Assembly (NCBI GenBank): GCA_050010255.1
Contig: JBEKLJ010000001.1
Coordinates: 960-64,959 of the forward strand
Origin: Bryobacteraceae bacterium
GTDB lineage: Bacteria > Acidobacteriota > Terriglobia > Bryobacterales > Bryobacteraceae
Length of the DNA stretch: 64,000 bases
Direction of reading: 5' to 3'
Below are positions 1 through 64,000 of this stretch, piece by piece. Each line of letters opens with the position of its first letter. The first letter of the stretch is position 1. Both the position numbers and the translations under genes were made by a program. The notes under the pieces were generated by a model. It did not search any database and was not told where the DNA came from. It worked only from the letters and a program-made list of their open reading frames with translations.

Positions 1-339
1 ATCCGCGCGATGGTGAACCTCGATTCTCTCGGGCTCTCCTCCACGAAAGTGTGGCTGAGCGGCTCCGACCACGTGCTCACGAATCGTCTGGCGGGCGTGG
101 CCAAAGCGCTCAACCTCCCGGTTGAGGGCGTGAATGTGGAGCTGGTTGGCGGCGCGGATTCGCAATCATTCCGCAACAAGAAGATCCCCGCCATCACGGT
201 CCATTCCGTGACGCAGGAGACGCTCAAGATTCTGCACTCGCGCGATGACAACCTCTCGGCCATGAGAATGAGCGACTACTACGACACCTATCGGCTGCTG
301 TGCGGGTATCTGGTGTACCTCGACCAGGTGTTGGAATAG
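1..339 (+). CDS. M28-family metallopeptidase, C-terminal part (gene starts upstream of the window)
   Basis: Frame is open from base 1 (track ORF 10..339). GGADSQSFRNKKIPAITVHS...ILHSRDDNLSAM resembles the C-terminal metal-ligand region of M28 peptidases. Confidence 0.55.
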   Translation: MRAMVNLDSLGLSSTKVWLSGSDHVLTNRLAGVAKALNLPVEGVNVELVGGADSQSFRNKKIPAITVHSVTQETLKILHSRDDNLSAMRMSDYYDTYRLLCGYLVYLDQVLE

Positions 340-394
340 GGGAAGCGGGGCGCGGCCCGGTGCCAGCCGCGCCTTCGGACGGCGGCCCTGTCGC

Positions 395-421
395 GCGCCG
401 CAGCAGATTGCTGGTGAAACA
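395..421 (-). repeat. 27-nt repeat GCGCCGCAGCAGATTGCTGGTGAAACA (copy 1)
   Basis: Identical to 35501-35527. Lies 14 nt downstream of the pckA stop. Confidence 0.9.
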
Positions 422-434
422 CCCGGGCCAGCGC

Positions 435-2107
<1,673 letters not shown>

Positions 2108-2111
<4 letters not shown>

Positions 2112-3328
2112 AGCCAGTCCCTCACCAGTTTCCGGTCGCCAAGGTAGAGCTCGTTGGGCGAGTTAGGATCGAGCGCCCACTTCATGCGCTCGACGCCTTC
2201 GGTGATCTCCTTGATCGTGCCGCAGAAGCTGATTCGCAGGTGGCCCTCCATGCCGAACTCCTTGCCCGGCACCGTGACCACGCGCACCTTGTCGAGCAGG
2301 AACCGCGACAGCTTCTGCGAGTCCTTCTCGTAAGCGCTGAAGTCCGGGAAGGTATAGAACGTCCCCTGCGGCTTGGTGACCTGAATCCCGCTGAACGCCT
2401 TCAGCCGGTCCACCAGCACGTTGCGGTTGTTCTCCAGAGTCATCCGCAGGCTGGCGATGGAGGACTGCAGACCGTTGAGCGCACCCACCGCCGCCCACTG
2501 CGCCGGCACCGACGGTCCGGAGGTCTGCTGCGACTGGATGTTCACCATCGCCTCGATGACCTCGGTGTTGTCCGAGACCGCCCAGCCCACCCGGAAGCCG
2601 GTCATCGCGTACATCTTCGACACGCAGTTGATGACCACCAGCTTGGAGCTGCGCGTGTGGTTCTTGGCGTAGCTGAAGGCGTTGGTGGGAGCGCGGCCGT
2701 CGAAGATCAGCCGGTTGTAGGTGTCGTCCATGATGAGGTAGACGTTCTTCTTCTCACACAACTCCACCACGCCGGCGATGAACTCCTCCGAGTACACCGC
2801 GCCCGAGGGGTTGTTGGGGCTGTTGATGATGATGGCCTTGGTATACGGGCCGACGGCCTCGGCGATCTCCTCCAAGGTCGGGTGGAAACTGCCGTCCTCG
2901 GGCGTGATGGCCACCGCGACGCCGCCCGCCAGCTTCACCATCTCCGGGTAGGAGACCCAGTAGGGCCCCGGAAAGATCACCTCGTCCTTGGGCTCGAGGA
3001 GCGTGTACAGGGCCACCATGATCGCCTGCTTGGCGCCGTTGGAGGCAATCACATTCGGCGCGCCCAAGCACTTGTCGTAATTCTCCTCGGTGTAGCGGAT
3101 GACGGCCTTCTTCAGCGCGGGGATGCCGTCCGGCGGCGCGTAGCGCACCTCGCCGGTGTTCAGCACCGCCGTGCAGTTGATGATGGCGTCTACCGGCGCG
3201 CGGCCCTTCGGCTCGCCGCCACCGAGGTGGATGACAGGTTCGCCCTTTTCCCTGAGCAAGGCCGCAGTATCGTTCAGTTTAAGGGTGGGCGACTCGACGA
3301 TCGATCGTGCTAGTTGACTGATGCTCAC
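2108..3328 (-). CDS. PLP-dependent aminotransferase, class I/II (aspartate aminotransferase-like)
   Basis: 406-aa ORF with SPNNPSG and SKMYAMTGFRVGW (PLP-lysine) motifs. Confidence 0.9.
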
Positions 3329-3543
3329 CGGCTCTCCTCGAATGGTCAGTCTCTAATACCCGTTCCGGCCCGGCGCCCGCCTACACTCCCGCCGCGTCCG
3401 GCGCGTATAACGCGTATGTATACTTCTGGCGCTCGGCCTGCGATGGGGTATTTGTATAAGTATAGATGAAGTGCCAGCCCCGAGCGCAAGTGGGTCTTTC
3501 TTGGACCCGCCGCGGGCCGGGCCGCGTATGATGGGGGGTCCAC

Positions 3544-5046
3544 ATGCCTTCCGAACGCGTCCGCATCGAACTGAAACCGTTGGGCGAAACGCTTGAGGCC
3601 GGCCGCGGCGCGCCGCTGCGGGACCTCCTGTTCGCTCACGGGGTCGAATTCCCCTGCGGCGGGCAGGGGCGGTGCAAACGCTGCCGCGTCCGGCTCCTGG
3701 AAGGCTCGCTGACCGTCACGGACGCCGACCGCCGGCTCCTGACGCCCGCGGAACTGGCCGCCGGCTGGCGCCTGGCCTGCCATGCCCGCGCCGAAGGCCC
3801 GCTAACGCTCGAAATCGGCCAGATGCAGGCGCCCATTCTGGGTGACGACTCCCCCTTCGAGTTCCAGCCGCGCGCGGGCCTCGGCGTCGCCGTGGACCTG
3901 GGCACCACGACCCTGGTGGTCCAACTGCTCGACCTCTCCAGCGCCCGCGTGCTGGCGGTTCGGGCGGCGCTGAACCCGCAAGCCGCCCACGGCGCCGACC
4001 TCATGAGCCGGGTCCAATACGGCCTTGCCCCCGAGGGCGCCCGAACGCTCCGGGAGGGCATTCGCCAGCGCATTGGCGCGCTCATCGCCGAGGCGGTTGT
4101 GGCGGCCGGGGTGGCGCCCGAGGCCGTCGGCCGCGTCGCAATCGTCGGCAACGCCGTCATGCACCACCTCTTCTGCGGGATTGACGTCGAGCCGCTCTCG
4201 CGCGCCCCCTTTGAACCGCCGCGGAACGGGCTCGAGCGCTTCAGCGCCGCGGAGCTGGGCTGGACGGCCGTGCCCCGGGCCGGCGTCAGTTTCCTGCCCT
4301 GCCTGGGCGGGTTCGTCGGCAGCGATGCGCTGGCCGGCCTGCTGGCGGTGAAGATGGACGCCAGCGCCTCCCTGGTTGCGCTGATCGATCTTGGTACGAA
4401 CGCGGAGATCCTGCTGGGCGACCGCCAGCGGATCGTCTGCGCTTCGGCGGCGGCAGGCCCGGCGTTCGAGGGCGGCCGGATCTCAACCGGCATGCGCGCC
4501 GCTACCGGCGCTGTCTCCGAGGTGTCCCTGATCGACGGACGGCTCCGCTGCCGCGTCCTGGGCGATGTCCCGCCCCGCGGCATCTGCGGCAGCGGCCTGG
4601 TGGACGCGGCCGCAGCCGCGCTTGGCCTCGGCCTCCTGAGCGCGAACGGCCGTCTCGCCGATGGCGTGCTGGAGCTCTGCCCGCCGGTCCGGCTCACGCA
4701 AGCCGACATCCGCGAGCTTCAGCTCGCCAAGGGCGCCGTGGCCGCGGGCGTGCGCATCCTGCTGAAGCGGCTGGGAGCCTCGGCCGGAGACGTTCAGCGC
4801 GTGTACCTGGCCGGCGCCTTCGGCAACTACGTGAACCTGGAGAGCGCGCGGCGCATCGGCTTGATCGAATTCCCGGAGGACAAGGTCACGCAAGCCGGCA
4901 ACACCGCGCTCCTCGGCGCCAAGCTGGCGCTCTTCGCCGCCGATCTCGCTTACGAGGACGTGCGGCGCCGCGTCGAGCACATCTCACTGGCTTCCGACGC
5001 CGGGTTCCAGGAAATCTATGCCGAGCGGATGAGGTTCCCCGAGTAG
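3544..5046 (+). CDS. 2Fe-2S ferredoxin domain fused to ASKHA/DUF4445 domain (RACo-like corrinoid activation protein family)
   Basis: N-terminal CGGQGRCKRCRV...LACHA cysteine pattern of plant-type ferredoxins. DLGTTT and IDLGTNAE phosphate-binding loops of the ASKHA fold. Confidence 0.8.
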   Translation: MPSERVRIELKPLGETLEAGRGAPLRDLLFAHGVEFPCGGQGRCKRCRVRLLEGSLTVTDADRRLLTPAELAAGWRLACHARAEGPLTLEIGQMQAPILGDDSPFEFQPRAGLGVAVDLGTTTLVVQLLDLSSARVLAVRAALNPQAAHGADLMSRVQYGLAPEGARTLREGIRQRIGALIAEAVVAAGVAPEAVGRVAIVGNAVMHHLFCGIDVEPLSRAPFEPPRNGLERFSAAELGWTAVPRAGVSFLPCLGGFVGSDALAGLLAVKMDASASLVALIDLGTNAEILLGDRQRIVCASAAAGPAFEGGRISTGMRAATGAVSEVSLIDGRLRCRVLGDVPPRGICGSGLVDAAAAALGLGLLSANGRLADGVLELCPPVRLTQADIRELQLAKGAVAAGVRILLKRLGASAGDVQRVYLAGAFGNYVNLESARRIGLIEFPEDKVTQAGNTALLGAKLALFAADLAYEDVRRRVEHISLASDAGFQEIYAERMRFPE

Positions 5047-5055
5047 ACCTTCCCT

Positions 5056-5529
5056 TCAGCGCCGCTGGGCGCACAGCCCGGAGCCGGACACGCACGAGAC
5101 TAGCAGCTGTCTGCCCAGAGCGTGCAAGGCGCGCTCGATGCGCGGCAGCTTGGACGGGTGATAGGGATCGAGCAGGCGCCGCACCTCCTTCTCATCGCAG
5201 CGGAGCCGGGCGGCCAGCGCCGTGTTCGTGAGGCCCGATTCGCGGATCGCGATGTGGAGCGCGGCCTTGGTCGCGGTCTCGATCGGAAGCCCGACACTGC
5301 GCTGTCCGGGGTCGGCGCGCGAGGGTAGCGGGATATCCTCCCGCAGCCGGATCCGAGCCGCAACAGCCTCCTCGAGGGCATCGGTGGCGTTGGCGAGGGA
5401 TTCCTCCACCGAGTCCCCCTGCGTGATGGCTTCCGGGACATCGGGGAAGGTCACGACGTAGCCCCCGTCGCGCCGGTCGGGCGTCAAGCGAACGGGGTAA
5501 GTGAAGCGACGTACCGTGCTGTGGCTCAT
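5056..5529 (-). CDS. hicB: type II antitoxin, HicB family
   Basis: YPVRLTPDRRDGGYVVTFPDVPEAITQGDSVEESL N-terminal HicB fold pattern plus a C-terminal DNA-binding-like region. 4-nt overlap with hicA. Confidence 0.85.
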   Translation of the reverse strand: MSHSTVRRFTYPVRLTPDRRDGGYVVTFPDVPEAITQGDSVEESLANATDALEEAVAARIRLREDIPLPSRADPGQRSVGLPIETATKAALHIAIRESGLTNTALAARLRCDEKEVRRLLDPYHPSKLPRIERALHALGRQLLVSCVSGSGLCAQRR

Positions 5530-5741
5530 ACCAGCTCCGAGTGCGAGAGGCCAAGTTGCCTGAGGATGGCGCCGAGGGTGCCCGATTTCAGCTCCTTCTT
5601 GAGATCCGGAATAGTCGCCCTCCGCTCACCGAAGTGCAGCGTGCCGTGGCTTCCTTTGCCGCGTTCCGGACGGAATGACACGCTGATGGACCGCCGATCG
5701 CCCAGCCGCTTCACCTTTCGCACCAATTCCTCGCCTCTCAC
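5526..5741 (-). CDS. hicA: type II toxin, HicA family mRNA interferase
   Basis: 71 aa with a GTG start. KGSHGTLHF and GTLGAILRQLGL motifs are typical of HicA. Confidence 0.85.
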   Translation of the reverse strand: MRGEELVRKVKRLGDRRSISVSFRPERGKGSHGTLHFGERRATIPDLKKELKSGTLGAILRQLGLSHSELV

Positions 5742-5790
5742 CGGCCACCCTTAAGGGTAGTGCGGAGGAGCAGGCCGCTGTCTCCAGTGT

Positions 5791-5806
5791 CGGACAAATA
5801 TGTCCG
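5791..5806. promoter_or_regulatory. inverted repeat CGGACA-AATA-TGTCCG about 50 nt upstream of hicA, candidate HicB operator
   Basis: 6-bp arms read directly from the sequence, in an AT-richer patch upstream of the TA operon. Confidence 0.3.
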
Positions 5807-5877
5807 GGGCGCAAGCAGGAAATGAGCTTCCCGGCACAGGGCCGGCTTTCCGCCGGCTGACGGTAGCCGACTCCCGG

Positions 5878-7314
5878 TTACGTTTGCGGGGGCCGGCGCT
5901 TGTGCCAGTCCGTCCGCGCCTGGAATTCGCGGCCGAGCGCGAGGAGAAGGTTCTCCGATTGCGACCGCCCCACCAGTTCGAGCGCCACCGGCAGGTTGTC
6001 CGCGAAGCCGCACGGCAGCACCAGCGCCGGCAGCCCGGCCAGGTTGCCCGCCGCGCTCAGCTCCGAGAGGCCCTTCCGTGCGGGCGCCGGGCGCCCGGGC
6101 TCCCGGTCGAGCGCTTCGCTGAGTTTCGTCGCCGGCCCAAACTCCGCGGGCGAGACCAGCACGTCAAAGTCGGTGAAGGTCTCCTGGAACGCCTCCATCA
6201 CCAGCCGCCGCGCGCGCATCGCCTTCAGGTAGTCCCGCGCGCTGATCGCCAGGCCGGCCTTCAGCCCCGCGATCTGCCGCTGGTCGGCCAGCTCCTCGAT
6301 GCGCCCGCTCTCGATCAGCGGCTCGAAGACCGCCGAGCCTTCGGCCGCAATCACCAGCTCCGCCATCTCGTCGTACGGGAACTTGGCGAGCGCCGCCTCC
6401 TTCATCTCGACCCCGATCGAGCGGATCGCCTCGAGCGCTGCCTGGAAGGCCGGCCGGGCGGCCGGCTCGGCCCACGCGGCGAAATCCACCGGGGCGAAGC
6501 CGACGCGAATCTCCTTCCACTCGCGATTGAGTTTCGGCCAGTAGAAGAAGCTCTTGCCCGACGAGCCGGGGTCCTTGGAGTCGCCCCCCGCCATGGCCGC
6601 CAGCACCAGCCCGCAGTCCTCGGCCGTGCGGCACATGGGTCCGATCTTATCCATCGTCCAGGAGAGCGGCATGGCCCCGTAGCGGCTCACCAAACCGTAG
6701 GTGGGCCGCAGGCCCGTGACTCCGCAGTAGGCGCACGGCGTCAGGATCGACCCGTAGGTTTCCGAGCCCAGGGCGAAGGGCACCAGGCCCGCCGCTACCG
6801 CGCTGCCTGGGCCGCTGGAGGATCCGCCCGACCAGCGCGAGAGGTCCCAGGGGTTCAACCCCGGCCCGAATAGCGACGCCGAGGCGTAGCGGTAACCTCC
6901 GGCGCCGGCCAGCTCGATCATGGCCAGCTTGCCGATCAGCACGGCCCCAGCCTTTCCGAGCTTGGTGACGGCCGTAGCGTCGTAGTCGAACGCGCGGGTC
7001 GCGAACGGCTTGGCGCCCCACGTCGTCGGGTGGTTGGCCGCGCTCAGCAGGTCCTTGACGGCGTAAGGGATGCCTTCCAGCGGCCGCACTCTCCCCCGCC
7101 CGCGCTGGATGCGGTCATCGGCGTCGCGGGCTGGCCGGCTGCCGCGCTCGCCCAGCGCCAGCGCCAGCGCGTTGTAGCGCGGTCCCAGCTTCTCCAGACG
7201 CAAGGCGAACGCTTTGACCAGCTCGACGGCCGAGAACTCGCGCGCCCTCAGCTTCGCGCCGAGCTCGGCGACGCTGGCGAAGAACACGCTATCGTCTAAA
7301 TCTGCCATGGTCAC
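5878..7314 (-). CDS. amidase-signature family hydrolase (GatA/AtzE-like)
   Basis: GGSSSGPGSAVAAGLVPFALGSETYGSILTPCAYCG amidase signature. GTG at 7314 or ATG at 7308. No signal peptide. Confidence 0.9.
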   Translation of the reverse strand: MTMADLDDSVFFASVAELGAKLRAREFSAVELVKAFALRLEKLGPRYNALALALGERGSRPARDADDRIQRGRGRVRPLEGIPYAVKDLLSAANHPTTWGAKPFATRAFDYDATAVTKLGKAGAVLIGKLAMIELAGAGGYRYASASLFGPGLNPWDLSRWSGGSSSGPGSAVAAGLVPFALGSETYGSILTPCAYCGVTGLRPTYGLVSRYGAMPLSWTMDKIGPMCRTAEDCGLVLAAMAGGDSKDPGSSGKSFFYWPKLNREWKEIRVGFAPVDFAAWAEPAARPAFQAALEAIRSIGVEMKEAALAKFPYDEMAELVIAAEGSAVFEPLIESGRIEELADQRQIAGLKAGLAISARDYLKAMRARRLVMEAFQETFTDFDVLVSPAEFGPATKLSEALDREPGRPAPARKGLSELSAAGNLAGLPALVLPCGFADNLPVALELVGRSQSENLLLALGREFQARTDWHKRRPPQT

Positions 7315-7511
7315 TGCGCCCTGAACGCGAAGGCCGGTTCGGTCTGAATGGGGATACTCACCTTGGCCACCGCCGCGGCTTGCTTGCGCACCTCCTCGGC
7401 GGCAGCCTGAGCCAGTGAGTCGGGGGTCTCGGGCGCGTTTCCGGGCGCCTGCGCCAGCGCGGCCGCTCCGCCCGCGAGCGCCGCCGCCAGTTCCCTGCGG
7501 GTCAGCTTCAT
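7311..7511 (-). CDS. 66-aa protein with twin-arginine signal, translationally coupled to the amidase
   Basis: MKLTRRELAAALAGGAAALAQA Tat-like signal. Its stop overlaps the amidase start. C-terminal IPIQTEPAFAFRA loosely resembles GatC/AtzG-like tails. Confidence 0.6.
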   Translation of the reverse strand: MKLTRRELAAALAGGAAALAQAPGNAPETPDSLAQAAAEEVRKQAAAVAKVSIPIQTEPAFAFRAQ

Positions 7512-7544
7512 GCGGCCATTATATGCGGGCGCGGGCCCCGGCGG

Positions 7545-9053
7545 TCACCAGTTGGCCAGGGCCTCCAGGGCAGCCCTCTCCATGACCGTCCGCGGCGCGC
7601 TCTCGCCGGTCCAAATCTCGAACTGACGCGCCGCCTGCTCCAGGAACATCTCCGTCCCCGGCACGACCGTCCGGCCCTGTGCGCGCGCGCTCCGGAGCAG
7701 CAGCGTCTCCACGGGGTTGTACACCATGTCGAAGACTACGTCCGCCGGAATGCGGTCCGGGAAGAACGTCTCGCTGACGTTGGGGTACATGCCCAGCGGC
7801 GTGGCATGCACCACCGCGTCGAAGTAGCGCGCTTCGGCCTGCTCGCGCGCCAGCGGCTCCGCGCCGCAGGTCTTCGCCAGAGCCCGCACCCGGTCCGGGT
7901 TGCGGCCGGTGATGGCCAGCTTCACGCCCGCCTCGGCCAGCGCGAAGGCCGCGCCGCGCGCCGCGCCGCCGTTTCCGGCGATCAGCACCGTCGATTTCGC
8001 CAGGCGCAGCCGCCGCTCGAGCGGGGCTCTCACCCCGTCGGCGTCCGTGTTCGTGCCGCGCCACCTCCCGGCCTTCCGCCAGACCGTGTTCACCGCGCCG
8101 ATCCGCCGCGCCAGCGGCTCGACCGCGTCCAGGTGCCGGAGGATCTTCTGCTTATGCGGGATGGTCACGCTGAAGCCCGTCACCGGCAGTTTCTGGGCGG
8201 TGGTCATGAAATCCCTAAGCTGCGCCGGCGGCACCAGGAACGGCAGGTAGACTGCCTCGATGCGCCGGGCCTGGAACGCACGGTTGTGGACCGCTGGCGA
8301 GATCGAATGTTCCACCGGGTCCGCGATCACTCCATAGACCCGCGCCGCCCGCGTCAGCTTCTCGATGCGGTAAAGCTGCCGGAGCTGCCGCGCGCAGACC
8401 TGCCCGGCCGCGGTGCCCTCGGCCGTGCTCGGCGCCGCGTAGGTGTACAGCCCCCCGAACAGGGGCGAAAGCACGCGCGAGGGGAAGCCCGTCTCGCCCA
8501 TGGCCAGCAGGATCAGCGGCACGCGCGAGTGTGTCCGCGCCAGGCCCAGCACCCGCAGGTTGTCGGAAGGCTTCCGCGCGGTGGTGACGATCTTGTAGGC
8601 GTCCGCCCGGACGCGCATCAGCCGCCGCAGCACCGCCTCCATGGCCGGGGTGCCGTCGAAGTTGTGGTAGGAGACGATCACCCGGGCGCGGCCGCGAAAG
8701 GTCTCCAGCCGGTCCCCCGCTGCCTCGGCCGTCTCCACCTCGATGTCCACGCCGCGCGCGCCTGCCTCCACCGCGGCGTCCAGGATGCGGATCTGTTCCT
8801 CGATGCTGCCGTTGAACCGGCCGTGGTTCTGGTGGCGGCGGCACGTCGCCAGGATCGCGCAGTCGGGATTACTAAGCAGAAAACGCCGGATCCCCTCCAC
8901 ACCCTCCGCGGGCGCACCCAGGTGGTCGAGCCGGAATTCGAAGAGCGTCTCGCCGGCCCCGGCCTCGCGCCGGGCCTGGTCGAGCAGGCGCTCGACAGTC
9001 GAGAAACCGAGCGCGATGGCGATGCGCGGCAGTGATTCAAGGGGCGGCATCAA
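7545..9053 (-). CDS. bifunctional type I 3-dehydroquinate dehydratase / shikimate 5-dehydrogenase
   Basis: N-terminal half has SYHNF and YKIVT (type I DHQase His/Lys). C-terminal half has ISPAVHNRAF, FSVTIPHK and NTD (AroE). Confidence 0.9.
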   Translation of the reverse strand: MMPPLESLPRIAIALGFSTVERLLDQARREAGAGETLFEFRLDHLGAPAEGVEGIRRFLLSNPDCAILATCRRHQNHGRFNGSIEEQIRILDAAVEAGARGVDIEVETAEAAGDRLETFRGRARVIVSYHNFDGTPAMEAVLRRLMRVRADAYKIVTTARKPSDNLRVLGLARTHSRVPLILLAMGETGFPSRVLSPLFGGLYTYAAPSTAEGTAAGQVCARQLRQLYRIEKLTRAARVYGVIADPVEHSISPAVHNRAFQARRIEAVYLPFLVPPAQLRDFMTTAQKLPVTGFSVTIPHKQKILRHLDAVEPLARRIGAVNTVWRKAGRWRGTNTDADGVRAPLERRLRLAKSTVLIAGNGGAARGAAFALAEAGVKLAITGRNPDRVRALAKTCGAEPLAREQAEARYFDAVVHATPLGMYPNVSETFFPDRIPADVVFDMVYNPVETLLLRSARAQGRTVVPGTEMFLEQAARQFEIWTGESAPRTVMERAALEALANW

Positions 9054-9177
9054 CCGGGTCCACTTAGAATATCACGCTCGAACGCCGCCCCGGCCGGCTT
9101 AATTGCCTTCCTTCGCAGCCCGCCCCGGCCGCGTTCCAGCAAGCCGCAGCCGAAGGCGTGTGAGAAGATCGGGCTAA

Positions 9178-10083
9178 CTACTTTCGGGTCGCGCGCTTCT
9201 TGCTCGCCGGCGGATTGACCGACAGCCCCATGTTCGCCAGTTGCGCCTTGGCCTTGCTGCCAATCTCCGAGCGCGGCTCCCGGCGGTACACCTCGCGGAA
9301 CTCCTGGGCGGCCCGGGTCCGGTCGCCTTTTTGGAACAACGCGCGGCCCTTCATGAATCTGGCGTCGAGCGTCTTGTTGTTGTCCGGGAACCGCTCCAGG
9401 ACGGCGTCAAACGCCTCCAGCGCGTTGTCGTAGTCCTTTTGGCTGTAATAAATCTCGCCGATGTAGTATTGTGCATTCGGCGCCAGCTCCGTCGTCCCGA
9501 AATACTTCAAATAGTCGGTGAATTCCTGGAGCGCCACAGCGTAGTTGCCGGCGTCCTTGTCGCGCATCGCGTTGGCGTAGACTGACTCGGCCGTCAAGCC
9601 CGAAGGCGGCCCCGCGGCCCCGGCCGCCCCGGCCGGAATGCTCACCGGTGGCGGCGGCGCCGGTGGCGCTTGGAGCACCTTGACGGTATTGTTCAGGTCC
9701 ACCAGCCCCTGTTGAACCTTCCCCAGCCGGGCGCTCAGGTCGTCCATGGTGACCCGCAGCGCCTGGAACTCGCCGGCCATCTGGTCCATCTTGGCTCCCA
9801 CCGATGTCACCGGCGCGGCCAGCGTCTTCTCGCGCTCGCGCATCGCCGCGTCCAGCACCGCCACCGACGTGTTGGCCTTGTTGATGCTGTCGATGGCCTG
9901 CAGGAGCTGACCGTTGATCCGGCCCATGTTCTCGTTCAGCGACCGCTCCAGGTTCCGCACCTGGTCTTGCAGCGACGCCACGTCGCGCTGCAGCTCGACA
10001 AACTCCCGCTTCTGCCCGAAACCGAGCCCCGGCGCCAGCGCCGTCACGGCGATGACGATCAAGCCCACCCGCAGAGATGGCAT
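9178..10083 (-). CDS. ybgF: Tol-Pal system protein YbgF/CpoB (coiled coil plus TPR)
   Basis: Signal peptide from the internal ATG at 10083 preceded by GGGAGAG. Coiled-coil region then TPR-like C-terminus. Last gene of the tol-pal cluster. Confidence 0.8.
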   Translation of the reverse strand: MPSLRVGLIVIAVTALAPGLGFGQKREFVELQRDVASLQDQVRNLERSLNENMGRINGQLLQAIDSINKANTSVAVLDAAMREREKTLAAPVTSVGAKMDQMAGEFQALRVTMDDLSARLGKVQQGLVDLNNTVKVLQAPPAPPPPVSIPAGAAGAAGPPSGLTAESVYANAMRDKDAGNYAVALQEFTDYLKYFGTTELAPNAQYYIGEIYYSQKDYDNALEAFDAVLERFPDNNKTLDARFMKGRALFQKGDRTRAAQEFREVYRREPRSEIGSKAKAQLANMGLSVNPPASKKRATRK

Positions 10084-10244
10084 AACGCTCTCCCTCTTCT
10101 GTCTGCCGCAGGCCACGAACCCGGCCGGCGGGCGGACTCATGGCCTGCGATACCCTGTTGCTTCCTCATCGCCGCTCCCTGGCGGGCCCACCCCGCCGCC
10201 GCGTTGGGGCGGCCGGGCGAACCTGCCCGAAGCGGCCGGGCCGG

Positions 10245-11027
10245 CTACTGTGGCGCCGAGAAATGCGCGCGGCGGTTCTTCTGCCAGCAGTCCTCGTTAT
10301 GCTCGGTGCAGACCGGCCGCTCCTTGCCGTAGCTGATGGTTCGCAGTTGCTCCACCGGAACGCCGAGCTGCACGAGAAAGTCTCTGACCGCCGTGGCGCG
10401 GCGGTCGCCCAGGCCCAGGTTGTACTCCGCCGACCCGCGCTCGTCGCAGTGGCCCTCGATCACCACCGTCGCCCCCGGGATTTCGGCGAAAACCCGCCTC
10501 AATGCGTCGGCGTCCTGCGTCAGCACCGCTCGCGCATCCTCGCGTATGTCGCTCTTGTCGTAATCGAAGTAGGCGTCTTGCACCTCGCCCTCCAACATCT
10601 GGGTCAAGGTCCTCTTCGGCGGCGGCGGTGGCGGCGGCGGCGGTGGCGACGGAATCGTTACGTTCACCGTGGCGCTGGCGCCTTCGGTTCCTCCCGGACC
10701 CTTGGCCGAGAGAGTATAGGTCGTCGTGTCGCTGGGGGAAACCTCGCGGTTGCCCCGCGCGCTCACTGTGCCGACGCCGGGCATGATGGAAATATCGGTC
10801 GCATCCGACACCGACCAGCGGAGCGTCGCCGACTGGCCGCGCTCGATCGTCCCCGGCTCAGCCGTGAACTGAATCGCCGGCTTCGGCGGCGGCGGCGCCG
10901 GCGCTTCCTTCGGCGGCGGGGGTGGCGGCGGTGGCGGCGGGAGCACCTTCTTCTTGCATCCCGCCGCAAACAACATCAAGGAAACCGACAGTAATACGGC
11001 ACTGACCTTTCCCGTGTTCATCCTCAT
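10245..11027 (-). CDS. pal: peptidoglycan-associated lipoprotein Pal (OmpA-like) with extra beta-sandwich domain and poly-Pro linkers
   Basis: LFAAGC lipobox. GHCDERGSAEYNLGLGDRRA OmpA-like motif. Start at ATG 11027 or 11021 downstream of GGAGG. Confidence 0.9.
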   Translation of the reverse strand: MRMNTGKVSAVLLSVSLMLFAAGCKKKVLPPPPPPPPPPKEAPAPPPPKPAIQFTAEPGTIERGQSATLRWSVSDATDISIMPGVGTVSARGNREVSPSDTTTYTLSAKGPGGTEGASATVNVTIPSPPPPPPPPPPKRTLTQMLEGEVQDAYFDYDKSDIREDARAVLTQDADALRRVFAEIPGATVVIEGHCDERGSAEYNLGLGDRRATAVRDFLVQLGVPVEQLRTISYGKERPVCTEHNEDCWQKNRRAHFSAPQ

Positions 11028-11065
11028 CCTGCCTCCTTTGAGCTTCTCAACTGGTGCTGTTTTCC

Positions 11066-12454
11066 CTACCTGCCCCACACAGGCTGCGTGTTGCGCCCCT
11101 GCGTGGTGAGCTGACGGAGCTGCGTCCCATCGGCCAGCATGGTCCAGATCTGCGGCGAACCACTGCGGTTCGATGAAAAGACCAGGTGCCGGCCGTCGGG
11201 CGCCCAGCTCGGGTTCTCGTTCCGTCCGGCGCCGTGCGTCAACTGCACAAACTGCCGCGTCGCGGCGTCCATCACGAAAAGGTTGTAGTTGCCCGGCTCG
11301 AATCCTCGCGTCCAGGCGAACGCCAGATGCTGGCCGTCGGGGTGCCAGGCCGGATTCACGGCCTCGCCCTCGCCCGTCGTCAGCCGCTGCACGTCCGCCC
11401 CCTCCAGGTTCATCCGGTAGATTTGCGGCATCCCCGAGCGGTCCGACATGAACAGCAGCTCGCGTCCGGTCTTCGGATTCACCTTCGGCTCCATGTCGAT
11501 CGATCGCGAGTATGTCACGCGGCGCATGCCCGTGCCATCCGCATTCGCAATGAAAACCTGGGCCCAGCCGGCGACAGAGGAAGCGAACAGCATCTGCCTC
11601 CCGTCCGGAGTAAACTCCGGTGTTGCCGCCAGCGGCGACACCTCATTATAGAAAGGCAGCCGCCGTCCTGTCTCAAGCGAGTGGAGGAAGATCATGGGGC
11701 TTCCTCGCGCGAACGAGCAGAACGCCAGCCGCGTTCCCTCCGGCGACACCGCCGGCGTCATCGACAGCGATCCGTAGAACGTCAACTGCTTCTGGTTGGA
11801 CCCGTCCGGGTCCATCGACCAGATCTCCTTCACTCCCGCGGCCCGCTGCGAGACGAAGTAGATCCTCGTCCCCGCTACGCTCACCGCCCCGAACTGCTTC
11901 AGGATGTCGGCGGCGAAATCGTGCGCGAGCCTCCGCGCCCCTTCCTCGCCCAGCGGCGCCAGGTAGATCTTCCCCAGCACCTGCGCGCTGGCCGTATCCG
12001 GCTGGCCCACGTTGTAGAGCCACCCGCGCAGTACGATCTGTCCACCATCGACCCCGGTGTAGCCGAACGTGAGGTAGTTGGCGTTCACCGGAGGACCCGA
12101 CCAGTCCGAAAGCCAGAGGCCTTCGGCAGTCGGCCGGGTGGCCTGCGGCCGGCCGGCTCCCGGCGTCCCGCGGGCGGGCATGGAGCGGAAGTCCTGAGGC
12201 GTCTGCGGCACCCGGAGCCAGTACAGGCTCTTCGGCGTCATCTTGAAGATGCCCGCGCTCTCCAGGTCGCTCCACAGCGTCTGGTTGAACGCGTCCATGT
12301 ACTGTTGCGCCTCGCCGGAGCCGCGCAAGTCGGGCACGGCGATCGAGGTCCGCTCGCCCTTCTTGATGATGATGAGGACGTCGCTTTCCTGGGCGACGAG
12401 AACCAGGGCCGCGACGGCCGCGGCGAGTCCGATCCAGACGGTCTTCTTTCTCAT
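11066..12454 (-). CDS. tolB: Tol-Pal system beta-propeller protein TolB
   Basis: 462 aa with a signal peptide. Repeated PxWSPDG-type propeller blades (NPAWHPDGQHLAF, NPSWAPDGRHLVF). Confidence 0.95.
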   Translation of the reverse strand: MRKKTVWIGLAAAVAALVLVAQESDVLIIIKKGERTSIAVPDLRGSGEAQQYMDAFNQTLWSDLESAGIFKMTPKSLYWLRVPQTPQDFRSMPARGTPGAGRPQATRPTAEGLWLSDWSGPPVNANYLTFGYTGVDGGQIVLRGWLYNVGQPDTASAQVLGKIYLAPLGEEGARRLAHDFAADILKQFGAVSVAGTRIYFVSQRAAGVKEIWSMDPDGSNQKQLTFYGSLSMTPAVSPEGTRLAFCSFARGSPMIFLHSLETGRRLPFYNEVSPLAATPEFTPDGRQMLFASSVAGWAQVFIANADGTGMRRVTYSRSIDMEPKVNPKTGRELLFMSDRSGMPQIYRMNLEGADVQRLTTGEGEAVNPAWHPDGQHLAFAWTRGFEPGNYNLFVMDAATRQFVQLTHGAGRNENPSWAPDGRHLVFSSNRSGSPQIWTMLADGTQLRQLTTQGRNTQPVWGR

Positions 12455-13236
12455 CTCTTTAGCTGAAACCAGATCTCGATTTGCGCGCTCGACCGCTCGT
12501 AGCCTTGCGGCAGCGCCGGAAACGGCGCGGCTTCGTAAACCGCGCGCTGGGCCGAATAGTCCAGGCCGCTATAGCCGCTGCGCTGCAAGATCCGCAGGTT
12601 GCGGATCGAGCCGTCGCGCAGAATCTCGAAGGTGACAATGACGGCGGGCGCGGTTTGCAGGCGCGCGTCCACCTCCTCGGTGCGCCATTTCTGCGCCACC
12701 CGCTGCTCCAGCAGGTCCCGGTACCAGCCGAAGCGGCTGCCGAATGCGCCGCCCGGGCCAATACCCACGCCGCCGGCGCCGGTCTGCGCGCCGAACATGG
12801 TCGAGCTCAATGCCTGTCCCGAATTCGAATAGAGCTGGTTCGGCCGCTCCGGCCCGGGCCGGTATTGGGCATACTGCCGCGGCCGCTCGGGCTGGGGCGG
12901 CCTCTGGCGCCCGCGGATGGCGATCGCATCCGGCTCCGGCGCCCGCACCTTCTCCGCCTGCGGTTTCGGCGGCAGCGGGACCCGCGACTCCGTGTCGTTC
13001 GCCAGCGGGTTCGCCGCGCCCGTCCGCGCGGGCAGCGGGATCTGCTTCACGGTCGTGATTCCGACCGCCGTACCTCCGCCCAGCGGATGAGGGTTGCCCC
13101 ACTGGACCCCCGCCTGCGTGCCCGCGTGACTGTAGTAGGCCATCAGCGAGAACGCCGCCGCGTGCACCGCCATCGAAAGCAGCACAGCCCGGCGCAGCGA
13201 TTCGCTCCCCTCCAGTACATCGATGCGTCCGGGCAT
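12451..13236 (-). CDS. TonB-C-domain energy transducer, TolA-like by position
   Basis: N-terminal TM segment, Pro-rich linker and a C-terminal TonB-type domain (VIVTFEILRDGSI...LQRSGYSGLD). Lies between tolR and tolB. Confidence 0.75.
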   Translation of the reverse strand: MPGRIDVLEGSESLRRAVLLSMAVHAAAFSLMAYYSHAGTQAGVQWGNPHPLGGGTAVGITTVKQIPLPARTGAANPLANDTESRVPLPPKPQAEKVRAPEPDAIAIRGRQRPPQPERPRQYAQYRPGPERPNQLYSNSGQALSSTMFGAQTGAGGVGIGPGGAFGSRFGWYRDLLEQRVAQKWRTEEVDARLQTAPAVIVTFEILRDGSIRNLRILQRSGYSGLDYSAQRAVYEAAPFPALPQGYERSSAQIEIWFQLKR

Positions 13237-13241
13237 GGTTT

Positions 13242-13697
13242 TCAGCGCCGCCGACGGGCCCTTTCCGCCTCATCCACCGGCTGGGTCACCATGTTGGGAT
13301 GGATCTTGGCCTCGCCCAGCGCCGCGATCACCTGCGCGACCACGTCCCAGATGGCGTCCTTGTCGGCTCGCACGTAGACGGCGTTCACCCGGCCAAACCG
13401 CCGCTCGATCGCACTGGCCAGGCTGTTGATGTTCACTTCATTCTCGTTCAGGTACAACCAGCCGTTCTTGGTGATGGTGATGACCGGCAGCTCTTGCGTC
13501 GAATCCTTGATCTGGTTCACCCTCGGCACGTCCACCTCCATGCCGAACTCCATGACCTGCGCCGTCAGCATGAAGATCACCAGCAGCACCATCACCACAT
13601 CGACCAGCGGGACGATGTTGATATCCGACACGGCCGAGAAGCCGCGGAAGCGGCTGCGCCCCAGGAACCCGCCCCCGCCGGTGTAGGAAAACGCCAT
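13242..13697 (-). CDS. tolR: biopolymer transporter ExbD/TolR
   Basis: 151 aa. INIVPLVDVVMVLLVIFM TM motif typical of ExbD/TolR. Confidence 0.9.
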   Translation of the reverse strand: MAFSYTGGGGFLGRSRFRGFSAVSDINIVPLVDVVMVLLVIFMLTAQVMEFGMEVDVPRVNQIKDSTQELPVITITKNGWLYLNENEVNINSLASAIERRFGRVNAVYVRADKDAIWDVVAQVIAALGEAKIHPNMVTQPVDEAERARRRR

Positions 13698-13755
13698 TCT
13701 CTGTTCGGTTCCTCCCCTGCCACTCGGCGCCCTGAACGCCCTGCTGTCAGCGCGT

Positions 13756-14445
13756 CTACTCTTCGAAGTTCCGCTCGGCCAGGTTCAAAAACTCCAGGCA
13801 GAAGTCTTCCATGCGCGCGCCGATCTCGCGGATCACATGGCTGTAGTAGTTGTAGAACACCGCGGCCGGGATGGCGGCCGCCAGGCCCATCGCCGTCGCC
13901 ACCAACGCCTCCGAGATGCCCGGCGCCACCGCGCGCAAACTAGCGCTGCCCGCCAGCCCCAGCCCCTGGAAGGCGTCGATGATGCCCCAGACCGTCCCGA
14001 ACAGGCCCACGAAGGGGCTCACCGCCGCGATGGTGGCCAGCCAGTTCATGTTCCGCTCCAGCTTCGCAACCTCCTCGCTGATGCCGAGCTGGAGCGCGCG
14101 CTGGAGCGCGGCCTCGCTGTTGATGCTGCCCCGCGCCCTCATCTGCCGCGTGACTTCCTCGTAGCCGAAGTCGAACACCGTTGCCAGCGGGCAGGGCCGG
14201 AACTGCTCGTTGGCCGCTGCCACCGCCTGAAGCCCCGCAGCCTTGCGGAAGGTCCTCAGGAACCGCGCATTGGCCGCCCGCGCTTTGGCAAACACCCGCC
14301 ACTTGGAGAAGATGACCGCCCAGGACAGGACCGAAGCGATCAGAAGAATCGCTAAAACGATGAGCGGCAAGGGTTTCGCCCGGCTCACCATGTCCCAGAT
14401 GCTGTATTGGAGAATGAGTACGGCAGGGTCGATGAGTTGGCTCAA
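13756..14445 (-). CDS. tolQ: MotA/TolQ/ExbB proton channel protein
   Basis: 229 aa, three TM segments. AAVSPFVGLFGTVWGII motif. Confidence 0.9.
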   Translation of the reverse strand: MSQLIDPAVLILQYSIWDMVSRAKPLPLIVLAILLIASVLSWAVIFSKWRVFAKARAANARFLRTFRKAAGLQAVAAANEQFRPCPLATVFDFGYEEVTRQMRARGSINSEAALQRALQLGISEEVAKLERNMNWLATIAAVSPFVGLFGTVWGIIDAFQGLGLAGSASLRAVAPGISEALVATAMGLAAAIPAAVFYNYYSHVIREIGARMEDFCLEFLNLAERNFEE

Positions 14446-14668
14446 CCTGGCTCCTTTCCGTGACTTCCATCATAGCGCTCAACTTCGGAGCACGCGGTTT
14501 GGGTTGTCATCCAGACGGCACCTTCGTAGGGCTGGCGTCCACGCCCGCCCTACAATCGGCCGCGCCCGCCGCGGCCCCCGCGGCCCCTAAGCGCCTTGCG
14601 GCTCAATGTGCTATCCTAATTCCGAACAGACGGAGATTAAGGACAGAGAAGGAGTATCCACTTCTAGC

Positions 14669-14938
14669 ATGGCCCTGGCGACAGACGTCAAGAAGCAGAT
14701 TGTGGGTCAGTTTCGGGTGCACACGACGGACACTGGTTCGCCAGAAGTGCAAGTGGCGCTGCTGAGCCGGAATATTGCCGAGCTCACCGAGCATTTTAAA
14801 TCCCACCCGAAGGACCATCACTCACGACGGGGTCTGTTGACCATGGTGGCCCGGCGCCGGCGGCTGCTCAAGTACCTCAAGGCTGAGGAGCCGGAGCGCT
14901 ATAAGCAGCTCATTCAGGAGCTGGGTCTGCGCCGCTAG
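14669..14938 (+). CDS. rpsO: 30S ribosomal protein S15
   Basis: [33 protein letters not shown]... starts at the internal ATG 14669, preceded by GAAGGAG. Confidence 0.97.
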
Positions 14939-15102
14939 AGGATACTCGCAGGCAGAGCGGGCGAGAGTCCATCGAGTCCGCCGGCGGTTAGCCGGTACAT
15001 CTGGACGCCGCCCTGGTTCAGAACCCGCTAGGTCATTCCGCCTCCAATCTCCATCGCGAGCCGGATTCCGGCTCGACAACGCACCGGCCGCGAGGGCCGG
15101 GA

Positions 15103-17220
<2,118 letters not shown>

Positions 17221-17251
17221 GAGGCTAGTAGCTAGCCGCTAGTGGGGCCTG

Positions 17252-17274
17252 GGGGCGAAGGTGCGCTTCGCCCC
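17252..17274. terminator. GC-rich hairpin between convergent pnp and the isomerase gene
   Basis: GGGGCGAAG-GTGCG-CTTCGCCCC, a 9-bp perfect stem. No clear U-tract. Confidence 0.4.
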
Positions 17275-17327
17275 TAGGCAGACCGACGCACCGCTGCAAC
17301 GATCCACAGGCTACCAGCCGCGTGCTG

Positions 17328-18167
17328 CTATCCCCGTAGCCCCGCCAGCACTCCCCGCATGTAGGCGAAGGACTTGGCCATGCCGGGCAGCGGGTCGTCG
17401 ACGTCGATCTCGTACTCCAGGTTGACCGAGGCCCGGTAGTTCATCCGCAGCAGCTCCTTGAAGATGGCCACCACCGGCATGACGCCCTCGCCAACCGGAA
17501 CCTGGGTCTTGGCGTCCTTCAGGTCGCGCAGGTCCTTGATGTGCACGTCGAACAGGCGTGCGCCGGCGCTGCGGATGGATTCCACAGGATCGGCGCCCGC
17601 GCGTGCCGTGTGCCCCACGTCCACGCACACGCCCATTCGGCCGTCTCGTCCGCGGAGCGCCTTCAGCGCTGCCTCCGGCGTGGGGAACTGCTGGTCCTCG
17701 GGGCCGTGGTTGTGGATGGCGATGCGGATGTCGTACGCCTTCACGAACTTCTCGATGCGGGGAACGTTCTCGAGCGTCGCGCCCACCACCATCATGGGCA
17801 TGGCGCACGCCCGCGCGTAGTCGAAGTACTTCCGCATGTCTTCGTCGCTGTCTTCGCGCAAGTAAATGACGCCGCCGCTCTCAATCGCAATTCCCGCCCT
17901 CCGGAACTGCTCCGCTGCCCTCGTCAGCTCCTCCGGCGGAAGCAGGTAGGGCAGGTGGAACTCCTTGACGCTGGCGTGGGAGACGCCGAGCTGGCGGAGC
18001 ATGCTAATGGCTAGACCCCGCTGGAACTTGCGCAGGGAGTACGTGGCGACACCGAGCTTGATCTCCGCCGCCGGTTCGGCGGCGCTGGCGGGCGGCAGGC
18101 CGCTGAACCCGGCTGCCGCCAGGCCGGTTCCGAGAAAGGTGCGTCGGGTGGCGTTGGTCCTCATCAC
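17328..18167 (-). CDS. sugar phosphate isomerase/epimerase (xylose isomerase-like TIM barrel) with Tat signal
   Basis: MMRTNATRRTFLGTGLAAAG Tat signal. TIM-barrel pattern with IAIHNH and DVGH metal ligands. Confidence 0.75.
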   Translation of the reverse strand: MMRTNATRRTFLGTGLAAAGFSGLPPASAAEPAAEIKLGVATYSLRKFQRGLAISMLRQLGVSHASVKEFHLPYLLPPEELTRAAEQFRRAGIAIESGGVIYLREDSDEDMRKYFDYARACAMPMMVVGATLENVPRIEKFVKAYDIRIAIHNHGPEDQQFPTPEAALKALRGRDGRMGVCVDVGHTARAGADPVESIRSAGARLFDVHIKDLRDLKDAKTQVPVGEGVMPVVAIFKELLRMNYRASVNLEYEIDVDDPLPGMAKSFAYMRGVLAGLRG

Positions 18168-18200
18168 CCGTTCATGATATCGCCGCGCCGGGTGCGCGGC

Positions 18201-19595
18201 TCACTGCCAGCCGCCGCCGAGGGCGCGGTAAAGCTGCACGAAGGAGAGCATCTCCCGGAGCCTCAGCTGCGCCAGCAGCAGCTCGCTCTGGAACAGGCTG
18301 CGCTCGGCAAAGAGCACCTGCAGGTAGCTGTCCAGGCCGCCCTTGTAACGCAGATTGGACAGGCGGGTGGCTTCCGACAGCGCCCCGACCAGCAACTCCT
18401 GCTGCTGGCGCTCTTCGCGCGTACGGTCATAGCCCACCAGCGCGTCGGATACTTCCCGGAACGCGCTGTAGATGGTCTTCTGGTACGCAACCAGCATCTC
18501 GCGTTTCTGTGCTTCCGAGAGGCGCACGCCGGCGCGGGTCTGGCCGGCGTCGAAGATCGGCAGGATCGCGGCGGAAGAAACGTTTTGCAAACGAGCCGGG
18601 CCGGTAAACAGGTTCGAGAGCGCCCAGCTCTGGCCTCCCAGCAGGCCCGTCAAGGAGATCTGCGGGAAGTACAACGCCTTCGCCGCACCGATCTGCGCGT
18701 TGGCGGAAATCAGGTCCTGCTCGGCCTGGCGTATGTCGGGCCGCCGATCCAGCAGTGAGGACGGCAATCCGGGCGGGACTTCGGCCGGCAGGCGGAACTC
18801 ATCCAGCGCTCTTCCCCGTGCGATATCGCCCGGAAGCCTGCCCGCCAGCAGGTTGAGCGCATTCTCCTCCTGGCCGATGTCCCGCTGTGCGCTGGCGATC
18901 TGGGCAGTGGCGGTGTAAAGGAACTCTTCGGCCTGATGCACATCTAGGCCGGTGGCGGCGCCGCGCTCGTGACGCAAACGAACCAGCCTGAGATTGTCCT
19001 CGGCGATGGTGCGCGTGCGGCGCGCGATGTCCAGCTCCAGGTCGCGCTCGCGCAGGGTGAAGTAATGGCCGATCACATCGCCGATAAGCGAGACAATGAC
19101 GCCGCGCCGGCCCTCCTCGGTAGCCAGATATTGGGCCCGCGCCGATTCCGAGAGGCGGCGGAGCCGGCCCCACAAATCCAGCTCCCAGGAAAGTCCCACC
19201 CCGGCTTGGGTGTAGCTTACGTCGATCGACTGCGCGGGGATCACCGGATTCGCGCCCACCCGGGAAGGACGTGAGGAAGTGACGGAAGCCTGTGCCGTCA
19301 CCAGCGGGAACTCGCCGGCCCGGCTGATGCGGAACCGGGCGCGGGCTTCCAGGACTCGCTCGGAGGCAATTCCGAGATCGAAGTTGTGCTCCAGCGCCGT
19401 GGTGACAAGCTGCTTGAGGGTATCGTCCTGGAACAGCTCGAACCACTTTTCATCAGCCAGCGATGCCGCTGAACTGTTCGGGGGCGCACCGCGATACTGG
19501 CCGGGCGCGGAGACCGCCGGCCGCCGGTAGTTCGGGCCGATGGCACAACCCGCCAGCAGCAAGGGCAATAGAAGGAAGGGGGCTCGAGCTCTCAT
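18201..19595 (-). CDS. RND efflux outer-membrane factor lipoprotein (NodT family)
   Basis: True start is the internal ATG (MRARAPFLLLPLLLAGCAIGPNYRRP lipobox), which overlaps the RND pump stop as ATGA. The N-terminal 192 codons of the track ORF are a shadow extension. Confidence 0.9.
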   Translation of the reverse strand: MRARAPFLLLPLLLAGCAIGPNYRRPAVSAPGQYRGAPPNSSAASLADEKWFELFQDDTLKQLVTTALEHNFDLGIASERVLEARARFRISRAGEFPLVTAQASVTSSRPSRVGANPVIPAQSIDVSYTQAGVGLSWELDLWGRLRRLSESARAQYLATEEGRRGVIVSLIGDVIGHYFTLRERDLELDIARRTRTIAEDNLRLVRLRHERGAATGLDVHQAEEFLYTATAQIASAQRDIGQEENALNLLAGRLPGDIARGRALDEFRLPAEVPPGLPSSLLDRRPDIRQAEQDLISANAQIGAAKALYFPQISLTGLLGGQSWALSNLFTGPARLQNVSSAAILPIFDAGQTRAGVRLSEAQKREMLVAYQKTIYSAFREVSDALVGYDRTREERQQQELLVGALSEATRLSNLRYKGGLDSYLQVLFAERSLFQSELLLAQLRLREMLSFVQLYRALGGGWQ

Positions 19596-22500
19596 GCGCT
19601 TTGCTCCGGAACGGGCTCCCAACCGGGCGCCGGTCCGCGCTTCCTCTCCGCAACCCGCTGGATGACCACGTAGAGCACGGGCACGATGAAGATGGCCAGC
19701 AGCGTGGCGGCGTTCATGCCGCCAAAAACGGCGGTGCCGAGCGATCGCCGGGAAGCCCCGCCGGCGCCGGTGGCGATCATCAGCGGCACGACGCCCAGGA
19801 TGAAGGCGAACGAAGTCATCAGGATGGGCCGCAGCCGGAGGCGGGCGGCTTCCAGGGCCGCCTCGGGGATGGATTTGCCGTGCTCGTGGCTCATCCGGGC
19901 GAACTCCACAATCAGGATCGCGTTCTTGGCGGCCAGCCCGATCAGGGTGACGATTCCGATCTGCGTGTAGAGGTCGTAGGGGTACGATCGAACCCAGACC
20001 GCGAACAGCGCCCCCAGAAGACCCAGCGGCAGCGCCATCAGCACGGCGAAGGGGATCGACCAGCTTTCGTAGAGCGCGGCCAGGCACAGGAACACGAGCA
20101 CCGCCGCAAAACCGAAGATCACGGCTTCGTGGCCCTGCGCTTCCTTTTCCTGATAGGTGGTACCGGTCCACTCGTAGCTGTAGCCGGGCGGCAGCTTGGA
20201 AGCGGCCAGGCTCTCCATGGCGTCGCTGGCCTGGTCGCTGCTGTAGCCGGGGGCGGGTCCGCCGAGCATCTGGACGGCGCGGAAACGGTTGTAGCGGTAC
20301 ACCACGTCCGGTCCGGCAGTGGCCCTCACGGTGGACAGCGTGCCGAGCGGGACCATATCGCCGTCACCGGTGCGGACGTAGAAGCGGCTGATGTCAGCCG
20401 GCTGGCTGCGGAACTCCGGCTCGGCTTGCATCACCACCTGCCAGGTCCGCCCGAACGCATTGAAGTCGTTTACGTACAAACCGCCCAGGAAGGTCTGCAG
20501 GGTATTGTAGGCGTCGGTGACGGGGATGCCCAGCGTTTCCACCTTGGCCAGGTCCATGTCCACCCTGTAGGCGGGAACATTGGGACGGAAAGTGCTGACG
20601 ACGTTTCCGAGTTCCCGCCGCTGCCGGGCCGACTGCTCCAGCAGGTCGGCGGCTGCCGCCAGGTCCTGCACGCTGCCGCCAGCGCGGTCTTCGAGCATGA
20701 ACTGAAAACCGCCCGTGGTGCTTAGGCCGAGGATGGGAGGAAGGCCGAACGGAAAGACGAAGGCTTCGGGCACCGCGGAGAATGCAGCCTGCATGCGCGC
20801 CATAAGCGGCCGGAGCTGCAACTCTTTGGCGCTGCGCTCATCCCACGGCTTCAGCCGGACGATGAGGGTGGCCACGTTCGAGCTGCTGGTGCGAGTGGCA
20901 ATGTCGATGCCTCCGAGGGTAAACGTTCCCGCGATGCCGGGCAGACTGCCCACGATGTTCTCGATCTTGCGCGTGGCGGCGTCGGTACGCGCGACGGAGG
21001 CGCCGTCGGGAAGCCGGATGGAAACCCAGATCGTGCCCTGGTCCTCATCGGGCAGAAAGCTGACCGGAAGATGCCGGAACAGGGCTCCGGCTGCCAGCCA
21101 CAGACACAACAGCCCGAGCAAGGCCAAGGCCGACTTGCGGATCAGCGCGCCGACGCCGGAAAGGTAACGGCTTCTGGCCCACTCGAAGCCCCGGTTGAAG
21201 CCGCGGAAGAAGCCCGCCAGCCAGCTCCGGCTTTCGCTCTTCGGCCGCAGGATCAGGGCGCTCAGCGCGGGACTGAGCGACAGCGCGTTAAAAGCCGAGA
21301 TCAGCACCGAGGCCGCGATGGTGAGCGCAAACTGTTTGTAGATCTGGCCGCTGATGCCGCCCAGAAACGCCACCGGGATGAACGCCGCCGCCAGAATGCA
21401 GGCGATGGCCACCACCGGCGCGGACACTTCCTGCATGGCGCGGATGGTGGCGTCTCGCGGCGCCATTCCGTCATCGATATGGCGTTGCACGGCCTCGACG
21501 ACCACGATGGCGTCGTCCACCACGATGCCGATGGACAGTACCAGGCCGAACATGCTGGTGAGGTTGATGGAAAACCCCAGCAGCGGGAACAGCGCGAACG
21601 TACCGACGATCGCCACCGGCACCGTGAGCAGCGGGATCAGGCTCGCACGCCAGTTCTGGAGGAAGATGAAGACCACCAGAATGACCAGCCCGATGGCTTC
21701 GAACAGGGTCAGCAGCACCTCGCTGATGGCCGCGCGCACGAACACCGTCGAGTCATACGGAATGATGAAATCCATCCCCGCCGGGAAGTTCTTCTTCACC
21801 TGCGCCATGAACTTGCGGACCCGGTCGGCGGTGGCCACGGCATTGGCGCCGGGAGACAGGTACACGATGAGGTTGCCCGAAGCGCGCCCGTTCACGCGGT
21901 TGAAACCGCTGTAGCTTTGCGCGCCGAGTTGTACCCGGCCGATGTCGCGGATGCGCAGCAGGGAAGTGTCCGGCTGGGCGCGCAACACGATGTCTCCAAA
22001 CTGGCTCGGGTCCACCAGCCGTCCTTGCGCGCTCACCGAATACTGGAAATCCGTCCCCGCCGGCGCGGGGGGCTGCCCCAGGGTGCCGGCCGGGTTCTGC
22101 CGGTTCTGCGCCTGGATGGCGTTGCTGATATCGGTGGCGGTGATGCCCAGCTTGGCCATCTTGTCCGGATTCACCCACACGCGCATGGAGTAAACCTGGT
22201 TGGCCCCGAGGCGGCATTCCCCCACGCCATCGAGGCTGGCGACCTGGTTCAACAGGTTGATCTGCGCATAGTTGGTGAGGAACAGCGAGTCGTAGCGGCC
22301 ATCGGTCGAGACCAGGCTGATGCTGGTCAGGAACGCGCTCGAGACTTTCTTGACCGTCACGCCCTGGCGCTGCACTTCCGGCGGCAGGCGCGGCATCGCG
22401 ATGTTCACGCGATTCTGCGTCTGCACGGTGGCCATGTCGGGATTCGTGCCCAGCCGGAACGTTACCTGGATGTTGAGCGATCCGTCGTTGCCGCTGCTCG

Positions 22501-22738
22501 AAAGGAAGTAGAGCATGCCGTCGAGACCGATCAACTGCTCCTCGATCGGCTGGGCGACGGTTTTCTCGAGGTCCTGCGCGTTGCCGCCCAGATAGCTGGT
22601 GGCGATCTGCACCACCGGAGGCACCACCTCCGGGTAGTTCGCGACCGGGAGGCTCGGAATCGCAACCGCGCCCAGGATGACGATCACGATGGCGATCACC
22701 ATCGCGAACACGGGGTGGTCAATGAAAAAGCGCGCCAT
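19592..22738 (-). CDS. RND multidrug efflux permease (HAE1/AcrB family)
   Basis: 1048 aa, 12-TM AcrB architecture. MARFFIDHPVFAMVIAIVIVILG N-terminus. Confidence 0.95.
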   Translation of the reverse strand: MARFFIDHPVFAMVIAIVIVILGAVAIPSLPVANYPEVVPPVVQIATSYLGGNAQDLEKTVAQPIEEQLIGLDGMLYFLSSSGNDGSLNIQVTFRLGTNPDMATVQTQNRVNIAMPRLPPEVQRQGVTVKKVSSAFLTSISLVSTDGRYDSLFLTNYAQINLLNQVASLDGVGECRLGANQVYSMRVWVNPDKMAKLGITATDISNAIQAQNRQNPAGTLGQPPAPAGTDFQYSVSAQGRLVDPSQFGDIVLRAQPDTSLLRIRDIGRVQLGAQSYSGFNRVNGRASGNLIVYLSPGANAVATADRVRKFMAQVKKNFPAGMDFIIPYDSTVFVRAAISEVLLTLFEAIGLVILVVFIFLQNWRASLIPLLTVPVAIVGTFALFPLLGFSINLTSMFGLVLSIGIVVDDAIVVVEAVQRHIDDGMAPRDATIRAMQEVSAPVVAIACILAAAFIPVAFLGGISGQIYKQFALTIAASVLISAFNALSLSPALSALILRPKSESRSWLAGFFRGFNRGFEWARSRYLSGVGALIRKSALALLGLLCLWLAAGALFRHLPVSFLPDEDQGTIWVSIRLPDGASVARTDAATRKIENIVGSLPGIAGTFTLGGIDIATRTSSSNVATLIVRLKPWDERSAKELQLRPLMARMQAAFSAVPEAFVFPFGLPPILGLSTTGGFQFMLEDRAGGSVQDLAAAADLLEQSARQRRELGNVVSTFRPNVPAYRVDMDLAKVETLGIPVTDAYNTLQTFLGGLYVNDFNAFGRTWQVVMQAEPEFRSQPADISRFYVRTGDGDMVPLGTLSTVRATAGPDVVYRYNRFRAVQMLGGPAPGYSSDQASDAMESLAASKLPPGYSYEWTGTTYQEKEAQGHEAVIFGFAAVLVFLCLAALYESWSIPFAVLMALPLGLLGALFAVWVRSYPYDLYTQIGIVTLIGLAAKNAILIVEFARMSHEHGKSIPEAALEAARLRLRPILMTSFAFILGVVPLMIATGAGGASRRSLGTAVFGGMNAATLLAIFIVPVLYVVIQRVAERKRGPAPGWEPVPEQSA

Positions 22739-22741
22739 GGC

Positions 22742-24070
22742 TCAGTTGCCGGTCCTCGGCTTCTCGAGTGGCGTCGCGCGGTAAGGCAGCGGCCGCACAC
22801 GGGCGCCCGGTCGCACTTTCAACTGGCCTTCGACGACGACGCGGTCGCCCGGTTGGAGGCCCTGCTCGATCACCCACAGCTCTCCGACGCGGTCGCTGGT
22901 GGTAACCGCGCGCGCCAGCACCCTGTTGTCCGGTCCAACGGTATAGACCGTTTGCATGCTCTGTAACTGCTGCACGGCCCTTTGTGGCACCACAATCGCG
23001 TTGGCCCGCTCCTCGACCTCCACGCGAACCCGGCCGAACTGGCCCGGGAGCACGCTGCGCTGCGGATTCGGGAAACGCGCCTGCAACTCCAGAGTGCCGG
23101 TCTTGGGATCCACCTGGTTCAGCGAGTTCTCGATGTGCCCTTTCCAGGGGAACTCGGAGTTGTCGGCGAGAATGAGTGTCAAGGGCAGACCGCCGCCCAG
23201 CATCTTTTGCCCCCGCCTGGTCCAGGACAGGTAGGCCGCCTCGGTGACCTTGAACCGGACCCAGATGGGGTCCAGTGGGACGATGGTGGTCAGCGGTTGG
23301 GCGGAGTTCGGGCTCACCAGGCCGCCGACGGGAACCAGCGAGTCGCCGATGCGGCCGCTGATCGGCGCCCGAATCGTTCCGTACTCCAGGTTCAGTTGGG
23401 CGGCGCGCAAGGCGGCTTCGAGCGACTCCACTTTGCCCTGCATGGCGTCGATCTGGGTGCGGGTCGAGAGACCGGTCTGGTCGACGTTCGCTTTGAGGGC
23501 GCTTACGTTCGCCTCATTAGCCGTCCGGGCGGCCACGGCGGCGTCCAGATCCTGCTGCGCGGCGGCGTCCGCCTGGACCAGCGGGCGGAGGCGGTCATAG
23601 TCCTGCTGGGCCCTCACCAGGTTGGCCTGCCCGGAGGCGAGATTGGCTTGTGCCTGCAAGAGCGAGACCTGGCGCCGGGCGAATTCCAGATCGGCCTGGC
23701 TCTGCCGGAGACTTCCCTGGGCCTGCTGGACGGCGGCTTCGTAGGGCCGCAGATCGAGAACATAGAGAACCTGCCCGGCCTGGACCTCCGAACCCGGCTC
23801 GAACAGCCAGCGTTCGATGTATCCTCCCACGCGGCTCCGGACCTCCACGGTGTTGCGCGCATAGGTCTGCGCCGCGAAGTCCGCAAAGACGGGGACGTCC
23901 CTCGGCTGCACCTCCAGCACCATCACCGAAGTCGCCGGGGGGTCCGCCGGGCCTTGCTTCTGGCCCGACGCGGCGCATCCCGCCAGCAGCAGACCGTACA
24001 GGAGGGCGGCAGAACCTGCCAGCCCCAGTGGAACCTTAGGGTGTTTCACGAGAACCTTCCCAAAATGCAC
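22742..24070 (-). CDS. RND efflux periplasmic adaptor (membrane fusion protein)
   Basis: LLAGC lipobox, coiled-coil hairpin and beta-barrel regions. Immediately upstream of the pump. Confidence 0.9.
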   Translation of the reverse strand: MHFGKVLVKHPKVPLGLAGSAALLYGLLLAGCAASGQKQGPADPPATSVMVLEVQPRDVPVFADFAAQTYARNTVEVRSRVGGYIERWLFEPGSEVQAGQVLYVLDLRPYEAAVQQAQGSLRQSQADLEFARRQVSLLQAQANLASGQANLVRAQQDYDRLRPLVQADAAAQQDLDAAVAARTANEANVSALKANVDQTGLSTRTQIDAMQGKVESLEAALRAAQLNLEYGTIRAPISGRIGDSLVPVGGLVSPNSAQPLTTIVPLDPIWVRFKVTEAAYLSWTRRGQKMLGGGLPLTLILADNSEFPWKGHIENSLNQVDPKTGTLELQARFPNPQRSVLPGQFGRVRVEVEERANAIVVPQRAVQQLQSMQTVYTVGPDNRVLARAVTTSDRVGELWVIEQGLQPGDRVVVEGQLKVRPGARVRPLPYRATPLEKPRTGN

Positions 24071-24092
24071 GAACGTTGTCCGGCCCGGATCT

Positions 24093-24704
24093 TCATCGGG
24101 TGGCCAGGCCCTTCCAGATCAACTCGAACAGGAAGTCGATATCCTGCTCGGCAGTCGCTGTCGACCATCCCAGCAGGCGCTGCATCACGAGCCCGCGGGT
24201 CATTTCGTAAACGATAACGGCTGCAGCATCCGCCCGAACGGGACGGATCTGGCCTTCGACCGCCGCTTCGCGCAGCACCGCTTCGAGCGTCTCAACCTGC
24301 CGCAGGTACAGACTCCGCAATTCCTTGTCGAGGTGGGGCGGGCCGGTGTTGCCGAACTCGGCGTGGTAGATCCGGACGAAATTCCGGTTCTCCTCGGCGT
24401 CACGGATCCGCGTGGTGATGAACGCCCGGATTTTCTCGGCGGCCGTCGCGGCCGCCTCCACGTTCCGCTCGGTTTCCTCGATCAGCCTGATGAAGCCCCG
24501 TTTGAGAGCCGCCAGGTAAACTCTGCGCTTGGAGGGGAAGTAGAGATAGAGGGTGCCCTTGGCGAGGCCGGCCGCTTCGGCGATGTCGTCCATGGTGGCG
24601 CCGCTGAACCCCTTGCGCGCGAACACCCGCCGCGCGGCCTCCAGGATCTCCCCGCAACGAAACTCGGAGACCACGGCGTGCTTGGTTTTTCCCAGCAGCG
24701 GCAT
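24093..24704 (-). CDS. TetR/AcrR family transcriptional regulator
   Basis: 203 aa from the internal ATG. ATMDDIAEAAGLAKGTLYLYFPSK helix-turn-helix. Confidence 0.9.
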   Translation of the reverse strand: MPLLGKTKHAVVSEFRCGEILEAARRVFARKGFSGATMDDIAEAAGLAKGTLYLYFPSKRRVYLAALKRGFIRLIEETERNVEAAATAAEKIRAFITTRIRDAEENRNFVRIYHAEFGNTGPPHLDKELRSLYLRQVETLEAVLREAAVEGQIRPVRADAAAVIVYEMTRGLVMQRLLGWSTATAEQDIDFLFELIWKGLATR

Positions 24705-24724
24705 GACTGACTCACCAGTCAGTC
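24705..24724. promoter_or_regulatory. candidate TetR operator GACTGAC-N6-GTCAGTC
   Basis: Perfect 7-bp inverted arms directly abutting the tetR start codon. Confidence 0.4.
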
Positions 24725-24784
24725 TACCATACGCGCGGGTATGAACGCTGCAAGCGACGATCTGCGGTCTCTGCGTCGCTGCGC

Positions 24785-26527
24785 TCAGATCGCTTCCAGC
24801 TCCTCTTCCAGCAACTGTTTCTGGTAGAGATCGGCGTAGTAGCCGCCGGCGGCGATGAGGTTCTCGTGGGAGCCCTGCTCGACAATGCGGCCGGCCTCGA
24901 TCACGATGATGCGGTCCGCCTGGCGGACCGTCGAGACGCGGTGCGAGATGAGGATCGAGGTGCGGCCGCGCATGACGCCGGACAAGCCTTGCAGGATGCG
25001 CTCTTCGGTGAGCGTGTCCACGCTCGAGAGCGCGTCGTCGAGGATAAGGATGCGGGGATCGCGCAGGATGGCCCGGGCGATGGCCGCGCGCTGCTTCTGC
25101 CCGCCGGAGAGCGTGATGCCGCGTTCGCCGACTAGCGTCTGGTAGCCCTCCGGGAAGGTCTCGATGTCCGGCCCCAGCCCGGCGATCTCGGCGGCGCGGC
25201 GGATCTCCTCTGCGGTGGCGCGCTCGACGCCGAAGGCGATGTTGTCGGCCAGGGTGGCGCTGAACAGGAAGGTCTCCTGAGGGACGAACCCGATCTGGCG
25301 GCGCAGCTCGGCCGGCGAGAGCTCGCGCAGGTCGATGCCATCCAGGAGCACGGCCCCCGAGGTCGGATCCATGAGCCGGGGAACCAGGCGCGCCAGCGTG
25401 CTCTTGCCGCTGCCGGTGTGGCCGACGACGGCCACGGTTTCGCCGGCTCGGATCGCCAGGGAAACGCCGTCCAGCGCGCGGCCGGCCGGGTACTCCACCG
25501 CCGCCTCGCGGAACTCGATCGCGCCGCGCACCGGTTGCTCGAGCCGCCGGGGAGAAGGTGGCCCGGCGATCGACGGGCGCTCGTCCAGGAGCTGGCAGAT
25601 GCGGCCCAGCGAGGCTGACCCGCGCTGCATCAGGTTCACCACCCAGCCCAGCGCGATCATCGGCCAGACCAGCACCCCCATGTAGGTGTTGAACATGACG
25701 AAGCTCCCGAACGAGATGTGGCCGCTCATCATCCGCAGTCCGCCCACCCACAGCACGATGAGGAAGCTCAGCCCGACCAGCGCCTGAAGCAGCGGCATGA
25801 ACAGGCTCGAGATGCGCGCCAGCGACAGGTTCTGCGCCAGAAACTCGCGGTTGAGCTTCTCGAACTGGCGCACCTCGGACTCCTCCTGCGCGTAGGCGCG
25901 GATCACCCGCACGCCGGAGAGGTTCTCCTGCACGCGGCTGGAGATGTCGGAGAACATGGCCTGAATGCGCTCGAAGCGGCTATGGATGATGCGGCCGACG
26001 CGGATGACCGCCAGGCTGATCAGTGGGGCCGGCAAAAGCGCGATCAGCGTGAGCGGCCAGTCAACCGAGAGCATGACGGCGACCACTATTGCGACCGTCA
26101 GCGAAGTCTCGGCCCAGTACATGACGCCGGGGCCGAGCATCATGCGCACGGCGTTCAGGTCATTGGTGGCGCGGGCCATGATGTCGCCGGTGCGCATGCG
26201 CATGTAAAAGTCCGAGGAGAGGCCCACCAGGTGATCGAACAGGTTGTTGCGGAGGTCGTATTCGATATCGCGCGAGATGCCGATGAGGGTGACGCGCATC
26301 TGGTACTGAAAGACGCCCTTGAGGGCCGACAGGCCCACTATCAGCAGGCAAAACTGGAGGACGACGACCAGGCTGAAGCCGCGCGTGAGCGCGTCGATAC
26401 CGGCGCGGATCAGCAGGGGCAGGCCGGCCGCCGCCATGTCTTTCAGCACCAGGGCGCCGAATCCGATGACCAGCCCGCGGCGGTAGCGCCGGTAATACGG
26501 CCACAGCCGGCGGAACGTCTCCCGCAT
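24785..26527 (-). CDS. ABC exporter, fused permease/ATPase (MsbA/ABCB type)
   Basis: 580 aa from ATG 26527 (MRETFRRLWPYY). GHTGSGKST Walker A, LSGGQKQR signature, ILILDD Walker B. Confidence 0.9.
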   Translation of the reverse strand: MRETFRRLWPYYRRYRRGLVIGFGALVLKDMAAAGLPLLIRAGIDALTRGFSLVVVLQFCLLIVGLSALKGVFQYQMRVTLIGISRDIEYDLRNNLFDHLVGLSSDFYMRMRTGDIMARATNDLNAVRMMLGPGVMYWAETSLTVAIVVAVMLSVDWPLTLIALLPAPLISLAVIRVGRIIHSRFERIQAMFSDISSRVQENLSGVRVIRAYAQEESEVRQFEKLNREFLAQNLSLARISSLFMPLLQALVGLSFLIVLWVGGLRMMSGHISFGSFVMFNTYMGVLVWPMIALGWVVNLMQRGSASLGRICQLLDERPSIAGPPSPRRLEQPVRGAIEFREAAVEYPAGRALDGVSLAIRAGETVAVVGHTGSGKSTLARLVPRLMDPTSGAVLLDGIDLRELSPAELRRQIGFVPQETFLFSATLADNIAFGVERATAEEIRRAAEIAGLGPDIETFPEGYQTLVGERGITLSGGQKQRAAIARAILRDPRILILDDALSSVDTLTEERILQGLSGVMRGRTSILISHRVSTVRQADRIIVIEAGRIVEQGSHENLIAAGGYYADLYQKQLLEEELEAI

Positions 26528-27129
26528 CACAGGCCGGCCCAGTCGGCGAACGTCTTTGTCCATTCGAGAAGTACCTGCTTCCGACCCTCGCGGCTGCGCC
26601 ACCAATCCTCGGGCCGGAAGACCCAATCCGGCGCCGCGACCACGCGGAACCGGCCGGCGGCAGTCAGCCCGCGGAAGACCCGGGCGGTGCGGCCGGTGTG
26701 ATAGTTGCTGGTGACGACCATGAAGCGGCCCACGCCGCGGCGCCCTAACTCGCCCAGGATCTCGCGCGCCTCGTCGCGGGTCGAGCCGCCGCGCATGGGG
26801 AACGCGATGAACCAGTCGGAGGGGTAGCCCCGCCGCACCGCGAAGGCGATGGCCAGGTCGGATTCCCTCAAGCCGTAACAGCACTCCGGCCCGCTCACGA
26901 GGATCTTCGGGGCATACCCCTGCCGGACCAGCTCGGCGGCTTTCGCGATGCGGTTGCCCTTGTCGTCGCCGGCCAGCACCACAACCATCTCGGCCCGGAA
27001 CGGCTCCTGCGCGTCGATGAGGCCCCAGCCGAGCGCCCGCAGCCACAGCGTGCGTCCGAGAATCAGGATCAGAAGGACCAGGGCGATTGGGACAGCCCAG
27101 CGCAGGACTCGGGATCGCACCAGCGGCAC
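26527..27129 (-). CDS. DUF218/YdcF(ElyC)-family protein
   Basis: 200 aa with an N-terminal TM segment. VVVLAGDD...ILVSG and TSNYHTGR motifs. 1-nt stop/start overlap with the ABC gene. Confidence 0.75.
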   Translation of the reverse strand: MPLVRSRVLRWAVPIALVLLILILGRTLWLRALGWGLIDAQEPFRAEMVVVLAGDDKGNRIAKAAELVRQGYAPKILVSGPECCYGLRESDLAIAFAVRRGYPSDWFIAFPMRGGSTRDEAREILGELGRRGVGRFMVVTSNYHTGRTARVFRGLTAAGRFRVVAAPDWVFRPEDWWRSREGRKQVLLEWTKTFADWAGL

Positions 27130-27132
27130 GAA

Positions 27133-27690
27133 CTATTCTTTGTCGCTGGAGCCGTCGGGGTCAAGGTGACGGACGGTCCTCAGGCGCTGGTAGAGGCGCT
27201 CGACCTCGGCTTCGTCCTCGGGCCGCAGCAGCCGGTAGCGCGGCGAGGCCAGCGCCCGATCCTTGGCCGGCAGCGGCTCGCCCCAGAACTGGCGGTACGG
27301 GATGCCGTCGATGAGCGCCTCCCGCGCATGGCGCCGCAGGTGCCGCAGCAGGCTGTTGGTCGAATCGACGTCGCCCGGGTAGATCAGCAGCACGCGCGAG
27401 TCGTCGTCCAGGGTCAGGCTGACGGCCAGCGGCGAGAGCCAGCCGGTGCGGTCGAGCCGGCGGATGGCCGTCCAGGCGATGTGGCGGCGCCCAATGCCCA
27501 GGCGGGTCTCGCCAACCTCGATGGCCGGCCGCGAGGCCAGGTAGAGGAGCAACGCGGCCGTGGCCAGCAACAGCCCGGCTGCCACGTAAGCCGGCGCCCA
27601 GCGCCATCCGCACCACACCGAAAAGAGGCCGCACAGCACGGCCGCCAGTCCCGCCTGCAAGTAGTGCCTGGAAGGAACGTAGCGAGTCAC
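27133..27690 (-). CDS. hypothetical membrane protein (two N-terminal TM segments)
   Basis: 185-aa ORF in an operon with the DUF218 and ABC genes. No motif recognised. Confidence 0.55.
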   Translation of the reverse strand: MTRYVPSRHYLQAGLAAVLCGLFSVWCGWRWAPAYVAAGLLLATAALLLYLASRPAIEVGETRLGIGRRHIAWTAIRRLDRTGWLSPLAVSLTLDDDSRVLLIYPGDVDSTNSLLRHLRRHAREALIDGIPYRQFWGEPLPAKDRALASPRYRLLRPEDEAEVERLYQRLRTVRHLDPDGSSDKE

Positions 27691-27780
27691 GTGCGCGGTC
27701 TCCCCTCTTTCTTAAGCCTACCCCGGGTCACCGGAGGCGTCAATCCGTCTTAAGGTCCGCGGGTCTCGGCACATCCCGGC

Positions 27781-27858
27781 TCAGACGGGGACGCGCCGGC
27801 GCAGCACTTCCACCGCCCGCCAGACGTATCCCAGACCGCTCCAGACGGTCGCTGCAGC
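27781..27858 (-). pseudogene. displaced ancestral 3' end of pgsA (AAATVWSGLGYVWRAVEVLRRRVPV*)
   Basis: Translating the minus strand gives a tail homologous to the current pgsA C-terminus (AAAATVWSGLVYVWRGISLVRRR...). It is separated from pgsA by the HEPN/MNT insert. Confidence 0.7.
27818..27852. repeat. 35-bp direct repeat, left copy (pgsA 3'-end sequence)
   Basis: CGCCAGACGTATCCCAGACCGCTCCAGACGGTCGC matches 28714-28748 with 1 mismatch. Confidence 0.9.
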
Positions 27859-27861
27859 GGA

Positions 27862-28275
27862 TCAGATCAGGGCCGCTGCCGGCAAGACCCGCCGGATGGC
27901 GCTGCGAACCTCCTGTGCAACCTCGACGGCTTCGGAAGCCTCCTCCGCCGTGATCGGCTCCCAGTCCCCGGGGTAGCGCGCTTCGACCGAGTACCGATTC
28001 AGCATCAACACACGGCCGAATTCGAGCCGGAGCGTCGCGGGTTCGGAAAGGGCTTGGAAAAGCACTCGCAAATCGTGCGTCCTGGGGCAGTCCACGCCGA
28101 TCCATGCCAGGAGGCCTTTCAGGTATTTCTCCGCACACTGCTGCGCGTGGAAGCACACGGTGTCATAGGGACAATCCTCCGCCAGGGTCAGGGTGTGCTG
28201 TGCGTTGCGAAGATCGTTCTCAGCCTTGCGGACCCACTGCCGAACGAGCTCGACATCACCGGGCGCTGCGCTCAT
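27862..28275 (-). CDS. HEPN domain protein (toxin of a HEPN/MNT module)
   Basis: 137 aa. AENDLRNA...CFHAQQCAEKYLKGLL...RTHDL...ARYPGD HEPN pattern. 20-nt overlap with the upstream MNT gene. Confidence 0.85.
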   Translation of the reverse strand: MSAAPGDVELVRQWVRKAENDLRNAQHTLTLAEDCPYDTVCFHAQQCAEKYLKGLLAWIGVDCPRTHDLRVLFQALSEPATLRLEFGRVLMLNRYSVEARYPGDWEPITAEEASEAVEVAQEVRSAIRRVLPAAALI

Positions 28276-28603
28276 AGAGTACTTCGCCCTCTTTGGCCGC
28301 CGGCTCGATCAGTGTGCCTCTCCGGGTGCGGTTTCTCTCGAACTCCTCCGGGGTGACGACGATGACGTCGGCCGGCAGGTCCACTCCGATCAGCACGGCA
28401 TCTATGGCCGTGGCCTGTTTCCGCCGCGACCCTTCGACGCGCATCACCACCAGCAGGTCGGCGTCGCTATCTTCCGTGGCTGTGCCCCGCGCGTGGGAAC
28501 CGAAGAGAATGATCTTCTCGGGATGGAAGCGGTCGGCGATCCGCCGCGCCATCTCCTGGATTCGCCCGCGTGCGGGATTTGGGTTGCGATGGGCGGTACT
28601 CAT
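28256..28603 (-). CDS. minimal nucleotidyltransferase (MNT antitoxin)
   Basis: 115 aa. LFGSHARGTATEDSDADLLVV (GSxxRG...DxD) motif. Confidence 0.85.
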   Translation of the reverse strand: MSTAHRNPNPARGRIQEMARRIADRFHPEKIILFGSHARGTATEDSDADLLVVMRVEGSRRKQATAIDAVLIGVDLPADVIVVTPEEFERNRTRRGTLIEPAAKEGEVLYERSAR

Positions 28604-28640
28604 CCTTCAACGCCCTTTCAACACCATATTAGCAGCCGCA

Positions 28641-29228
28641 TTAGCCGCCGTTCTGAAGGCCCTTATCGCTTCCCATCTGCGCCGCCGCCCGCCTACGCAC
28701 CAGGCTGATGCCGCGCCAGACGTATACCAGACCGCTCCAGACGGTCGCGGCGGCGGCCGCCCAGAGCGGCCACTGAACGGGGACCTTCCAGTGAGGGAAG
28801 GCGCCGGCCGTCAGCACCGTGATCGCGGCCACAATCTGGAACAGGGTGCTGATCTTGCCCCAGACGCTGGGAGGGAAACTGCGGTGGGAGGTGAACAGCA
28901 GAGCCGCGGCGGCCAGGGCCAGAATCAGCACGTCGCGCCCGAAGACGACCAGGACCACCCAGAGCGGCACGGCGCCGGCGGCGCCCAGCGCGAGATAGGT
29001 GGCGCTGAGCAAAACCTTGTCCGCCACGGGGTCGAGATACGCGCCCAGGCGCGTGACGGAGTGCAGCCACCGGGCCAGCAGGCCGTCCAGAACATCGGTG
29101 GCGCCAGCCACGGCCACGATCGCCAGGGCGCGGCCGAACCGCCCCTGGAGAATCGCCCAGACCGCCAGCGGCGTGAGCGCCAGCCGCGTGAGCGTTACCA
29201 GGTTCGGAAGGTCGAGCATCCGCCGCAT
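28641..29228 (-). CDS. pgsA: CDP-diacylglycerol--glycerol-3-phosphate 3-phosphatidyltransferase
   Basis: 195 aa. DVLDGLLAR...GAYLDPVADK CDP-alcohol phosphatidyltransferase motif. The last ~24 codons are supplied by the inserted DNA. Confidence 0.85.
   Translation of the reverse strand: MRRMLDLPNLVTLTRLALTPLAVWAILQGRFGRALAIVAVAGATDVLDGLLARWLHSVTRLGAYLDPVADKVLLSATYLALGAAGAVPLWVVLVVFGRDVLILALAAAALLFTSHRSFPPSVWGKISTLFQIVAAITVLTAGAFPHWKVPVQWPLWAAAAATVWSGLVYVWRGISLVRRRAAAQMGSDKGLQNGG
28714..28748. repeat. 35-bp direct repeat, right copy (inside the current pgsA)
   Basis: Matches 27818-27852 with 1 mismatch. Confidence 0.9.
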
Positions 29229-29300
29229 CGTAGTGGCGTGCCGCGCCGGCGCTCAGGCCGGCGCTGGGTGCTTCGTGGCGCAGCCGCGCCCGCAACGTGT

Positions 29301-30191
29301 TCAGGATACCAAGGCGTCCGCCAAGCGCGAGGCCGCTCCCTCGAACGTGGTGATCTCGTACAGCGAGCTGTCGCTCATGATGCGGTTGACCAGCGCGGTG
29401 TGCATGGCGTGGCCGGCGCGCTCGGCGATGACGTGGCCCAGCAGCGGCCGGCCGATCAGCGCCAGGTCGCCGATCAGGTCGAGCGCCTTGTGGCGGCAGC
29501 ACTCGTCGGCGAAGCGCAGCCCGCCGGGGTTCATCACGCCGCGCCCGTTGATGCACACCGCGTTATCCAGAGACGCGCCGCGGATCAGGCCCATGTCCCG
29601 CAACTGGTCCAGCTCGTCGGCGAAGCCGAAGGTGCGCGCCGGCGCGATCTCGGCCGCGTAACTCTCGGGTGTCACCTCCAGCTCGAGCCTCTGCGCGCCC
29701 ACGGCCGGCTGCGGGAAGTTGATCTCGCAAGTCAGGCGGAAGCTGTCGGCGGGCAAAATCGAGATGCGCCGGTTGCGGTCCTCGACCGTCAAGGGGCGGC
29801 GGATGCGCAGATACCTCCTCAGCCGCCGGTAACTCCTCACGCCCGCCTGCTCAATCAGCTTCACGAACGGCAGCCCGCTGCCATCCAGGATCGGCACTTC
29901 CAGGTTGTCAATCTCGACGTAGGCGTTGTCGATGCCCATGCTGTAGAACACGCTCAGCAGGTGCTCGGTGGTCGAGATCAGCACGCCTTGGCGCATCAGG
30001 CTGGTGGCATAACTGACGCGGGCGACGTGACGCCAACTGGCGGAGACCGGGAAGCGGTCCAGGTCAGTGCGGAGGAAGACGATGCCGGTTGACGGTGGCG
30101 CCGGAAGGACGCGAATGCCGACGGGGACTCCGCTGTGCAGCCCAACCCCGCGGGCCTGAGCCGGCCGCTGGATAGTAGTCTCGAATCGCAA
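29301..30191 (-). CDS. lpxC: UDP-3-O-acyl-N-acetylglucosamine deacetylase
   Basis: 296 aa. GVGLHSG, TTEHLLS, EVPILDGS and HKALDLIGDL motifs. Confidence 0.95.
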   Translation of the reverse strand: MRFETTIQRPAQARGVGLHSGVPVGIRVLPAPPSTGIVFLRTDLDRFPVSASWRHVARVSYATSLMRQGVLISTTEHLLSVFYSMGIDNAYVEIDNLEVPILDGSGLPFVKLIEQAGVRSYRRLRRYLRIRRPLTVEDRNRRISILPADSFRLTCEINFPQPAVGAQRLELEVTPESYAAEIAPARTFGFADELDQLRDMGLIRGASLDNAVCINGRGVMNPGGLRFADECCRHKALDLIGDLALIGRPLLGHVIAERAGHAMHTALVNRIMSDSSLYEITTFEGAASRLADALVS

Positions 30192-30367
30192 AGAGCCACT
30201 CCCTCAACGCCAGCACAACGGCGTCGGGTCTAGCGGTGCAATCCATCACCCATATGTAAGTTATTAATTATAAATGTAATCTCTTCAGCTTGTGTGGCAG
30301 GAAAGCCACAGTTCTGTGGCTGCGGCTCAGCGCCCCTTGAGGTCAGGGGCTACAATGAAAGGGTCCC

Positions 30368-32971
30368 ATGGCCCGCCCCCGCCTGTTTTTGATTGACTCC
30401 TTCGGGTTCATCTTCCGCGCCTTCCACGCCCGGGCGCGCTCGGGAGCGCCCCCCATGCGCACCAGCGCCGGTGTGCCCACCGAGGCGGTCTACATCTTCA
30501 CCAACATGCTGCGAAAGCTGACGGCGGCCTACGGGCCGGAGTACATGGCCGCGGTGTTCGAGAGCGTGGGCCCGACGTTCCGCGAGCAGGAGTTCGCCGA
30601 CTACAAGGCCAACCGGGAGGAGATGCCGGCGGAGCTGGCCCAGCAGATTCCCTGCATACGGCGGCTGCTGGAGGCCATGCGCATCCCGATCCTGGCCTAT
30701 GAAGGTTTCGAGGCCGATGACGTGATCGGCGCCATCGCGCGGCGGGCCGAGCAGGCCGGAGCGGAGGTGGCCATCGTCTCTAGCGACAAGGACCTCCTGC
30801 AACTAGTGGACGAGCACGTTGCGGTCTTCAATCCCATTCAGGAGGATCTTTGGTACGACCCGGCCAAGGTCGAGGAGAAGATGGGGGTCAGGCCGCAGCA
30901 GGTGGCCGACCTGCTGGCGCTCAAGGGCGACCCGAGCGACAACATCCCCGGGGCGCCGGGCATCGGCGACAAGGGCGCGCGCGAGCTGGTCGCGCGTTTC
31001 GGATCGGTGGAAGCGGCGCTGGATCGCGCCGCCGAGCTGGGCGACAAGGGTCACGACAAACGCTACCGCGAGAGCCTGGAGCAGAACCGCGACCGCATCC
31101 TGCTGAGCAAGCGCCTGGCCACGATCGACACCTCGGCGCCGATCGGCTTCTCCATGGAGGCGGTGCGGACACAGCCGGAGGACACCGCCGCGCTGAAGCA
31201 ACTCTACAAGGAACTGGAGTTCTACAGTCTGGTCGAGCAGCTCGGGCCGGAGGAAGACCAGCGCCCGCGCGACTACGCCGCGCTGGAAACGCCGGCGGCG
31301 ATCGAGGAGTACCTAGCGTCGATTCCGGCGGATGCGCCGGTGGCCGTGGCGGTCACGCCGGCCGCGCCGGCGGGTCCGGGGATGTTCGAGAGCGGCTCGC
31401 CAGCGGTTCTGGGGCTGACCTGGAAGCTGGGGCAGGCGCGCACGGCGGCGGGGACGCTCATCGAGCCTCTGCGAGGGTTGCTGGAGGACCCGGCGCGGGG
31501 GAAGATCGCGCACGACCTCAAGCGCGTGTGCCTGGAGCTGGCCCATCTCGGCATCGAGCCGCGCGGCCTCGAGCAGGACGTGATGCTTTACGCCTTCCTG
31601 CTCAACGCCGATCCCGCGGGCTGCTCGCTGGAGACGCTGGCGCGGCGCTACCTGGACCGCAAGCTCGAGCCGCTAGTCGAGCACCAGGCTGATTGCGCGC
31701 TCGCGCTGGCCGCCAGGCTCGGCCGCGAGGTGGATGAACGGGGGTTCCGCAAGCTATACCAGACCATCGACCTGCCGCTGGTGCGCGTGCTGACCCGGAT
31801 GGAGCAGCGCGGGATTCGCGTCCAGCCGGCCGCCATGCACCGTCTCTCACAAGCCATGGACACCGAGATCCAGCGGCTGACGGGGGAGATCCATGAGCTT
31901 GCCGGCCGGACCTTCAACATCAACTCCCCGCAGCAGCTCGGCAAGGTGCTGTTCGAGGATCTGCGTCTGCCGGCGCCCGTGAAATATGGCAAGGGCAAGA
32001 CCATCTCGACCGCGGCGGACGTGCTCGAGGAACTGGCCGCCGATTACGAGATCTGCCGCAAGGTGCTCGACTACCGCCAGCTCGTCAAGCTCAAGGGCAC
32101 TTACGTGGACGCGCTGCCGGCGCTGGTCAACCCGGCTACCGGCCGGCTGCACACCAGCTTCAACCAGACCGGCGCGGCGACAGGCCGCCTTTCCTCCTCC
32201 AACCCGAACCTCCAGAACATTCCGATCCGCACCGAACTGGGCCGCGAGATTCGCGCCGCGTTCATCCCGCGGGAAGACTGGAAGCTGGTGCTGGCGGACT
32301 ATTCGCAGATCGAGCTGCGGCTGCTGGCGCACTTCTCCAAAGATCCGGTGCTCATAGAGGCCTTCCGCCACGGCGAGGACATTCACACGCGCACGGCGGC
32401 CGAGGTCTTCGGCGTGCTGCCGCTGATGGTGACGCCGGAGCTGCGGCGGCGGGCTAAGGCGGTGAACTTCGGCATCGTGTACGGACTGAGCTCGTTCGGG
32501 CTGGCGGCGCAGCTCGGCATCCCGCGGCCGGAGGCGCAGGCTTACATCGACCGGTACTTCGCGCGCTATGCGGGCGTGCGACGGTTCATCGACGAGACCA
32601 TCGCCGAGGTCAGGCGCGCCGGGTTCACCAGGACCCTGTTCGGCCGCGAGCGGCCCATCCCGGACATGAACAACCGCAACCCCAACCAGCGCGGCTTCGC
32701 CGAGCGGACCGCCGTAAACACGCCCCTCCAGGGAACCGCGGCGGACCTGATCAAGCTCGCCATGATCCAGATCGAAGCCGAGATCGAGCAGCGGAAGCTG
32801 CGCACAGCCATGCTGCTCCAGGTGCACGACGAGCTGCTGTTCGAAGCCCCGCCGGAAGAGCTGGAGGAGATCCGGAAGCTGGTCAAGGCCGGCATGGAGC
32901 AGGTGTGCCGGCTGGAGGTGCCGCTGGTGGCCGAAATCGGCGTGGGCGACAACTGGCGCGACGCCAAGTAG
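30368..32971 (+). CDS. polA: DNA polymerase I
   Basis: 867 aa with 5'-3' exonuclease N-terminus, 3'-5' exo-like region and pol domain (DYSQIELR, QVHDELLFE). Confidence 0.97.
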   Translation: MARPRLFLIDSFGFIFRAFHARARSGAPPMRTSAGVPTEAVYIFTNMLRKLTAAYGPEYMAAVFESVGPTFREQEFADYKANREEMPAELAQQIPCIRRLLEAMRIPILAYEGFEADDVIGAIARRAEQAGAEVAIVSSDKDLLQLVDEHVAVFNPIQEDLWYDPAKVEEKMGVRPQQVADLLALKGDPSDNIPGAPGIGDKGARELVARFGSVEAALDRAAELGDKGHDKRYRESLEQNRDRILLSKRLATIDTSAPIGFSMEAVRTQPEDTAALKQLYKELEFYSLVEQLGPEEDQRPRDYAALETPAAIEEYLASIPADAPVAVAVTPAAPAGPGMFESGSPAVLGLTWKLGQARTAAGTLIEPLRGLLEDPARGKIAHDLKRVCLELAHLGIEPRGLEQDVMLYAFLLNADPAGCSLETLARRYLDRKLEPLVEHQADCALALAARLGREVDERGFRKLYQTIDLPLVRVLTRMEQRGIRVQPAAMHRLSQAMDTEIQRLTGEIHELAGRTFNINSPQQLGKVLFEDLRLPAPVKYGKGKTISTAADVLEELAADYEICRKVLDYRQLVKLKGTYVDALPALVNPATGRLHTSFNQTGAATGRLSSSNPNLQNIPIRTELGREIRAAFIPREDWKLVLADYSQIELRLLAHFSKDPVLIEAFRHGEDIHTRTAAEVFGVLPLMVTPELRRRAKAVNFGIVYGLSSFGLAAQLGIPRPEAQAYIDRYFARYAGVRRFIDETIAEVRRAGFTRTLFGRERPIPDMNNRNPNQRGFAERTAVNTPLQGTAADLIKLAMIQIEAEIEQRKLRTAMLLQVHDELLFEAPPEELEEIRKLVKAGMEQVCRLEVPLVAEIGVGDNWRDAK
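32846..32971 (+). repeat. 126-bp direct repeat, copy 1 (last 41 codons plus stop of polA)
   Basis: Matches 34939-35064 with 3 mismatches, counted by hand. Confidence 0.95.
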
Positions 32972-32975
32972 TCAA

Positions 32976-33001
32976 AACCCGGGACAGTACACTCATTCAC
33001 C
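32976..33001 (+). repeat. 26-nt sequence AACCCGGGACAGTACACTCATTCACC, also present at 47448-47473
   Basis: 23 of 26 identical. Both copies lie just downstream of a plus-strand stop codon. Confidence 0.7.
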
Positions 33002-33031
33002 GCCGCGGACGCAGGCTGGCGCGCGCCTGGG

Positions 33032-33148
33032 CGCCGTCGGCGCCGCCCGAGCCGGGCGGAGGTCGAACAGGTGGTTGCGGACTATCAGGCGAGCGGGTTG
33101 AGCCGGAGCGCGTTCTGCCGGATGCACGGGCTGGCCCTGAGCACGCTG
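33032..33148 (+). pseudogene. IS66-family TnpA-like (helix-turn-helix accessory protein) N-terminal fragment
   Basis: RRRRRPSRAEVEQVVADYQASGLSRSAFCRMHGLALSTL resembles the N-termini of IS66 orfA-type proteins. Similarity stops after about 39 residues, and no tnpB or tnpC follows. Confidence 0.5.
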
Positions 33149-33203
33149 GGCGCGGCCCGTTGCGGCGGCGGCAGGTTCTTCCGCCGGCGACGGTGGAAGA
33201 GGG

Positions 33204-33812
33204 CTAAGGGGCGGCGCCGGCAGTTCGGAAAGCCTCCTTCGATAACTGGGTAGTTCTCGCGTTCCCGCCCACAACCGTGTGCAGTGTCACCGTGTACACG
33301 GCCCGCCCGGCCGCCTCGAAAACGAGCAACCTGTCGAATTCGGCGCAACTCCGGAGCTCGCGGAAGATGTCGCCATCGAGGTCCCAGTCGCTTCCGGAAC
33401 AGTACATGAGGCGATACTGACCGGCTGGGATGTTGCCTGCGCTCCCGGTAGTCCCTGACCGCACATAGAAGAACCGCGCGGCCCGGTCGGTCGTGCGGTC
33501 GACCAGTTTCACCGCGGCATCCTCCGGGGTGTGGTTCACGACGCTCAGATCGCCGGCGTCACCCTCTTCGAAATCCAGAAGGATCTCCGCGCCGGTGGGA
33601 GGCCGAAGGATGTCGTGCCGTGGTTGGCTGGTTTTGTGTTTGCGTTCTGGAGGGGCGGGCGTCGGGGTGTCGGACCTGCCCGGGCCGACGTCGGCGACCG
33701 GTTGTGGGACCGCCGGTGAGGCGTAGAAGATGAGCCCGATTGCTAGACCCACCACGACTCCGGCACCAACCCAAGTGGCGCGGTAGGTGGAGACGGAGAA
33801 GAACGGGATCAC
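33204..33812 (-). CDS. hypothetical membrane-anchored protein (TM, Pro-rich linker, about 110-aa beta-rich domain)
   Basis: 202-aa ORF with coherent, non-shadow composition. Last gene of the islet cassette. Confidence 0.6.
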   Translation of the reverse strand: MIPFFSVSTYRATWVGAGVVVGLAIGLIFYASPAVPQPVADVGPGRSDTPTPAPPERKHKTSQPRHDILRPPTGAEILLDFEEGDAGDLSVVNHTPEDAAVKLVDRTTDRAARFFYVRSGTTGSAGNIPAGQYRLMYCSGSDWDLDGDIFRELRSCAEFDRLLVFEAAGRAVYTVTLHTVVGGNARTTQLSKEAFRTAGAAP

Positions 33813-33901
33813 GGCTGTGAAGGTAGTCTGGCCGCAGAGTGGGGATTCTCAGGCTTTATTGCCCCAACGGGCCTGGGCGGCCACGGGCGGCGACACAACC
33901 T

Positions 33902-34228
33902 TCAAATGGATCGCAGAAGGACGACTACCCCGAGGGCGGCCAGGCCGAATAGGCCCAATGCGGCAGGAACCAGCCGGGCCAACCCGATGCCGAGCCGTTT
34001 CAGCGACACGTAGCCCAGGACAGCCGCTATCAGAAAATAGGCTGAAGCCTGCCCGAACGCCGCAGCGGCGGCGTTACGGGCGGTGAACCCGATGAGGGCA
34101 GCCAGCAGTACGAAGCCTACCCAGCACCAGACCGCAGCAGCGGTTAGAGTGTCCTGCAGATCGACATCGTCGCGGAACCGCGCCACCACAGAGCGGGCCA
34201 TCCAGTACCGATCGGTGAGACCCGTCAT
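33902..34228 (-). CDS. hypothetical small membrane protein (3 predicted TM)
   Basis: 108-aa ORF with hydrophobic segments AAAVWCWVGFVLLAALIGF, ASAYFLIAAVLGYVSL and LVPAALGLFGLAALGVVVLL. Confidence 0.55.
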   Translation of the reverse strand: MTGLTDRYWMARSVVARFRDDVDLQDTLTAAAVWCWVGFVLLAALIGFTARNAAAAAFGQASAYFLIAAVLGYVSLKRLGIGLARLVPAALGLFGLAALGVVVLLRSI

Positions 34229-34275
34229 GTCACTTTAGTGGGGCAGGCACTCGGGAACTCTCAGGGGTTCTTGCG

Positions 34276-34731
34276 CTATCGGGCCGGCCAGGGGAAAAAC
34301 GGGATCATCCTGATGTGGATCGCCCGTTCGTCGTCGACCTCCAACGGGAAAGCCCCCCAAGAGACGACATGGGCCCCAACTACCACAACGAGAATCAAAG
34401 CCATCAATGAGGCGGCGGCTCGCCAACCCTGACCCAACCCACCCTGACGGTAAGCCTCGACGGCGGCCGCTGGCACGGCAAGAAAGGCTTGCAACGGCAG
34501 CAGGACCTTGGTAATACTGCTGGCGAGGAAGACGTAAAATGCCGGCGAGGCCAGGACGAACCAATCCCACCGTCTGAGGAGCAGGCGGGCGTCTGCATAA
34601 GTCATGGCGATGCCCGGAACGATCAGAAACAGGACCCAAAGGACTCCCAGGGGCAAGGAGACGAGAATGACCGCCGCCGACCGAGTGAGGGTGCGGCGCA
34701 CTGGAAGGGAACGCGTCGGAGGCGCTGCCAT
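34276..34731 (-). CDS. hypothetical membrane protein (4 predicted TM)
   Basis: 151-aa ORF with four hydrophobic stretches. Same strand as its neighbours and closely spaced. Confidence 0.55.
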   Translation of the reverse strand: MAAPPTRSLPVRRTLTRSAAVILVSLPLGVLWVLFLIVPGIAMTYADARLLLRRWDWFVLASPAFYVFLASSITKVLLPLQAFLAVPAAAVEAYRQGGLGQGWRAAASLMALILVVVVGAHVVSWGAFPLEVDDERAIHIRMIPFFPWPAR

Positions 34732-34785
34732 GGATCGCAGGGACTGTCCTCTCTAGACCGCAGTGGCGAGCGGGGGTTCAGGATC

Positions 34786-34899
34786 TCAGGCCTTTTTTCG
34801 CCACCGGGCTTTGGCGGCCTTCCGGGCCAAGCCTTTGCGCTCGGCCGGCGTAAGGTTCTTGCGGCTGTTCGCGCCGCCTCTAGTCCCCAACTCGGCCAT
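34786..34899 (-). CDS. possible 37-aa Lys/Arg-rich peptide (MAELGTRGGANSRKNLTPAERKGLARKAAKARWRKKA)
   Basis: ATG at 34899, first ORF of the islet cassette. The LTPxERxxxARKAAxARW-type basic tail recurs in small phage- or plasmid-borne proteins (from memory, not verified). Confidence 0.35.
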   Translation of the reverse strand: MAELGTRGGANSRKNLTPAERKGLARKAAKARWRKKA

Positions 34900-34938
34900 G
34901 ACTGCAGAAATCGTGTCGGGGCCGGGTGGAGTGCGCTC

Positions 34939-35064
34939 GCCCCGCCGGAAGAGCTGGAGGAGATCCGCACGCTGGTCAAGGCCGGCATGGAGCAGGTGTG
35001 CCGGCTCGAGGTGCCGCTGGTGGCCGAAATCGGCGTGGGCGACAACTGGCGCGACGCCAAGTAG
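34939..35064 (+). pseudogene. 126-bp direct repeat, copy 2: orphan duplicate of the polA 3' end
   Basis: Encodes APPEELEEIRTLVKAGMEQVCRLEVPLVAEIGVGDNWRDAK* with no polA sequence upstream. Confidence 0.95.
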
Positions 35065-35185
35065 CGGCCCGGCGGGCACAACGCCCGGCAGAAGAATCGC
35101 GTCACGCGGAGGTTCGCCAGCAAGATCACCGCTGGAAGCGCCGCGAGCAAGACCGTCCGGCGAAAGTGCGGCGGAGCCGCCTAGC

Positions 35186-35218
35186 CCGCATTTCTCACCA
35201 CGACTGTGGCGAGGCGCG
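35186..35218 (+). repeat. diverged, inverted copy of the 3'-UTR repeat family (CCGCATTTCTCACCA...GGCGCG)
   Basis: The first 15 nt are identical to the minus-strand reading of the 44625-44660 copy; about 25 of 33 match overall. Confidence 0.5.
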
Positions 35219-35500
35219 ACGAGAGCGCTGCAAAAGCGCCCAGCGACGCCACAACGCGCGCTCGCGGTCCGCGCCGGGTTGTGGCGCGGGCTTTGCCGTT
35301 GTTTGGCATCCGCAAACGGACAGCCTGCCGCCTCGACACTCCTACGAAAGTGGCCGCCTAAGTTGTTGATTCCGCGTACTGGGGAATCCGCGACCACTTT
35401 CATTCGCCGTTGTGGTCCGCACGGACCATGGCTCACTCGTGTCGAGGGCTCCGCGCGCATCGACAGGCGGCTGGCCGCTAACCGTGCGGCAGGCCGGGGC

Positions 35501-35527
35501 GCGCCGCAGCAGATTGCTGGTGAAACA
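35501..35527 (-). repeat. 27-nt repeat GCGCCGCAGCAGATTGCTGGTGAAACA (copy 2)
   Basis: Identical to 395-421. Lies 22 nt downstream of the stop of the 35549-35926 gene. Confidence 0.9.
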
Positions 35528-35548
35528 TCCGCGTTGGCGCCCGCGCGG

Positions 35549-35926
35549 CTAGCGCCGCCGCTGGGCGTCATGCTTCTGACGATAGATCTGCCGGCTGAGG
35601 CGGTTCTGCGCCCGGTTCACGCGGCGCCGCTCGGCCGGCGTCAGCCTGCCGCCGCTGTCGCGCCGGTCCCGCGCGATCTCACGATTCAGGCGCGCCTCCC
35701 GGCGCTCCAGGCGCGCGGCCTCGGCCGCGGTGAGGCTGCCGCTGGCGACCCCCGTCGCGATCCGCCTCTGCTGGTTCTCGCCGCGTTGCTGGATCCTCTG
35801 CGCGAAGCCCGGCGCGGCCAGCGCCGCCGTCGGCATCACGCCTGAAGAACGCACCGCCCGTGCGAAAAAGGCTTCGGATGCCGGCGTAGCCGCGCGGAAG
35901 GCGAAGGGAGGCAGATTCCGGTCCAC
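35549..35926 (-). CDS. hypothetical protein, Arg/Gln-rich helical (LTAAEAARLERREARLNREIARDRRDSGGRLTPAERRRVNRAQNRLSRQIYRQKHD)
   Basis: 125-aa ORF with an internally repeated LTxAExxRxxRxQ pattern. The start codon is uncertain. Confidence 0.5.
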   Translation of the reverse strand: MDRNLPPFAFRAATPASEAFFARAVRSSGVMPTAALAAPGFAQRIQQRGENQQRRIATGVASGSLTAAEAARLERREARLNREIARDRRDSGGRLTPAERRRVNRAQNRLSRQIYRQKHDAQRRR

Positions 35927-35974
35927 GTAGGGTGGTGCCTTGAGTTCACTCGTCTCGTGGAGTACCCTCGTAGC

Positions 35975-36346
35975 ATGAAATCACTCAGCTTCGCGCTCCT
36001 TCTCTGTTTTGCTGCCGCGTCGATTTGTGCGGCCGAGAAAAAATACAATTGGGAGCGGGCGAGAGTCCTCTCCCAAAACATGCATTCTTCGCCGGTGGGT
36101 GCCTACGCCGCTCCAATTGGGAACGCGACAATTGCGGTTCCCATCTACCGAAGATCCAATTATGTCGTGGTCGAAACTGACACACATCGTCTCGAATGGA
36201 GCGAAGTGGGGTCTTCCGCGATAATTCTCCCGGTTAATGGCTCCATCGAGTTCTACCGTGACGGAAATTGGTTCATTGTTCTGGACTCGAAGAAGAAGAA
36301 GCATAAGTTCGCCTTGGTCGGAATGACCCTGAAGACGGATAAGTAG
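35975..36346 (+). CDS. hypothetical small secreted protein
   Basis: MKSLSFALLLCFAAASICAAE signal peptide from ATG 35975. Visibly AT-richer codon usage than the flanks. Confidence 0.6.
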   Translation: MKSLSFALLLCFAAASICAAEKKYNWERARVLSQNMHSSPVGAYAAPIGNATIAVPIYRRSNYVVVETDTHRLEWSEVGSSAIILPVNGSIEFYRDGNWFIVLDSKKKKHKFALVGMTLKTDK

Positions 36347-36764
36347 GATATCCGTCTCACAACAGTTCCGATTCTCTGCCATTCAACGGACCCGTTGCAT
36401 GAGAGATAACATCGCCCTCCCATTCGCCCGCTTTCGCTCGTCAAGGTCATTCGGATATATTCAGCCGGGTTGTCCATCTTGGAGCACTCGGAACGGCAGA
36501 CGGGACTCCAACCCGCGACATCCAGCATGGGGAAGCGCTCACACTTCACAAGAGAACGAATTTGACGCACAACCACGGCTCTCTGTGGATTTGGGAACCT
36601 CACCGAGTTTTCAAGACGTCATGTTCCCAGCGCCCGAATGGGGGCACAGCAAAGCCACGACTTCACACCTGACCTGCCCATTCCCGCCTCCGGGCCATCA
36701 AACGCGGCGGCCGAGGCACCCTCACGATGCTACCACCCTTTGCGCCGTCGGCTGCATGCGCTCG

Positions 36765-37223
36765 TTAGGTGGCGTTCTTCGGAACTTTGGCACCCAGCCT
36801 GCTGGTGATGAGGTCCCAGCGTTCTCGATAATTGTCTGCGTCGCGGTCGAGAATCCAGTACATGAGGCGTTTCCATTCTGGCTTCAACCACGAGGCGACG
36901 AGATTCGAAGGAACGATGAAGACATCTGGGAGTTGATTCGGATGATCCCCCTTGAGGTCCACAAAGGCATAGAAGATAGAGTCGCCCCGCAAGTCCAAGG
37001 CTTTCCTTCCAACATCCCATTCCCAGCGATCTTTGCGCCGCGCACTGCTCGCGGTCTTCACCTGGAATGACACCGCAGCTTGCCCCTTCAAGTCTCCGAC
37101 CATAAGGTCGACCGTTGGAGATCCACCGCGGGTGAGGGCTACCGGGTATCCCATCACAGAGAACCTGTACGCGACGAAGTGCTCGCCCGCCGCTCCCGTG
37201 AGTGCTGTCGCTCGATTGGGCAT
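36765..37223 (-). CDS. hypothetical protein, PD-(D/E)xK / DUF4365-like nuclease fold candidate
   Basis: GAAGEHFVAYRFSVMGYPVA...TVDLMVGD...VSFQVKT fits the G-x-GE...D...(E/Q)xK layout of restriction-endonuclease-like folds. Confidence 0.45.
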   Translation of the reverse strand: MPNRATALTGAAGEHFVAYRFSVMGYPVALTRGGSPTVDLMVGDLKGQAAVSFQVKTASSARRKDRWEWDVGRKALDLRGDSIFYAFVDLKGDHPNQLPDVFIVPSNLVASWLKPEWKRLMYWILDRDADNYRERWDLITSRLGAKVPKNAT

Positions 37224-37291
37224 GTAAACCAGAACCTCCGTTTTGGCTTCTTACCGCCTTGCATTGTACCAGCCATTTCCCTCCGACCCGC

Positions 37292-37870
37292 GACGTCGAG
37301 CTTGAGAACTGGCTAGGCAACTGGCTGCACCACTGCGCGCCCGGCGCTAACGACAGTAAGCAACGCGCGCGTAGCGGTTACCAACTGGTGTACTTCAAGG
37401 GCGGTTACGTCCTGCACATGTTGCGAATGATGCTTCACGACTTCGCGCGCAACGACGACTCCCGCTTCATCGCCATGATGCGTGAATTCGCTTCCACCTT
37501 CCAGAACCGGAACGCCTCGACCGAGGACTTCAAGGCGATCGTCGATCGCCACTTTCGCGCCGACATGCGCTGGTTCTTCGACCAGTGGGTGTACGGGACC
37601 GAAGTGCCGAAAATCACGGTGGAGTATTCATTGACTGATAGCGAGCAGGGCGCGATGTTCGCGGGCACCCTTCGCCAGCGCGGCGTCTCGCCGGAGTTCC
37701 GCGTCATCATGCCCGTCGTGTTCCGCTTCAAGGCTGGCGGCGCCGTCGCCCGGATCACCGCCACGGGCGCGGCGACGCCTTCCCAGTTCCAGTTGCCAGA
37801 GCGGCCCGAGTCGGTCGAGTTCAATCCGCTGGACGCCGTCCTCTGCGAGCTGGAGGTAAAGCGGATGTGA
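37292..37870 (+). pseudogene. M1-family aminopeptidase, C-terminal fragment (5'-truncated)
   Basis: QLVYFKGGYVLHMLRMML (conserved Tyr region that follows the catalytic domain) plus a C-terminal domain. No HExxH-containing N-terminal part lies upstream. Confidence 0.6.
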
Positions 37871-37962
37871 GGTTTCGGCGAGGGTGCCCCCGGGGTGGCT
37901 CGGCGCGCCACTCGCGGCGACCGCGGCCGCCGCTGCGGCCGTGCTATAGTGGGCCATCCCTT

Positions 37963-38709
37963 ATGAAGCGTTTCGCAGTCCTCCTTCCGCTCCTCGTCAG
38001 CCTGGCCGTGCCGGCCGCCGCGGCCGACAATAAGAAGCCGCAAGAGCCCGGCATCACGCGCGCGCAGGCCGAGGGGATCCTCCAGGAACTGCGCCAGATT
38101 CGGCAGTTGCTCGAGAAAGGCGCACGGCCCGGCTCCCCCGACGCGGTCCTGGAAACCGGCGGCAAGGTCAGGATGAGGCTGGAAAGCGAAGCTTGGCTCG
38201 GCAAGAAGGACGCGCCGCTCACGCTAGTCGAATTCACCGACTACCAGTGCAGCTTCTGCCAGCGATTCCACCTGGCGACCTTCCCCGCGATCCGCAAGAA
38301 GTATATCGATACCGGCCAGCTCCGCTTCGTCAGCCGCGACCTGCCGCTCGATTTCCACTCGAGCGCCGCCCGGGCCGCCGAAGCCGCTCGCTGCGCCGGA
38401 GACCAGGGCCAGTTCTGGACGATGCGCGACCGGCTCATCGCCAGCCCCGACCGGCTCTCGCCCGACGACATCACCGGCTACGCCCGCGACCTCAAGCTCA
38501 ATCTCGAGGCCTTCCAGTCCTGCCTCTCCAGCAGCAAGTACCACCAGGCGGTCGAGAACGACGTCGCCCTGGCAGTGTCCATCAACATCCAGGGCACGCC
38601 GGCCTTCATTCTCGGCAAGAGCACGCCCGAGGGCGTCGAGGGTGTCGTCCTCATGGGTGCGCTGCCGCTGGAGGCCTTCGAGGCCAAGCTGGCCGAGCTG
38701 TCGCGCTAG
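37963..38709 (+). CDS. DsbA-family thiol:disulfide oxidoreductase
   Basis: Signal peptide MKRFAVLLPLLVSLAVPAAAA. FTDYQCSFCQRF CxxC motif. Confidence 0.9.
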   Translation: MKRFAVLLPLLVSLAVPAAAADNKKPQEPGITRAQAEGILQELRQIRQLLEKGARPGSPDAVLETGGKVRMRLESEAWLGKKDAPLTLVEFTDYQCSFCQRFHLATFPAIRKKYIDTGQLRFVSRDLPLDFHSSAARAAEAARCAGDQGQFWTMRDRLIASPDRLSPDDITGYARDLKLNLEAFQSCLSSSKYHQAVENDVALAVSINIQGTPAFILGKSTPEGVEGVVLMGALPLEAFEAKLAELSR

Positions 38710-38833
38710 TCCGGACTACGCTGGCATCCCCCGCACCGCGCCGAGCGCCTGGGGCGCCAGCTCCGCCAGCGTGACGTACGCACCGTCGATCCACCCGGCG
38801 CGGCGCAGCGCGCCGGTGCAGCCCAGCCCGGGC

Positions 38834-39871
38834 TTACTGTCTCAAAATGCGGATCGCGCCGTTCGAGGAGGAAAGGTCGATCAGCGGCCCGCCGCCGTTG
38901 ATCTGGCCTTCCAGGTGGTTCTTGCTCATGGCCCCGCGCATCGTCACGTCGAAATCGCTGCTGATCGAGCCGTTGCTCGTGGATGCCCGAAGCCGCGCCT
39001 TGACCGACTCCGGCAGGCGCACCGTAATCGATGAATTGCTCGTCGAGGCGCGCACGTCGTTGCCTTCCAGCGTCTCCAGCGTCACCTCGATCGAGCCGTT
39101 CGAGCTCTCGAACCGCAGCGGCGCCGCCGGCCTCGGCTTGGAGATCTGCGCGACGATGCTGCTGTTGGACGTGTTCGCCTCGATCGCTCCCGTGATGCGG
39201 GCCAGGCGAATCGAGCCGTTCGACGTCCGCGTGATCATATCGCCCGTCACGCTGTCGGCTTCGATCCTGCCGTTCGACGTATGCGCGTCGACCCGGCCCT
39301 CGATTCTCCGCAACACCACCGTCCCGTTCGAAGTCTCCAGGCGTGCCTCACCCTGGATGTCCTCCACGCGGATCTGTCCGTTCGAGCTCGCGATCCGCTC
39401 CAGCCGAACCTGCCGCGGTACCCGGATGGAGTACCGCGCGCCCATGTTGCCGTGGTAACCACTCGGCCGAACAGTCCGCACTACCACCGAGTTGGCGTCG
39501 GCCCTGGTCTCAATCCTCAGTTCCCGCAGCATCTCCTCGCGGCCGGCGTACTTGGTGCCGGTGATCTGGACCGATTGCTTCTCCCAGCCGATGATCTCGA
39601 TTGAGCCGTTGAAGTTCTCCACGACCAGACGCCCGCCGGGCTTCAGGTCGAAACTGTATTGGAAGTCCTCCCGGTACCGATCGGAGGATTCGATGATACC
39701 CTCCAGGTCGCAGCCGGCCTGGAAGAGCAGCAAACACAGAGTGGACAGAGTGGCAAGAACAAAGGCAGATCTGCGCACGGCGCACCTCACTACAGGTAAT
39801 ACGACGGCCGGAGGCCGGCTGTTCCCGCCAAAGTAGCGGCAACCGCCGCGGGAACCGGCGCTGGCGGCCAC
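38834..39871 (-). CDS. DUF4097-family beta-strand repeat protein (putative lipoprotein)
   Basis: Repeated SNG(S/T)I(R/E)V units. LFQAGC lipobox. The real start may be GTG 39790. Confidence 0.75.
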   Translation of the reverse strand: MAASAGSRGGCRYFGGNSRPPAVVLPVVRCAVRRSAFVLATLSTLCLLLFQAGCDLEGIIESSDRYREDFQYSFDLKPGGRLVVENFNGSIEIIGWEKQSVQITGTKYAGREEMLRELRIETRADANSVVVRTVRPSGYHGNMGARYSIRVPRQVRLERIASSNGQIRVEDIQGEARLETSNGTVVLRRIEGRVDAHTSNGRIEADSVTGDMITRTSNGSIRLARITGAIEANTSNSSIVAQISKPRPAAPLRFESSNGSIEVTLETLEGNDVRASTSNSSITVRLPESVKARLRASTSNGSISSDFDVTMRGAMSKNHLEGQINGGGPLIDLSSSNGAIRILRQ

Positions 39872-40012
39872 GGAATCGGGCAGGCACGCGGCCGCGGAAA
39901 CGACGACTCGCTGCGCTGTTCCAAGGTGCCGCTCTCTTTGATGACGCCACGCCTCTGCGACACAAGCCGCCAGGACGCCCAGACCCAGCCCCGCCTCCCG
40001 CCTGAAACAGCC

Positions 40013-41179
40013 TCAGCCGACGCCGCCGTCGTAGGGGAACTCGGGCGGCGGCGCGCCTTTCACACCGCCGTAGCTGCGCATCGCCGCGTCGCACACGGCG
40101 TAACCCCAGTTGATGAGCCGCTCCTGGAGCCGCGGCTCCAGCGCCTTCAGCCGCGTCGGCGTCTCCGCCAGCTTCTTTGTCTTCTCGATCGGGCAGGGCA
40201 GCGCATCGCCGAGGGGGTACTCGGCAATGTCGGACCACGTGCTCCAGTACGCGCCCTGGCGTTGCCCGCTGTCGAATGAGCCGATCACCTGGCGCTTGCG
40301 CAAGCTCCGCACCTGGTTGTCGATCAGGTTGGAAACTCGGTACAGGTGAGACAGCCAGTTGCGCTTCGGAACGGCCTCGGCCCCGTACATCCCGCCCCCG
40401 TCGCTGACCAGGATCGTCCGGTACCGCTTCCAGGCGGTTTCCAATCCCAGGTTGTCATAGACGCCCCCATCGGTCAGGACCACCCGGGTGGTGAACGGCG
40501 GCCGCTGGAGATCGGCGCCGCTGTTGGGCGTGTAGTCGCCGTCCTCCAGCTTCAGCTTCAGGGGCGACAGGCACGGCGGGAACGCGGAGGAGGCGGCGAC
40601 GGCCGTCGCCAGCTTCACTTGCGGGTTCTTGACCTCTCCCACGCGCCAGTCCCGCATGTACGGTTTCGAGAAGCGCCACAGCGCCTTCGATTGCACGTTG
40701 GTGGCGTTGATGACGAACCGCGGCCGGTCCGGCAACTGCTGGAGCGTCGCCTCGCCGAACAGGTACTTCCGGTAGGCGCCCGCCACCTTGTCGCTGATGC
40801 TGCCGGGCAGCAGCACGCCGCTGGCGATCGACGTCCAGTCGATGCTCCGGCTCGCCAGCTTCCGTACCGGCGCCACCACCTGCGACTCGAACTCGCCGGC
40901 CACGCCGCCCACGAACCCCAGCCGGAGCCAGTTCAGACCCAGCACGCCGGCCGTGATCGAGCCGCCGGAAACGCTGGAAATGCGCTCCAGCTTGCTCAAC
41001 AGGCCTAGTTGGTTCAGGCGCCACAGGCTGCCGAGGTGGAACAGCATGGCGCGATATCCGCCGCCGGAGAGGCACAGCGCAATCCCATCCTCCAGCTTGT
41101 CTTCCGCCGGATCCGTGGGGATGCGCTCGACCGGCGCCGCTACCGCGATGTCTTCCTTCCTACTTGTGGGATCGGGCAT
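40013..41179 (-). CDS. patatin-like phospholipase
   Basis: 388 aa from the internal ATG 41179. LSGGGYRAMLFHLG oxyanion motif and SSVSGGS nucleophile elbow. No signal peptide. Confidence 0.85.
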   Translation of the reverse strand: MPDPTSRKEDIAVAAPVERIPTDPAEDKLEDGIALCLSGGGYRAMLFHLGSLWRLNQLGLLSKLERISSVSGGSITAGVLGLNWLRLGFVGGVAGEFESQVVAPVRKLASRSIDWTSIASGVLLPGSISDKVAGAYRKYLFGEATLQQLPDRPRFVINATNVQSKALWRFSKPYMRDWRVGEVKNPQVKLATAVAASSAFPPCLSPLKLKLEDGDYTPNSGADLQRPPFTTRVVLTDGGVYDNLGLETAWKRYRTILVSDGGGMYGAEAVPKRNWLSHLYRVSNLIDNQVRSLRKRQVIGSFDSGQRQGAYWSTWSDIAEYPLGDALPCPIEKTKKLAETPTRLKALEPRLQERLINWGYAVCDAAMRSYGGVKGAPPPEFPYDGGVG

Positions 41180-42401
41180 GGCGTATTTGCTCCACCGGGA
41201 GGAGGCAGTCGTACCACAGCTTGCCTTTGACAACGCCTTTGGGCAACTGGCCCGCGGCCGGGCCGGCGGGCGCGCCCTGGACGGGCAAGGAGTCGCTGCG
41301 CACCAGCCGCTCGCCCGTCTGGCGTTCCAGGGCGTCGACCAGCTTGCCGTAGGGAATCGAAGGCCAGGGCGTGTTCTGCGTGGAGAGCATGGCGACGAAC
41401 TTCTGTGTGGGCATGCGGTCCAGCGCACTCCGCGGAGTGGCGTTCTCGCTGCCGTGGTGAGCCACCTTGTAGAAGGTCACCTGGGCGAGCAGTTCCTGGG
41501 CCTTGTCTTTTTCCACCCAGTACTGCCAGTTGCCGTACTGGGCGTCGCCGGCAAAGAGCATGGCCTGGCCCCCGTACCGTAACAGCAGCACCACGCTGGT
41601 GTTGTTGATGGCCTGGTCGAGCGCGAACCCCAGCCGCTCGCTCGTGCTGGCCGCCGCCTCCTCCAGTAGCTTCCGCTCTCTTTCCGTGAGCGGAGCTTTG
41701 CCGCGGTAATCGTACTCCCATTTTGGAGGGAACGGCGCCAGCGCGGTGGCCGCGCCGGCCCCCGCGCCAGCCATGCGCAGGTACTTCTCCGTGTCCGGCG
41801 GGTCCATGCGGGCCAGGAAGTCCTGGTCCTTGGGGGGCCCGAGCACGTGCGCGCTGAGGCCCTTGATGCCGGCGGCGTCTTGGATCTCCTGATCGGCCTG
41901 GCGGTACTCGACCTTGGCCCCGAGCTCGCTCTTGAGCAGGGTCAGAGCCGGCTCGTTCCCGATCAGGTTGGCCACGGCCTCCCGGACCGCGTCAAACCGG
42001 TCCCCGCCCAGCGCCGCGAACTGCCGCCGCAGCCCCTCGGCCAGCGCCAAGTGCTTCGTCTTGAGCCGCGCGGCATCCGGGTCGGACTTGTCCTCGGTCC
42101 ACGGCAACCACACCTCGCGCACGTGCATGCTGCGACGAAACTTCTCCGCCTCGGAGCCGAAACCCGAGAGGTGGTCCTGGTGCGCGTGCGTGGCCACGAT
42201 CAGGTCCAGCTTGCCGCCGGTCTCCTTCAGGATGTCGTCGACCACGGCGCCCATCGTCTTGATGTCGCCGCGCGCGTGCACGCCGCAGTCGATTAAGATG
42301 TGATGCGCTTTGTCCGCGCCCGGCAGCGTCAGCAGGAAGCAATCGCCGAACCCGACGCGGTACATGCGGATTCTGATATCGCGGCTCTTCTTGGCAGGCA
42401 T
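41160..42401 (-). CDS. MBL-fold metallo-hydrolase
   Basis: 413 aa. VGFGDCFLL, ATHAHQDH (HxHxDH) and VAHHGS motifs. Overlaps the patatin start by 20 nt. Confidence 0.85.
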   Translation of the reverse strand: MPAKKSRDIRIRMYRVGFGDCFLLTLPGADKAHHILIDCGVHARGDIKTMGAVVDDILKETGGKLDLIVATHAHQDHLSGFGSEAEKFRRSMHVREVWLPWTEDKSDPDAARLKTKHLALAEGLRRQFAALGGDRFDAVREAVANLIGNEPALTLLKSELGAKVEYRQADQEIQDAAGIKGLSAHVLGPPKDQDFLARMDPPDTEKYLRMAGAGAGAATALAPFPPKWEYDYRGKAPLTERERKLLEEAAASTSERLGFALDQAINNTSVVLLLRYGGQAMLFAGDAQYGNWQYWVEKDKAQELLAQVTFYKVAHHGSENATPRSALDRMPTQKFVAMLSTQNTPWPSIPYGKLVDALERQTGERLVRSDSLPVQGAPAGPAAGQLPKGVVKGKLWYDCLLPVEQIRHARSHK

Positions 42402-44174
42402 CTAAAACCCCCTGTGGATCGCGGCAAAACTCAGGTCCCGTCCCGCGCCGCCCTGAATGTATGTCGCCAGCGCCGACCTCACCCCCACGCGGCCCAGGAA
42501 GGCCCGCTGGCTGGCCAGCCGCCGCTGGCTGTCGATGTGCTTGACGATCGCGTAGCGGACCTCGCCGTGCTGGTTGAGGATGACCGTCGAACCCCCGAGG
42601 TACGTGAACTTCTGCGACTGCGGGTCGGACGGGTCCACGCGCTCCTGGCGTTCCTGCAAGAATTCCACTACGTAGTCGAAGCAAAGCTGTCCGTCCGGCC
42701 CCACCCGGTGCAGCGGGTGGAACGAGAGCACCCGGAACTCCTTCTCCCTTGTAGATAACCCCAGCGGCTCTCGATTCGCCGAGGCCCAGTGGTGGAGGAC
42801 GGTCGCGTTCCTGTCGGTTTGCCGGGGGTTCGGCTCCCCCAGAACGTTGAACGTCAGCCCCGTGCACCGTTTCAGCGGGCGCTTGGGATCCACGACGTCG
42901 GGCGGACGCCAGCGCAGCGCTTCTTCCGAATACGAGCCGACGTCCTCGGGGACGATGCCGCGCGCGCGGAACGCTTCGATGAAAGCCGCGCGGTAACCCC
43001 ACGGGTCCTCGGGCACGAGGTCCGAATCGGCGGTGATGATGGCGCGCAGGAATTCCCCGAAGGAGATGTCCACTGGCGGGGAGTAGTCCAGGGCCCGGAT
43101 ACAGATGTTCGAGAAATGCTGCGCCAGCTTCGACGCCTCGCCCGCCAGCCGGTTGGCAAGATCCGGGTGCAGGTCGCCCTGCGCGCCCACCGCTCCGCCG
43201 GCGCGCCCGATCCGCAATAGGTCGCGCGTCCGCTTGAGGTACACGCTGAAAAACGCGTCGAACACCGCGGCCACCAGGATCGCTCCCCGGTCATGCGGTT
43301 CCAGCGCTGTTTCGAGCAGCCGCGGGTCGGGCTTCTTGTCGAGGGCCGAGCGCAGCGCCGCCCGCATTCCCATCGCGTCGCCGAACTGCCTGGCCAACTC
43401 CACCAGCGGGTTCGGCTTGGCCTCCTCCCCGCGGATCTGCGCCTCTCCCTCGGCCTTGGCGTCGGCCTGGAGCTGGGGGCGGTGCAGATCGCCGCCGGTA
43501 CGCTGAATCGCGTCCAGCACCGCGTCCTTGTAACTGAAGTGCTGGAACAGCGCCACGACGTCGGCGAACGCCTCGTGGAAGGCCGGCGTGTCGGGCCCCG
43601 TCGCGGTCGTGAACTTCTGACGCAGACCGTCGATCAGGGCGTGCGTGGTCTCGTGCACGATGATGTCGTGCGACAGGCACGTGAACACGGTTTGGCCGGG
43701 CAGGTTCGCTCCCACGTCCTCCTCGCCGGCGGCGAAGTAGCCGAACACGATTGCCCGCAGCCCGGGATCGTAATACGCGTTGGCCTCCTCGATTCCGTGC
43801 GGGAAAATGTGCAGCTTCCCATGGTGGGGGTCGGTCTTCGGCCCCCTGTCCGGCGCCCACTTGATCTTGCGCCCCAGCGCCGACTCGAAGCGGCGGATCG
43901 TCTCCATCATGACCGCGTAGACCATCTGCTGATGGAACCGCGGGTCGGACTCGCTCGGCTCGAGCCCTCCCCCGAGCATCACCGCCGGGCTGTCGAGGTC
44001 TACCGGCTCGTAGTACTTGCCGTTGCTCGCGTCGTAGTCGATGACCGCGACGTAGTCGCCCACCGGGCCGGGCTTGACCTTCTCGTAGCGCGCGTTCACC
44101 GTCATGTAGTTGCTCAACTCGTGCCCGCGGCTAGGATCAAACGCGTAAATCTTCAACGGTCGGGAATCCGGCAT
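42402..44174 (-). CDS. cytoplasmic thermolysin-like (gluzincin, M4-like) zinc metalloprotease
   Basis: HETTHAL followed by FHEAFADV (third zinc-ligand Glu). ATG 44174 lies 8 nt downstream of GGAGG. The TAG stop abuts the ATG of the MBL gene. Confidence 0.7.
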   Translation of the reverse strand: MPDSRPLKIYAFDPSRGHELSNYMTVNARYEKVKPGPVGDYVAVIDYDASNGKYYEPVDLDSPAVMLGGGLEPSESDPRFHQQMVYAVMMETIRRFESALGRKIKWAPDRGPKTDPHHGKLHIFPHGIEEANAYYDPGLRAIVFGYFAAGEEDVGANLPGQTVFTCLSHDIIVHETTHALIDGLRQKFTTATGPDTPAFHEAFADVVALFQHFSYKDAVLDAIQRTGGDLHRPQLQADAKAEGEAQIRGEEAKPNPLVELARQFGDAMGMRAALRSALDKKPDPRLLETALEPHDRGAILVAAVFDAFFSVYLKRTRDLLRIGRAGGAVGAQGDLHPDLANRLAGEASKLAQHFSNICIRALDYSPPVDISFGEFLRAIITADSDLVPEDPWGYRAAFIEAFRARGIVPEDVGSYSEEALRWRPPDVVDPKRPLKRCTGLTFNVLGEPNPRQTDRNATVLHHWASANREPLGLSTREKEFRVLSFHPLHRVGPDGQLCFDYVVEFLQERQERVDPSDPQSQKFTYLGGSTVILNQHGEVRYAIVKHIDSQRRLASQRAFLGRVGVRSALATYIQGGAGRDLSFAAIHRGF

Positions 44175-44517
44175 AACACTCGCCTCCAGTTGGACCGTCC
44201 AGCCGCCGACTGTCCGCTGACGTCCAGGTTGAGACAAGAATACTGGAACTCCGGAATGCCTGCAAGAGTGTTTCTTTGATCTGCCCGCAACCGAAGCGGC
44301 CCCGATGAGGGCAATTTCACCTGCGCCTGGCGGACGGCGAGCTGGCGGCTGGCGGATAATCGCGAGAAAGCCGGTGATATTCCGGCCCTATTCCGGGAAT
44401 ATCAGTGGCCAGAGGTGACGCAAGAGCTAGAGCCCGATTTTCTCACGCCGTTCGGAGCGAGGCGCCGCGCGAGGCCGGTAGATTCAAGGCGCGCGACGGC
44501 CCTATCGCGCACGGCAC

Positions 44518-44573
44518 GGTCAGCACCGTATCCCCACTAGCCGAGCCGCGACCGGAAGGGAGCGGTTGCCCGA
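44518..44573 (+). repeat. dispersed repeat (…CCCACTAGCCGAGCCGCGACCGGAAGGGAGCGGTTGCC…), copy 1
   Basis: 43 of 56 identical to 59335-59390 by hand alignment. Confidence 0.6.
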
Positions 44574-44624
44574 GGCCGGCAGCACGCTTCTCAAGCCGGA
44601 GGCGCCATGCCGTGCGGCAGCACC

Positions 44625-44651
44625 GCGCCGCAGCAGGTTGTTGGTGAGAAA
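44625..44651 (-). repeat. 27-nt repeat family, diverged copy 3
   Basis: GCGCCGCAGCAGGTTGTTGGTGAGAAA, 23 of 27 identical. About 90 nt downstream of the stop of the PEP-CTERM gene. Confidence 0.75.
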
Positions 44652-44741
44652 TGCGGCTTAACGCCGGCGACCGCCTCGCCCTGGCGGCTTCCAATCGCCG
44701 GCTTGCGAGTGATCCGATATCGCACGCCGAGTTTTTCCGAT

Positions 44742-45599
44742 TCACCGAGTCCGGCGGACGAATCGGAACTTGCGCAGGCGTAACGCGCCGAGCAGACAAC
44801 CGAGGGCCACCAGTCCAGAGGACCCCGGCTCGGGGATGGGGGCGGCGGCGGCATTGCAGCCGTTTATGTAAGTCTTGCCGCCCAAGGTGTTCGCGGTCTC
44901 CACGAACACACAGCCGTCAATCGTGCCCCCAAGCACCCCACTTCCCCCGTTGTTGGCGGCAATGGTGAAGCTCGTTCCCGCTAGAATGCTTCCCTCAAAA
45001 GTCTGAGGGACGGTGACTGCGGTGATCGAGGCGGTCCTACCAACAATCCAGTAGATGTTCCTCCACTGCGCTTCGTTTATCAGATCGAATGTTAAAGGAC
45101 CGTTGATAGTCAAGTCCTCGGGAATCCTGATAATGAAAACATTACTGCTGTCACCCCCGGCATCGAAGGTCAAAGTAATGTCCGCAGTCGAAGTGACGTC
45201 GGTTGACGTAAACTGGTACACATTGTTGCCATAGAACGTACGGTTGCCCGTGAGATCACCCACCGTCTGCGTGTGTGGCGTGAGTGCATCGCTAAAGGCC
45301 GTATCGAACGCGGTTTCGAAGTCCGTGAACGCCATTCCGACGGTCGAGCCCGGGACGTTCGGCGCCGTATAAAAGGCACCGAGGGTTGCGATCCCCGGCC
45401 CCACCGGCGGCCCGAAACCCGTTATCGTAGTCGTGGCCCCAACATAGCCGACGACCTTAGATTCCCCGGTATTCGAGATCGTGTCGCCGAGCATCCCGAA
45501 AGAGATGGCAGTACCCAAATCCGGCGCGGCGATTGAGCCTCCAAAAGCAGGCACAGCAACCATTACAACCATCAGCGTCCACAGCAATCCCCGTCTCAC
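44742..45599 (-). CDS. ice-binding-like (DUF3494) family protein with PEP-CTERM sorting signal
   Basis: APDLGTAISFGML...NTG...TGF N-terminal pattern, NIYWIVG, FEGSILAG, and C-terminal PIPEPGSSGLVALGCLLGALRLRKFRF. Confidence 0.8.
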   Translation of the reverse strand: MRRGLLWTLMVVMVAVPAFGGSIAAPDLGTAISFGMLGDTISNTGESKVVGYVGATTTITGFGPPVGPGIATLGAFYTAPNVPGSTVGMAFTDFETAFDTAFSDALTPHTQTVGDLTGNRTFYGNNVYQFTSTDVTSTADITLTFDAGGDSSNVFIIRIPEDLTINGPLTFDLINEAQWRNIYWIVGRTASITAVTVPQTFEGSILAGTSFTIAANNGGSGVLGGTIDGCVFVETANTLGGKTYINGCNAAAAPIPEPGSSGLVALGCLLGALRLRKFRFVRRTR

Positions 45600-46043
45600 G
45601 GTTCCTCCTACGCTTCAGGACTTCCTGCGTCCCGAGGCCAGCAAGCACAGTACAGACCCCTCGATCTTATGCCTTTCGAACGGCGCACGTCAAGCACTTT
45701 CACTGCTTTCCCGCTGCGCGGACCGCTTGTTGAAAATCAAGGGCTTAGCCTGTCCAAGAGCTGGCTTCTCAGCCTATGTGGGCATCCTCGTACGCCACGT
45801 CTCCCTGGGCAGCGTTGTTGGGAAGCTGCCGCAAGTCTCCAATCCCGATGTTGGCGGAAGTGCGATCTCCAGTCTGCTCAGCAACATGGCACTGATCGGC
45901 GAACGCCTGTACCAGCTTCACGGTGAGCGGACACCAAGCAACAGTGCTCTCCCGGCTGAAGGCTTGACACGGAGTAGCCGGTACACAGGCCAGCCGCTCG
46001 CTGACGCGCGCGATTCGGTCACGGCATCGGGTATCCTCCAGGT

Positions 46044-47429
46044 ATGCGCTTCCTGACCTTCCTTGCTGTCTCACTGTTTCTGTCTCCGGGCTTCGCCCAG
46101 AACCTCTCCCCTGCCGCCGACCAGCAGTTGACCCGGGAAATCTACAAAGAGCTGATCGAGATCAACACCAGCTTCAGCACCGGCGCAACCACCCCGGCTG
46201 CCGAAGCGATGGCCGCCCGCTTGCGGGTCGCCGGCTTCCCGGCTTCCGACATCCAGGTGGTGGGTGCGGCGCCGCACAAGATGAACCTGGTTGTCCGCTA
46301 CCGTGGGACCGGCGCCAAGAGGCCCCTCCTCTTGCTGGCTCACCTCGATGTGGTCGAGGCGAAGCGGTCCGATTGGACCTTCGATCCGTTCGTGCTCCAC
46401 GAGCAGGACGGCTTCTTCTACGGGCGCGGCACCAGCGACGACAAGGCGCAGGCCGCCATCTGGATCGCCAACCTGATCCGTTACCGGCGCGAAGGCTTCC
46501 GTCCCTCGCGCGACCTCATCGTCGCCCTGACCGCCGACGAAGAGGGCGGCGGGCCTTACAACGGCGTGGTCTGGCTGCTTGAGAACCACCGCAAGCTACT
46601 CGACGCGGAGTTCGCGCTCAACGAAGGCGGCGGGGGTGAGATGCATGACAGCCGGAGGCTGCTGAACCTCCTCCAGGTGGCCGAGAAGACCTACGCGGAT
46701 TTCCGCATCGAAGCGAGAAACCCGGGCGGCCACAGCGCGATGCCCGTGAAAGAGAACGCGATTTACCGGCTGGCGGCTGCGCTGGAACGCATTTCCAGGT
46801 ACGAGTTCCCGATCCGGCTGAACGAGGTAACCCGCGCCTACTTCCGGGCGACGGCCAGTCTTTACACTGGTGCGCTGGCCGAGGACCTCCAGGCCGCCGC
46901 GCGGGGCGACCAGCAGGCCATTGCGCGCGTCGCGGCGGCGTCTCCGGTTTGGAACGCGGTCCTGCACACCACCTGCGTGGCCACCATGCTCGACGGCGGG
47001 CACGCCCTCAACGCGCTGCCTCAGACCGCCGGCGCCAACATCAACTGCCGCGTCCATCCGGACGATTCGCTCCAGTTCGTCTTCGACACTCTGAGGAAGG
47101 TGATCGCGGACGACAAGGTCGACGTTCGGCCAAGCGGCGAGCCTCCGACCTCCGCGCCGGCCTCCCCGCTGCGCGATGACATTCTGAGCGCGGCGAAGCG
47201 CGTAACCAGCCAGATGTGGCCGGGGGTGCCGGTTGTGCCTTGCATGGGGACGGGAGCCACCGACGGCCGATTCCTCCGCGCCGCGGGAATTCCCACCTAC
47301 GGCATGACCGGCCTGTTCTTGGAGCGCGACGATAAGCGCGCCCACGGCCAGAACGAGCGCGTTGGGGTCGCTCAGTTCTACGAGTCCGAAACGTATCTCT
47401 ACCGGTTGGTGAGGGAGCTGGCCCAGTAA
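46044..47429 (+). CDS. M20/M25/M40 family metallopeptidase (secreted)
   Basis: Signal peptide. LLLLAHLDVV and GRGTSDDK motifs. Confidence 0.9.
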   Translation: MRFLTFLAVSLFLSPGFAQNLSPAADQQLTREIYKELIEINTSFSTGATTPAAEAMAARLRVAGFPASDIQVVGAAPHKMNLVVRYRGTGAKRPLLLLAHLDVVEAKRSDWTFDPFVLHEQDGFFYGRGTSDDKAQAAIWIANLIRYRREGFRPSRDLIVALTADEEGGGPYNGVVWLLENHRKLLDAEFALNEGGGGEMHDSRRLLNLLQVAEKTYADFRIEARNPGGHSAMPVKENAIYRLAAALERISRYEFPIRLNEVTRAYFRATASLYTGALAEDLQAAARGDQQAIARVAAASPVWNAVLHTTCVATMLDGGHALNALPQTAGANINCRVHPDDSLQFVFDTLRKVIADDKVDVRPSGEPPTSAPASPLRDDILSAAKRVTSQMWPGVPVVPCMGTGATDGRFLRAAGIPTYGMTGLFLERDDKRAHGQNERVGVAQFYESETYLYRLVRELAQ

Positions 47430-47447
47430 CTCGTAACCCGGGCCAGG

Positions 47448-47473
47448 AACCCAGGACAGCACACTCAATCACC
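47448..47473 (+). repeat. 26-nt sequence AACCCAGGACAGCACACTCAATCACC (partner of 32976-33001)
   Basis: 23 of 26 identical. Lies 19 nt after the M20 peptidase stop. Confidence 0.7.
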
Positions 47474-47596
47474 AATTGTGAAGTTGCGCTGACGGCTCGT
47501 CATCGCCTGAATGTGCCACGCCCCAACCAAGATGGCGTCCCTGCCACGGCGGCATTTCCGTTTTGTGGATCCGTTCCGGACGTGCCGCCGCTCGGC

Positions 47597-47644
47597 CGAT
47601 GCCGGCAGGGAAGCCGGCATGGCAGCCTCGAAAGGCCGCTCCAC
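47597..47644 (-). repeat. 48-nt dispersed repeat (GTGGAGCGGCCTTTCSAGGCTGCCATGCCGGC...), copy 1, inverted
   Basis: Its reverse complement matches 59165-59212 with a few mismatches. Confidence 0.75.
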
Positions 47645-47905
47645 CCCGATGGCTGCGCGCGCCCATCCGCGATTTGGGAATTGCGCGGCCGCCGGACCGC
47701 TGGTAGGATGGAGGCATCACTGAGGAAGGAGGTGGTCCAGGAAAATGTCAACTGGCAGTAGTAAACCGAGTGAGGTGGCCGACTGCTAAAGCTCATGCTC
47801 TGATGTGGTCGGCTTCGAATCAGTGGCGAGGCTCCGCTCCCGTGGACCGGCCGCCTCACAGATGGTTCGATGAGCCGCCGGCTCATCCTACATGGCTACC
47901 AGATA

Positions 47906-47947
47906 CCCCCGTGCCGCGCGTGAGCCCGGCACGGGGGTTTTCACTTT
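47906..47947 (+). terminator. rho-independent terminator-like hairpin plus T-tract, with no annotated gene directly upstream
   Basis: CCCCCGTGCCG-loop-CGGCACGGGGG followed by TTTTCACTTT. Lies 477 nt after the M20 stop and 73 nt before rpmE. Confidence 0.55.
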
Positions 47948-48019
47948 CCGGCCGGTGAGCGGCCCCGCCTGCTATACTGTCAGAGGAAACCGTAGGAAGC
48001 TGAAAGGATACTCGCGTCC

Positions 48020-48241
48020 ATGAAGGCTGGGATTCATCCCGCGTACAACGCGGTCAACGTCATTTGCGCCTGCGGCAGCACCTTCACCACCCGCTCCACC
48101 CACAAGGGCGACATCCGCGTGGAAATCTGCTCCAAGTGCCACCCGTTTTTCACCGGCCGCCAGAGGCTGGTAGACACGGCCGGCCGCATCGAGAAGTTCC
48201 AGAGGAAGTACAACCGCAAGCCCGAACCCGCTAAGGCGTAA
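48020..48241 (+). CDS. rpmE: 50S ribosomal protein L31
   Basis: [27 protein letters not shown]...[10 protein letters not shown], the Cys-containing (zinc-type) form. Confidence 0.97.
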
Positions 48242-48302
48242 CGCCCGTCCCCGCGCCGGATTCGGAGCGGCAGTTCCGATTCCATTCCAAGTCGCAATAC
48301 TT

Positions 48303-48725
48303 CTAAGAGCCTGGTGGAGGCGGAGGCCTTCTGCCCTCGTGCCCGCCCCTATGATCGCGCTCCCGCTCCTGGCGCATCTTCTCGTACTCGGCGCGCTGCT
48401 GATCGTCGAGCATGGCGCGGATTAGCCGCGCCTGCTCCTCCTGGAGCGCCCGCACATCGGGCCTGTACTTCTCACGCAGTACCGTGAAGCGCTCGTGGGT
48501 CTGCTCCAGGATGGCCTCGAGCCGGCTCATCTGGTCTGGCCGCAGCTTCAGCCGCGAATGCATGTCGTTGATGTAGCGCGTGCGCAGCGCCTCGGGACCG
48601 CAGGGGCCGCTTCTGGCGCTCGTCGAGCGCAGGTGGTAAAACCTGAAACCCACGCCGCCCACCAGGACGCCGCTGAGGAACACCAGGCACAAGTAAACGA
48701 TGGCTGAGACGTTGGAGCGTTTCAT
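48303..48725 (-). CDS. membrane-anchored Spy/CpxP-like (LTxxQ-type) periplasmic protein
   Basis: N-terminal TM segment. LRPDQMSRLEAIL and DDQQRAEYEKM helical repeats. 4-nt overlap with the anti-sigma gene. Confidence 0.55.
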   Translation of the reverse strand: MKRSNVSAIVYLCLVFLSGVLVGGVGFRFYHLRSTSARSGPCGPEALRTRYINDMHSRLKLRPDQMSRLEAILEQTHERFTVLREKYRPDVRALQEEQARLIRAMLDDQQRAEYEKMRQERERDHRGGHEGRRPPPPPGS

Positions 48726-49060
48726 TGCGAGTTCTCGTTCACGGCCTGGATGATCTCTGTGTCGGCCAGGCTGTCAGGCACCTGGCTGGCCGCCAGCGTT
48801 TCCAGGTAGGTGGGCGGCGCCGGCGAAACGCCCTTCAGGTAGACGCCCATGGCGAGCGAGGCCAGGGCGGCGGCGGTGACGATGCCCTGCGCCAGGCGCC
48901 GCCAGGTGAAGGCAAACGCCCGCCGGGCCTCGATCTTTCGCCACAGCCCGGGCATGAAGTCCGGACTCGGCTCGGGATCCGGGCAGGCGTCGCAGTACGC
49001 CGCCAAAAGAGCATCCAGCCGCTCTTCCGGTGGGCCGCTTCGCACGCGATCATCGTTCAC
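48722..49060 (-). CDS. putative anti-sigma factor (single TM)
   Basis: 112 aa, a cytoplasmic N-terminus with Cys/Asp pairs and one TM segment. Immediately downstream of the ECF sigma gene. Confidence 0.5.
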   Translation of the reverse strand: MNDDRVRSGPPEERLDALLAAYCDACPDPEPSPDFMPGLWRKIEARRAFAFTWRRLAQGIVTAAALASLAMGVYLKGVSPAPPTYLETLAASQVPDSLADTEIIQAVNENSQ

Positions 49061-49071
49061 GATGAAACCCC

Positions 49072-49662
49072 CTATCTCACCAGCCGGGCGCCGACGCTCT
49101 TGCCCTCCGACGCCTCAAAAGCCTTCAGGGCCCGCTGCCGGGCTCGGAACAGCCTCACCTTCAGAGCATTCTCCCTGACGCCGTAGACCTTTTCAAGCTC
49201 TTTCAGCGACAGGCCCTCCATCTCTTTCAGCGAGAGCAGAATGCGATCCTGCTCCGGGATCGAGCGCAGCAGTGTATCCGCCTGCTCGCGGACGCGCTTG
49301 CGCCTCTCGTCCTCGTCCTGCCGCCTGGTGCCGGCGGCCGCGTCGGCCAGCACCACCTGTTGCTCGGACAGGTCCGCCATGCGCGCTTCGGCGCGCCGGC
49401 GCCGCTTGCGCAAGTAATCGTACGCCGCGTTCACCGTCAACCGGTAGAGCCAGGGCTCGAAAACCTCCGGGCTGCGCAACTGGTCGAGAGAAAAGTACAG
49501 CCGGAGGAAGACCTCCTGCCCCACGTCCTCCACGTCCTCGGGCCGTCCGATGAGCCGCGCGATCGTGCCCAGGATCCGCTTGCGATAAGCTTGCACCACC
49601 TCGCTGTAGGCGGCATCTTCGCCCTCCCGGGCCCGTTTGATCAACTCGAAATCGACCAGCAT
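49072..49662 (-). CDS. RNA polymerase ECF-type sigma-70 factor
   Basis: Region 2 (DVEDVGQEVFLRLY...PWLYRLTVNAAYDYLRKRRR) and region 4 (LSLKELEKVYGVRENALKVRLFRARQRL). Confidence 0.9.
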   Translation of the reverse strand: MLVDFELIKRAREGEDAAYSEVVQAYRKRILGTIARLIGRPEDVEDVGQEVFLRLYFSLDQLRSPEVFEPWLYRLTVNAAYDYLRKRRRRAEARMADLSEQQVVLADAAAGTRRQDEDERRKRVREQADTLLRSIPEQDRILLSLKEMEGLSLKELEKVYGVRENALKVRLFRARQRALKAFEASEGKSVGARLVR

Positions 49663-50205
49663 GCGGCGCTGCAGCCGGCATTCCGCGAGGTCCTCGCGTC
49701 CCTCTGTCGGAATTGGCGAACCGGCAAGTCTACAGGTTACAAGGGATTACCGATGGAGTGCAAAACCACTCGCGCAGCCTGCGCTGCCACGAGGCGGCCC
49801 GACGGTCGCTGCCACCTCAGTGGGCTGGCCCGGCAGCGCGCTGATACTGCCGGAGCGAGCGGATCAGCGCGTTCACTGCCGACCGCCGTTCGTACAACCG
49901 TTGCAGCCGCCTACGGATGACGTGGAGAGATGCCGGTACACACCGAGCCATGCACTGCTTTTAGCACGACACCCCCGGCGCATCAATGCCCTCTTGATCG
50001 CTGCATGCTAAGGTCTATTGGGGGTCAGCTCCCCCCAAAGGGGGTGACAATTCGTCGTCACCGGGGCTGCCGTAGCCGGCCGCCATGGCGTGCTAAAATT
50101 GAATCGCAGCAATTAGTTGCAGGGAGTCTCGCTAGGTCCGTTTCGGGCCCTCTCGACCGCCCGCAGGCTGCCGCGCGGCGTGCCCGCTCCGGCAAGACGA
50201 TTCTC

Positions 50206-52524
50206 ATGGACTTTCTGGAAGGCCTCAACCCGCCGCAGCGCGAAGCGGTTGCCTATGCCGGGGGTCCGCTGCTGATCCTGGCCGGTGCGGGAAGCGGCAA
50301 GACCCGGGTGATTACTCACCGCGTCGCCCACCTGGTCCACGCGCACCGCGTGCCGCCATCGGCCATTGTCGCCGTGACCTTCACCAACAAGGCGGCCCAG
50401 GAGATGCGCGAGCGCGTGGAGGGGCTGCTGGGGCATTCCTACGCCCTGGGCGAGCTGGTGGTCTCGACGTTTCACTCCTTCTGCGTCCGGCTGCTGCGGA
50501 GGGACGGGGCGCGGCTCGCCGAACTGCGCCCGGGCTTCACGCGCGGCTTCACCATCTACGACGAGGATGACCAACTGGCCCTGGTGAAGGCGGCCTCGCG
50601 GCAGCTCGGGCTCGACGAGAAGCAGTTCATGCCGTATCGCGCGGCGCTGGGGCGCATCAGCCACGCCAAGAACCACAAACTCTCGCCCCCGGACGTCTAC
50701 AAGACGGCCAAGGACCTCAAAATGAGCCGGCTGGCCTCCGTCTACGAGGAGTATGAAGGCCGGCTGCGGCAGGCCAATGCCCTCGATTTCGACGACCTGC
50801 TGCTCGAAGCCGTCCGCCTGCTCGAGCATGATGAGGACCTTCGGCGCGCCTGGAACCAGCGCATCGCGCACCTGCTCATCGACGAGTATCAGGACACCAA
50901 CCGCAGCCAGTACGAGCTGATGCGCCTGCTCAGCCAGGCCCATCAGAACGTTTGCGCGGTGGGTGATGAGGACCAGTCGATCTATAGCTGGCGCGGGGCA
51001 GACATCAACAACATCCTGGACTTCGAAGGGGACTACCCGAACGCGCGGCTTATCCGCCTGGAGCAGAACTACCGCTCGACCAAGAACATCCTGGCCTCGG
51101 CCAGCGCGCTCGTGGCGCACAATCGGGAGCGGAAGGGCAAGCGGCTGTGGACCTCGGCGCAGGGGGGCGCCCCGGTCGGGTTCTGCGAAGCCTACGACGC
51201 CGAGCAGGAAGCGCTGTTCATCGCCGACACCATCGAGAGCGTCCTGTTTGGGAACCCGGGCGACCGCGTCGCGGTGCTCTACCGGACCAACGCCCAGTCG
51301 CGGCAGATCGAAGAAGCCTTGCGGCGCTATGGGCGCAAGTATCAGGTGATCGGCGGCTTCAGCTTCTACCAGCGGGCGGAGATCAAGGACATCCTGGCCT
51401 ACTTGAAGGTGCTGGTGGCGCCGCAGGATTCCGTCAACCTGCTGCGCATCATCAACACGCCGGCGCGCGGCCTCGGCAAGAGCGCCATCGAGCAGATCGA
51501 GCGGTGCGCGCGCGAGCACGGCGTGAACCACTGGAGCGCCATCCTGCGCTTGCTCGATGAGAAACAGCTTCCCACCCGGGCGGCGGCCGCGTTGGAGGGC
51601 TTCCGGACGCTGATCGAGGGCCTGCGGGAAACTGCGGCGGTCGAGCCGCTCCACGAAGTCGTGCGGGCGGTCCTCGACCGGACCGGCTACCTGAAAACGC
51701 TCGAGGCCGACCAGACCCCGGACGCTGAGGCGCGCCAGGAGAACCTGACCGAGCTTGTCAACGCCGCCTCCGACGCCGCCGCGCGCGGCGAGGGCATCCC
51801 CGAGTTCCTGGATCACGCCGCGCTGGTCTCGGAAGCCGACGCCATCGACGAGCAGGCGCAGGTGTGCCTCATGACGGCGCACAATGCCAAGGGGCTCGAG
51901 TTCCCGGCGGTCATTATCTGCGGCCTCGAGGAGGGCTTGTTTCCACACGGCCGCTCGCTCGATTCCCGGGCCGCGATGGAGGAGGAGCGCCGGCTGTGCT
52001 ACGTGGCCATGACCCGGGCCCAGAAACGGCTAGTCCTGACCTGCGCGCGCTACCGGCGCCGCTACGGCGGGGAGCACGCGGAGGCGTCGCAGCCGTCGCG
52101 CTTCCTGAGCGAGATTCCCCTGGAGTTCACCGAGGTTCTCGGGCGGGTCGCGGCGCCGCCGCCGCAGGTGGACCTGGCGGGGGACCAATACCTGGTGCGC
52201 CAGGCGGCGCGGAAGAATCTCTACACCGGCAAGACGTATAATTCATTAGAAAACATCGCGGAGTTTTTCGCGGCCCGGGGCGTGGCCACGGATCTTCCGG
52301 TGACGGGCGCGCCGCGGACCCAGCCGCCCCCGCCGCGGGTTGCGCCCTCGGTTCGGAGATCGAAGTTCTCGGTCGGCTCGTCGGTCGAGCATCCGCGCTA
52401 TGGAAACGGCACCATCGTCCGGCGCGAAGGGGAGGGTGAGGACGCCAAACTCACGGTCAGCTTCCCGGGACACGGGCTGAAAAAGATCATTGCGAAGTAC
52501 GCAGGACTGAAGACAGCGGAATGA
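50206..52524 (+). CDS. ATP-dependent DNA helicase, UvrD/PcrA/Rep family
   Basis: 772 aa from ATG 50206 (MDFLEGLNPPQREAV). AGAGSGKT Walker A, DEYQDT, and a C-terminal Tudor-like tail. Confidence 0.95.
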   Translation: MDFLEGLNPPQREAVAYAGGPLLILAGAGSGKTRVITHRVAHLVHAHRVPPSAIVAVTFTNKAAQEMRERVEGLLGHSYALGELVVSTFHSFCVRLLRRDGARLAELRPGFTRGFTIYDEDDQLALVKAASRQLGLDEKQFMPYRAALGRISHAKNHKLSPPDVYKTAKDLKMSRLASVYEEYEGRLRQANALDFDDLLLEAVRLLEHDEDLRRAWNQRIAHLLIDEYQDTNRSQYELMRLLSQAHQNVCAVGDEDQSIYSWRGADINNILDFEGDYPNARLIRLEQNYRSTKNILASASALVAHNRERKGKRLWTSAQGGAPVGFCEAYDAEQEALFIADTIESVLFGNPGDRVAVLYRTNAQSRQIEEALRRYGRKYQVIGGFSFYQRAEIKDILAYLKVLVAPQDSVNLLRIINTPARGLGKSAIEQIERCAREHGVNHWSAILRLLDEKQLPTRAAAALEGFRTLIEGLRETAAVEPLHEVVRAVLDRTGYLKTLEADQTPDAEARQENLTELVNAASDAAARGEGIPEFLDHAALVSEADAIDEQAQVCLMTAHNAKGLEFPAVIICGLEEGLFPHGRSLDSRAAMEEERRLCYVAMTRAQKRLVLTCARYRRRYGGEHAEASQPSRFLSEIPLEFTEVLGRVAAPPPQVDLAGDQYLVRQAARKNLYTGKTYNSLENIAEFFAARGVATDLPVTGAPRTQPPPPRVAPSVRRSKFSVGSSVEHPRYGNGTIVRREGEGEDAKLTVSFPGHGLKKIIAKYAGLKTAE

Positions 52525-52679
52525 ACACAAAAAACATCACCGACAAAGCGGAACGCAAGGATGCCAAGCGGAAGGCCCGCAAGCGCCAGCCGCCCAAGCC
52601 GAAGCGGGCCGCGGGCGTGGCCCGCGGCTCCCACAAACACAAGGTCACGAAGATGGTCAAGGGCCAGCGGAAACGCTGA
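52521..52679 (+). CDS. unannotated 52-aa highly basic ORF (MNTKNITDKAERKDAKRKARKRQPPKPKRAAGVARGSHKHKVTKMVKGQRKR)
   Basis: Read by hand; below the ORF-track size cut-off. Its ATG overlaps the helicase TGA as ATGA. Confidence 0.4.
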   Translation: MNTKNITDKAERKDAKRKARKRQPPKPKRAAGVARGSHKHKVTKMVKGQRKR

Positions 52680-52709
52680 GCGCCGCGCTGAGATTCCGTC
52701 CCCGGCGCC

Positions 52710-54230
52710 GTGCGGCTGGCTCTGGGGACGATTGCGCCCGTGTCCCAGCTACTCCGAACTAAGAACATCGACCAGCTCATCGCCGAGTCCGAGGCGCCCG
52801 GCAAGCGGCTGCGCAAGACGCTCGGGCCCTGGAGCCTGGCGGCCCTTGGAATCGGCGCCGTCATCGGCTCGGGGATTTTTATCCTCACGGGCACCGCCGC
52901 GGCCGGCGAGCAGGGCTTCGATTCCATTCTCAAGGCCCCGATTCTGGATCTGCTGCTCCACGGCGGACACGCGGTCTCGACCGCGGGCCGCCCGGGCGCC
53001 GGGCCGGCCATCGCGCTCTCCTTTCTGCTGACCGCCGTGGCGTGCAGCTTCGCCGCCCTGTGCTATGCGGAGCTCGCCTCCATGATCCCCGTCGCCGGCA
53101 GCGCGTACACCTACGCATACGCCACCCTGGGAGAGATCTTCGCCTGGATCATCGGCTGGGACCTGATCCTGGAGTACGCCGTGTCCAACATGGCCGTGGC
53201 CGTGGGGTTTTCGGCGTACTTCAACGACCTGCTCGACAGCCTGTTCGGCATCCACCTGCCGCCGCAGTTGTCCAAGCCCATCTTTGCCGGCGGCCACCCC
53301 ACGGGGAGCTGGTTCAACCTGCCGGCCCTGATCGTGCTGCTCGTTCTCACCTGGATTCTGGTGCGCGGGGTCCGCCAGAGCGCGCGCGCCAACAACCTGA
53401 TGGTGGCCATCAAGATCACCGCCATCCTGATCTTCGTCGTGGGCGCGGCGGGCGCGGTGCGGGCGGAGAACTGGCGGCCCTTCATGCCCAACGGCTTCTC
53501 CGGCGTGATGACCGGCGCGGCGATCGTTTTCTTCACCTACATCGGGTTCGATTCGGTCTCGACCGCGGCCGAGGAGTGCCGCCGGCCGCAGCGCGACCTG
53601 CCGTTTGGCATCGTCACCAGCCTGATCGTCTGCGCGCTGCTGTACATCGCCGTGGCGCTGGTGCTCACCGGGATCGCGAAGTGGAACACGCTCGGAACGG
53701 ACGCCCCGGTGGCCGACGCGCTCAGGATGCTGGGCTATGAGTCGATTCGGCGCTGGGTGGTGCTGGGCGCCCTCCTGGGCATGCTGTCTTCGCTGCTGGT
53801 GTTCCAGTACGGGCAGGCGCGGGTGTGGTTCGCCATGTCTCGCGACGGCCTGCTGCCCGCGGCGTTCTCGAAGGTTCACCCGCGGCACCGCACGCCGCAC
53901 GTGAGCACCTGGATCGCGGGGCTGGCGGTGGGCATCCCGGCGGGCATCTGGGACGTGGGCACGTTCGCGGACTTGGCCAACATTGGGACGCTGTTCGCCT
54001 TCGTCGTGGTCTCGGCCGCCGTGATCGTCCTCCGGCGCACGCAGCCGGACCGCCCGCGCGCTTTTCGCATGCCGGGAGTCCCCTGGCTGCCGTGGGTTTC
54101 CATCGGCGGCTGCCTGTTGCTGATGCTGAGCCTGCCGCTGGAGACCTGGGTCCGCTTCGTCGTCTGGCTCATTATCGGGCTGGGCGTCTACTATGCGTTC
54201 GGCAGGAAGCACAGCCGGCTGAGAGGATGA
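52710..54230 (+). CDS. amino acid permease (APC superfamily)
   Basis: About 12 TM segments. LLRTKNIDQLIAESE...LGPWSLAALGIGAVIGSGIF N-terminus. The start may be GTG 52740 rather than GTG 52710. Confidence 0.9.
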   Translation: MRLALGTIAPVSQLLRTKNIDQLIAESEAPGKRLRKTLGPWSLAALGIGAVIGSGIFILTGTAAAGEQGFDSILKAPILDLLLHGGHAVSTAGRPGAGPAIALSFLLTAVACSFAALCYAELASMIPVAGSAYTYAYATLGEIFAWIIGWDLILEYAVSNMAVAVGFSAYFNDLLDSLFGIHLPPQLSKPIFAGGHPTGSWFNLPALIVLLVLTWILVRGVRQSARANNLMVAIKITAILIFVVGAAGAVRAENWRPFMPNGFSGVMTGAAIVFFTYIGFDSVSTAAEECRRPQRDLPFGIVTSLIVCALLYIAVALVLTGIAKWNTLGTDAPVADALRMLGYESIRRWVVLGALLGMLSSLLVFQYGQARVWFAMSRDGLLPAAFSKVHPRHRTPHVSTWIAGLAVGIPAGIWDVGTFADLANIGTLFAFVVVSAAVIVLRRTQPDRPRAFRMPGVPWLPWVSIGGCLLLMLSLPLETWVRFVVWLIIGLGVYYAFGRKHSRLRG

Positions 54231-54343
54231 CAGGCCGCTCCGTCCCGGCCGAGGGGGCCGCCCGGGCGCGGTTTCTCTGCAATGCCCCGCAACTTCGCTC
54301 CCACGGCTCGGGTTCTTTCTGGTAGAGGAGATCTCAACCAACC

Positions 54344-54898
54344 ATGAAGAACTGCAACCTGCTTCGATGCGCCGGCGGAGCATTGATCTTGACCGGCCTG
54401 ATGTTTGCGCAAGCGCCGCCTCCGGCCGGGCCTGCCGGTGGCGGACCGGGCATGCCGGGCCCCCGCGCACGGGCGGCACACCACTTTGAGCGGCTCGCCG
54501 CCGTTCTGAACCTTACCGAGGACCAGAAGACCCAGATCCGCTCGATCATCCGGCAATCGGCCGAGCAGGCCAAACCGGTGCGCGTCCAAGTGCGCGACAA
54601 CCATAAGGCGATCGAGCAACTCGTCCACAGCGCCACGGCGGGACCGGACTTCGACAAGCAGCTCCAGGACCTGGCGAACGCCCAGGGGTCGCTGACCGCC
54701 CAACTGGCGGTGATCCACGCCAAGGCGCAGTCGCAGATCTGGGCGCTCCTGACTACCGAGCAGCGCCAGAAGGCCGAGATAGTGCGGCAGCTCCTGGGGC
54801 CGGGACCGGATGGCCTGATGTGGGGCGGCCCGGGCGGCGGCGGCGTGGGCAGGGGTATGGGCATGGGCCGGCGCATGCCTCCCGGACCGGCGCAGTAA
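54344..54898 (+). CDS. Spy/CpxP-family periplasmic chaperone-like protein
   Basis: Signal peptide. LTEDQ and LTTEQ (LTxxQ) motifs. Gly/Pro-rich tail. Confidence 0.75.
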   Translation: MKNCNLLRCAGGALILTGLMFAQAPPPAGPAGGGPGMPGPRARAAHHFERLAAVLNLTEDQKTQIRSIIRQSAEQAKPVRVQVRDNHKAIEQLVHSATAGPDFDKQLQDLANAQGSLTAQLAVIHAKAQSQIWALLTTEQRQKAEIVRQLLGPGPDGLMWGGPGGGGVGRGMGMGRRMPPGPAQ

Positions 54899-54933
54899 CC
54901 GGGCAGGGCGCGGCCAGCCCCGATGCGTGTGGA

Positions 54934-54955
54934 GGGGCCGATCATGATCGGCCCC
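54934..54955. terminator. 22-nt perfect palindrome GGGGCCGATCA|TGATCGGCCCC between convergent genes
   Basis: Read directly. A related GATCATGATCG core recurs at about 59221. Confidence 0.45.
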
Positions 54956-54965
54956 CACGCGCGCG

Positions 54966-56048
54966 CTACTTCAACCGGCAGAGCGGATCGCCGAGCACGA
55001 TGTTCTGCCAGCTCAGAGCCGGGATCGCCAGGTAGTAACTCTCCGCCAGCGTGCGCCCGCTCAGATAGGCAGGGAAGAGCAGGTCGGGCCGCGGCGTCCG
55101 GGGCAGATAAGGCTCGTACACATGGCCCGAGACGCCGGTGGCGCCCTCGTGGATGTAATCGGCCGAAAGCGTCTGCGGAGCGCCGGCAAACCAGTGGGTG
55201 GGGTCCTGCCAAGTGCTGATGTTCCAGTCGTCCGGCGGGCGCGCGAAGGTCCGGCCGTTGCTGGAAACGTACTCAGTGACGATGGCGCCCGGCAGCCACT
55301 GGAACCCTAGAAACCGCTGCTTGCGGTTGGGATCGTTCGAGCCCCAGCCCCCGTAGCCGATGACATCCCGCTGGTTGTAGAGCACCTGGATCGTCTCCTC
55401 CAGCACCACCCTCTCCCGCGGCAGCAGGATGGCCGCGTTCCGCAGCCAGTCGTTTCCCATCGAGTCGTCGTTTGACCGCAGGTCCAGGACCACGCGCCCG
55501 CGGTTCGTTGCGGCCAGCGAGCGGTCGATCATCCCGCGGACCTCATCGAAGTCATACGCTGCCAGGCGGCAGACCAGGTACATGGGGAAGTGCCCGTGGG
55601 TGAAGGGCTCCTCGCGGTGGCGGAAAAACGGATTGACGACCGCGCCAGCCAGCGCGTGCTTCTGCCCATGCAGGTCCCCATACAGCAGGGTCAGCTCGGA
55701 ATCGACGGCCGCCTGGTCGCCCTGCGGGCCGCCGGAGCCTTCGATCTTGAGCGGCACTCCGAGTGTGGTCGCGATGTACAGGATCGTCTCTTCCAGCCGC
55801 TTCGATCTCAGGCAGGCCGCGATCGGGGCCGCCACCTGCTTGTCGTAAACCTCGCGGGAAACGGTCTCTGTGGCCGGTGCGTCGATCAGGCAGACGTTGG
55901 CGCGCGGAATCCCGCGCCGGAACGAGTAGTACTGGCCGATCTGGCGCGAGACGACCGAATTGCGATTGACCACGACCAGGACGTTCTCCGGCCCCTGGGC
56001 CAGCACGACGGTCGCCACCAGGAACCCGAGTGCTGCGCCTCGCTGCAC
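54966..56048 (-). CDS. TIGR03790-like conserved hypothetical protein (secreted)
   Basis: VLVVVNRNSVVSRQIGQYYSFRRGIPRANVCLID... matches my recollection of the TIGR03790 N-terminal pattern. Not verifiable here. Confidence 0.55.
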   Translation of the reverse strand: MQRGAALGFLVATVVLAQGPENVLVVVNRNSVVSRQIGQYYSFRRGIPRANVCLIDAPATETVSREVYDKQVAAPIAACLRSKRLEETILYIATTLGVPLKIEGSGGPQGDQAAVDSELTLLYGDLHGQKHALAGAVVNPFFRHREEPFTHGHFPMYLVCRLAAYDFDEVRGMIDRSLAATNRGRVVLDLRSNDDSMGNDWLRNAAILLPRERVVLEETIQVLYNQRDVIGYGGWGSNDPNRKQRFLGFQWLPGAIVTEYVSSNGRTFARPPDDWNISTWQDPTHWFAGAPQTLSADYIHEGATGVSGHVYEPYLPRTPRPDLLFPAYLSGRTLAESYYLAIPALSWQNIVLGDPLCRLK

Positions 56049-56106
56049 CTTACGAGCTTAACCCGGCTCCGCGCTCCCCATACGGTAGAATGAGATTGCT
56101 AAACGG

Positions 56107-56733
56107 ATGTCCTCTCCCGCCCCGCACCGGAATCTCCCGCTGAGTTCAGCCCTCTCCGAACAGCGCGAGGCCGTCCGCGAGCAGCTCTCTGCCGCCTGGC
56201 AGCTTCAGATGTGCCGCATCGAAGAAGCGCTCGACACAGGCTGGCGGGAGCACATCGAACAGGTGCTCGACGAGCGGTTCGCTGAGCTGGCTCTGCGTCT
56301 GGAGGCGGAATTCCACGCCGAGCTCGAGCGGCGCCTGGCCGCCGAGATCGAGGCGCTCATGCCCTCCCTGGTCGAGCGCGCGCGGCGGGAAAGCAGCGAG
56401 GAACTCAACCGCGCCGTCCCCGCCGAACCCGCTGAAGTCCCGCGCTTCACTCAGGAGGAAGAAGAGCTTCGCCTCCGCGCGCAACGCTTCGCCCGCGTGC
56501 GGGTCGCCGAGATGCGCCTCTACCGGGCCCAGGCGGTGCACGCTGGACGCGCCGCCAAGCGCCTCTACGCCGAACTCAAGGAGGATATCGATTCCGCCCG
56601 GCTGGCCTTCGAGCGTGAGTACCTCTCCGCATCGGCTGCCATGCCGGACTACCTGCACGCGGAGCTGGTCCGCACCCTGGCCAATGATGACCTTTCCGCG
56701 TTGGGCCCAGACTACCCGGGGCCGCTGGCCTAA
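56107..56733 (+). CDS. hypothetical protein (Glu/Arg/Ala-rich, predicted helical)
   Basis: 208-aa ORF with coherent composition. No motif recognised. Confidence 0.5.
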   Translation: MSSPAPHRNLPLSSALSEQREAVREQLSAAWQLQMCRIEEALDTGWREHIEQVLDERFAELALRLEAEFHAELERRLAAEIEALMPSLVERARRESSEELNRAVPAEPAEVPRFTQEEEELRLRAQRFARVRVAEMRLYRAQAVHAGRAAKRLYAELKEDIDSARLAFEREYLSASAAMPDYLHAELVRTLANDDLSALGPDYPGPLA

Positions 56734-56759
56734 CGTGCCGTTCTTGAGGAGCGGAGTAC

Positions 56760-56857
56760 GCAAAAACCGGGGCCAGACACCACTTTTCGCACTCCCGGTT
56801 CGCCGAAGACAACGGACTGACGCAAGCGAAAAGTGGCTGTCTGTCCCCGGTTTTTGC
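56760..56857. repeat. long imperfect inverted repeat (31/32-nt arms, 35-nt spacer)
   Basis: GCAAAAACCGGGGCCAGACACCACTTTTCGC ... GCGAAAAGTGGCTGTCTGTCCCCGGTTTTTGC, with one mismatch and one bulge. Confidence 0.85.
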
Positions 56858-59137
56858 GTGGACGCCGGCCAACCGCGGGCGTTAGCCGCCCGCGGCCTCG
56901 CCGTTCTGCTCCTGGCGGCCGCCGTCTGCGGCGCGCAGACGCTGGAGACGTTGGGCCGCGCCTACCATGAGAAGCCGCTTCCCGCCGCGCGGGCGGCGCT
57001 GCTGCGCCTGGCCGCCGCGCACCCCAACGACCGCACCGGCGCGCTCGCCCTGTTGTGCGCCGGTATCACCGAGCAGCAAAACCAGCAGCCCGCCGACGCC
57101 ATCCCCCACCTTCGCGCGGCCGCCCCGCGCCTTCCCGCGCTGGCCGACTACGCCGCCTGGTTCCTCGCCTCCGCCGAGTTCGACCTCGGCAACTTCGCCG
57201 GCGCGCTGGCCGATCTGGCGCCGGTCTGGGGCGCTGCTCCGGACTCCCCGCTCGCCGCTGACGCGGCCCTGCTGGCCGCTCGCGCCTGGAAAGAGAATGG
57301 AAAGCCCGCCGCGGGAGTCGAGATCCTGCGTCGCTACTACCCGCGGCTCCAGCAGCCGGCCGGGGATGCCCAGTTGGCGGCCTGCTACCGCGCTGCCAAC
57401 GATCTCGCCTCCGCCGCCGTCTACTATCAGCGCGTCTTCTACCAGTACCCGTTGAGCGGCGATGCTGAGGAGGCCGCCACCGCACTCGCCGAATTGCGCC
57501 AGACGCTCGGCGCTCTCTATCCCCCTCCCACCGCCCCCGCGATGATTGAGCGCGCCGACAGGCTGGCGCACGCCGGCGAGCACCGCCGCGCGCGCACCGA
57601 GATCGAGGTGCTGCTGCCTCAACTGGCGGGCGCCGACCGCGATCTGGCCCGCGTCCGCCTGGGCGTGGTCGACTTCCTCGCCTACCGGCACGCGGCGGCG
57701 TTCAGCTATCTGAAGTCGCTCGAGCTGGCCTCGCCCGAAGCCGACGCCGAGCGCCTGTACTACCTGGCCGAGCTCGCACGGCGGATGGAACGCGACGATG
57801 AGATGCTGGCGGCCCTGCAGCGGATCGAGCGCTACCCGCGCTCGCCCTGGCGCCTCAGGGCGCTCGTCTCGGCTGCCAACCGCTACCTGCTCGACAATCG
57901 GGCCGACCGCTATCTTCCGCTCTTCCGGGCCTGCTCGGACTCTTTCGCCGATCACCCGCTGGCCGCCTACTGTCACTGGAAGGTCACTTGGAACGCTTAC
58001 ATCCACCGCCGCCCCGAGGCGGCCGAGCTGTTGCGGGCGCACGTGCAGAAGTTCCCGGGCGCGGAGGGCGCGGCCGCCGCTCTCTACTTCCTGGGCAGGC
58101 TGGCGGAGGGCGCGAGCCGGCCCGATGACGCCAAGGCCTACTACTCCGCGCTTCTGGAGCACTTCCCGAATCGGTACTACACCAGCCTCGCGGACCAGCG
58201 CCTCTCACTTCCCGCCCTCGTCCGCGCTGTCGCCTCCCCGGACGCTGGCGCGTTCCTGAACCACATCGCCTGGCCCGCGCGCCCGCCTGTCCGCACCTTC
58301 GAGCCGGCTCCCGCTACCCAGGCGCGCTTCGACCGCGCCCGCCTTCTGGCCTCTGCCGGCCTGGAGGATCTGGCCGAGACCGAGCTGCGCTTCGCGGCCC
58401 AGAGCGGCGATCAGCCGCACGTCGTCGCCGTTCAACTGGCGCAGATGCTCCGCCAGTACGGCCCGCCGCACAGCGCGCTCCGCCTCGTCAAGAGCCTCGT
58501 GCCGGACTACCTGTCAATCCGGTTCGAAGACGCTCCCGCCTCCTTCTGGAGCCTGCTCTATCCGCTGCCCTGGCGCGCCGAGCTCGAACGCCAGACCCGC
58601 CAGCAGCGCCTCGACCCCTACCTCATGGCCGGCCTGATCCGCCAGGAATCGGAGTTCAACCCCGAAGCCGTCTCCCCGGCCCGGGCTTATGGCCTGACGC
58701 AGATCCTGCCCGCGACCGGCCGGCGCCTTCTCGGGATCAGCCGCCGCCGCTTCCGGCCCGCGATCCTGTTCCGGCCCCCCTTGAACCTGCGCCTCGGCGC
58801 GGTTTACCTGCGCCAGATGTACGACGCCTTCGCCGGCCGCCCGGAGCTCGCCCTGGCCGCATACAACGCCGGCCGTTCCCGCGTCGAGGTCTGGCTCACC
58901 TGGGCCGACTTCCGCGAACCGTCCGAGTTCATCGAGACCATCCCCTTCAGCGAAACGCGCACCTACGTGTTGGCCGTGCTGCGGAACGCCTGGGTGTATC
59001 GAAGGCTGTACGGCCCCGAGGGCTCGGGGCTCCCGGCCGCCAGCCGTCCCTCGTCGCGCGCCGCCCCCGGCGCCGTCCCGTCCAAGAAGCACGCCAGCCC
59101 CACGCGCAGCCCGGCCGCCGCCAAGAAGCAGCGCTGA
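56858..59137 (+). CDS. soluble lytic murein transglycosylase (Slt70-like: superhelical TPR-like domain plus SLT domain)
   Basis: GLIRQESEFNPEAVSPARAYGLTQI and AAYNAG motifs. GTG 56858 gives a signal peptide (LAVLLLAAAVCGAQ). Confidence 0.85.
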   Translation: MDAGQPRALAARGLAVLLLAAAVCGAQTLETLGRAYHEKPLPAARAALLRLAAAHPNDRTGALALLCAGITEQQNQQPADAIPHLRAAAPRLPALADYAAWFLASAEFDLGNFAGALADLAPVWGAAPDSPLAADAALLAARAWKENGKPAAGVEILRRYYPRLQQPAGDAQLAACYRAANDLASAAVYYQRVFYQYPLSGDAEEAATALAELRQTLGALYPPPTAPAMIERADRLAHAGEHRRARTEIEVLLPQLAGADRDLARVRLGVVDFLAYRHAAAFSYLKSLELASPEADAERLYYLAELARRMERDDEMLAALQRIERYPRSPWRLRALVSAANRYLLDNRADRYLPLFRACSDSFADHPLAAYCHWKVTWNAYIHRRPEAAELLRAHVQKFPGAEGAAAALYFLGRLAEGASRPDDAKAYYSALLEHFPNRYYTSLADQRLSLPALVRAVASPDAGAFLNHIAWPARPPVRTFEPAPATQARFDRARLLASAGLEDLAETELRFAAQSGDQPHVVAVQLAQMLRQYGPPHSALRLVKSLVPDYLSIRFEDAPASFWSLLYPLPWRAELERQTRQQRLDPYLMAGLIRQESEFNPEAVSPARAYGLTQILPATGRRLLGISRRRFRPAILFRPPLNLRLGAVYLRQMYDAFAGRPELALAAYNAGRSRVEVWLTWADFREPSEFIETIPFSETRTYVLAVLRNAWVYRRLYGPEGSGLPAASRPSSRAAPGAVPSKKHASPTRSPAAAKKQR

Positions 59138-59164
59138 CGGCGCGCCCGCACGTTGTCTGCGGCG

Positions 59165-59212
59165 TGGAGCGGCCTTTCCAGGCTGCCATGCCGGCTTTCA
59201 TGCCGGCATCGC
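59165..59212 (+). repeat. 48-nt dispersed repeat, copy 2
   Basis: GTGGAGCGGCCTTTCCAGGCTGCCATGCCGGCTTTCATGCCGGCATCG, partner of 47597-47644. Confidence 0.75.
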
Positions 59213-59334
59213 TGAGGGTCGATCATGATCGCCCCTACTTGCCGCCCGGCCGCGAGCCCAGCGCCGTAGCGCGCGCTCTCAGCGTGCCGCGTCGGCACTC
59301 CTGCCGACGCATGGCGGCCCCCGCGTGCTGCTCG

Positions 59335-59390
59335 GTCAACGGCATACTCCCACTCGCAGAGCCGCGACTGGCAAGGAGCGGCTGCCTGAC
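59335..59390 (+). repeat. dispersed repeat, copy 2 (partner of 44518-44573)
   Basis: GGTCAACGGCATACTCCCACTCGCAGAGCCGCGACTGGCAAGGAGCGGCTGCCTGA. Confidence 0.6.
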
Positions 59391-59546
59391 CCACGCGGCA
59401 CGCCCCTGCGGCATCAGCCGCCCATGCCACGCGGATCGCGCCGTGTCGTTGACTTGCGCGCCGCGCCGGAGCATAATCAATCGTCTTCCCGTCCGGATCG
59501 ACAGCCAGAAATCACGCCGGCCCGCGGGCCTGCACAAAGGATCCAA

Positions 59547-60113
59547 ATGACACTACGCGAATCCGTTCTTCCTGGAATCAGCTTTGCACTGTTGCTGTCT
59601 TGTCAGCCCACTCCCTTACTGGCCCAGAGCGAAGTCAGTCCCGATCTAACAGAGGTCGAGATGATTGTCTCGACAAGAACACCTGGCGAGGCCTTGGCTT
59701 TTCGGTTCAACTCCGGCAGGCCTTTCGTTGTATCAATCAATAGCGGCGTGCCCGGCGCCCGTGCTGCCAGGGGTGCGTTTGTAAGTATCCTCGCGCGCAA
59801 CAGGCTGCTGGACAAGGTAGTGTTTGAATGGTTCGGTCCAAAAAACCCTGAGGCCGTTGAGATCGAGATTGGAAGCAAGGTCCCTGTCGAAATGGCGCAG
59901 GCTGCCGTCAGGGTGTTCGGCCGCCGGGACGACATTCCGGTCGTAGTCTCCGTTGACACCGAGGACCGGCAGTTTGGGAACACTCAGCGAATCTATATCG
60001 GAGGCCTGGTGGCAACCGGGAAGCCACCCACGAGCCGAGACAGGATGGATGCTCTGCTGAGGCAAGGGATATCGCAGCAGGACTTCCGGGCAATTGCTTC
60101 GGGGGCGAAGTAA
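59547..60113 (+). CDS. hypothetical secreted protein
   Basis: 188 aa from ATG 59547 with a signal-like N-terminus (ISFALLLSCQPTPLLAQ). Lower-GC codon usage. Confidence 0.55.
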   Translation: MTLRESVLPGISFALLLSCQPTPLLAQSEVSPDLTEVEMIVSTRTPGEALAFRFNSGRPFVVSINSGVPGARAARGAFVSILARNRLLDKVVFEWFGPKNPEAVEIEIGSKVPVEMAQAAVRVFGRRDDIPVVVSVDTEDRQFGNTQRIYIGGLVATGKPPTSRDRMDALLRQGISQQDFRAIASGAK

Positions 60114-60672
60114 CCGGACGCTACCGACAGGCCGACTGGCCGACACGAGAGCTGAGGTTGTGACTCAGCCGCAGCCGCGAGGGCCCCCCCCGCAGCACTT
60201 CTTGTCCCCGCTGCCGCAAGGGCACGGGTCGTTCCGCCCCACCTTGACCGGAGACGGCGCGGCGGAGGAGGAGCAAACACGTCGAAGGCAGGAGGGGCGA
60301 TGGAGAGGTGTATGAGAAATCGCTTGGAATTAGGCACTTCCGGGTATTTCCGTACTCGAAGGAGGCAGAGGTGGCCCTTGCTTGCGCCGCCCGGGCCGCT
60401 GGCGATCGAAGGATGAAAAGAACGGCTTCCACAGAGGCCCTGGGGTGTAGAATGGAGGCCGGCCAGGATCCGAAAACGGACATCTGTGCTAACACGCTCC
60501 CGACACAGAGCGGGAGAACGTGTGTGCCAGGGATCGGGCGGCGGGCAGTTTGCCGCCAACATCTGAGGGAGGAGCCGTAGGCGCTAATCAGCGCCCGTAC
60601 CGACCTGTGCGGGGGGTGCTAAGCGATTGGTATCCCTACCGCGACCGGCTTCCATTGCTCCGGGAGGGGATC

Positions 60673-62346
60673 ATGAAAAGAACTTTGTTAGTGGCTGTTC
60701 TTCTCGGGCTGGCTGCGGGGGTCATGAGTTCCCCGGCTGCAGCCCAAGCAGGCTCCAACAGCCTGGATGTCCAACTGCTTCAAGCCGCTGGCAACGGCGA
60801 TACGGCAGCGGTTCAGCAACTCCTGGACAAGGGTGCCAACATCGAGGCCAGGGACGAGTACGGTCGCACGCCATTGATGCTTGCGGTCGAATATCAGGAC
60901 CGGACCGAGATTGCGAAGCTGCTCCTGGACAAGGGAGCCAACATCGAAGCCAAAGCTAGTGTTTCTCCCTATGAGGGATGGACAGCATTGATTTTTGCGG
61001 CCAACGGGGGCAAGGTTGAGATTGCGAAGCTGCTCCTGGACAAGGGAGCCAACATCGAAGCCAAAGCTAGTGTTTCTCCCCATGAGGGATGGACGGCATT
61101 GTTTTTTGCGGCCAACGGCGGCAAGGTTGAGGCTGCGAAGCTGCTTCTGGAGAAGGGAGCCAACATCGAGTCCAAGGACCGCCGCGGCTACACGGCGCTA
61201 GCGTGGGCGAAAATGCAGAGTGAAAGCGACGAAGGAGTTCTGAAGCTGTCTCCGGGCCACCCACTTTATCAGCGAATATTATCCAATCAGATAGAGGTGG
61301 TCCATCTATTGGAGCAGGCCATTGCGAAGAACCCTCAAAGTGCTCTTGCCGAGTCCGCCAGTGCTCTTCAGAGGCGACCCTATGATGAGGCCTTGGGTGA
61401 AAAGGTATTCAAGCTTGCTGCCAGCCTCCCGGCGCTTCCCCCTGTTCCGGAAGAGGCCCGCCAGCTCTTTCTTCAGGCTTCGGCGCTGATGAAACAGGCA
61501 AACATTCCCGATGATTTTGTCAAACCCATTGAACTGCTGGAGAAGGCCCTGGTAATCGCCCCTTGGTGGGGCAACGCCTACTACAACCTGTCGCGCGCTC
61601 TGGAACTGAGCGGGCAGTACGACGAAGCCGTGAAGCAGTTGAACTACTACATCGAGCTGAGCCCTTCGGAAGCCGATGCAACCGAGGCCCGCGCCCACAT
61701 CTCTGTGATTCAGGCAGAGAAGGAGGCTGCTGCGCAAAAGAAGCGGGAGAACGAGGGTGTGCTGGCTGTGAAGTACGTGAGCGGCGGCATAACCCGCCAG
61801 CGCTATTCCGAAGTGCCCGCATGGTGGCATGAATCCGGCAGAGTAGACGCCCTTTATACGTATATGCTCCCGGAAGAGGGCCCGTTTTACGTTAACGTCT
61901 TCCGCATGCCTAGAGGCCACCTTCTCACCATTAGTCTGTTCGCGCTATCCAGCAATGGTGCTTACACGGGCGACCAAATTGCTGTCTATGCCTGGGATGA
62001 AACCAAGGGTGGCTGCTCCGAGGGTTATATGTTTGCATTTGGCGCGCACAGCTACACAGATGCTTGCGGGGTTCACTACGACGTAAGCGTTTCGAATCAG
62101 CCGAATGCAATCGTGACGGTTACGTACACGCCTACCGGCGCTTTCGTCACGATTCCGGTGGCTTTGCTCTATCGAGGCCGAGTGCTCAAGGTGGGTTGGG
62201 ACTCGACTGGAACAGTTTATCAGGGTAGCCACGACAAAGGCGTAGAGGTGCTGCACTTCGATGGAAGTATGGTCGAAGCGGCGAAGAACCCTAACGTAAA
62301 CGCCATGGGTCTGACGCCCACTAGCGTGATTCCGCACAAGAAGTAG
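60673..62346 (+). CDS. secreted ankyrin-repeat / TPR protein with unknown C-terminal domain
   Basis: Signal peptide MKRTLLVAVLLGLAAGVMSSPAAAQA after GGGAGGGG. At least four ANK units (GRTPLMLAV...LLLDKGANIEA). TPR (WWGNAYYNLSRALELSGQYDEAVKQ). Confidence 0.85.
   Translation: MKRTLLVAVLLGLAAGVMSSPAAAQAGSNSLDVQLLQAAGNGDTAAVQQLLDKGANIEARDEYGRTPLMLAVEYQDRTEIAKLLLDKGANIEAKASVSPYEGWTALIFAANGGKVEIAKLLLDKGANIEAKASVSPHEGWTALFFAANGGKVEAAKLLLEKGANIESKDRRGYTALAWAKMQSESDEGVLKLSPGHPLYQRILSNQIEVVHLLEQAIAKNPQSALAESASALQRRPYDEALGEKVFKLAASLPALPPVPEEARQLFLQASALMKQANIPDDFVKPIELLEKALVIAPWWGNAYYNLSRALELSGQYDEAVKQLNYYIELSPSEADATEARAHISVIQAEKEAAAQKKRENEGVLAVKYVSGGITRQRYSEVPAWWHESGRVDALYTYMLPEEGPFYVNVFRMPRGHLLTISLFALSSNGAYTGDQIAVYAWDETKGGCSEGYMFAFGAHSYTDACGVHYDVSVSNQPNAIVTVTYTPTGAFVTIPVALLYRGRVLKVGWDSTGTVYQGSHDKGVEVLHFDGSMVEAAKNPNVNAMGLTPTSVIPHKK
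60907..61128 (+). repeat. tandem duplication, 2 x 111 bp, inside the ankyrin gene
   Basis: Units 60907-61017 and 61018-61128 differ at 4 positions. A third, more diverged unit starts at 61129. Confidence 0.95.
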
Positions 62347-62381
62347 GCGCGGAGCGTTGAGCTTCGCACATGGAGGCAATC

Positions 62382-63695
62382 ATGAAACGGTCTTTGTTGG
62401 TACCTGTTCTTCTCGGTTTGGCTGTGATGGTCGTGAGTGTGACGCCCGCCATGGCGCAACATCTTGCAGGCTGTGGTTGCTACTGCGGAAAGGTGATCCG
62501 TCCCCCTTGCAGCGACGATGCCTGCAAGCAGGCCTGCGGCTGGAGCGCACCATCAACGGGCAGCAATCAGCCATCCGACAACTCCGCAGCCGAAGCCGAA
62601 GCCGAGCACCAGCGGCAACAAGAAGCCGAACGGCAAAGGCAGCTTGAGGCCGAGCGGCAGAGGCAGCGGGAGATCGAGGAACAAAGGAAGCGGGATGAGG
62701 AAGAAGCCAGGCGCCGCCAGGCAGAATTCGAGCGCAAAAAGCAGGAAGCCCTGAGCAGCATGAAGGGCATTGCCGAAAACGAACTCGGCCTGAAAGACGC
62801 TGGAGCGGGTGATCTTGGGCTGAAGGACATCGGCGACACAGGCGGAAGCGGTCTCGGCCTCAGGGAAGGCCCCGCCCCACCCGCCGCGCCCGTCACATCG
62901 ACCCAGAAGCAGCCGGACTGCCAGTGGGGCGACCAAGGCTCTTCCTTGGTCGATCTCCGCTGCCTGGGGCTGGACCCGGACAAGCCTATTGTCCTCGATC
63001 CGCATATCGCCCGCGGTCAGGAGCGCGCCTTCCCCGCGCAGATCGATCCGGCGACGTTCCAGAATGCCGCCTACAACAAAGGCTTCGAGGCGCTCATGCG
63101 TTTTGACGTCGCCTCCGCGCAGGCGGCAGTCGAATACTTCAAGCAGGCGCAGTTGGAGCGGCCCAACGATCCGCTGGTGCGCAACGCCCTCCTGCTGGCC
63201 CAGGACATTCTGAAGGCGCGGCAGCAGAGGGAGCAGGAGGACAAGGCAAAGGCCATGCAGTCGCTCTACCACGGCGTGGCCGCGCTGATGATGGGCGATG
63301 TGAGAACCGCCAGCGCGTCCGTGGAGCGTGCCCAGAAACTCGATCCACAGAACAGCGCCATCGGTCCCTGGTCGAGGCTGATGTCGGGACTGTTCGAGCA
63401 CTACAAGGAGGCTCCGGCGGGAAACCGCGTGGTCTGCGAGCTTGTGGGCAATGCCTTGATCTTTGAGTCGCGAGGCGAATTCAAACATGAGATCGTCACT
63501 CTGGAGGAAGCCGCGCACGTGGCTCCCAACGATACCTACGTCCAGGGCATGCTTTGGCGAGCCCGCCATTTGAAGCCCGAGAATCCAGGCTTTTCCAGTG
63601 TGGCGCCGGGTGCCGCTACGAGGTACCCGGCTGGGGCGGGCGGCTTAAAGCCCGGCAATCCAGCTTCTTCCAGTGCGGCACCGGCGCCCAAGTAA
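62382..63695 (+). CDS. secreted protein: Cys-rich N-terminus, E/R/Q coiled coil, TPR-like C-terminal half
   Basis: Signal peptide MKRSLLVPVLLGLAVMVVSVTPAMAQ, paralogous to that of the previous gene. GCGCYCGKVIRPPCSDDACKQACGW. EAERQRQLEAERQRQREIEEQRKRDEEEARRRQ. Confidence 0.7.
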   Translation: MKRSLLVPVLLGLAVMVVSVTPAMAQHLAGCGCYCGKVIRPPCSDDACKQACGWSAPSTGSNQPSDNSAAEAEAEHQRQQEAERQRQLEAERQRQREIEEQRKRDEEEARRRQAEFERKKQEALSSMKGIAENELGLKDAGAGDLGLKDIGDTGGSGLGLREGPAPPAAPVTSTQKQPDCQWGDQGSSLVDLRCLGLDPDKPIVLDPHIARGQERAFPAQIDPATFQNAAYNKGFEALMRFDVASAQAAVEYFKQAQLERPNDPLVRNALLLAQDILKARQQREQEDKAKAMQSLYHGVAALMMGDVRTASASVERAQKLDPQNSAIGPWSRLMSGLFEHYKEAPAGNRVVCELVGNALIFESRGEFKHEIVTLEEAAHVAPNDTYVQGMLWRARHLKPENPGFSSVAPGAATRYPAGAGGLKPGNPASSSAAPAPK

Positions 63696-63774
63696 CGGGA
63701 AGCAACACGACGGCAGAGGAGAACGGCTCTTCCGCCACCAAAGGAAACGAGTCATGAGAGAGGAAGCTAAAACC

Positions 63775-64000
63775 ATGAAGCCAAGAACGATTCTTTCCGT
63801 ACCCATACTTCTTCTGCTGTTCGTTGCGATGGTGGGCTGGCCCGCATGCGCCCAGGCGCAGGACGACAATCTGTTGGCGGTAGTAATACAAGGAGATGTC
63901 GTCAGAGTTAGACACTTGTTGGACCACGGTGCTGACGTAAACATGAGGAACTTTCGCCAAGATACGCCGCTGCACTTGGCCGCGGAGAAAGGCCGAACCG
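63775..64000 (+). CDS. secreted ankyrin-repeat protein, N-terminal part (runs off the window)
   Basis: Read by hand: MKPRTILSVPILLLLFVAMVGWPACAQAQDDNLLAVVIQGDVVRVRHLLDHGADVNMRNFRQDTPLHLAAEKGRT. No stop before base 64000. Confidence 0.75.
   Translation, partial: MKPRTILSVPILLLLFVAMVGWPACAQAQDDNLLAVVIQGDVVRVRHLLDHGADVNMRNFRQDTPLHLAAEKGRT

Follow-up and report, generated by a model that had tools for sequence, protein, structure and literature searches.

In the case of restriction-modification gene complexes, insertion with long target duplication was reportedly described by Nobusato et al. in 2000, while C-terminal displacement and orphan arrays in rhs loci are said to have been described by Jackson et al. 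in 2009. Another example of integration at a gene end is provided by e14 and phage 21, which are integrated in the 3' end of Escherichia coli icd and carry a surrogate 3' end; both have their own integrase and are many kilobases long. With regard to cargo, HEPN-MNT toxin-antitoxin (TA) systems (type II/VII) include SO_3165/SO_3166 of Shewanella oneidensis and the HEPN/MNT pair of Aphanizomenon.

For restriction-modification units, insertion with long target duplication has been shown to leave repeats of more than 30 bp without any mobility genes, and some of these repeats overlap the 3' end of a neighbouring gene (PMC2853133). The criteria used by Furuta, Abe and Kobayashi (2010) were an empty site, a repeat >30 bp, an insert <20 kb and no mobility genes, and the mechanism of insertion was left open there too (PMC2853133). 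In T6SS loci, displacement of effectors has been attributed to homology-facilitated illegitimate recombination, or HFIR (Kirchberger et al. 2017, PMC5361080).

Here, we describe a locus from a single strain lineage of an uncultured Bryobacteraceae bacterium from peat (GCA_050010255.1, contig JBEKLJ010000001.1; genome 3.48 Mb, 96% complete, 66% GC) in which a predicted MNT-HEPN pair has been inserted into the coding end of a pgsA-like gene, bringing a foreign gene tail with it and pushing the old tail downstream. The window is the whole stretch of 64,000 nucleotides that was analysed, and all coordinates refer to it. The event can be described both as C-terminal displacement and as insertion with long target duplication, and it was probably a recombinase-free, homology-guided insertion with duplication that carried the foreign tail along.

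Organization of the locus

The features of the locus are collected in Table 1. The whole pgsA-like gene (28641-29228) encodes 195 aa, contains the right copy of the repeat, and matches Pfam CDP-OH_P_transf with an E of 7e-33. Its best NCBIfam match is TIGR00560 (pgsA), and since the score of 99.4 bits lies under the model cut-off of 109.1, 'pgsA-like' is the safe name; the second NCBIfam match, ClsA, reaches 88.7 bits against a cut-off of 240. This is the sole CDP-alcohol phosphatidyltransferase gene in the genome at E<=1e-20. Relatives with an empty site likewise have lpxC followed by pgsA. The 185-aa membrane protein gene downstream has a weak Pfam DUF3093 match.

Table 1. Features of the locus and their positions in the window.
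Feature	Position	Strand	Remarks
lpxC	29301-30191	-	Pfam LpxC, E 2e-99; upstream of pgsA on the same strand
Host-derived pgsA-like part	28714-29228	-	Residues 1-172, ending ...TVWSGLVYVWR; CDP-alcohol phosphatidyltransferase
Gene-proximal repeat copy	28714-28748	-	35-nt duplicated target, minus strand GCGACCGTCTGGAGCGGTCTGGTATACGTCTGGCG
Surrogate foreign pgsA tail GISLVRRRAAAQMGSDKGLQNGG and stop codon	28641-28713	-	Missing from empty-site relatives; identified by profile score
TA operon leader, 37 nt	28604-28640	-	TAATAT box; GGGCG...GAAGG ribosome-binding region
MNT, predicted antitoxin, 115 aa	28256-28603	-	Pfam NTP_transf_2, E 1.8e-13
HEPN, predicted toxin, 137 aa	27862-28275	-	Pfam HEPN, E 9e-28; overlaps MNT by 20 nt
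Spacer of 9 nt TCCGCTGCA, HEPN stop to distal repeat copy	27853-27861	-	Possibly the 5' edge of a cassette-borne pgsA stub
Distal repeat copy	27818-27852	-	35-nt duplicated target; identical to the single copy of L040 and L004
Displaced ancestral pgsA tail AVEVLRRRVPV and stop, now non-coding	27781-27817	-	Same sequence as the working end of pgsA in L035 and L040
Native intergenic region (27691-27780) and 185-aa membrane protein gene	27133-27780	-	Directly after pgsA in empty-site relatives
DUF218 gene	26527-27129		Pfam

Direct repeat and displaced tail

The first-pass annotation had described a 35-bp repeat with one mismatch flanking exactly the MNT-HEPN genes, and a displaced ancestral pgsA C-terminus behind them, and both descriptions hold. 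The two copies of the strict 35-nt core are identical at 34/35 positions, the single mismatch being 27830 (C) against 28726 (A), and they bracket exactly the two genes, with the pgsA-like gene on one side and a displaced pgsA tail of 26 codons on the other. A repeat search extends the match to 43 nt with 3 mismatches (27818-27860 and 28714-28756, at a spacing of 896), and BLAST lengthens it to 46-47 nt at 91.5% identity. It had also been considered that the repeat might belong to a widespread family unrelated to pgsA; exactly two copies occur in the 3.48-Mb genome, so this is not a dispersed family, and essentially zero such repeat pairs are expected by chance in 3.5 kb.

The 35 nt encode ATVWSGLxYVWR, the most conserved C-terminal motif of the pgsA-like protein, and the codon that holds the variable base (T) of the proximal copy varies within the population (GGA/GCA/GTA). 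On the minus strand, the left copy is translated, in frame after the HEPN stop, as SAAATVWSGLGYVWRAVEVLRRRVPV, with a stop at 27781-27783, and this old tail, which ends pgsA in the empty-site relatives, resembles the tails of the nearest homologues (e.g. P0004, AVQLLRKRVPLAR). The insert is 861 bp long, enters the pgsA-like gene 12 codons ahead of its stop, and contains MNT and HEPN as its only genes. No recombinase gene was found in the insert and no terminal inverted repeats of it stand out. An Rfam search for structured RNAs or repeats at the insert gave nothing beyond a 20-bit COG2908 match on the repeat, which is taken as chance because it is far below the gathering score of 58.7. An integron gene cassette would have an attC site at its end and an IntI integrase nearby; no extra tyrosine recombinase was found.

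Empty sites and reality of the filled form

The empty site has been found in three related lineages whose DNA is 95-97% identical, L004 of the same genus, and L035 and L040 from other metagenomes. In these, pgsA ends with ...RAVEV(L/M)RRRVPV and a stop codon, there is a single repeat copy, and the sequence then runs straight into the downstream genes. Each of the three aligns to the window in two blocks, 30283-28710 and 27860-26400, which overlap by 46 nt. Down to position 28710, the host part of pgsA shows 96-97% identity to L004 and L035, and from 27860 down to 26400 the window is collinear with L035 and L040 at 95-96% identity. The relatives that lack the TA pair thus have the displaced, and not the current, tail, as the reading of the first-pass annotation predicts.

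The filled form is 100% identical in contigs of four other samples, and independent Logan contigs cross both junctions with zero differences (X1, covering 27282-29424, and X2, covering 27463-28774). Since independent assemblies from other samples span both junctions, the filled arrangement is no artefact.

Surrogate tail and composition

The current end of the gene was compared with a tail profile built from 95 other Bryobacteraceae-type pgsA homologues. The new tail, GISLVRRR..., scores 7.67 nats, where the median of the 95 real homologue tails is 7.91, and about 4e-5 of random stop-free 8-mer peptides from this genome reach the GISLVRRR profile score. Because it fits the homologue profile in this way (p ~4e-5), the new tail is a genuine pgsA end of foreign origin, which bears out the earlier suggestion that the TA cassette brought a surrogate pgsA 3' end; as reading continues into the foreign tail, the pgsA-like gene stays whole. 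The closest tails are GISLLRSQSN, GISLLRSST and GACLLRRRAAGTPN, and tblastn alignments to relatives extend into the new tail, up to residues 183-186. The junction is in exact register with the pgsA family alignment, and the other two reading frames of the tail DNA have no likeness to a pgsA tail.

The composition of the insert is foreign, with a GC of 63.9% and a GC3 of ~77%, compared with ~70% and 89-90% in the neighbouring genes. The GC3 of the new tail is 54%, compared with 89.5% in the rest of pgsA; such a value is a little unexpected at a coding end if the donor did not have a lower GC, and it was counted against the proposed event.

The MNT-HEPN pair

The two genes are predicted to form a toxin-antitoxin pair. 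The MNT translation contains the G-S-x(n)-D-x-D nucleotidyltransferase motif (GSHARGTATEDSDADL) and matches the PADLOC candidate system PDC-S09 (E 4e-13), while its NCBIfam match to the MntA antitoxin is below threshold, at 34 bits versus 60. Approximately 30 nt in front of the MNT start are also conserved in the leaders of MNT genes that are 71-73% identical (L047 and L042), and a scan of the minus strand for promoters and terminators inside the cassette gave no matches.

HEPN is full length, and among 5.8 billion proteins searched its nearest relatives are 65% identical and spread across many phyla. The residues R94, E98 and R100 are invariant in the family. The canonical R-x4-6-H motif was not found in the 137-aa protein, where the nearest approach is R23-N-A-Q-H27 (R-x3-H), and the nearest solved structures, 1WOL, 1UFB and 1WOT, are uncharacterised structural-genomics proteins. 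Derivation of the HEPN C-terminus (...LI, then the stop) from pgsA (LIW) was considered and rejected, as homologues align to the last residue and the TVW spacing is off by one codon.

Proposed mechanism

We infer the recombination route, the TA activity and the stabilising effect as follows. The junction in pgsA is in exact register with the foreign pgsA position, which argues for homology-guided recombination rather than the action of a transposase or integrase. The foreign DNA is made up of the pgsA 3' end of another lineage, the 37-nt leader and the intact MNT-HEPN operon. In the route that we tentatively prefer, which is possible but stands roughly level with the HFIR variant discussed below, a circular cassette unit, or a linear one in an ends-in configuration, that brings a pgsA stub with it would pair with the host gene, a single (Campbell-type or ends-in) recombination would integrate it, and the gap would be repaired from the host. 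Once in place, TA addiction would penalise loss of the cassette via recombination between the 35-nt repeats.

If a stub entered with gap repair, this would account for both 35-nt cores being host-like and for the flanks of the stub being diverged as in distant orthologues. The two core copies agree at 34/35 positions, as opposed to 26-30/35 in the orthologues P0053 and P0015 and <=26/35 in 28 family genomes, while the stub flanks match the host at 6/9 and 12/24 positions, where P0053 and P0015 (57-62% protein identity) match it at 6-7/9 and 13-14/24. An identical stretch of 35 nt is near the lower limit for RecA-dependent exchange. The spacer TCCGCTGCA is 6/9 identical to host GCCGCCGCC, with 2/3 of the differences at third codon positions, and codes for Ser-Ala-Ala where the host has Ala-Ala-Ala. 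This is suggestive of the 5' edge of the cassette's pgsA stub, and only suggestive, because the probability of such a match by chance is ~0.02-0.04 (binomial estimate).

The donor has not been found. Searched alone against the 5.8-billion-protein set, the new tail region gave no protein that shares it. No TA pair behind pgsA was present in the family genomes searched, and no relic pgsA tails were seen in the 28 family genomes scanned. The predicted circle or tandem junction (HEPN stop, TCCGCTGCA, the 35-mer, CGGCATCAGC) had no exact match in metagenome contigs, in which, being assembled, such a junction would rarely show.

A wider and rather speculative view, which we consider doubtful, is that MNT-HEPN cassettes, and probably other small TA operons, may be recombinase-free mobile units with portable stubs. 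Such a cassette would keep a short stub of the conserved gene end behind which it last sat, and this stub would serve as a homology arm. The unit could loop out between the repeat copies, or be taken up as a linear fragment, and would re-enter at the orthologous gene end of another lineage by homologous recombination and gap repair of the host, where the surrogate tail would patch the gene and the toxin would penalise loss of the cassette. The diverged flanks around a host-identical core, and the bracketing of 1 in 5 related cassettes by repeats, are in support of this view.

Alternative explanations

That the filled form is ancestral, and that the empty relatives lost the cassette through a deletion from one 35-nt repeat to the other, is hardly credible. 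Recombination of the repeats would indeed restore exactly the empty allele, but the duplication itself would still require an earlier insertion, and the filled form is known from one clonal lineage only, as opposed to three for the empty form, including another species of the genus. Outside the genus, moreover, the nearest pgsA homologues have tails like the old one, and it is more distant homologues that the new tail matches. The insert is of foreign composition, and present data suggest that the empty-site lineages are paraphyletic around the filled lineage. It is scarcely more probable that a plain insertion with target duplication took place in which no pgsA-derived sequence was carried, the new tail being a fortuitous read-through. 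Open frames of 23 codons are common in DNA of 66% GC, the GC3 of the tail is low (54%), and its stop codon sits in the promoter region of the TA operon, which is richer in AT; against this, a score as high as that of GISLVRRR, which equals the median of real tails, is reached by so few random 8-mers (4e-5), the remaining two frames are unlike any pgsA tail, and the junction falls in the exact register of the family alignment. Site-specific integration, by a recombinase acting in trans or by a larger element with a pgsA-mimicking attP that has decayed to the TA pair, is improbable. A surrogate 3' end next to a near-identical core is the classical signature of an integrase at gene ends, and at C101, in another part of this genome, perfect repeats of 47 bp enclose a fragment of a decayed integrase. 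The insert is so compact, however, with the HEPN stop 9 nt from the repeat and the MNT start 37 nt past the pgsA stop, that there is no room for remnants of other genes. The genome also holds just three tyrosine-recombinase matches, two of them full length (read as Xer-type by size) and one a fragment, together with a single large serine recombinase, all on other contigs; serine recombinases are not known to make 35-bp duplications. Moreover, the repeats of comparable islets range from 35 to 414 bp and have no common motif, and since the pgsA ends of 28 family genomes are without cassettes or relics, the pgsA end is no recurrent att site.

The remaining alternative, somewhat unlikely but close to our preferred route, is HFIR from a donor chromosome that had MNT-HEPN 37 nt past a pgsA of its own. 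Linear DNA of this donor would be anchored by pairing in the pgsA end, which accounts for the in-register junction, and its far end would be joined to the host gene through a microhomology lying 35 nt upstream; this illegitimate joint would create the duplication, so that neither a portable stub nor a circle would be necessary. The usual outcome of HFIR is a deletion, not a duplication, and Ku was not found in the genome. The final structure would be the same as after integration of a stub-bearing unit, both 35-mers are predicted to be host-like, as found, and the patchy identity at the distal junction (CCGC.GC.) fits a microhomology joint. A donor with a native pgsA-TA order is plausible as well, because relatives of this TA family follow a housekeeping gene of the same strand at a distance of 51-59 nt. 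HFIR has been proposed for the analogous displacement of effectors (PMC5361080) and for dimorphic loci (PMC2884548), though published accounts of HFIR such as the latter describe replacement of a resident segment (PMC2884548). Under HFIR the joint must fall exactly at the HEPN stop plus 9 nt, with those 9 nt being pgsA-like (6/9), and the enrichment of flanking repeats around the TA family is more easily explained if the repeats take part in the movement of the cassette.

Recurrence of the footprint

In this genome, approximately 13 two-copy duplications of gene 3' ends each bracket 1-4 genes. The first-pass annotation had pointed to a polA islet of the same logic, and the same kind of footprint is indeed present there, with the polA islet also being absent from L035. 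Its further suggestion of a shared mechanism that targets the ends of essential genes was not borne out, as the ~13 duplications adjoin all sorts of genes, and neither a recombinase nor a common target motif was found (none of >=12 nt among the 13 gene-end repeats). In a genome of the same genus (G001), the islet at C68 is shared, while at C84 the inner gene is present and the relic absent.

The footprint is common around the MNT-HEPN cassette family in other bacteria. In a survey of related MNT-HEPN loci from other phyla, with a threshold of >=39 bits, flanking direct repeats were found in 15/76 loci, compared with 1/115 shifted control windows (Fisher p = 4e-6), and the end of the upstream gene is duplicated in several of these loci (L117, L109, L144, L074 and L090). 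The footprint is missing at the closest TA relatives (L041-L051), which are located behind an isochorismatase gene and where no relic isochorismatase tail was found. L117 and L109, both Pirellulales with the cassette behind the same gene, were considered as a test of independent insertions, which they do not decide, as the pattern is compatible with vertical inheritance; their TA pairs are ~84% and their host genes ~69% identical.

Significance

This locus shows a selfish two-gene module entering the coding end of an essential envelope gene without a mobility enzyme of its own, and the replacement gene end that is brought along is a way to enter such a gene and leave the cell alive. If the footprint occurs as often as surveyed, homology-guided insertion with duplication, a route so far described mainly for restriction-modification systems, would be, in quantitative terms, an important way for uncultured soil bacteria to gain genes. 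Displaced gene tails could serve as a marker of recent insertions in metagenome-assembled genomes, and the movement of toxin-antitoxin modules between chromosomes becomes a directly testable question.

Comparison with known systems

The cassette is like the described HEPN-MNT TA systems in that a minimal nucleotidyltransferase with G-S...D-x-D lies 5' of HEPN, and the two overlapping genes form one operon. It is different in that its HEPN belongs to the PF05168 subfamily, which is without a characterised member, R-x4-6-H is absent, and the MntA match is sub-threshold. In the manner of its insertion, the locus resembles e14 and phage 21, where a replacement housekeeping gene end is likewise carried, the native end lies downstream, and the copies differ at few positions, as opposed to the insert here being 861 bp long and made up of a TA pair only, with no recombinase.

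This is also like the displacement described in rhs, CDI and T6SS loci, where pairing at a conserved stretch of the resident gene allows an incoming module to give it a new 3' end together with linked genes, and the former 3' end is displaced downstream, an orphan that retains the homologous stretch. The resident gene in this case encodes a housekeeping lipid-synthesis enzyme instead of a polymorphic toxin. What has been displaced is a cytoplasmic tail of 11 residues without functional specificity, and the passenger is an autonomous TA operon as opposed to a cognate immunity gene. While the class described by Furuta et al. (2010) has a restriction-modification system as its cargo, in place of the MNT-HEPN pair, and the proximal copy here is followed by a diverged foreign tail, so that the event is no pure duplication, the two have in common an empty site, copies that both align to the single copy of the relatives, and a small addiction-type unit with a unique repeat >30 bp that is inserted without a transposase or integrase.

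Organisation of the pgsA-like locus

The first-pass annotation proposed that a toxin-antitoxin (TA) cassette, consisting of an MNT gene (predicted antitoxin) and a HEPN gene (predicted toxin), had been inserted into the 3' end of pgsA with the old gene tail preserved. On the evidence of empty sites, junction-spanning contigs and a tail profile, this event is real and that reading is essentially right. A repeat search identified one outstanding direct repeat at the locus, and no further copies of its sequence were found in the 3.48-Mb assembly. Minus-strand translation carries the reading frame of the left copy on to SAAATVWSGLGYVWRAVEVLRRRVPV*, and these two analyses uphold the original description of the repeat and the in-frame old tail, with only the gene name being corrected. 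While TIGR00560 is the best NCBIfam match for the gene, the score of 99.4 bits lies under the cut-off of 109.1, and the gene is therefore called pgsA-like (pgsA below). Three GTCTGG hexamers occur within the duplicated 35-mer at spacings of 10 and 11 nt, as read off the sequence, and the codon between the second and third varies in the population at its second base (GGA, GCA or GTA, encoding Gly, Ala or Val). A sub-threshold Rfam match to COG2908-RNA (20 bits) coincides exactly with the right copy of the 35-mer.

Coordinates of features in the window and of gene-end repeat pairs elsewhere in its genome (G000; C-numbers are contigs)
Feature	Location	Strand	Remark
lpxC	29301-30191	minus	first in gene order of window positions 26500-30200
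CDP-alcohol phosphatidyltransferase gene (pgsA-like)	28641-29228	minus	195 aa
MNT nucleotidyltransferase gene	28256-28603	minus
HEPN gene	27862-28275	minus
Membrane protein gene	27133-27690	minus	185 aa
DUF218 gene	26527-27129	minus	followed by ABC exporter
Direct repeat	27818-27860 and 28714-28756		43 nt, 3 mismatches, spacing 896
Strict repeat core (35-mer)	28714-28748 and 27818-27852		35 nt, one mismatch
Stop codon of old tail	27781-27783	minus
polA islet	32846-35064		126-nt repeat, 98% identical
Gene-end repeat pair	C8:13400-20840		genome self-comparison
Gene-end repeat pair	C26:1503-3174		genome self-comparison
Gene-end repeat pairs (two)	C39:6488-9545 and 14470-16244		genome self-comparison
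Gene-end repeat pairs (two)	C68:6354-7845 and 13054-14501		genome self-comparison
Gene-end repeat pair	C84:3955-5753		genome self-comparison
Gene-end repeat pair	C103:9276-11308		genome self-comparison
Gene-end repeat pair	C107:8091-8824		genome self-comparison
Gene-end repeat pair	C146:663-3301		genome self-comparison
Gene-end repeat pair	C224:223-1930		genome self-comparison

Empty sites and direction of the event

G001 is the one other genome of this genus; its contig C365 (L004) carries lpxC-pgsA without the TA pair, and pgsA ends in ...ATVWSGLGYVWRAVEVMRRRVPV*. This contig aligns to window positions 30297-28709 at 96.7% and 27860-27712 at 92.6%, in blocks that share 47 nt of L004. Old-tail contigs L035 (15.6 kb, JGI) and L040 (Logan), 95-96% identical to the window and with alignment blocks overlapping by 46 nt, show the uninterrupted order lpxC, pgsA (183 aa), the 185-aa gene, DUF218, ABC, TetR and MFP, and the relic tail in the window is, in every letter, their functional pgsA tail. 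Within the 90% protein cluster of pgsA, six members have the old tail and two the new one. The filled form was present in contigs from four other samples, of which L036 and L037, the two compared base by base, are 100% identical to the window. The insert is carried by one clonal lineage and is absent from at least three others. Since the old tail also resembles those of the nearest homologues outside the genus (e.g. P0004, AVQLLRKRVPLAR), insertion is far more parsimonious than repeated deletion and the old tail is ancestral, as had been proposed from the window. The filled arrangement is not an assembly artefact; Logan contigs, each assembled independently from a single run, cover both junctions with zero differences (27282-29424 in record 2 of contig set X1, and 27463-28774 in record 11 of set X2, which is from a different sample and study).

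The inserted unit and its surrogate tail

Represented as an 896-bp circle, the unit comprises the 742-nt TA operon, 9 nt (TCCGCTGCA), the 35-mer, a 70-nt tail followed by a stop codon, and a 37-nt leader. HEPN is complete and its final residues, LPAAALI, match homologue ends, which places the cassette border directly after the native HEPN stop codon. The last ~30 nt upstream of MNT are kept in the leaders of 71-73% identical MNT genes (L047 and L042), so that the regulatory region of the TA pair starts just past the surrogate stop codon.

Residues that follow the conserved W-[RQ] in 95 homologues of pgsA, all lying outside its own cluster, were used to construct a position-specific score over tail positions one to eight. 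The new tail, GISLVRRR, scored 7.67 nats, as compared with a median of 7.91 for real homologue tails and 5.1 for the host's old tail, and this score was reached by just 4e-5 of 400,000 random stop-free 8-mers from six-frame translations of this genome. Individual homologues end in GISLLRSQSN, GISLLRSST or GACLLRRRAAGTPN, tblastn alignments of relatives extend 11-14 residues into the new tail, and the other two frames of its DNA show no pgsA-tail likeness. Composition is also distinct, with a GC content of 63.9% for the insert versus ~70% for neighbouring genes, a GC3 of ~77% for MNT and HEPN versus 89-90%, and a GC3 of 54% for the new tail. The earlier claim of a surrogate 3' end is therefore retained, and the new tail is a real, foreign pgsA end.

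Similar footprints elsewhere in the genome

Self-comparison of the genome returned ~75 nearby direct-repeat pairs, many in high-copy REP/MITE-like families. Approximately 13 pairs, including those at pgsA and polA, are two-copy, 35-414 nt long, include a gene 3' end and bracket one to four genes; the other eleven or so have repeats of 67-414 nt that are 86-98% identical. Islet cargo, viewed by eye from translations, includes an oxidoreductase, a methyltransferase, an ABC permease, a radical-SAM/PqqD cluster, an ECF sigma factor and an Mrr-like nuclease, and none of it looked recombinase-like. The polA islet, which the first-pass annotation likened to the pgsA insert, holds three small minus-strand genes in a 2.1-kb insert within its repeat; in L035, which no longer aligns to the window beyond 35069, the M1 peptidase gene directly follows polA, so this islet is also strain-specific and the likeness stands. 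The C68 islet is shared with G001, which at C84 has the inner gene without the relic copy. The genes adjoining these repeats are of all kinds, and thus nothing points to the suggested targeting of essential-gene ends.

Other repeats were also observed. A ~146-bp element (L004 2122-2267; window 44464-44499 and 9135-9173) has 122 BLAST matches in this genome and in G001 lies in the spacer right after pgsA, at the contig end, while other REP-like families have 45-79 copies. A 214-aa ORF (C158:1781-2425) resembles, by eye from its translation, a RAYT/IS200-like (REP-associated tyrosine transposase) protein.

Related MNT-HEPN cassettes in other bacteria

Cassettes related to that in the window were surveyed at 80 loci from many phyla with HEPN relatives of 43-60% identity (76 usable), scoring direct repeats of at least 39 bits with one copy in the 450 nt upstream of MNT and the other in the 450 nt downstream of HEPN. 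Such repeats (31-79 nt) were found at 15 of 76 loci versus 1 of 115 control windows of equal shape shifted along the same loci (Fisher p = 4e-6). L117, L109, L144, L074 and L090 have the upstream gene's end as their repeat and a relic tail behind HEPN; in L077, L143 (hsdM) and L119 the repeat is the 5' end of a neighbouring gene. These results answer the check proposed earlier, a search for other HEPN/MNT cassettes with gene 3' ends. No relic was seen in the closest relatives of the window's cassette (65% HEPN identity, L041-L051).

In two Pirellulales genomes (L117 2451-3490 and L109 1561-2542), one and the same host gene (...KCPTGVIVYRG...) precedes MNT-HEPN by 88-89 nt and a relic of the host-gene tail follows each cassette; the cassette-adjoining tails are alike and the relics unlike, and identity is ~84% for the TA pair and ~69% for the host gene. 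In L143 (3502-3536) and L077 (3436-3512), it is the downstream gene whose 5' end forms the repeat, with the stub copy on the upstream side of the cassette; that gene starts with an HsdM-like N-terminus and EPWYKVAMPRKEVREGRSFNPDEFA, respectively. The closest TA relatives (65% HEPN and 71% MNT identity) belong to a 4268-bp unit containing pncB, pncA, MNT, HEPN and two unknown genes (L042 1-4565; also L043, L044 and L046). Several 4-5-kb contigs wrap round the unit and have ends that are 100% identical, pointing to a circle or tandem array. In the chromosome-like contig L041 (946-5513), it lies between two NAPRTase copies 93% identical over 300 nt, and it may be a small TA-bearing element integrated via homology with a host gene.

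Route of insertion

The insert contains the two TA genes alone. In the 96%-complete genome, tyrosine-recombinase matches comprise two full-length proteins, interpreted from their size as Xer-type, and a 222-aa fragment on C101; the genome also has a single large serine recombinase (C217), and no Ku was found. No motif of at least 12 nt is common to the 13 gene-end repeats. Neither cassettes nor relics occur at the pgsA ends of 28 family genomes, so this position is not a recurrent attachment site. Host recombination, not a dedicated enzyme, most likely carried out the insertion. A single integrase-linked repeat pair was seen in the genome, on C101 (8041-10175), where perfect 47-bp direct repeats surround a 2-kb segment with the C-terminal integrase fragment, probably a decayed integrative element.

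Against the host, pgsA genes of 57-62% protein identity (P0053 from L151 and P0015 from L149) match at 6-7 of 9 positions before the core, 26-30 of 35 in the core and 13-14 of 24 in the tail, while the stub carried by the cassette matches at 6/9, 34/35 and 12/24; core identity is at most 26/35 in the 28 family genomes. The stub flanks are thus like those of a distant orthologue, and both copies of the core resemble the host. Diverged flanks around a host-like core are the expected outcome of homologous integration of the ends-in (gapped) or Campbell type with repair from host DNA. They are equally expected from homology-facilitated illegitimate recombination, where each core copy would be host DNA. 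Whether a pgsA stub is the source of the 9 nt behind the HEPN stop codon is all that separates the two routes. The 6/9 match of these nucleotides, with two third-position differences (chance probability ~0.02-0.04), is only suggestive of a stub remnant, and the two routes are consequently treated as close to even.

Predicted function and comparison with known systems

On family grounds, an MNT-HEPN pair is a toxin-antitoxin or abortive-infection module. MNT matches the PADLOC candidate system PDC-S09 (E 4e-13). As its match to the MntA antitoxin model is below threshold, HEPN has no canonical R-x4-6-H motif and the nearest solved structures are uncharacterised proteins, HEPN is regarded as a putative toxin. 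Scanning of the cassette's minus strand revealed no terminator-like site, so transcription may read through into the downstream genes.

The locus is a clean, datable case in which a TA cassette displaced an essential gene's tail and supplied a foreign replacement. Its interest lies in the recurring footprint and in the possibility, if true, that a gene stub carried along provides such cassettes with a portable homology arm. The event is a variant of that described for restriction-modification systems and polymorphic toxins. In the latter, an incoming module displaces a gene 3' end, the old end is retained as an orphan, and homology-facilitated illegitimate recombination has been proposed (Kirchberger et al. 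and rhs literature cited there, PMC5361080); homology-assisted illegitimate events have been argued to shape much small-scale diversity (Touzain et al., PMC2884548). For restriction-modification units, 'insertion with long target duplication' has been defined by an indel relative to another strain, a repeat of >30 bp unique in the genome and a lack of mobility genes, and some of the repeats overlap the 3' end of a gene (Furuta et al., PMC2853133). The pgsA insert agrees with this definition in all respects except its cargo, which is a TA pair as opposed to a restriction-modification system.

Follow-up and report, generated by a model that had tools for sequence, protein, structure and literature searches.

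The window analysed here, a 64-kb stretch (64,000 nt) of a metagenome-assembled genome (MAG) of Bryobacteraceae, an uncultured soil acidobacterium, carries an intact polA gene for DNA polymerase I (867 aa; positions 30368 to 32971, plus strand), an open reading frame (ORF) with the Pfam domains 5_3_exonuc_N, 5_3_exonuc and DNA_pol_A, equal in length to the polA of the related contig L218 and 3.0% different from it in nucleotides. The final 41 codons of polA and its TAG form a 126-nt segment (copy 1; 32846 to 32971, plus strand) that starts at a codon boundary, ends exactly with the stop codon and recurs as a direct repeat at 34939 to 35064 (copy 2, plus strand), 2093 nt away from start to start. 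Three mismatches, which leave perfectly matching runs of 29, 36 and 57 nt, separate the copies: from copy 1 to copy 2, CGG becomes CGC at repeat position 30 (silent), AAG becomes ACG at position 32 (K to T, turning EEIRKLV into EEIRTLV) and CTG becomes CTC at position 69 (silent). Copy 1, with the allele G30/A32/G69, is the in-frame end of the functional polA; copy 2, with C30/C32/C69, is an orphan polA tail. The initial annotation had already described this duplication with its mismatches and residue change, and recomputation returned the same result; its remark that nothing polA-like precedes copy 2 was borne out when we inspected the sequence directly upstream. A self-comparison of the entire window yielded just two other repeats of at least 50 nt, which places the polA-tail repeat far above chance.

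The inserted DNA and its genes

Between the copies lie 1967 nt of inserted DNA (region B; 32972 to 34938), with 65% GC against 66% for the window and absent, by blastn, from L218 and from L234/L235. Its polA-proximal end holds a stub of an IS66-family tnpA (33056 to 33151, plus strand) that covers about 32 of the 79 residues of the NCBIfam profile NF047593 (profile positions 4-35; E 3.1e-7; 30.8 bits, cutoff 28). The stub recognised by the initial annotation is therefore real, though small, and its homology begins about 85 nt past the polA stop. It has no Pfam match at E≤0.01 and no plasmid match, and neither TnpB nor TnpC is present in the insert.

Four small minus-strand ORFs had also been listed, three of which are credible, being called in other assemblies as well (202, 108 and 141/151 aa); all three probably encode membrane proteins. 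The first, orf202 (33204 to 33812; called in L081, L221, L230 and L239), combines an N-terminal hydrophobic, probably membrane-embedded segment with a C-terminal domain of about 125 aa that is widespread and unnamed: 1635 remote homologues (E≤1e-3, 30-45% identity) align chiefly to residues ~70-195, while Pfam, NCBIfam, PHROG and PADLOC gave no match and no close homologue was found beyond its own cluster. Both orf108 (33902 to 34228; called in four assemblies) and orf151 (34276 to 34731, or 34276 to 34701 in the 141-aa version; called in several assemblies) encode small hydrophobic proteins, the former without a family match in the same four collections and the latter without a homologue beyond its own cluster. 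The fourth, orf37 (34786 to 34899), is a small basic ORF of doubtful status with a marginal PHROG match (E 0.008); gene callers extend it antisense across copy 2 to 205-261 aa, an extension that is probably spurious. Outside this locus, no protein among about 15 billion matches the cargo at ≥90% identity, a result that speaks against an element in active spread; no other genome or context was seen to hold it, and no positive evidence came to light for the earlier suggestion that the islet is still mobilisable.

The insert had been called integrase-less, and no integrase was found elsewhere in the 64 kb either. Family profile searches of the insert ORFs revealed no integrase, resolvase or transposase beyond the TnpA stub; the JGI gene calls for 21.3-42.7 kb contain no recombinase, and ORFs of at least 200 aa in the rest of the window gave none at E≤1e-8 (27 families, 25 shown). 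Excisionases were likewise absent from this insert, from the neighbouring MNT/HEPN cassette described below and from the 64 kb. Looking further afield, we examined polA in 16 Bryobacteraceae genomes and about 200 other PolA loci and found no element with an integrase inserted there; nor was there a partner element with a cognate integrase beside polA in the 16 Bryobacteraceae genome loci or in metagenome and viral loci, or a record of polA as an att site in the literature searched.

Relatives without the insert and the DNA behind polA

The initial annotation had proposed a search for empty-site alleles in close relatives, and these exist: L218 and L234/L235/L236, about 96-97% identical to the window, have neither insert nor repeat. 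In L218 polA is followed by an intact M1 peptidase gene (793 aa) and DsbA, whilst in L234/L235 only 119 nt lie between polA and DsbA; such differing arrangements mark the space behind polA as a variable spot. Copy 1 meets foreign DNA from the first base past its TAG, whereas copy 2 is attached to 12 nt of native polA downstream sequence (35065 to 35076, plus strand), 11 of which match the post-stop sequence of L234/L235/L236 and the first five of which are also common to L218. Behind polA, the window, L218 and L235 diverge from one another after 5-12 nt.

What follows is a second strain-specific block (region D; 35077 to 37370, delimited by blastn against L218 and by GC) with a low-GC core (56%), a phage-family ORF on the minus strand (36765 to 37223; phrog_29029, E 1.6e-18) and no third copy of the polA tail. 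Next comes the 3' remnant of the M1 aminopeptidase gene that is intact in L218 (37371 to 37870, plus strand). Together, region B, copy 2 and region D take the place of L218's intergenic DNA and of the first ~1.9 kb of its M1 peptidase gene: the insert belongs to a larger strain-specific replacement, 4.4 kb long, by which this gene was destroyed.

Two natural alleles of the polA tail

L218 and L235 differ from each other at four sites within the 126 nt, and the two copies differ at three of these four, an overlap with a chance probability of about 1e-5 (3e-4 when only third-codon positions are counted). Since their differences sit on lineage-polymorphic sites, the copies are two natural alleles, and the incoming DNA consequently brought its own polA tail. 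The polarity of the differences is uninformative as to an exchange within the repeat, since a second outgroup shows sites 30 and 69 to vary between lineages. The repeat is a genuine recombination scar. Of the earlier reading as a site-specific integration scar, integration with a surrogate polA 3' end has stood, through the distinct alleles, the unoccupied relatives and the native DNA behind copy 2; its site-specificity did not gain such support, no integrase having been found in the insert or in the 64 kb.

Junctions in other assemblies

The junction of polA, copy 1 and insert recurs in L081 and L239, and that of insert and copy 2 in L081, L221, L230 and L233, with L081 and L221 running on through copy 2 into the downstream DNA. 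Three assemblies thus show the left junction and three to five the right one, each tied to its own repeat allele; the contigs that share them are 99.99-100% identical to the window, stem from separate samples and were built by different assemblers. Breaks at 33030/33031 occur in two assemblies, and no contig with a circle junction was seen. In L223, a contig of the same population, polA with the copy-1 allele is joined straight to the DNA behind copy 2. This is the sole apparent empty-site contig within that population; as its sample also yields the insert as a separate contig (L230, ending at repeat position 68), L223 may be an assembly shortcut, or it may reflect a RecA-type deletion. There is a practical warning in this, namely that an "empty site" contig can arise when an assembler takes a shortcut through a short identical stretch.

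Other duplicated gene tails

A survey of about 215 PolA loci turned up a single further duplication of the polA tail, at L003, in an error-prone long-read MAG. Its repeat, 737 nt long, runs to 6-9 nt past the stop, and the genes between its copies (Rrf2, an outer-membrane barrel and PIG-L) are ordinary chromosomal ones and include no integrase. The interval before the stop in which the exchange can be placed, 183-678 nt at L003 and 57-94 nt in the window, does not overlap between the two, and within this limited sampling of about 215 loci the same repeat boundary did not recur in an independent insertion. The idea that such elements use polA site-specifically gains little from L003, the sole other case, which differs in repeat length, cargo and exchange interval.

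Closer by, 4 kb upstream of the insert, lies a second cassette without an integrase. It consists of an MNT/HEPN pair, and its 43-nt imperfect repeat sits in the 3' end of a different housekeeping gene. This cassette supplies its host gene with a new tail, and identity falls sharply from 93% to unrelated sequence. As its perfect identity extends over 22 nt at most, the repeat would be a poor RecA substrate and looks more like an att identity block.

Discussion

How could a gene acquire a second, foreign version of its own end? We posit a Campbell-type insertion-duplication across the shared polA tail as the best reading, with a probability of roughly one half, and the exchange was probably carried out by host homologous recombination. 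The donor would have been a DNA of about 2.1 kb from another, related lineage, with that lineage's version of the final 41 polA codons and, behind it, a few small genes; one recombination event between this DNA and the chromosomal polA tail would suffice. In topology, a circular molecule would have undergone one reciprocal exchange with the chromosome (an equivalent event anchored in homology would serve as well), leaving an intact polA that ends in copy 1, then the cargo, then the orphan tail of copy 2 running into native downstream DNA. Host recombination would act on the shared tail without any dedicated recombinase encoded by the insert, which would now be passive cargo, to be lost only through recombination between the two copies. 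Three observations that such an event predicts are in place: the copies are different alleles, as of donor and recipient; the outer boundary of the repeat coincides with the end of homology between lineages; and up to 57 nt of uninterrupted identity is available, where RecA-type exchange needs roughly 25-50 nt. Indeed, the repeat would end exactly at the stop codon because donor-recipient homology ends there, the DNA behind polA differing among all close lineages examined. Against this stand several points: insertion into a gene's 3' end with a surrogate end is the classic design of integrase elements, the neighbouring 43-nt repeat is poorly suited to RecA, the scheme gives no account of how a circle with exactly 41 polA codons forms and enters a cell, the L003 comparison draws on an error-prone long-read MAG, and the recombinase search covered 64 kb of the genome. 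The circular intermediate, and RecA-type rather than site-specific recombination, are the parts that we infer.

The main rival, which we hold to be possible though doubtful, is a remnant or trans-mobilised mini-version of a site-specific integrative element with its att site in the polA 3' end. Its attP would have carried the surrogate 41 codons, and the integrase would have been lost by decay, with the IS66 stub as a sign of erosion, or would come from a related element at another genomic site; on this view the insert would be a CIME-like islet that could still excise. A repeat that is a gene end and stops at the stop codon, an upstream copy that completes the gene, a surrogate differing mostly by silent changes, relatives with empty sites, and the MNT/HEPN cassette with its att-like repeat in a housekeeping-gene 3' end 4 kb away would all suit such an element. 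However, neither insert nor the 64 kb encodes an integrase, excisionase or other recombinase, the PolA loci surveyed hold no integrase-bearing counterpart and no recurrence of the boundary, the cargo was not found elsewhere, polA has no record as an att site in the literature searched, and L003 pairs a 737-nt repeat with housekeeping cargo. Moreover, L223 carries the copy-1 allele, which precise excision at the upstream core would not restore.

Perhaps, instead, the repeat was made in place, foreign DNA being caught at a staggered break past the polA stop and fill-in of the overhangs doubling 126 nt, after which the copies drifted apart, or homologous recombination replaced copy 1 with an allele from outside. 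This would need neither a surrogate tail on the incoming DNA nor a recombinase; repeat lengths of 43, 126 and 737 nt fit an arbitrary stagger, and the 2.4% divergence between the copies stays within the 3-4.6% by which the window differs from L218. We nevertheless judge it distinctly unlikely, as arbitrary breaks in an intergenic space of ~120-200 nt would hardly give ends at +0 here and at +6 to +9 in L003, which are expected where homology between lineages ends, and as all three differences fall on lineage-polymorphic sites, two of them silent, unlike random pseudogene decay. Furthermore, no bacterial insertion mechanism is known to make a target duplication as long as 126 nt. An assembly artefact seems highly improbable, be it a wrong join between two strains (collapsed or chimeric) or a free 2.1-kb circle that was drawn into the chromosome path. 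Admittedly, all data are metagenome assemblies, 126 equals k-1 for the common k=127, and one sample gave both a contig that skips the insert and the insert on its own; yet both junctions are repeated across samples and assemblers with their own alleles, L221 (insert, copy 2 and downstream DNA) and L239 (polA, copy 1 and insert) each cross a whole junction in a single contig, and copies that differ at three sites are not a collapsed k-mer overlap.

In Escherichia coli, e14 and phage 21 reside in icd, where the prophage carries a surrogate icd 3' end and the displaced end persists as the icdC pseudogene; these elements measure 15-40 kb and encode their own tyrosine integrase and excisionase. Like them, the polA insert sits in the 3' end of a housekeeping gene kept intact by a surrogate of its last few dozen codons, with an orphan tail at the far end, mostly silent differences and an unoccupied site in relatives. 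Unlike them, it has 2 kb of cargo and no tyrosine or serine recombinase, and the same position and boundary do not recur with related integrases among the loci surveyed. The CIMEs at the fda 3' end of Streptococcus thermophilus are att-flanked, lack recombination genes and are derived from or mobilised by ICESt1/ICESt3, with att sites of about 27 nt that also occur in known ICEs of that species, from which the integrase comes. The polA insert is similarly small, integrase-less and bracketed by direct repeats from a gene 3' end, but its repeat measures 126 nt and no partner element with a cognate integrase on the same att was found beside the polA loci examined. Campbell-type insertion, as with suicide plasmids, and homology-facilitated illegitimate recombination in naturally transformable bacteria resemble it in having a homologous segment of arbitrary length as the repeat, no dedicated recombinase, copies that are donor and recipient alleles, and an outer boundary at the end of homology. 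Those cases, however, are mostly laboratory observations; no natural source of circles with an exact gene tail and its downstream neighbours came to light here, and the neighbouring 43-nt repeat is short for RecA. As for the IS66 family, the likeness extends to the 32-residue TnpA-like stub at the polA-proximal end, whereas TnpB, TnpC, terminal inverted repeats and an 8-bp target duplication were not recognised in or around the insert; a 126-nt repeat cannot be a transposition footprint, and only a partial TnpA is present.

The polA scar is an instructive yet fairly ordinary piece of strain variation. The unoccupied relatives and the two alleles document how foreign genes came to stand behind an essential gene that stays intact, though they bring no recombinase of their own, here in a poorly studied, uncultured soil phylum; orphan gene tails of this sort can be read from the sequence as simple markers of earlier gene transfer and of hot spots of recombination. 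We could speculate further that the polA insert and the MNT/HEPN cassette represent a class of mini-cassettes not described before, about 1-2 kb long and devoid of a recombinase, which would use a surrogate housekeeping-gene tail as portable homology or as an att site, dock in the 3' ends of those genes through a recombinase acting in trans or through host recombination, and thereby create variable spots downstream of essential genes in Acidobacteriota; we consider this unlikely. If the MNT/HEPN cassette did arise in the same way, small-scale gene gain in these genomes could regularly proceed by insertion guided by gene tails.

The polA 3'-end duplication

The DNA behind polA in this Bryobacteraceae genome bears the scar of an integration that left the end of the gene in two copies; polA is an unusual target for such an event, and the recombinase behind it is uncertain. 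The gene itself (30368-32971) encodes an 867-aa DNA polymerase I, and its in-frame end (copy 1, 32846-32971) recurs as a direct repeat at 34939-35064 (copy 2), 2093 nt away from start to start. The repeat is 126 nt long; it starts at a codon boundary, right behind the conserved motif QVHDELLFE, and its last three bases are the TAG stop, beyond which the flanks of the two copies are unrelated to each other. Three mismatches separate copy 1 from copy 2: CGG to CGC and CTG to CTC, both silent, and AAG to ACG, which replaces lysine with threonine. No polA-like sequence lies upstream of copy 2. All of this confirms the coordinates and changes of the initial annotation. Self-comparison of the whole 64-kb window returned just two other repeats of at least 50 nt, so that a chance origin is not an issue. 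An E. coli Chi octamer within the repeat was discarded as not meaningful, since there are 15 occurrences across the window.

The PolA of the window is that of an NCBI MAG labelled Bryobacteraceae bacterium (MGD0199139.1), and the closest species-level genomes have PolA C-termini 77-81% identical to it. Several independent assemblies exist for the same population: L081 (JGI 3300038451, 21.4 kb) equals window positions 21305-42740 but for one base and holds the complete structure, L239 (JGI 3300018020) spans polA, copy 1 and the insert, L221 (ENA ERZ27250073) spans the insert, copy 2 and downstream DNA, and L230 and L233 both connect the insert to copy 2, whose variants they carry. An assembly artefact, the outcome that would have undone the original observation, is thus very unlikely.

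A variable interval between polA and dsbA

Alleles without the insert, which it had been proposed to seek in relatives, do exist. Contig L218 (JGI 3300049914), 95-96.5% identical to the window flanks, has the order lpxC, polA, a 200-nt spacer, an M1 peptidase gene that is intact (793 aa) and DsbA, and a third lineage (contigs L234, L235 and L236; GCA_050008815.1) carries polA, 119 nt and DsbA, with the peptidase absent. The interval (L218 11009-13682; L235 1018-1135; window 32972-37962) therefore holds an intact peptidase, nothing, or inserts plus a peptidase remnant in three lineages that are ~96-97% mutually identical. With these differing contents it is a variable spot, where genes turn over locally at a hot spot just downstream of an essential gene. 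Further close-relative contigs covering other parts of the window showed no additional large indels.

In the window, positions 32972-37370 occupy the place that in L218 belongs to the intergenic DNA and to the 5' part (~1.9 kb) of the peptidase gene, and nothing but a 3' remnant of that gene survives, at 37371-37870. Three segments make up this 4.4-kb block: the insert proper (32972-34938); copy 2, still joined to 12 nt of the native DNA downstream of polA (35065-35076), 11 of which match L235 and the first five of which are common to L218 too; and a foreign block (35077-37370) with a core of 56% GC, compared with 66% across the window. The foreign block contains a signal-peptide ORF (35975-36346) and a minus-strand phage-family ORF (36765-37223; phrog_29029, E 1.6e-18). 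Tandem accretion by way of a third, degenerate polA tail was considered and rejected, as there is no such tail in this block or elsewhere.

Two copies, two alleles

Across the 126 nt, just four sites (positions 9, 30, 32 and 69 of the repeat) distinguish L218 from L235, and the three differences between copy 1 (G30/A32/G69) and copy 2 (C30/C32/C69) fall on three of these four. At sites 30 and 69, each copy has a nucleotide that one relative shares; as to site 32, the A of copy 1 recurs in L235, and the C of copy 2 is unique among these lineages. The probability that three random changes would all land on the four sites is ~1e-5, or 3e-4 if only third-codon positions are counted. Taken together, mismatches at sites polymorphic between lineages, two of the three of them silent, and a boundary at the stop codon mean that one copy arrived with the foreign DNA, and was not a local duplicate that later decayed. 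A mismatch polarity based on one outgroup had suggested an exchange inside the repeat; this was dropped when a second outgroup showed the sites to be polymorphic.

Contents of the insert

Near its polA-proximal end the insert has a TnpA stub of the IS66 family (matching positions 4-35 of the 79 in the profile, E 3e-7, slightly above the NCBI cutoff), and it contains neither TnpB nor TnpC. Three minus-strand genes encode small hydrophobic proteins of 202, 108 and 141/151 aa, and a 37-codon ORF is doubtful. Apart from the stub, none of these ORFs had a convincing match in Pfam, NCBIfam, PHROGs or PADLOC, and at 90% identity or more they are confined to the population of the window. The C-terminal ~125 residues of the 202-aa protein returned 1635 remote matches, some with a DnaJ N-terminus, and make up a widespread unnamed domain; the remote homologues offered no informative context. 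A word-index search for close cargo-protein homologues yielded no donor or larger parent element, nor did DNA and protein searches of plasmids with the IS66 left end yield anything, and scans of the insert ends for promoters, terminators and inverted repeats gave nothing beyond expectation. The insert, the JGI gene calls over 21.3-42.7 kb and the ORFs of at least 200 aa elsewhere in the window yielded no integrase, resolvase or transposase, in agreement with the initial description of the insert as integrase-less.

Two contigs from independent assemblies, L221 and L230, begin within one base of each other at 33030/33031, in a stretch of ~85% GC with a small palindrome that three other assemblies read through. 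The breaks may stem from missing coverage, or from an alternative junction that the contigs do not show.

Duplicated polA tails elsewhere

A survey of ~215 PolA loci, drawn from genomes, metagenomes and viral contigs, turned up one other duplicated polA tail, in the long-read Bryobacteraceae-type MAG MFD03044.bin.2.17 (locus L003; 10272-11011 and 16226-16965, 737-740 nt). These repeats enclose ~5.2 kb of ordinary chromosomal genes, namely genes for an Rrf2 regulator, an outer-membrane barrel (broken) and a PIG-L deacetylase. Judged by the mismatch pattern, the exchange there would have taken place 183-678 nt ahead of the stop, though the pattern may reflect long-read errors. A mutated 5' half of tRNA-Thr(CGT) follows copy 1 of this locus, and the intact tRNA lies ~1 kb past copy 2. 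In relatives L002 and L004, tRNA-Thr directly follows polA. tRNA-linked integration was rejected for the window, which has neither a tRNA nor a tRNA-Thr remnant, and an Rfam scan of 30-40 kb found nothing relevant.

Viral contigs that might carry a polA tail as attP held only phage PolA genes, at most 56% identical. In a metagenome scan with the copy-2 peptide, the best relatives among the matches listed were 71-75% identical, and the rest were chance matches. Two short PolA C-terminal proteins on long contigs were checked as orphan tails and dismissed: P0049 (L228) is a fragment produced by a frameshift in a long-read assembly, whereas P0031 (L226-L227) is a partial gene at contig ends. L226 and L227 (1-567 of each), from different samples of a related lineage with a PolA tail 83% identical, both start 564 nt before the polA stop; this common start could be another repeat boundary in polA, or a coincidence of graph structure.

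A second integrase-less insertion

Relative to L218, the window carries another insertion ~4 kb upstream, in which a 43-nt imperfect direct repeat (27818-27860 and 28714-28756, three mismatches) flanks an MNT/HEPN toxin-antitoxin pair (insert 27861-28713; MNT 28256-28552; HEPN 27862-28275). The repeat is held by the 3' end of a minus-strand CDP-alcohol phosphatidyltransferase gene (28641-29228), which has gained a new, longer tail (195 versus 183 aa), leaving the old 37-nt tail orphaned at 27781-27817. A cassette of similar design so close by slightly raises the interest of the polA scar. With a longest perfect identity of just 22 nt, this repeat would seem better suited to an att block than to RecA.

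Mechanism of insertion

One copy completes the gene, cargo follows, and an orphan copy sits on native downstream DNA: this is the topology expected if a single reciprocal exchange had joined the chromosome to a circular DNA bearing a polA tail. We favour homology-driven insertion-duplication, at a probability of roughly 0.5; it would share its working scheme with Campbell-type insertion-duplication. In its favour are a longest perfect identity of 57 nt within the polA repeat, an outer repeat boundary that coincides with the end of homology between lineages, and the co-occurrence of different lineages in one sample series (L225 and L234, both 3300018018, are an example). That same boundary coincidence would stay unexplained if the polA tail had been duplicated locally and copy 1 later overwritten by allelic recombination, which we regard as improbable.

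The initial annotation had proposed a site-specific scar or a still-mobilisable islet. The scar with its surrogate polA tail stands; as to site-specificity, a decayed or trans-mobilised site-specific islet is a possible but distinctly weaker candidate than homology-driven insertion. The design does resemble e14/phage 21 at icd, where integration likewise uses a surrogate gene end, and the nearby repeat-flanked MNT/HEPN insertion also speaks for such an origin. However, no recombinase was found in the window, the cargo was found nowhere else, and the one other duplicated polA tail has a 737-nt repeat that ends 6-9 nt past the stop, encloses chromosomal genes and, in an error-prone long-read MAG, places its exchange much further from the stop than the 57-94 nt at most seen here. 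With no recombinase and no recurrent site found, the polA insert differs from integrase-bearing elements, and it does not qualify as an IS66 transposon; descriptively it is like a CIME, though no partner element was found. The literature searched does not describe polA serving as an attachment site, and we agree that the target is unusual.

A putative empty site and minor repeats

Contig L223 (JGI 3300018025) runs from polA straight into the DNA that follows copy 2; over 934 nt its polA portion matches at 100%, with the copy-1 allele. If real, L223 would represent an allele that is unoccupied or has undergone a deletion. From that sample the insert also emerges on a contig of its own (L230, window 33031-35006), which ends at repeat position 68, and the extremely GC-rich 33030/33031 stretch breaks in two different assemblies. 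An assembly shortcut may also account for L223: coverage failure at that point would leave a 59-nt stub after copy 1 to be clipped as a tip, and the assembler could cross from copy 1 to downstream DNA by way of the identical 57 nt. A real L223 would fit a RecA-type deletion with exchange to the right of site 69, and not precise excision at an upstream core, as the latter would restore the copy-2 allele.

Elsewhere, a 33-nt sequence with one mismatch occurs at 393-425 and 35499-35531, behaves as a dispersed short repeat, and has contigs L222 and L224 ending beside its second copy. Self-comparison also picked out a ~111-nt tandem duplication at 60907-61169 (152-nt overlapping match, 95% identity).

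Follow-up and report, generated by a model that had tools for sequence, protein, structure and literature searches.

A gene pair for a metalloprotease-like protein and a ComEC-type MBL hydrolase, with an accessory patatin, in a Bryobacteraceae bacterium: a candidate protease-gated nuclease module

The 64,000-nucleotide stretch of Bryobacteraceae DNA analysed here (the window) contains three consecutive genes on the minus strand: g1 (42402..44174; 590 aa), which encodes a metalloprotease-like protein; g2 (41160..42401; 413 aa), which encodes a ComEC-type MBL hydrolase; and g3 (40013..41179; 388 aa), which encodes a patatin/cPLA2-like phospholipase. The sequence bears out the arrangement given in a preliminary description of this DNA: the TAG of g1 (42404-42402) directly abuts the ATG of g2 (42401), g2 shares 20 nt with g3 (41160-41179), and a GGAGG ribosome-binding site (44187-44183, minus strand) lies 8 nt 5' of the g1 ATG. 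Position 44237, taken there as the end of the locus, marks no more than the TTG at which the longest ORF begins; alignment with homologues favours the ATG at 44174. In none of the three predicted proteins is the N-terminus hydrophobic or any segment transmembrane-like (the highest Kyte-Doolittle mean over 19 residues is <=1.38), in agreement with the earlier reading that none has a signal peptide. The 567-bp spacer 5' of g1, previously called repeat-dense, proved to contain nothing more than short, imperfect repeats of two or three copies and a weak array of 7-nt units (score 36); it yielded no Rfam match and, in a promoter/terminator scan, no consensus promoter or terminator, and no tRNA or Rfam element was found anywhere in the window. 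The adjoining genes are those named before, a DUF4097 gene (38834-39871) on one side and an Ice_binding gene with PEP-CTERM (44742-45599) on the other. The neighbours in the window (DUF4097, DsbA-like, PEP-CTERM and M20 peptidase genes) include no defence genes, and neither a sensor gene nor a cyclase gene was found among the genes flanking the locus.

Comparison across genomes indicates that the three genes differ in how firmly they are held together. Of 80 genome loci, 78 have a g2 homologue directly after the g1 homologue, and the other two are cut by contig ends; the same pairing occurs in all 10 plasmid loci, in 4 metagenome loci and on one 'phage' scaffold, with intergenic gaps mostly of -4 to +3 nt. 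Pairwise distances among the g1 proteins and among the g2 proteins are correlated at r = 0.90, a value reached in none of 999 Mantel permutations, whereas the correlation between patatin and protease distances is loose (r = 0.30). Patatin is found in 17 of the 80 genome loci, upstream or downstream of the pair, and is lacking in 63; the orders patatin-protease-MBL and protease-MBL-patatin recur in those 17 genome loci and on several plasmids. Thus, the conserved unit is not the trio, as had been proposed, but a closely coupled pair, a zinc-protease gene and a ComEC-like MBL gene, and g3 is an optional, positionally variable accessory effector outside the conserved core. The pair, at identities of 41-60%, is spread patchily and across domains through Acidobacteriota, Proteobacteria, Chloroflexota, Planctomycetota, Bacteroidota, Deinococcota and one thaumarchaeon, and several single genomes possess two divergent pairs; in all, at least 583 genomes have the pair. 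The g1 family is very abundant in soil bacteria, with >8000 clusters at 90% identity and 4985 at 50% identity. The analysis supports the view of a horizontally mobile, self-contained module made up of degradative enzymes of the cytoplasm.

The g2 protein matches Pfam Lactamase_B and carries the metal-binding motif HAHQDH (residues 72-77; 42171-42188, minus strand), which is conserved at >=85% in 69 partner MBLs and invariant in alignment A2; further metal ligands, identified from alignment A2 and the 69 partner MBLs, are D286 in the motif GDAQ and H315/H316 in the motif HHGS (residues 315-318; 41448-41459, minus strand). The ComEC MBL domain is its best PDB match both by sequence, in a profile search, and by fold (Foldseek top match 9ic4, 8.6e-15), followed among fold matches by the phosphorylcholine esterase Pce/CbpE. 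Nevertheless, g2 is nearer to the MBL proteins of defence systems than to any metabolic MBL: PADLOC models for the Lamassu, DRT and Avs1 MBLs match it (LmuA-MBL at 1.8e-24, RTasMBL and Avs1a), and hhalign aligns it with PflHamM over 293 columns (probability 97.2%, E 3.7e-11). Relative to the ComEC domain, g2 has a middle insertion of approximately residues 101-262 (41616..42101, minus strand) that makes this region ~115 residues longer (ComEC 79->148 vs g2 87->271), and the same region in HamM has the same length (HamM 70->247 vs g2 92->269). Within the insertion, the AF2 model predicts a disordered loop (residues 202-233; 41703..41798, minus strand; pLDDT <50) that adjoins, in the hhalign alignment, the place where HamM has its I218 cleavage loop, and is a candidate gating and cleavage loop. 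Two residues of this loop, Pro223-Phe224 (41730-41735, minus strand), are conserved at >=85% in the 69 partner MBLs, compared with 10-20% at nearby loop positions, and form a candidate cleavage site. A Pro-Phe pair in an otherwise hypervariable loop has its parallel in HamM, VcMBL and CanC, where the residue at the cleavage site is a conserved Ile or Gly (PMC12799240, PMC12642450). Only one clearly disordered loop is predicted in g2, and loop 1 of HamM (I118) has no counterpart. We presume g2, the second partner of the core, to be a latent DNase; the core effector is likely to be this MBL nuclease rather than the lipase.

The g1 protein contains the zinc-binding and catalytic motif HETTH (residues 174-178, with H174, E175 and H178; 43641-43655, minus strand) and the motif FHEAFAD (residues 199-205; 43560-43580, minus strand), which resembles thermolysin NEAISD and provides the third zinc ligand, Glu201, together with Asp205. 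All five residues are invariant in alignment A1 and align with the thermolysin motifs (HETTH vs HELTH), and the pattern HExxH...[HN]E[AG]x[AS]D is intact in 146 of 150 representatives of the family, including 69 of 71 multidomain ones. Like thermolysin (peptidase M4), g1 thus has HExxH and, ~20 residues downstream, a Glu-Ala-x-x-Asp helix; its AF2 model consists at this point of three strands, the HExxH helix and then the Glu helix. Unlike thermolysin, it is cytoplasmic, falls below the Pfam M4 threshold, lacks a fold match and carries additional domains at both ends. Only the two active-site helices align between thermolysin and the g1 family (hhalign probability 72%, E 3.4e-5, 51 columns, with local profile similarity spanning thermolysin residues 126-178), and the Pfam model Peptidase_M4 (PF01447) is reached by 2 of 47 long g1 relatives, at 3e-7. 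Accordingly, the motif noticed in the preliminary description stands, and the label 'thermolysin-type' attached to it is weakly supported by the sequence, with no Pfam match and a 51-column alignment. A secreted thermolysin-like enzyme was considered and rejected because g1 has neither signal peptide nor propeptide. No Pfam, NCBIfam, PADLOC or PHROG model matches g1, and no sensor domain was recognised in it with these collections; in Pfam it matches no trypsin-like, caspase/CHAT or S8 subtilase family. Searches of PDB sequences with g1 alone and with a g1 profile gave no match, and Foldseek of the g1 model against PDB and BFVD returned nothing significant and no peptidase. The assignment of protease activity therefore rests on the motif, since neither PDB nor BFVD offers g1 a structural or profile neighbour, and g1 is presumed to be the first core partner, a cytoplasmic zinc-metalloprotease-like protein acting as the activating protease.

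Members of the g1 family are fused to S8, PLC-type phosphoesterase, DUF2278, TPR-S and amidase (amidase_2/3) domains, with an N-terminal S8 subtilase domain in 24 of 56 multidomain relatives (~43%), and even the S8 fusions keep the residues of the zinc site almost without exception. Three long relatives were considered as protease-MBL fusions: P0004 was rejected, as it resembles a tandem duplication of the protease domain, and P0008 and P0010 have no Pfam match.

The g3 protein matches Pfam Patatin (PF01734) at 1e-18 over the full profile, and the oxyanion, nucleophile and aspartate motifs are all present: GGGYRA (residues 39-44; 41048-41065), SVSGGS (69-74; 40958-40975) and DGG (237-239; 40451-40471), all on the minus strand. 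As a cytoplasmic patatin-fold phospholipase in a conflict context it is like the CapV effector of CBASS, with which it had been compared; however, the locus has no CD-NTase and no nucleotide-sensing domain, and similarity to the PADLOC CBASS phospholipase effector model is marginal (E 7.8e-4 only). The analogy is accordingly weak, and a CBASS/CapV identity was rejected because no cyclase is present.

The surroundings of the pair vary. On conjugative plasmids, copies adjoin Hachiman, a CBASS cyclase, DarTG, SIR2, CHAT, VapC, integrases and IS elements, and some g1 relatives sit beside Hachiman or an SMC-like ATPase. Many chromosomal copies, including that of the window, have housekeeping neighbours: housekeeping genes make up about half of those that lie tightly against the pair in MAG loci, and in Pyrinomonadaceae-type genomes the pair lies in a conserved housekeeping neighbourhood with BirA, CoaX, an RlmD-like methyltransferase and, once, comEC. 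A defence-island location holds for isolate plasmids and not for the window, and the housekeeping neighbours of the window, of Pyrinomonadaceae-type genomes and of MAG loci count against a defence reading. The accessory position is elsewhere taken by PLD, DUF2235, a caspase-domain protein or an SMC-like ATPase, with caspase-domain proteins encoded next to the pair in two loci (L046 and L074); among 10 pair-adjacent proteins, PADLOC assigned two to a caspase model and one to DrmC (PLD), and the other seven, large unknowns, had no PADLOC match. Such swapping of accessories, together with the g1 fusions, argues for a defence module, because modularity of this kind is typical of defence systems. 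Clustering of neighbours across the 80 loci gave no conserved sensor or metabolic partner beyond patatin. One locus lies near eCIS genes.

The closest precedents are the MBL pro-nucleases described in 2025, which are activated by trypsin, caspase or subtilase partners and occur as HamM with protease-HamAB, as Avs1/2/4-MBL and in Lamassu and DRT-UG9 variants (Tuck et al., Science 2025, PMC12799240; Evans et al., bioRxiv 2025, PMC12642450). HamM is an experimentally proven pro-nuclease, and protease gating is established for MBL nucleases homologous to g2 (PMC12799240, PMC12642450), so that the earlier suggestion of a protease-gated system agrees with a known mechanism. As in the HamM and Avs-MBL modules, g2 is ComEC-like, with intact metal motifs, a long middle insertion and homology to HamM; it is encoded beside a co-evolving protease; it has a conserved residue pair in a disordered loop; and the module spreads in modular fashion and occurs in defence islands. 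It differs from them in that the partner is an M4-like zinc metalloprotease (HExxH/E site) rather than a trypsin-like serine protease, in that the gene order is protease then MBL and g1 has no fused known sensor, and in having one evident disordered loop in g2 and a phospholipase accessory gene. The Canu system of Klebsiella aerogenes (CanABC; PMC12799240) is likewise a small stand-alone operon with a separate protease gene 5' of the MBL pro-nuclease gene, variable accessory genes and a protease not fused to a known sensor enzyme, but CanA is caspase/MALT1-like, with Ig-like or TPR domains, and acts with CanB, whereas the present locus encodes a metalloprotease, has no CanB equivalent and has no caspase detectable with Pfam or PADLOC. 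A metalloprotease partner is not mentioned in the supplements of PMC12799240, the text of PMC12642450 or the text of 10.1101/2025.09.03.673762, and a literature search for thermolysin or zinc metalloproteases together with MBL and defence found nothing. The preliminary description had recognised no named system here; protease-MBL pro-nuclease modules were described in 2025, and what is new here is confined to the metalloprotease partner.

On balance, by a narrow measure of confidence, we favour the reading that the locus consists of a core of an M4-like zinc metalloprotease (g1) and a latent ComEC-type MBL pro-nuclease (g2), with a patatin phospholipase as accessory. The g1-g2 pair is then most likely a new, metalloprotease version of the antiviral modules in which a protease switches on a latent nuclease. 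The two proteins would be co-translated from one mRNA, and the ~115-residue middle insertion would keep g2 inactive; upon a trigger, most plausibly phage infection, g1 would act as a protease on g2 as its substrate, cleaving the disordered loop at or near Pro223-Phe224; and cleavage would expose the di-metal site, leading to indiscriminate DNA degradation and hence abortive infection or growth arrest. The patatin may damage membranes in addition and may itself depend on the same protease for licensing. The absence of a recognisable sensor counts against a role of the module in defence, because in every characterised gated-MBL system the protease is joined to an infection sensor, either by fusion or in a complex (STAND, Hachiman, Lamassu, CanB and others). 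The single disordered loop predicted in g2 and the want of a structural or profile neighbour for g1 likewise weigh against the favoured reading.

Several other explanations were weighed against this one. The module may instead serve physiology unrelated to defence, such as regulated turnover of DNA and phospholipid, competence-linked processing or stress-induced autolysis, with the lipases in a route of lipid head-group degradation; the housekeeping synteny kept within Pyrinomonadaceae-type genomes, with comEC adjoining in one, the second-best fold match of g2 to Pce/CbpE, the high conservation of the protease and the fact that the accessories are nearly all lipid hydrolases (patatin, PLD, PLC-type, DUF2235) would fit such a role. 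Across the 80 loci, however, neither a metabolic nor a competence gene is found repeatedly, and the patchy cross-domain distribution, the divergent paralogous pairs within genomes, the plasmid copies in defence islands and the greater closeness of g2 to HamM and the defence MBL models than to metabolic MBLs make this explanation unlikely. It is also quite unlikely that g1 is not the protease of g2 but a zinc-dependent sensor or scaffold, or an enzyme that cleaves a phage or host target, with g2 regulated otherwise, for example by a fused S8 domain: the locus and most members of the family offer no other protease, and the zinc site is nearly invariant, S8 fusions included, even if g1 has no peptidase fold match, many multidomain relatives bring their own S8 domain (24 of 56), and S8 is a documented partner protease of MBL proteins (PMC12642450).

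The view from which the preliminary description started, that the three genes form one stoichiometric effector cassette in which the patatin, like CapV, destroys membranes as the principal effector and the other two enzymes serve in processing or as co-effectors, can appeal to the translational coupling of g1, g2 and g3, to the intact catalytic motifs of the patatin and to the recurrence of the three together in 17 genome loci and several plasmids; the missing patatin in 63 of 80 loci, its varying position, its low distance correlation beside that of the MBL protein, the marginal CBASS effector score and the lack of an adjacent cyclase render it very unlikely. An inter-bacterial or polymorphic-toxin cassette, in which the nuclease, phospholipase and amidase domains are delivered toxins and the metalloprotease is a releasing or processing peptidase, is highly improbable: the domains found as accessories or in fusions are similar to classes of type VI effectors (DUF2235, Tle1-like; PLD; patatin; amidase_2/3) and eCIS genes lie near one locus, but signal peptides are absent, the neighbourhoods contain no recurring PAAR, Rhs, VgrG, secretion genes or immunity-gene pattern, and the module is cytoplasmic and self-contained.

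Work of 2025 established that bacterial immunity repeatedly relies on the proteolytic licensing of latent nucleases, and tied this to sensor-fused serine and cysteine proteases. If the favoured reading of a metalloprotease-gated pro-nuclease holds, the g1 family would add a zinc-metalloprotease branch for which Pfam, NCBIfam and PADLOC have no model and which usually comprises just two genes. It raises the testable question of how a two-gene module lacking a recognisable sensor would detect infection, and the conserved Pro-Phe in the MBL loop offers a concrete candidate cleavage site. More tentatively, and as something possible though short of probable, gated MBL pro-nucleases may have a fourth class of protease partner that works by a mechanism of its own. 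The pair would then be an immune module of two genes, widespread in bacteria and present in one archaeon or more (at least ~5000 clusters at 50% identity), in which a stand-alone M4-like metalloprotease would be both infection sensor and activator, licensing a nuclease and, in some copies, a phospholipase, with the same metalloprotease domain present but unrecognised in many 'subtilase-MBL' systems.

A clade of MBL proteins associated with subtilases (S8) is listed, uncharacterised, in the sections of PMC12799240 (fig. S2) and PMC12642450 that cover it. As far as those sections describe the clade, the present module resembles it in the S8 domains of the 24 multidomain g1 relatives and in an operon of Sinorhizobium (S.) meliloti M270 with the order patatin-S8-MBL, in which a patatin of the g3 type (59.5% identity) lies beside an S8 subtilase-MBL pair whose MBL protein matches alignment A2 at 96.8%. 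It differs in that g1 has no S8 domain, and a g1-like domain was looked for in the S. meliloti S8 protease and is absent there. A g3-type patatin is also found at a caspase-hypothetical-MBL locus; one patatin subfamily thus travels with three different protease-MBL pairs.

Three minus-strand genes of the window encode a metalloprotease-like protein (g1, 44174 to 42402, 590 aa), a ComEC-type MBL hydrolase (g2, 42401 to 41160, 413 aa; Pfam Lactamase_B) and a patatin phospholipase (g3, 41179 to 40013, 388 aa; Pfam Patatin). The ORFs agree with the preliminary description in position and arrangement: the TAG of g1 directly abuts the ATG of g2, g2 and g3 overlap by 20 nt, and a GGAGG (44187-44183) lies 8 nt 5' of the g1 ATG at 44174, a start favoured by alignment of homologues over the upstream TTG at 44237. 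All the motifs quoted there are present (HETTH and FHEAFAD in g1; HAHQDH and HHGS in g2; GGGYRA and SVSGGS in g3, which additionally has a DGG aspartate), and the flanking genes do encode a DUF4097 protein and an Ice_binding/PEP-CTERM protein. The upstream spacer, described as repeat-dense, contains short imperfect repeats only, with no Rfam match, consensus promoter or consensus terminator. At window positions 36000-38000, GC content is 0.589 versus approximately 0.67 elsewhere; this stretch, which holds a truncated C-terminal fragment of a Peptidase_M1 (37202-37870, plus strand) and an orphan 152-aa ORF (36765-37223, minus strand), may be a remnant of rearrangement or insertion.

The g1 family comprises more than 8000 clusters at 90% identity and, at 50% identity, 4985 clusters with E <= 1e-3 and 1491 with E <= 1e-30; no member carries a Pfam annotation, and a few are named 'peptidase M4' by NCBI. 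Species-representative genomes contain at least 583 loci encoding g1 homologues, 80 of which were kept for comparison, from Acidobacteriota, Alpha-, Beta- and Gammaproteobacteria, Myxococcota, Chloroflexota, Planctomycetota, Gemmatimonadota, Bacteroidota, Armatimonadota, a clostridial MAG and a thaumarchaeon (57% identity). A g2 homologue directly follows the protease on the same strand in 78 of these 80 loci, the other two ending at contig edges, and the same order occurs in 10 plasmid loci, 4 metagenome loci and 1 unverified 'phage' scaffold; most distances between the two genes lie between -4 and +3 nt. Pairwise distances among g1 and g2 homologues are strongly correlated (r = 0.90; 0 of 999 Mantel permutations as high). 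A patatin is encoded in 17 of the 80 loci (12 upstream of the protease, 4 downstream of the MBL gene, 1 on the opposite strand), the correlation between patatin and protease distances is weak (r = 0.30), and the neighbour comparison of the 80 loci revealed no further recurrent partner. Thus, the conserved unit is the protease-MBL pair, with the patatin as an optional accessory, and not the trio originally proposed.

The most fitting description of g1 is a remote, cytoplasmic, M4-like gluzincin, because thermolysin (query sequence checked against the PDB) aligns with the family over the active-site helices only (probability 72%, E 3.4e-5), matching DVVAHELTHAVTD to DIIVHETTHALID and INEAISD to FHEAFAD; because Pfam Peptidase_M4 matches 2 of 47 long relatives (3e-7); and because the full zinc-site motif is kept in 146 of 150 family representatives. 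g1 itself has no match in Pfam, NCBIfam, PADLOC or PHROGs, its family profile finds nothing among PDB sequences, and its AF2 model (pLDDT 72, pTM 0.79) has no significant Foldseek neighbour in PDB or BFVD. The model places three strands before the HExxH helix and a second helix bearing Glu201, which is the zincin core arrangement, and g1 is predicted to be proteolytically active. The C-terminal end, His-Arg-Gly-Phe/Tyr (residues 587-590, window 42405-42416), is invariant across the family, and the approximately 25 residues before it are variable and modelled with low confidence; this tail could be autoinhibitory or zinc-contacting.

The best PDB sequence match of the g2 profile is the beta-lactamase-like (competence nuclease) domain of ComEC, relative to which g2 has approximately 115 additional residues between its HxHxDH half and its C-terminal half. 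The g2 AF2 model (pLDDT 80.7, pTM 0.83) likewise matches the ComEC MBL domain best (9ic4, E 8.6e-15), followed by phosphorylcholine esterase Pce and the RNase J / INTS11 nucleases, and the PADLOC MBL models that match g2 are those of Lamassu (1.8e-24), DRT (3.3e-15) and Avs1 (4.2e-12). Tuck et al. (Science 2025, PMC12799240) showed HamM, Avs MBL and CanC to be 'gated' pro-nucleases whose insertion loops block the active site until a partner protease cleaves them at conserved residues, and Evans et al. (bioRxiv 2025, PMC12642450) concluded likewise for MBLs linked to Avs2 and Avs4. PflHamM (Table S1 of PMC12799240) aligns over residues 2-316 with residues 10-345 of the g2 family (probability 97.2%, E 3.7e-11), and the region between the conserved halves is equal in length in both. 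Residues 202-233 of g2, disordered in the model, adjoin the place where HamM has its I218 cleavage loop; nothing in g2 corresponds to the HamM I118 loop. In a set of 69 divergent partner MBLs the g2 loop is hypervariable save for Pro223-Phe224 (at least 85% conserved) and Tyr207, a pattern such as a recognition or cleavage site would show. Thermolysin-like enzymes prefer hydrophobic residues, Phe among them, at P1', and Pro223-Phe224 is a candidate site for cleavage by g1.

Long g1 relatives carry further domains. Among the best 150 family representatives, 71 exceed 750 aa, 69 of them with the zinc motif; a domain scan of 56 of the 71 found Peptidase_S8 in 24, DUF2278 in 3, a PLC-type phosphoesterase in 2, and Amidase_2, Amidase_3, TPR-S, DUF7379 (weak) and TerL_ATPase (weak) in 1 each. 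Because the g1 domain is so often fused to Peptidase_S8 with its zinc motif kept, the published 'subtilase-MBL' clade may include an unnoticed metalloprotease domain. The extra domains, among them a sensor repeat (TPR-S) and peptidoglycan amidases, are often N-terminal to the g1 domain (P0241-P0390; L081 7717-10815). As separate genes, PLD, DUF2235, DUF2278, a caspase-domain protein or an SMC-like ATPase occupies the accessory position beside the pair elsewhere. On Hymenobacter plasmids (L084 6568-13340; L092 5601-13099) the pair is immediately preceded by an SMC/Rad50-like AAA ATPase gene and followed by a convergent MPN/JAB gene; this arrangement could be a sensor-bearing variant.

Patatins of the g3 subfamily also occur with proteases other than the metalloprotease. 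The plasmid homologue nearest to g3 (59.5% identity) is encoded first in a patatin-S8 subtilase-MBL operon between IS elements in S. meliloti M270 (plasmid accessoryB; L087 7058-11325), the MBL of which matches the g2 family at 96.8% probability, and another homologue stands beside a caspase-hypothetical-MBL locus in S. americanum; thus, proteases of three classes, each paired with an MBL, share a single accompanying lipase family. In the phylogenies of PMC12799240 and PMC12642450, the partners given for protease-associated MBLs are trypsin-like, caspase/CHAT and S8 proteases only.

In cultured bacteria the module occurs in defence or mobile-element regions of plasmids, many of which are conjugative; in the window, by contrast, it is flanked by ordinary genes for envelope proteins and peptidases. 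R. leguminosarum pRle248a carries patatin-protease-MBL directly upstream of Hachiman (DUF1837 and helicase), with a CBASS cyclase and DarT/macro nearby, and A. tumefaciens pAtH25_79a has the same block with Hachiman; an order of patatin-protease-MBL-DUF1837-DEAD/DEAH helicase-DUF3223/DCL is conserved on plasmids of both species (L082 and L086, 7815-16900), where, by analogy with HamM in HamMAB, the module and Hachiman may work as one system. Near the module are two SIR2 genes, DUF2235 and an IS5 element in Methylorubrum pCMU01, CHAT proteins, VapC and IS630 in Bradyrhizobium quebecense, and integrases, Tn3, MPN/JAB, ThiF and DUF4238 in Hymenobacter and Deinococcus. Against a defence context, housekeeping genes account for approximately half of those tightly adjacent in MAG loci, and in Pyrinomonadaceae-type genomes the pair lies in a conserved BirA-CoaX-...-RlmD neighbourhood, once beside comEC. 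The order there is BirA, GT28 glycosyltransferase, CoaX, a hypothetical gene, the pair and an RlmD-like methyltransferase (L095 8221-14446; L096 8280-17161; L001 12019-13365), followed in L096 by comEC, whose product contains the closest solved relative of the g2 fold.

The best-supported reading, in our judgement a modestly probable one, is that this is a variant of the protease-gated MBL pro-nuclease module in which the protease is a metalloprotease: upon a trigger, g1 would cleave the insertion loop of g2 and release its DNase, and the patatin would be an optional second effector. This reading is weakened by the lack of a recognisable sensor at the window locus, by the g2 model, in which just one loop is clearly disordered, and by the structure searches, in which no peptidase fold matched g1. 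Four rival readings are less probable, each being at odds with part of the evidence: a g1 that is non-proteolytic or aimed at another target; the patatin-centred trio of the preliminary description; a non-defence function in DNA or lipid turnover, with which the housekeeping neighbourhoods would accord and the plasmid loci would not; and a secreted polymorphic-toxin cassette. Signal peptides are absent, as described earlier, with no hydrophobic N-terminus or transmembrane-like segment in g1, g2 or g3.

Protease-gated MBL pro-nucleases are already known as a kind, and the metalloprotease partner is the new element: none is described in PMC12799240, PMC12642450 or preprint 10.1101/2025.09.03.673762, targeted searches of the open-access literature returned nothing, and Pfam, NCBIfam, PADLOC and PHROGs contain no model for it. 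Within the same sources and searches, the stand-alone two-gene form and the recurrent phospholipase accessory are also undescribed.

Paralogy is common, several genomes having two divergent pairs. Two such pairs lie within 10 kb at each of L048 and L061, one MAG has two pairs (L020 and L027), protease genes stand in tandem at L010 8381-11743, and in relative P0004 the protease domains are seemingly duplicated in tandem within one protein, with HELVH in the first copy. The pair is also encoded on an unverified 9.5-kb 'Bacteriophage sp.' scaffold from human faeces (MT836994.1; L099 3659-6602), the sole match among 50,697 phage records.
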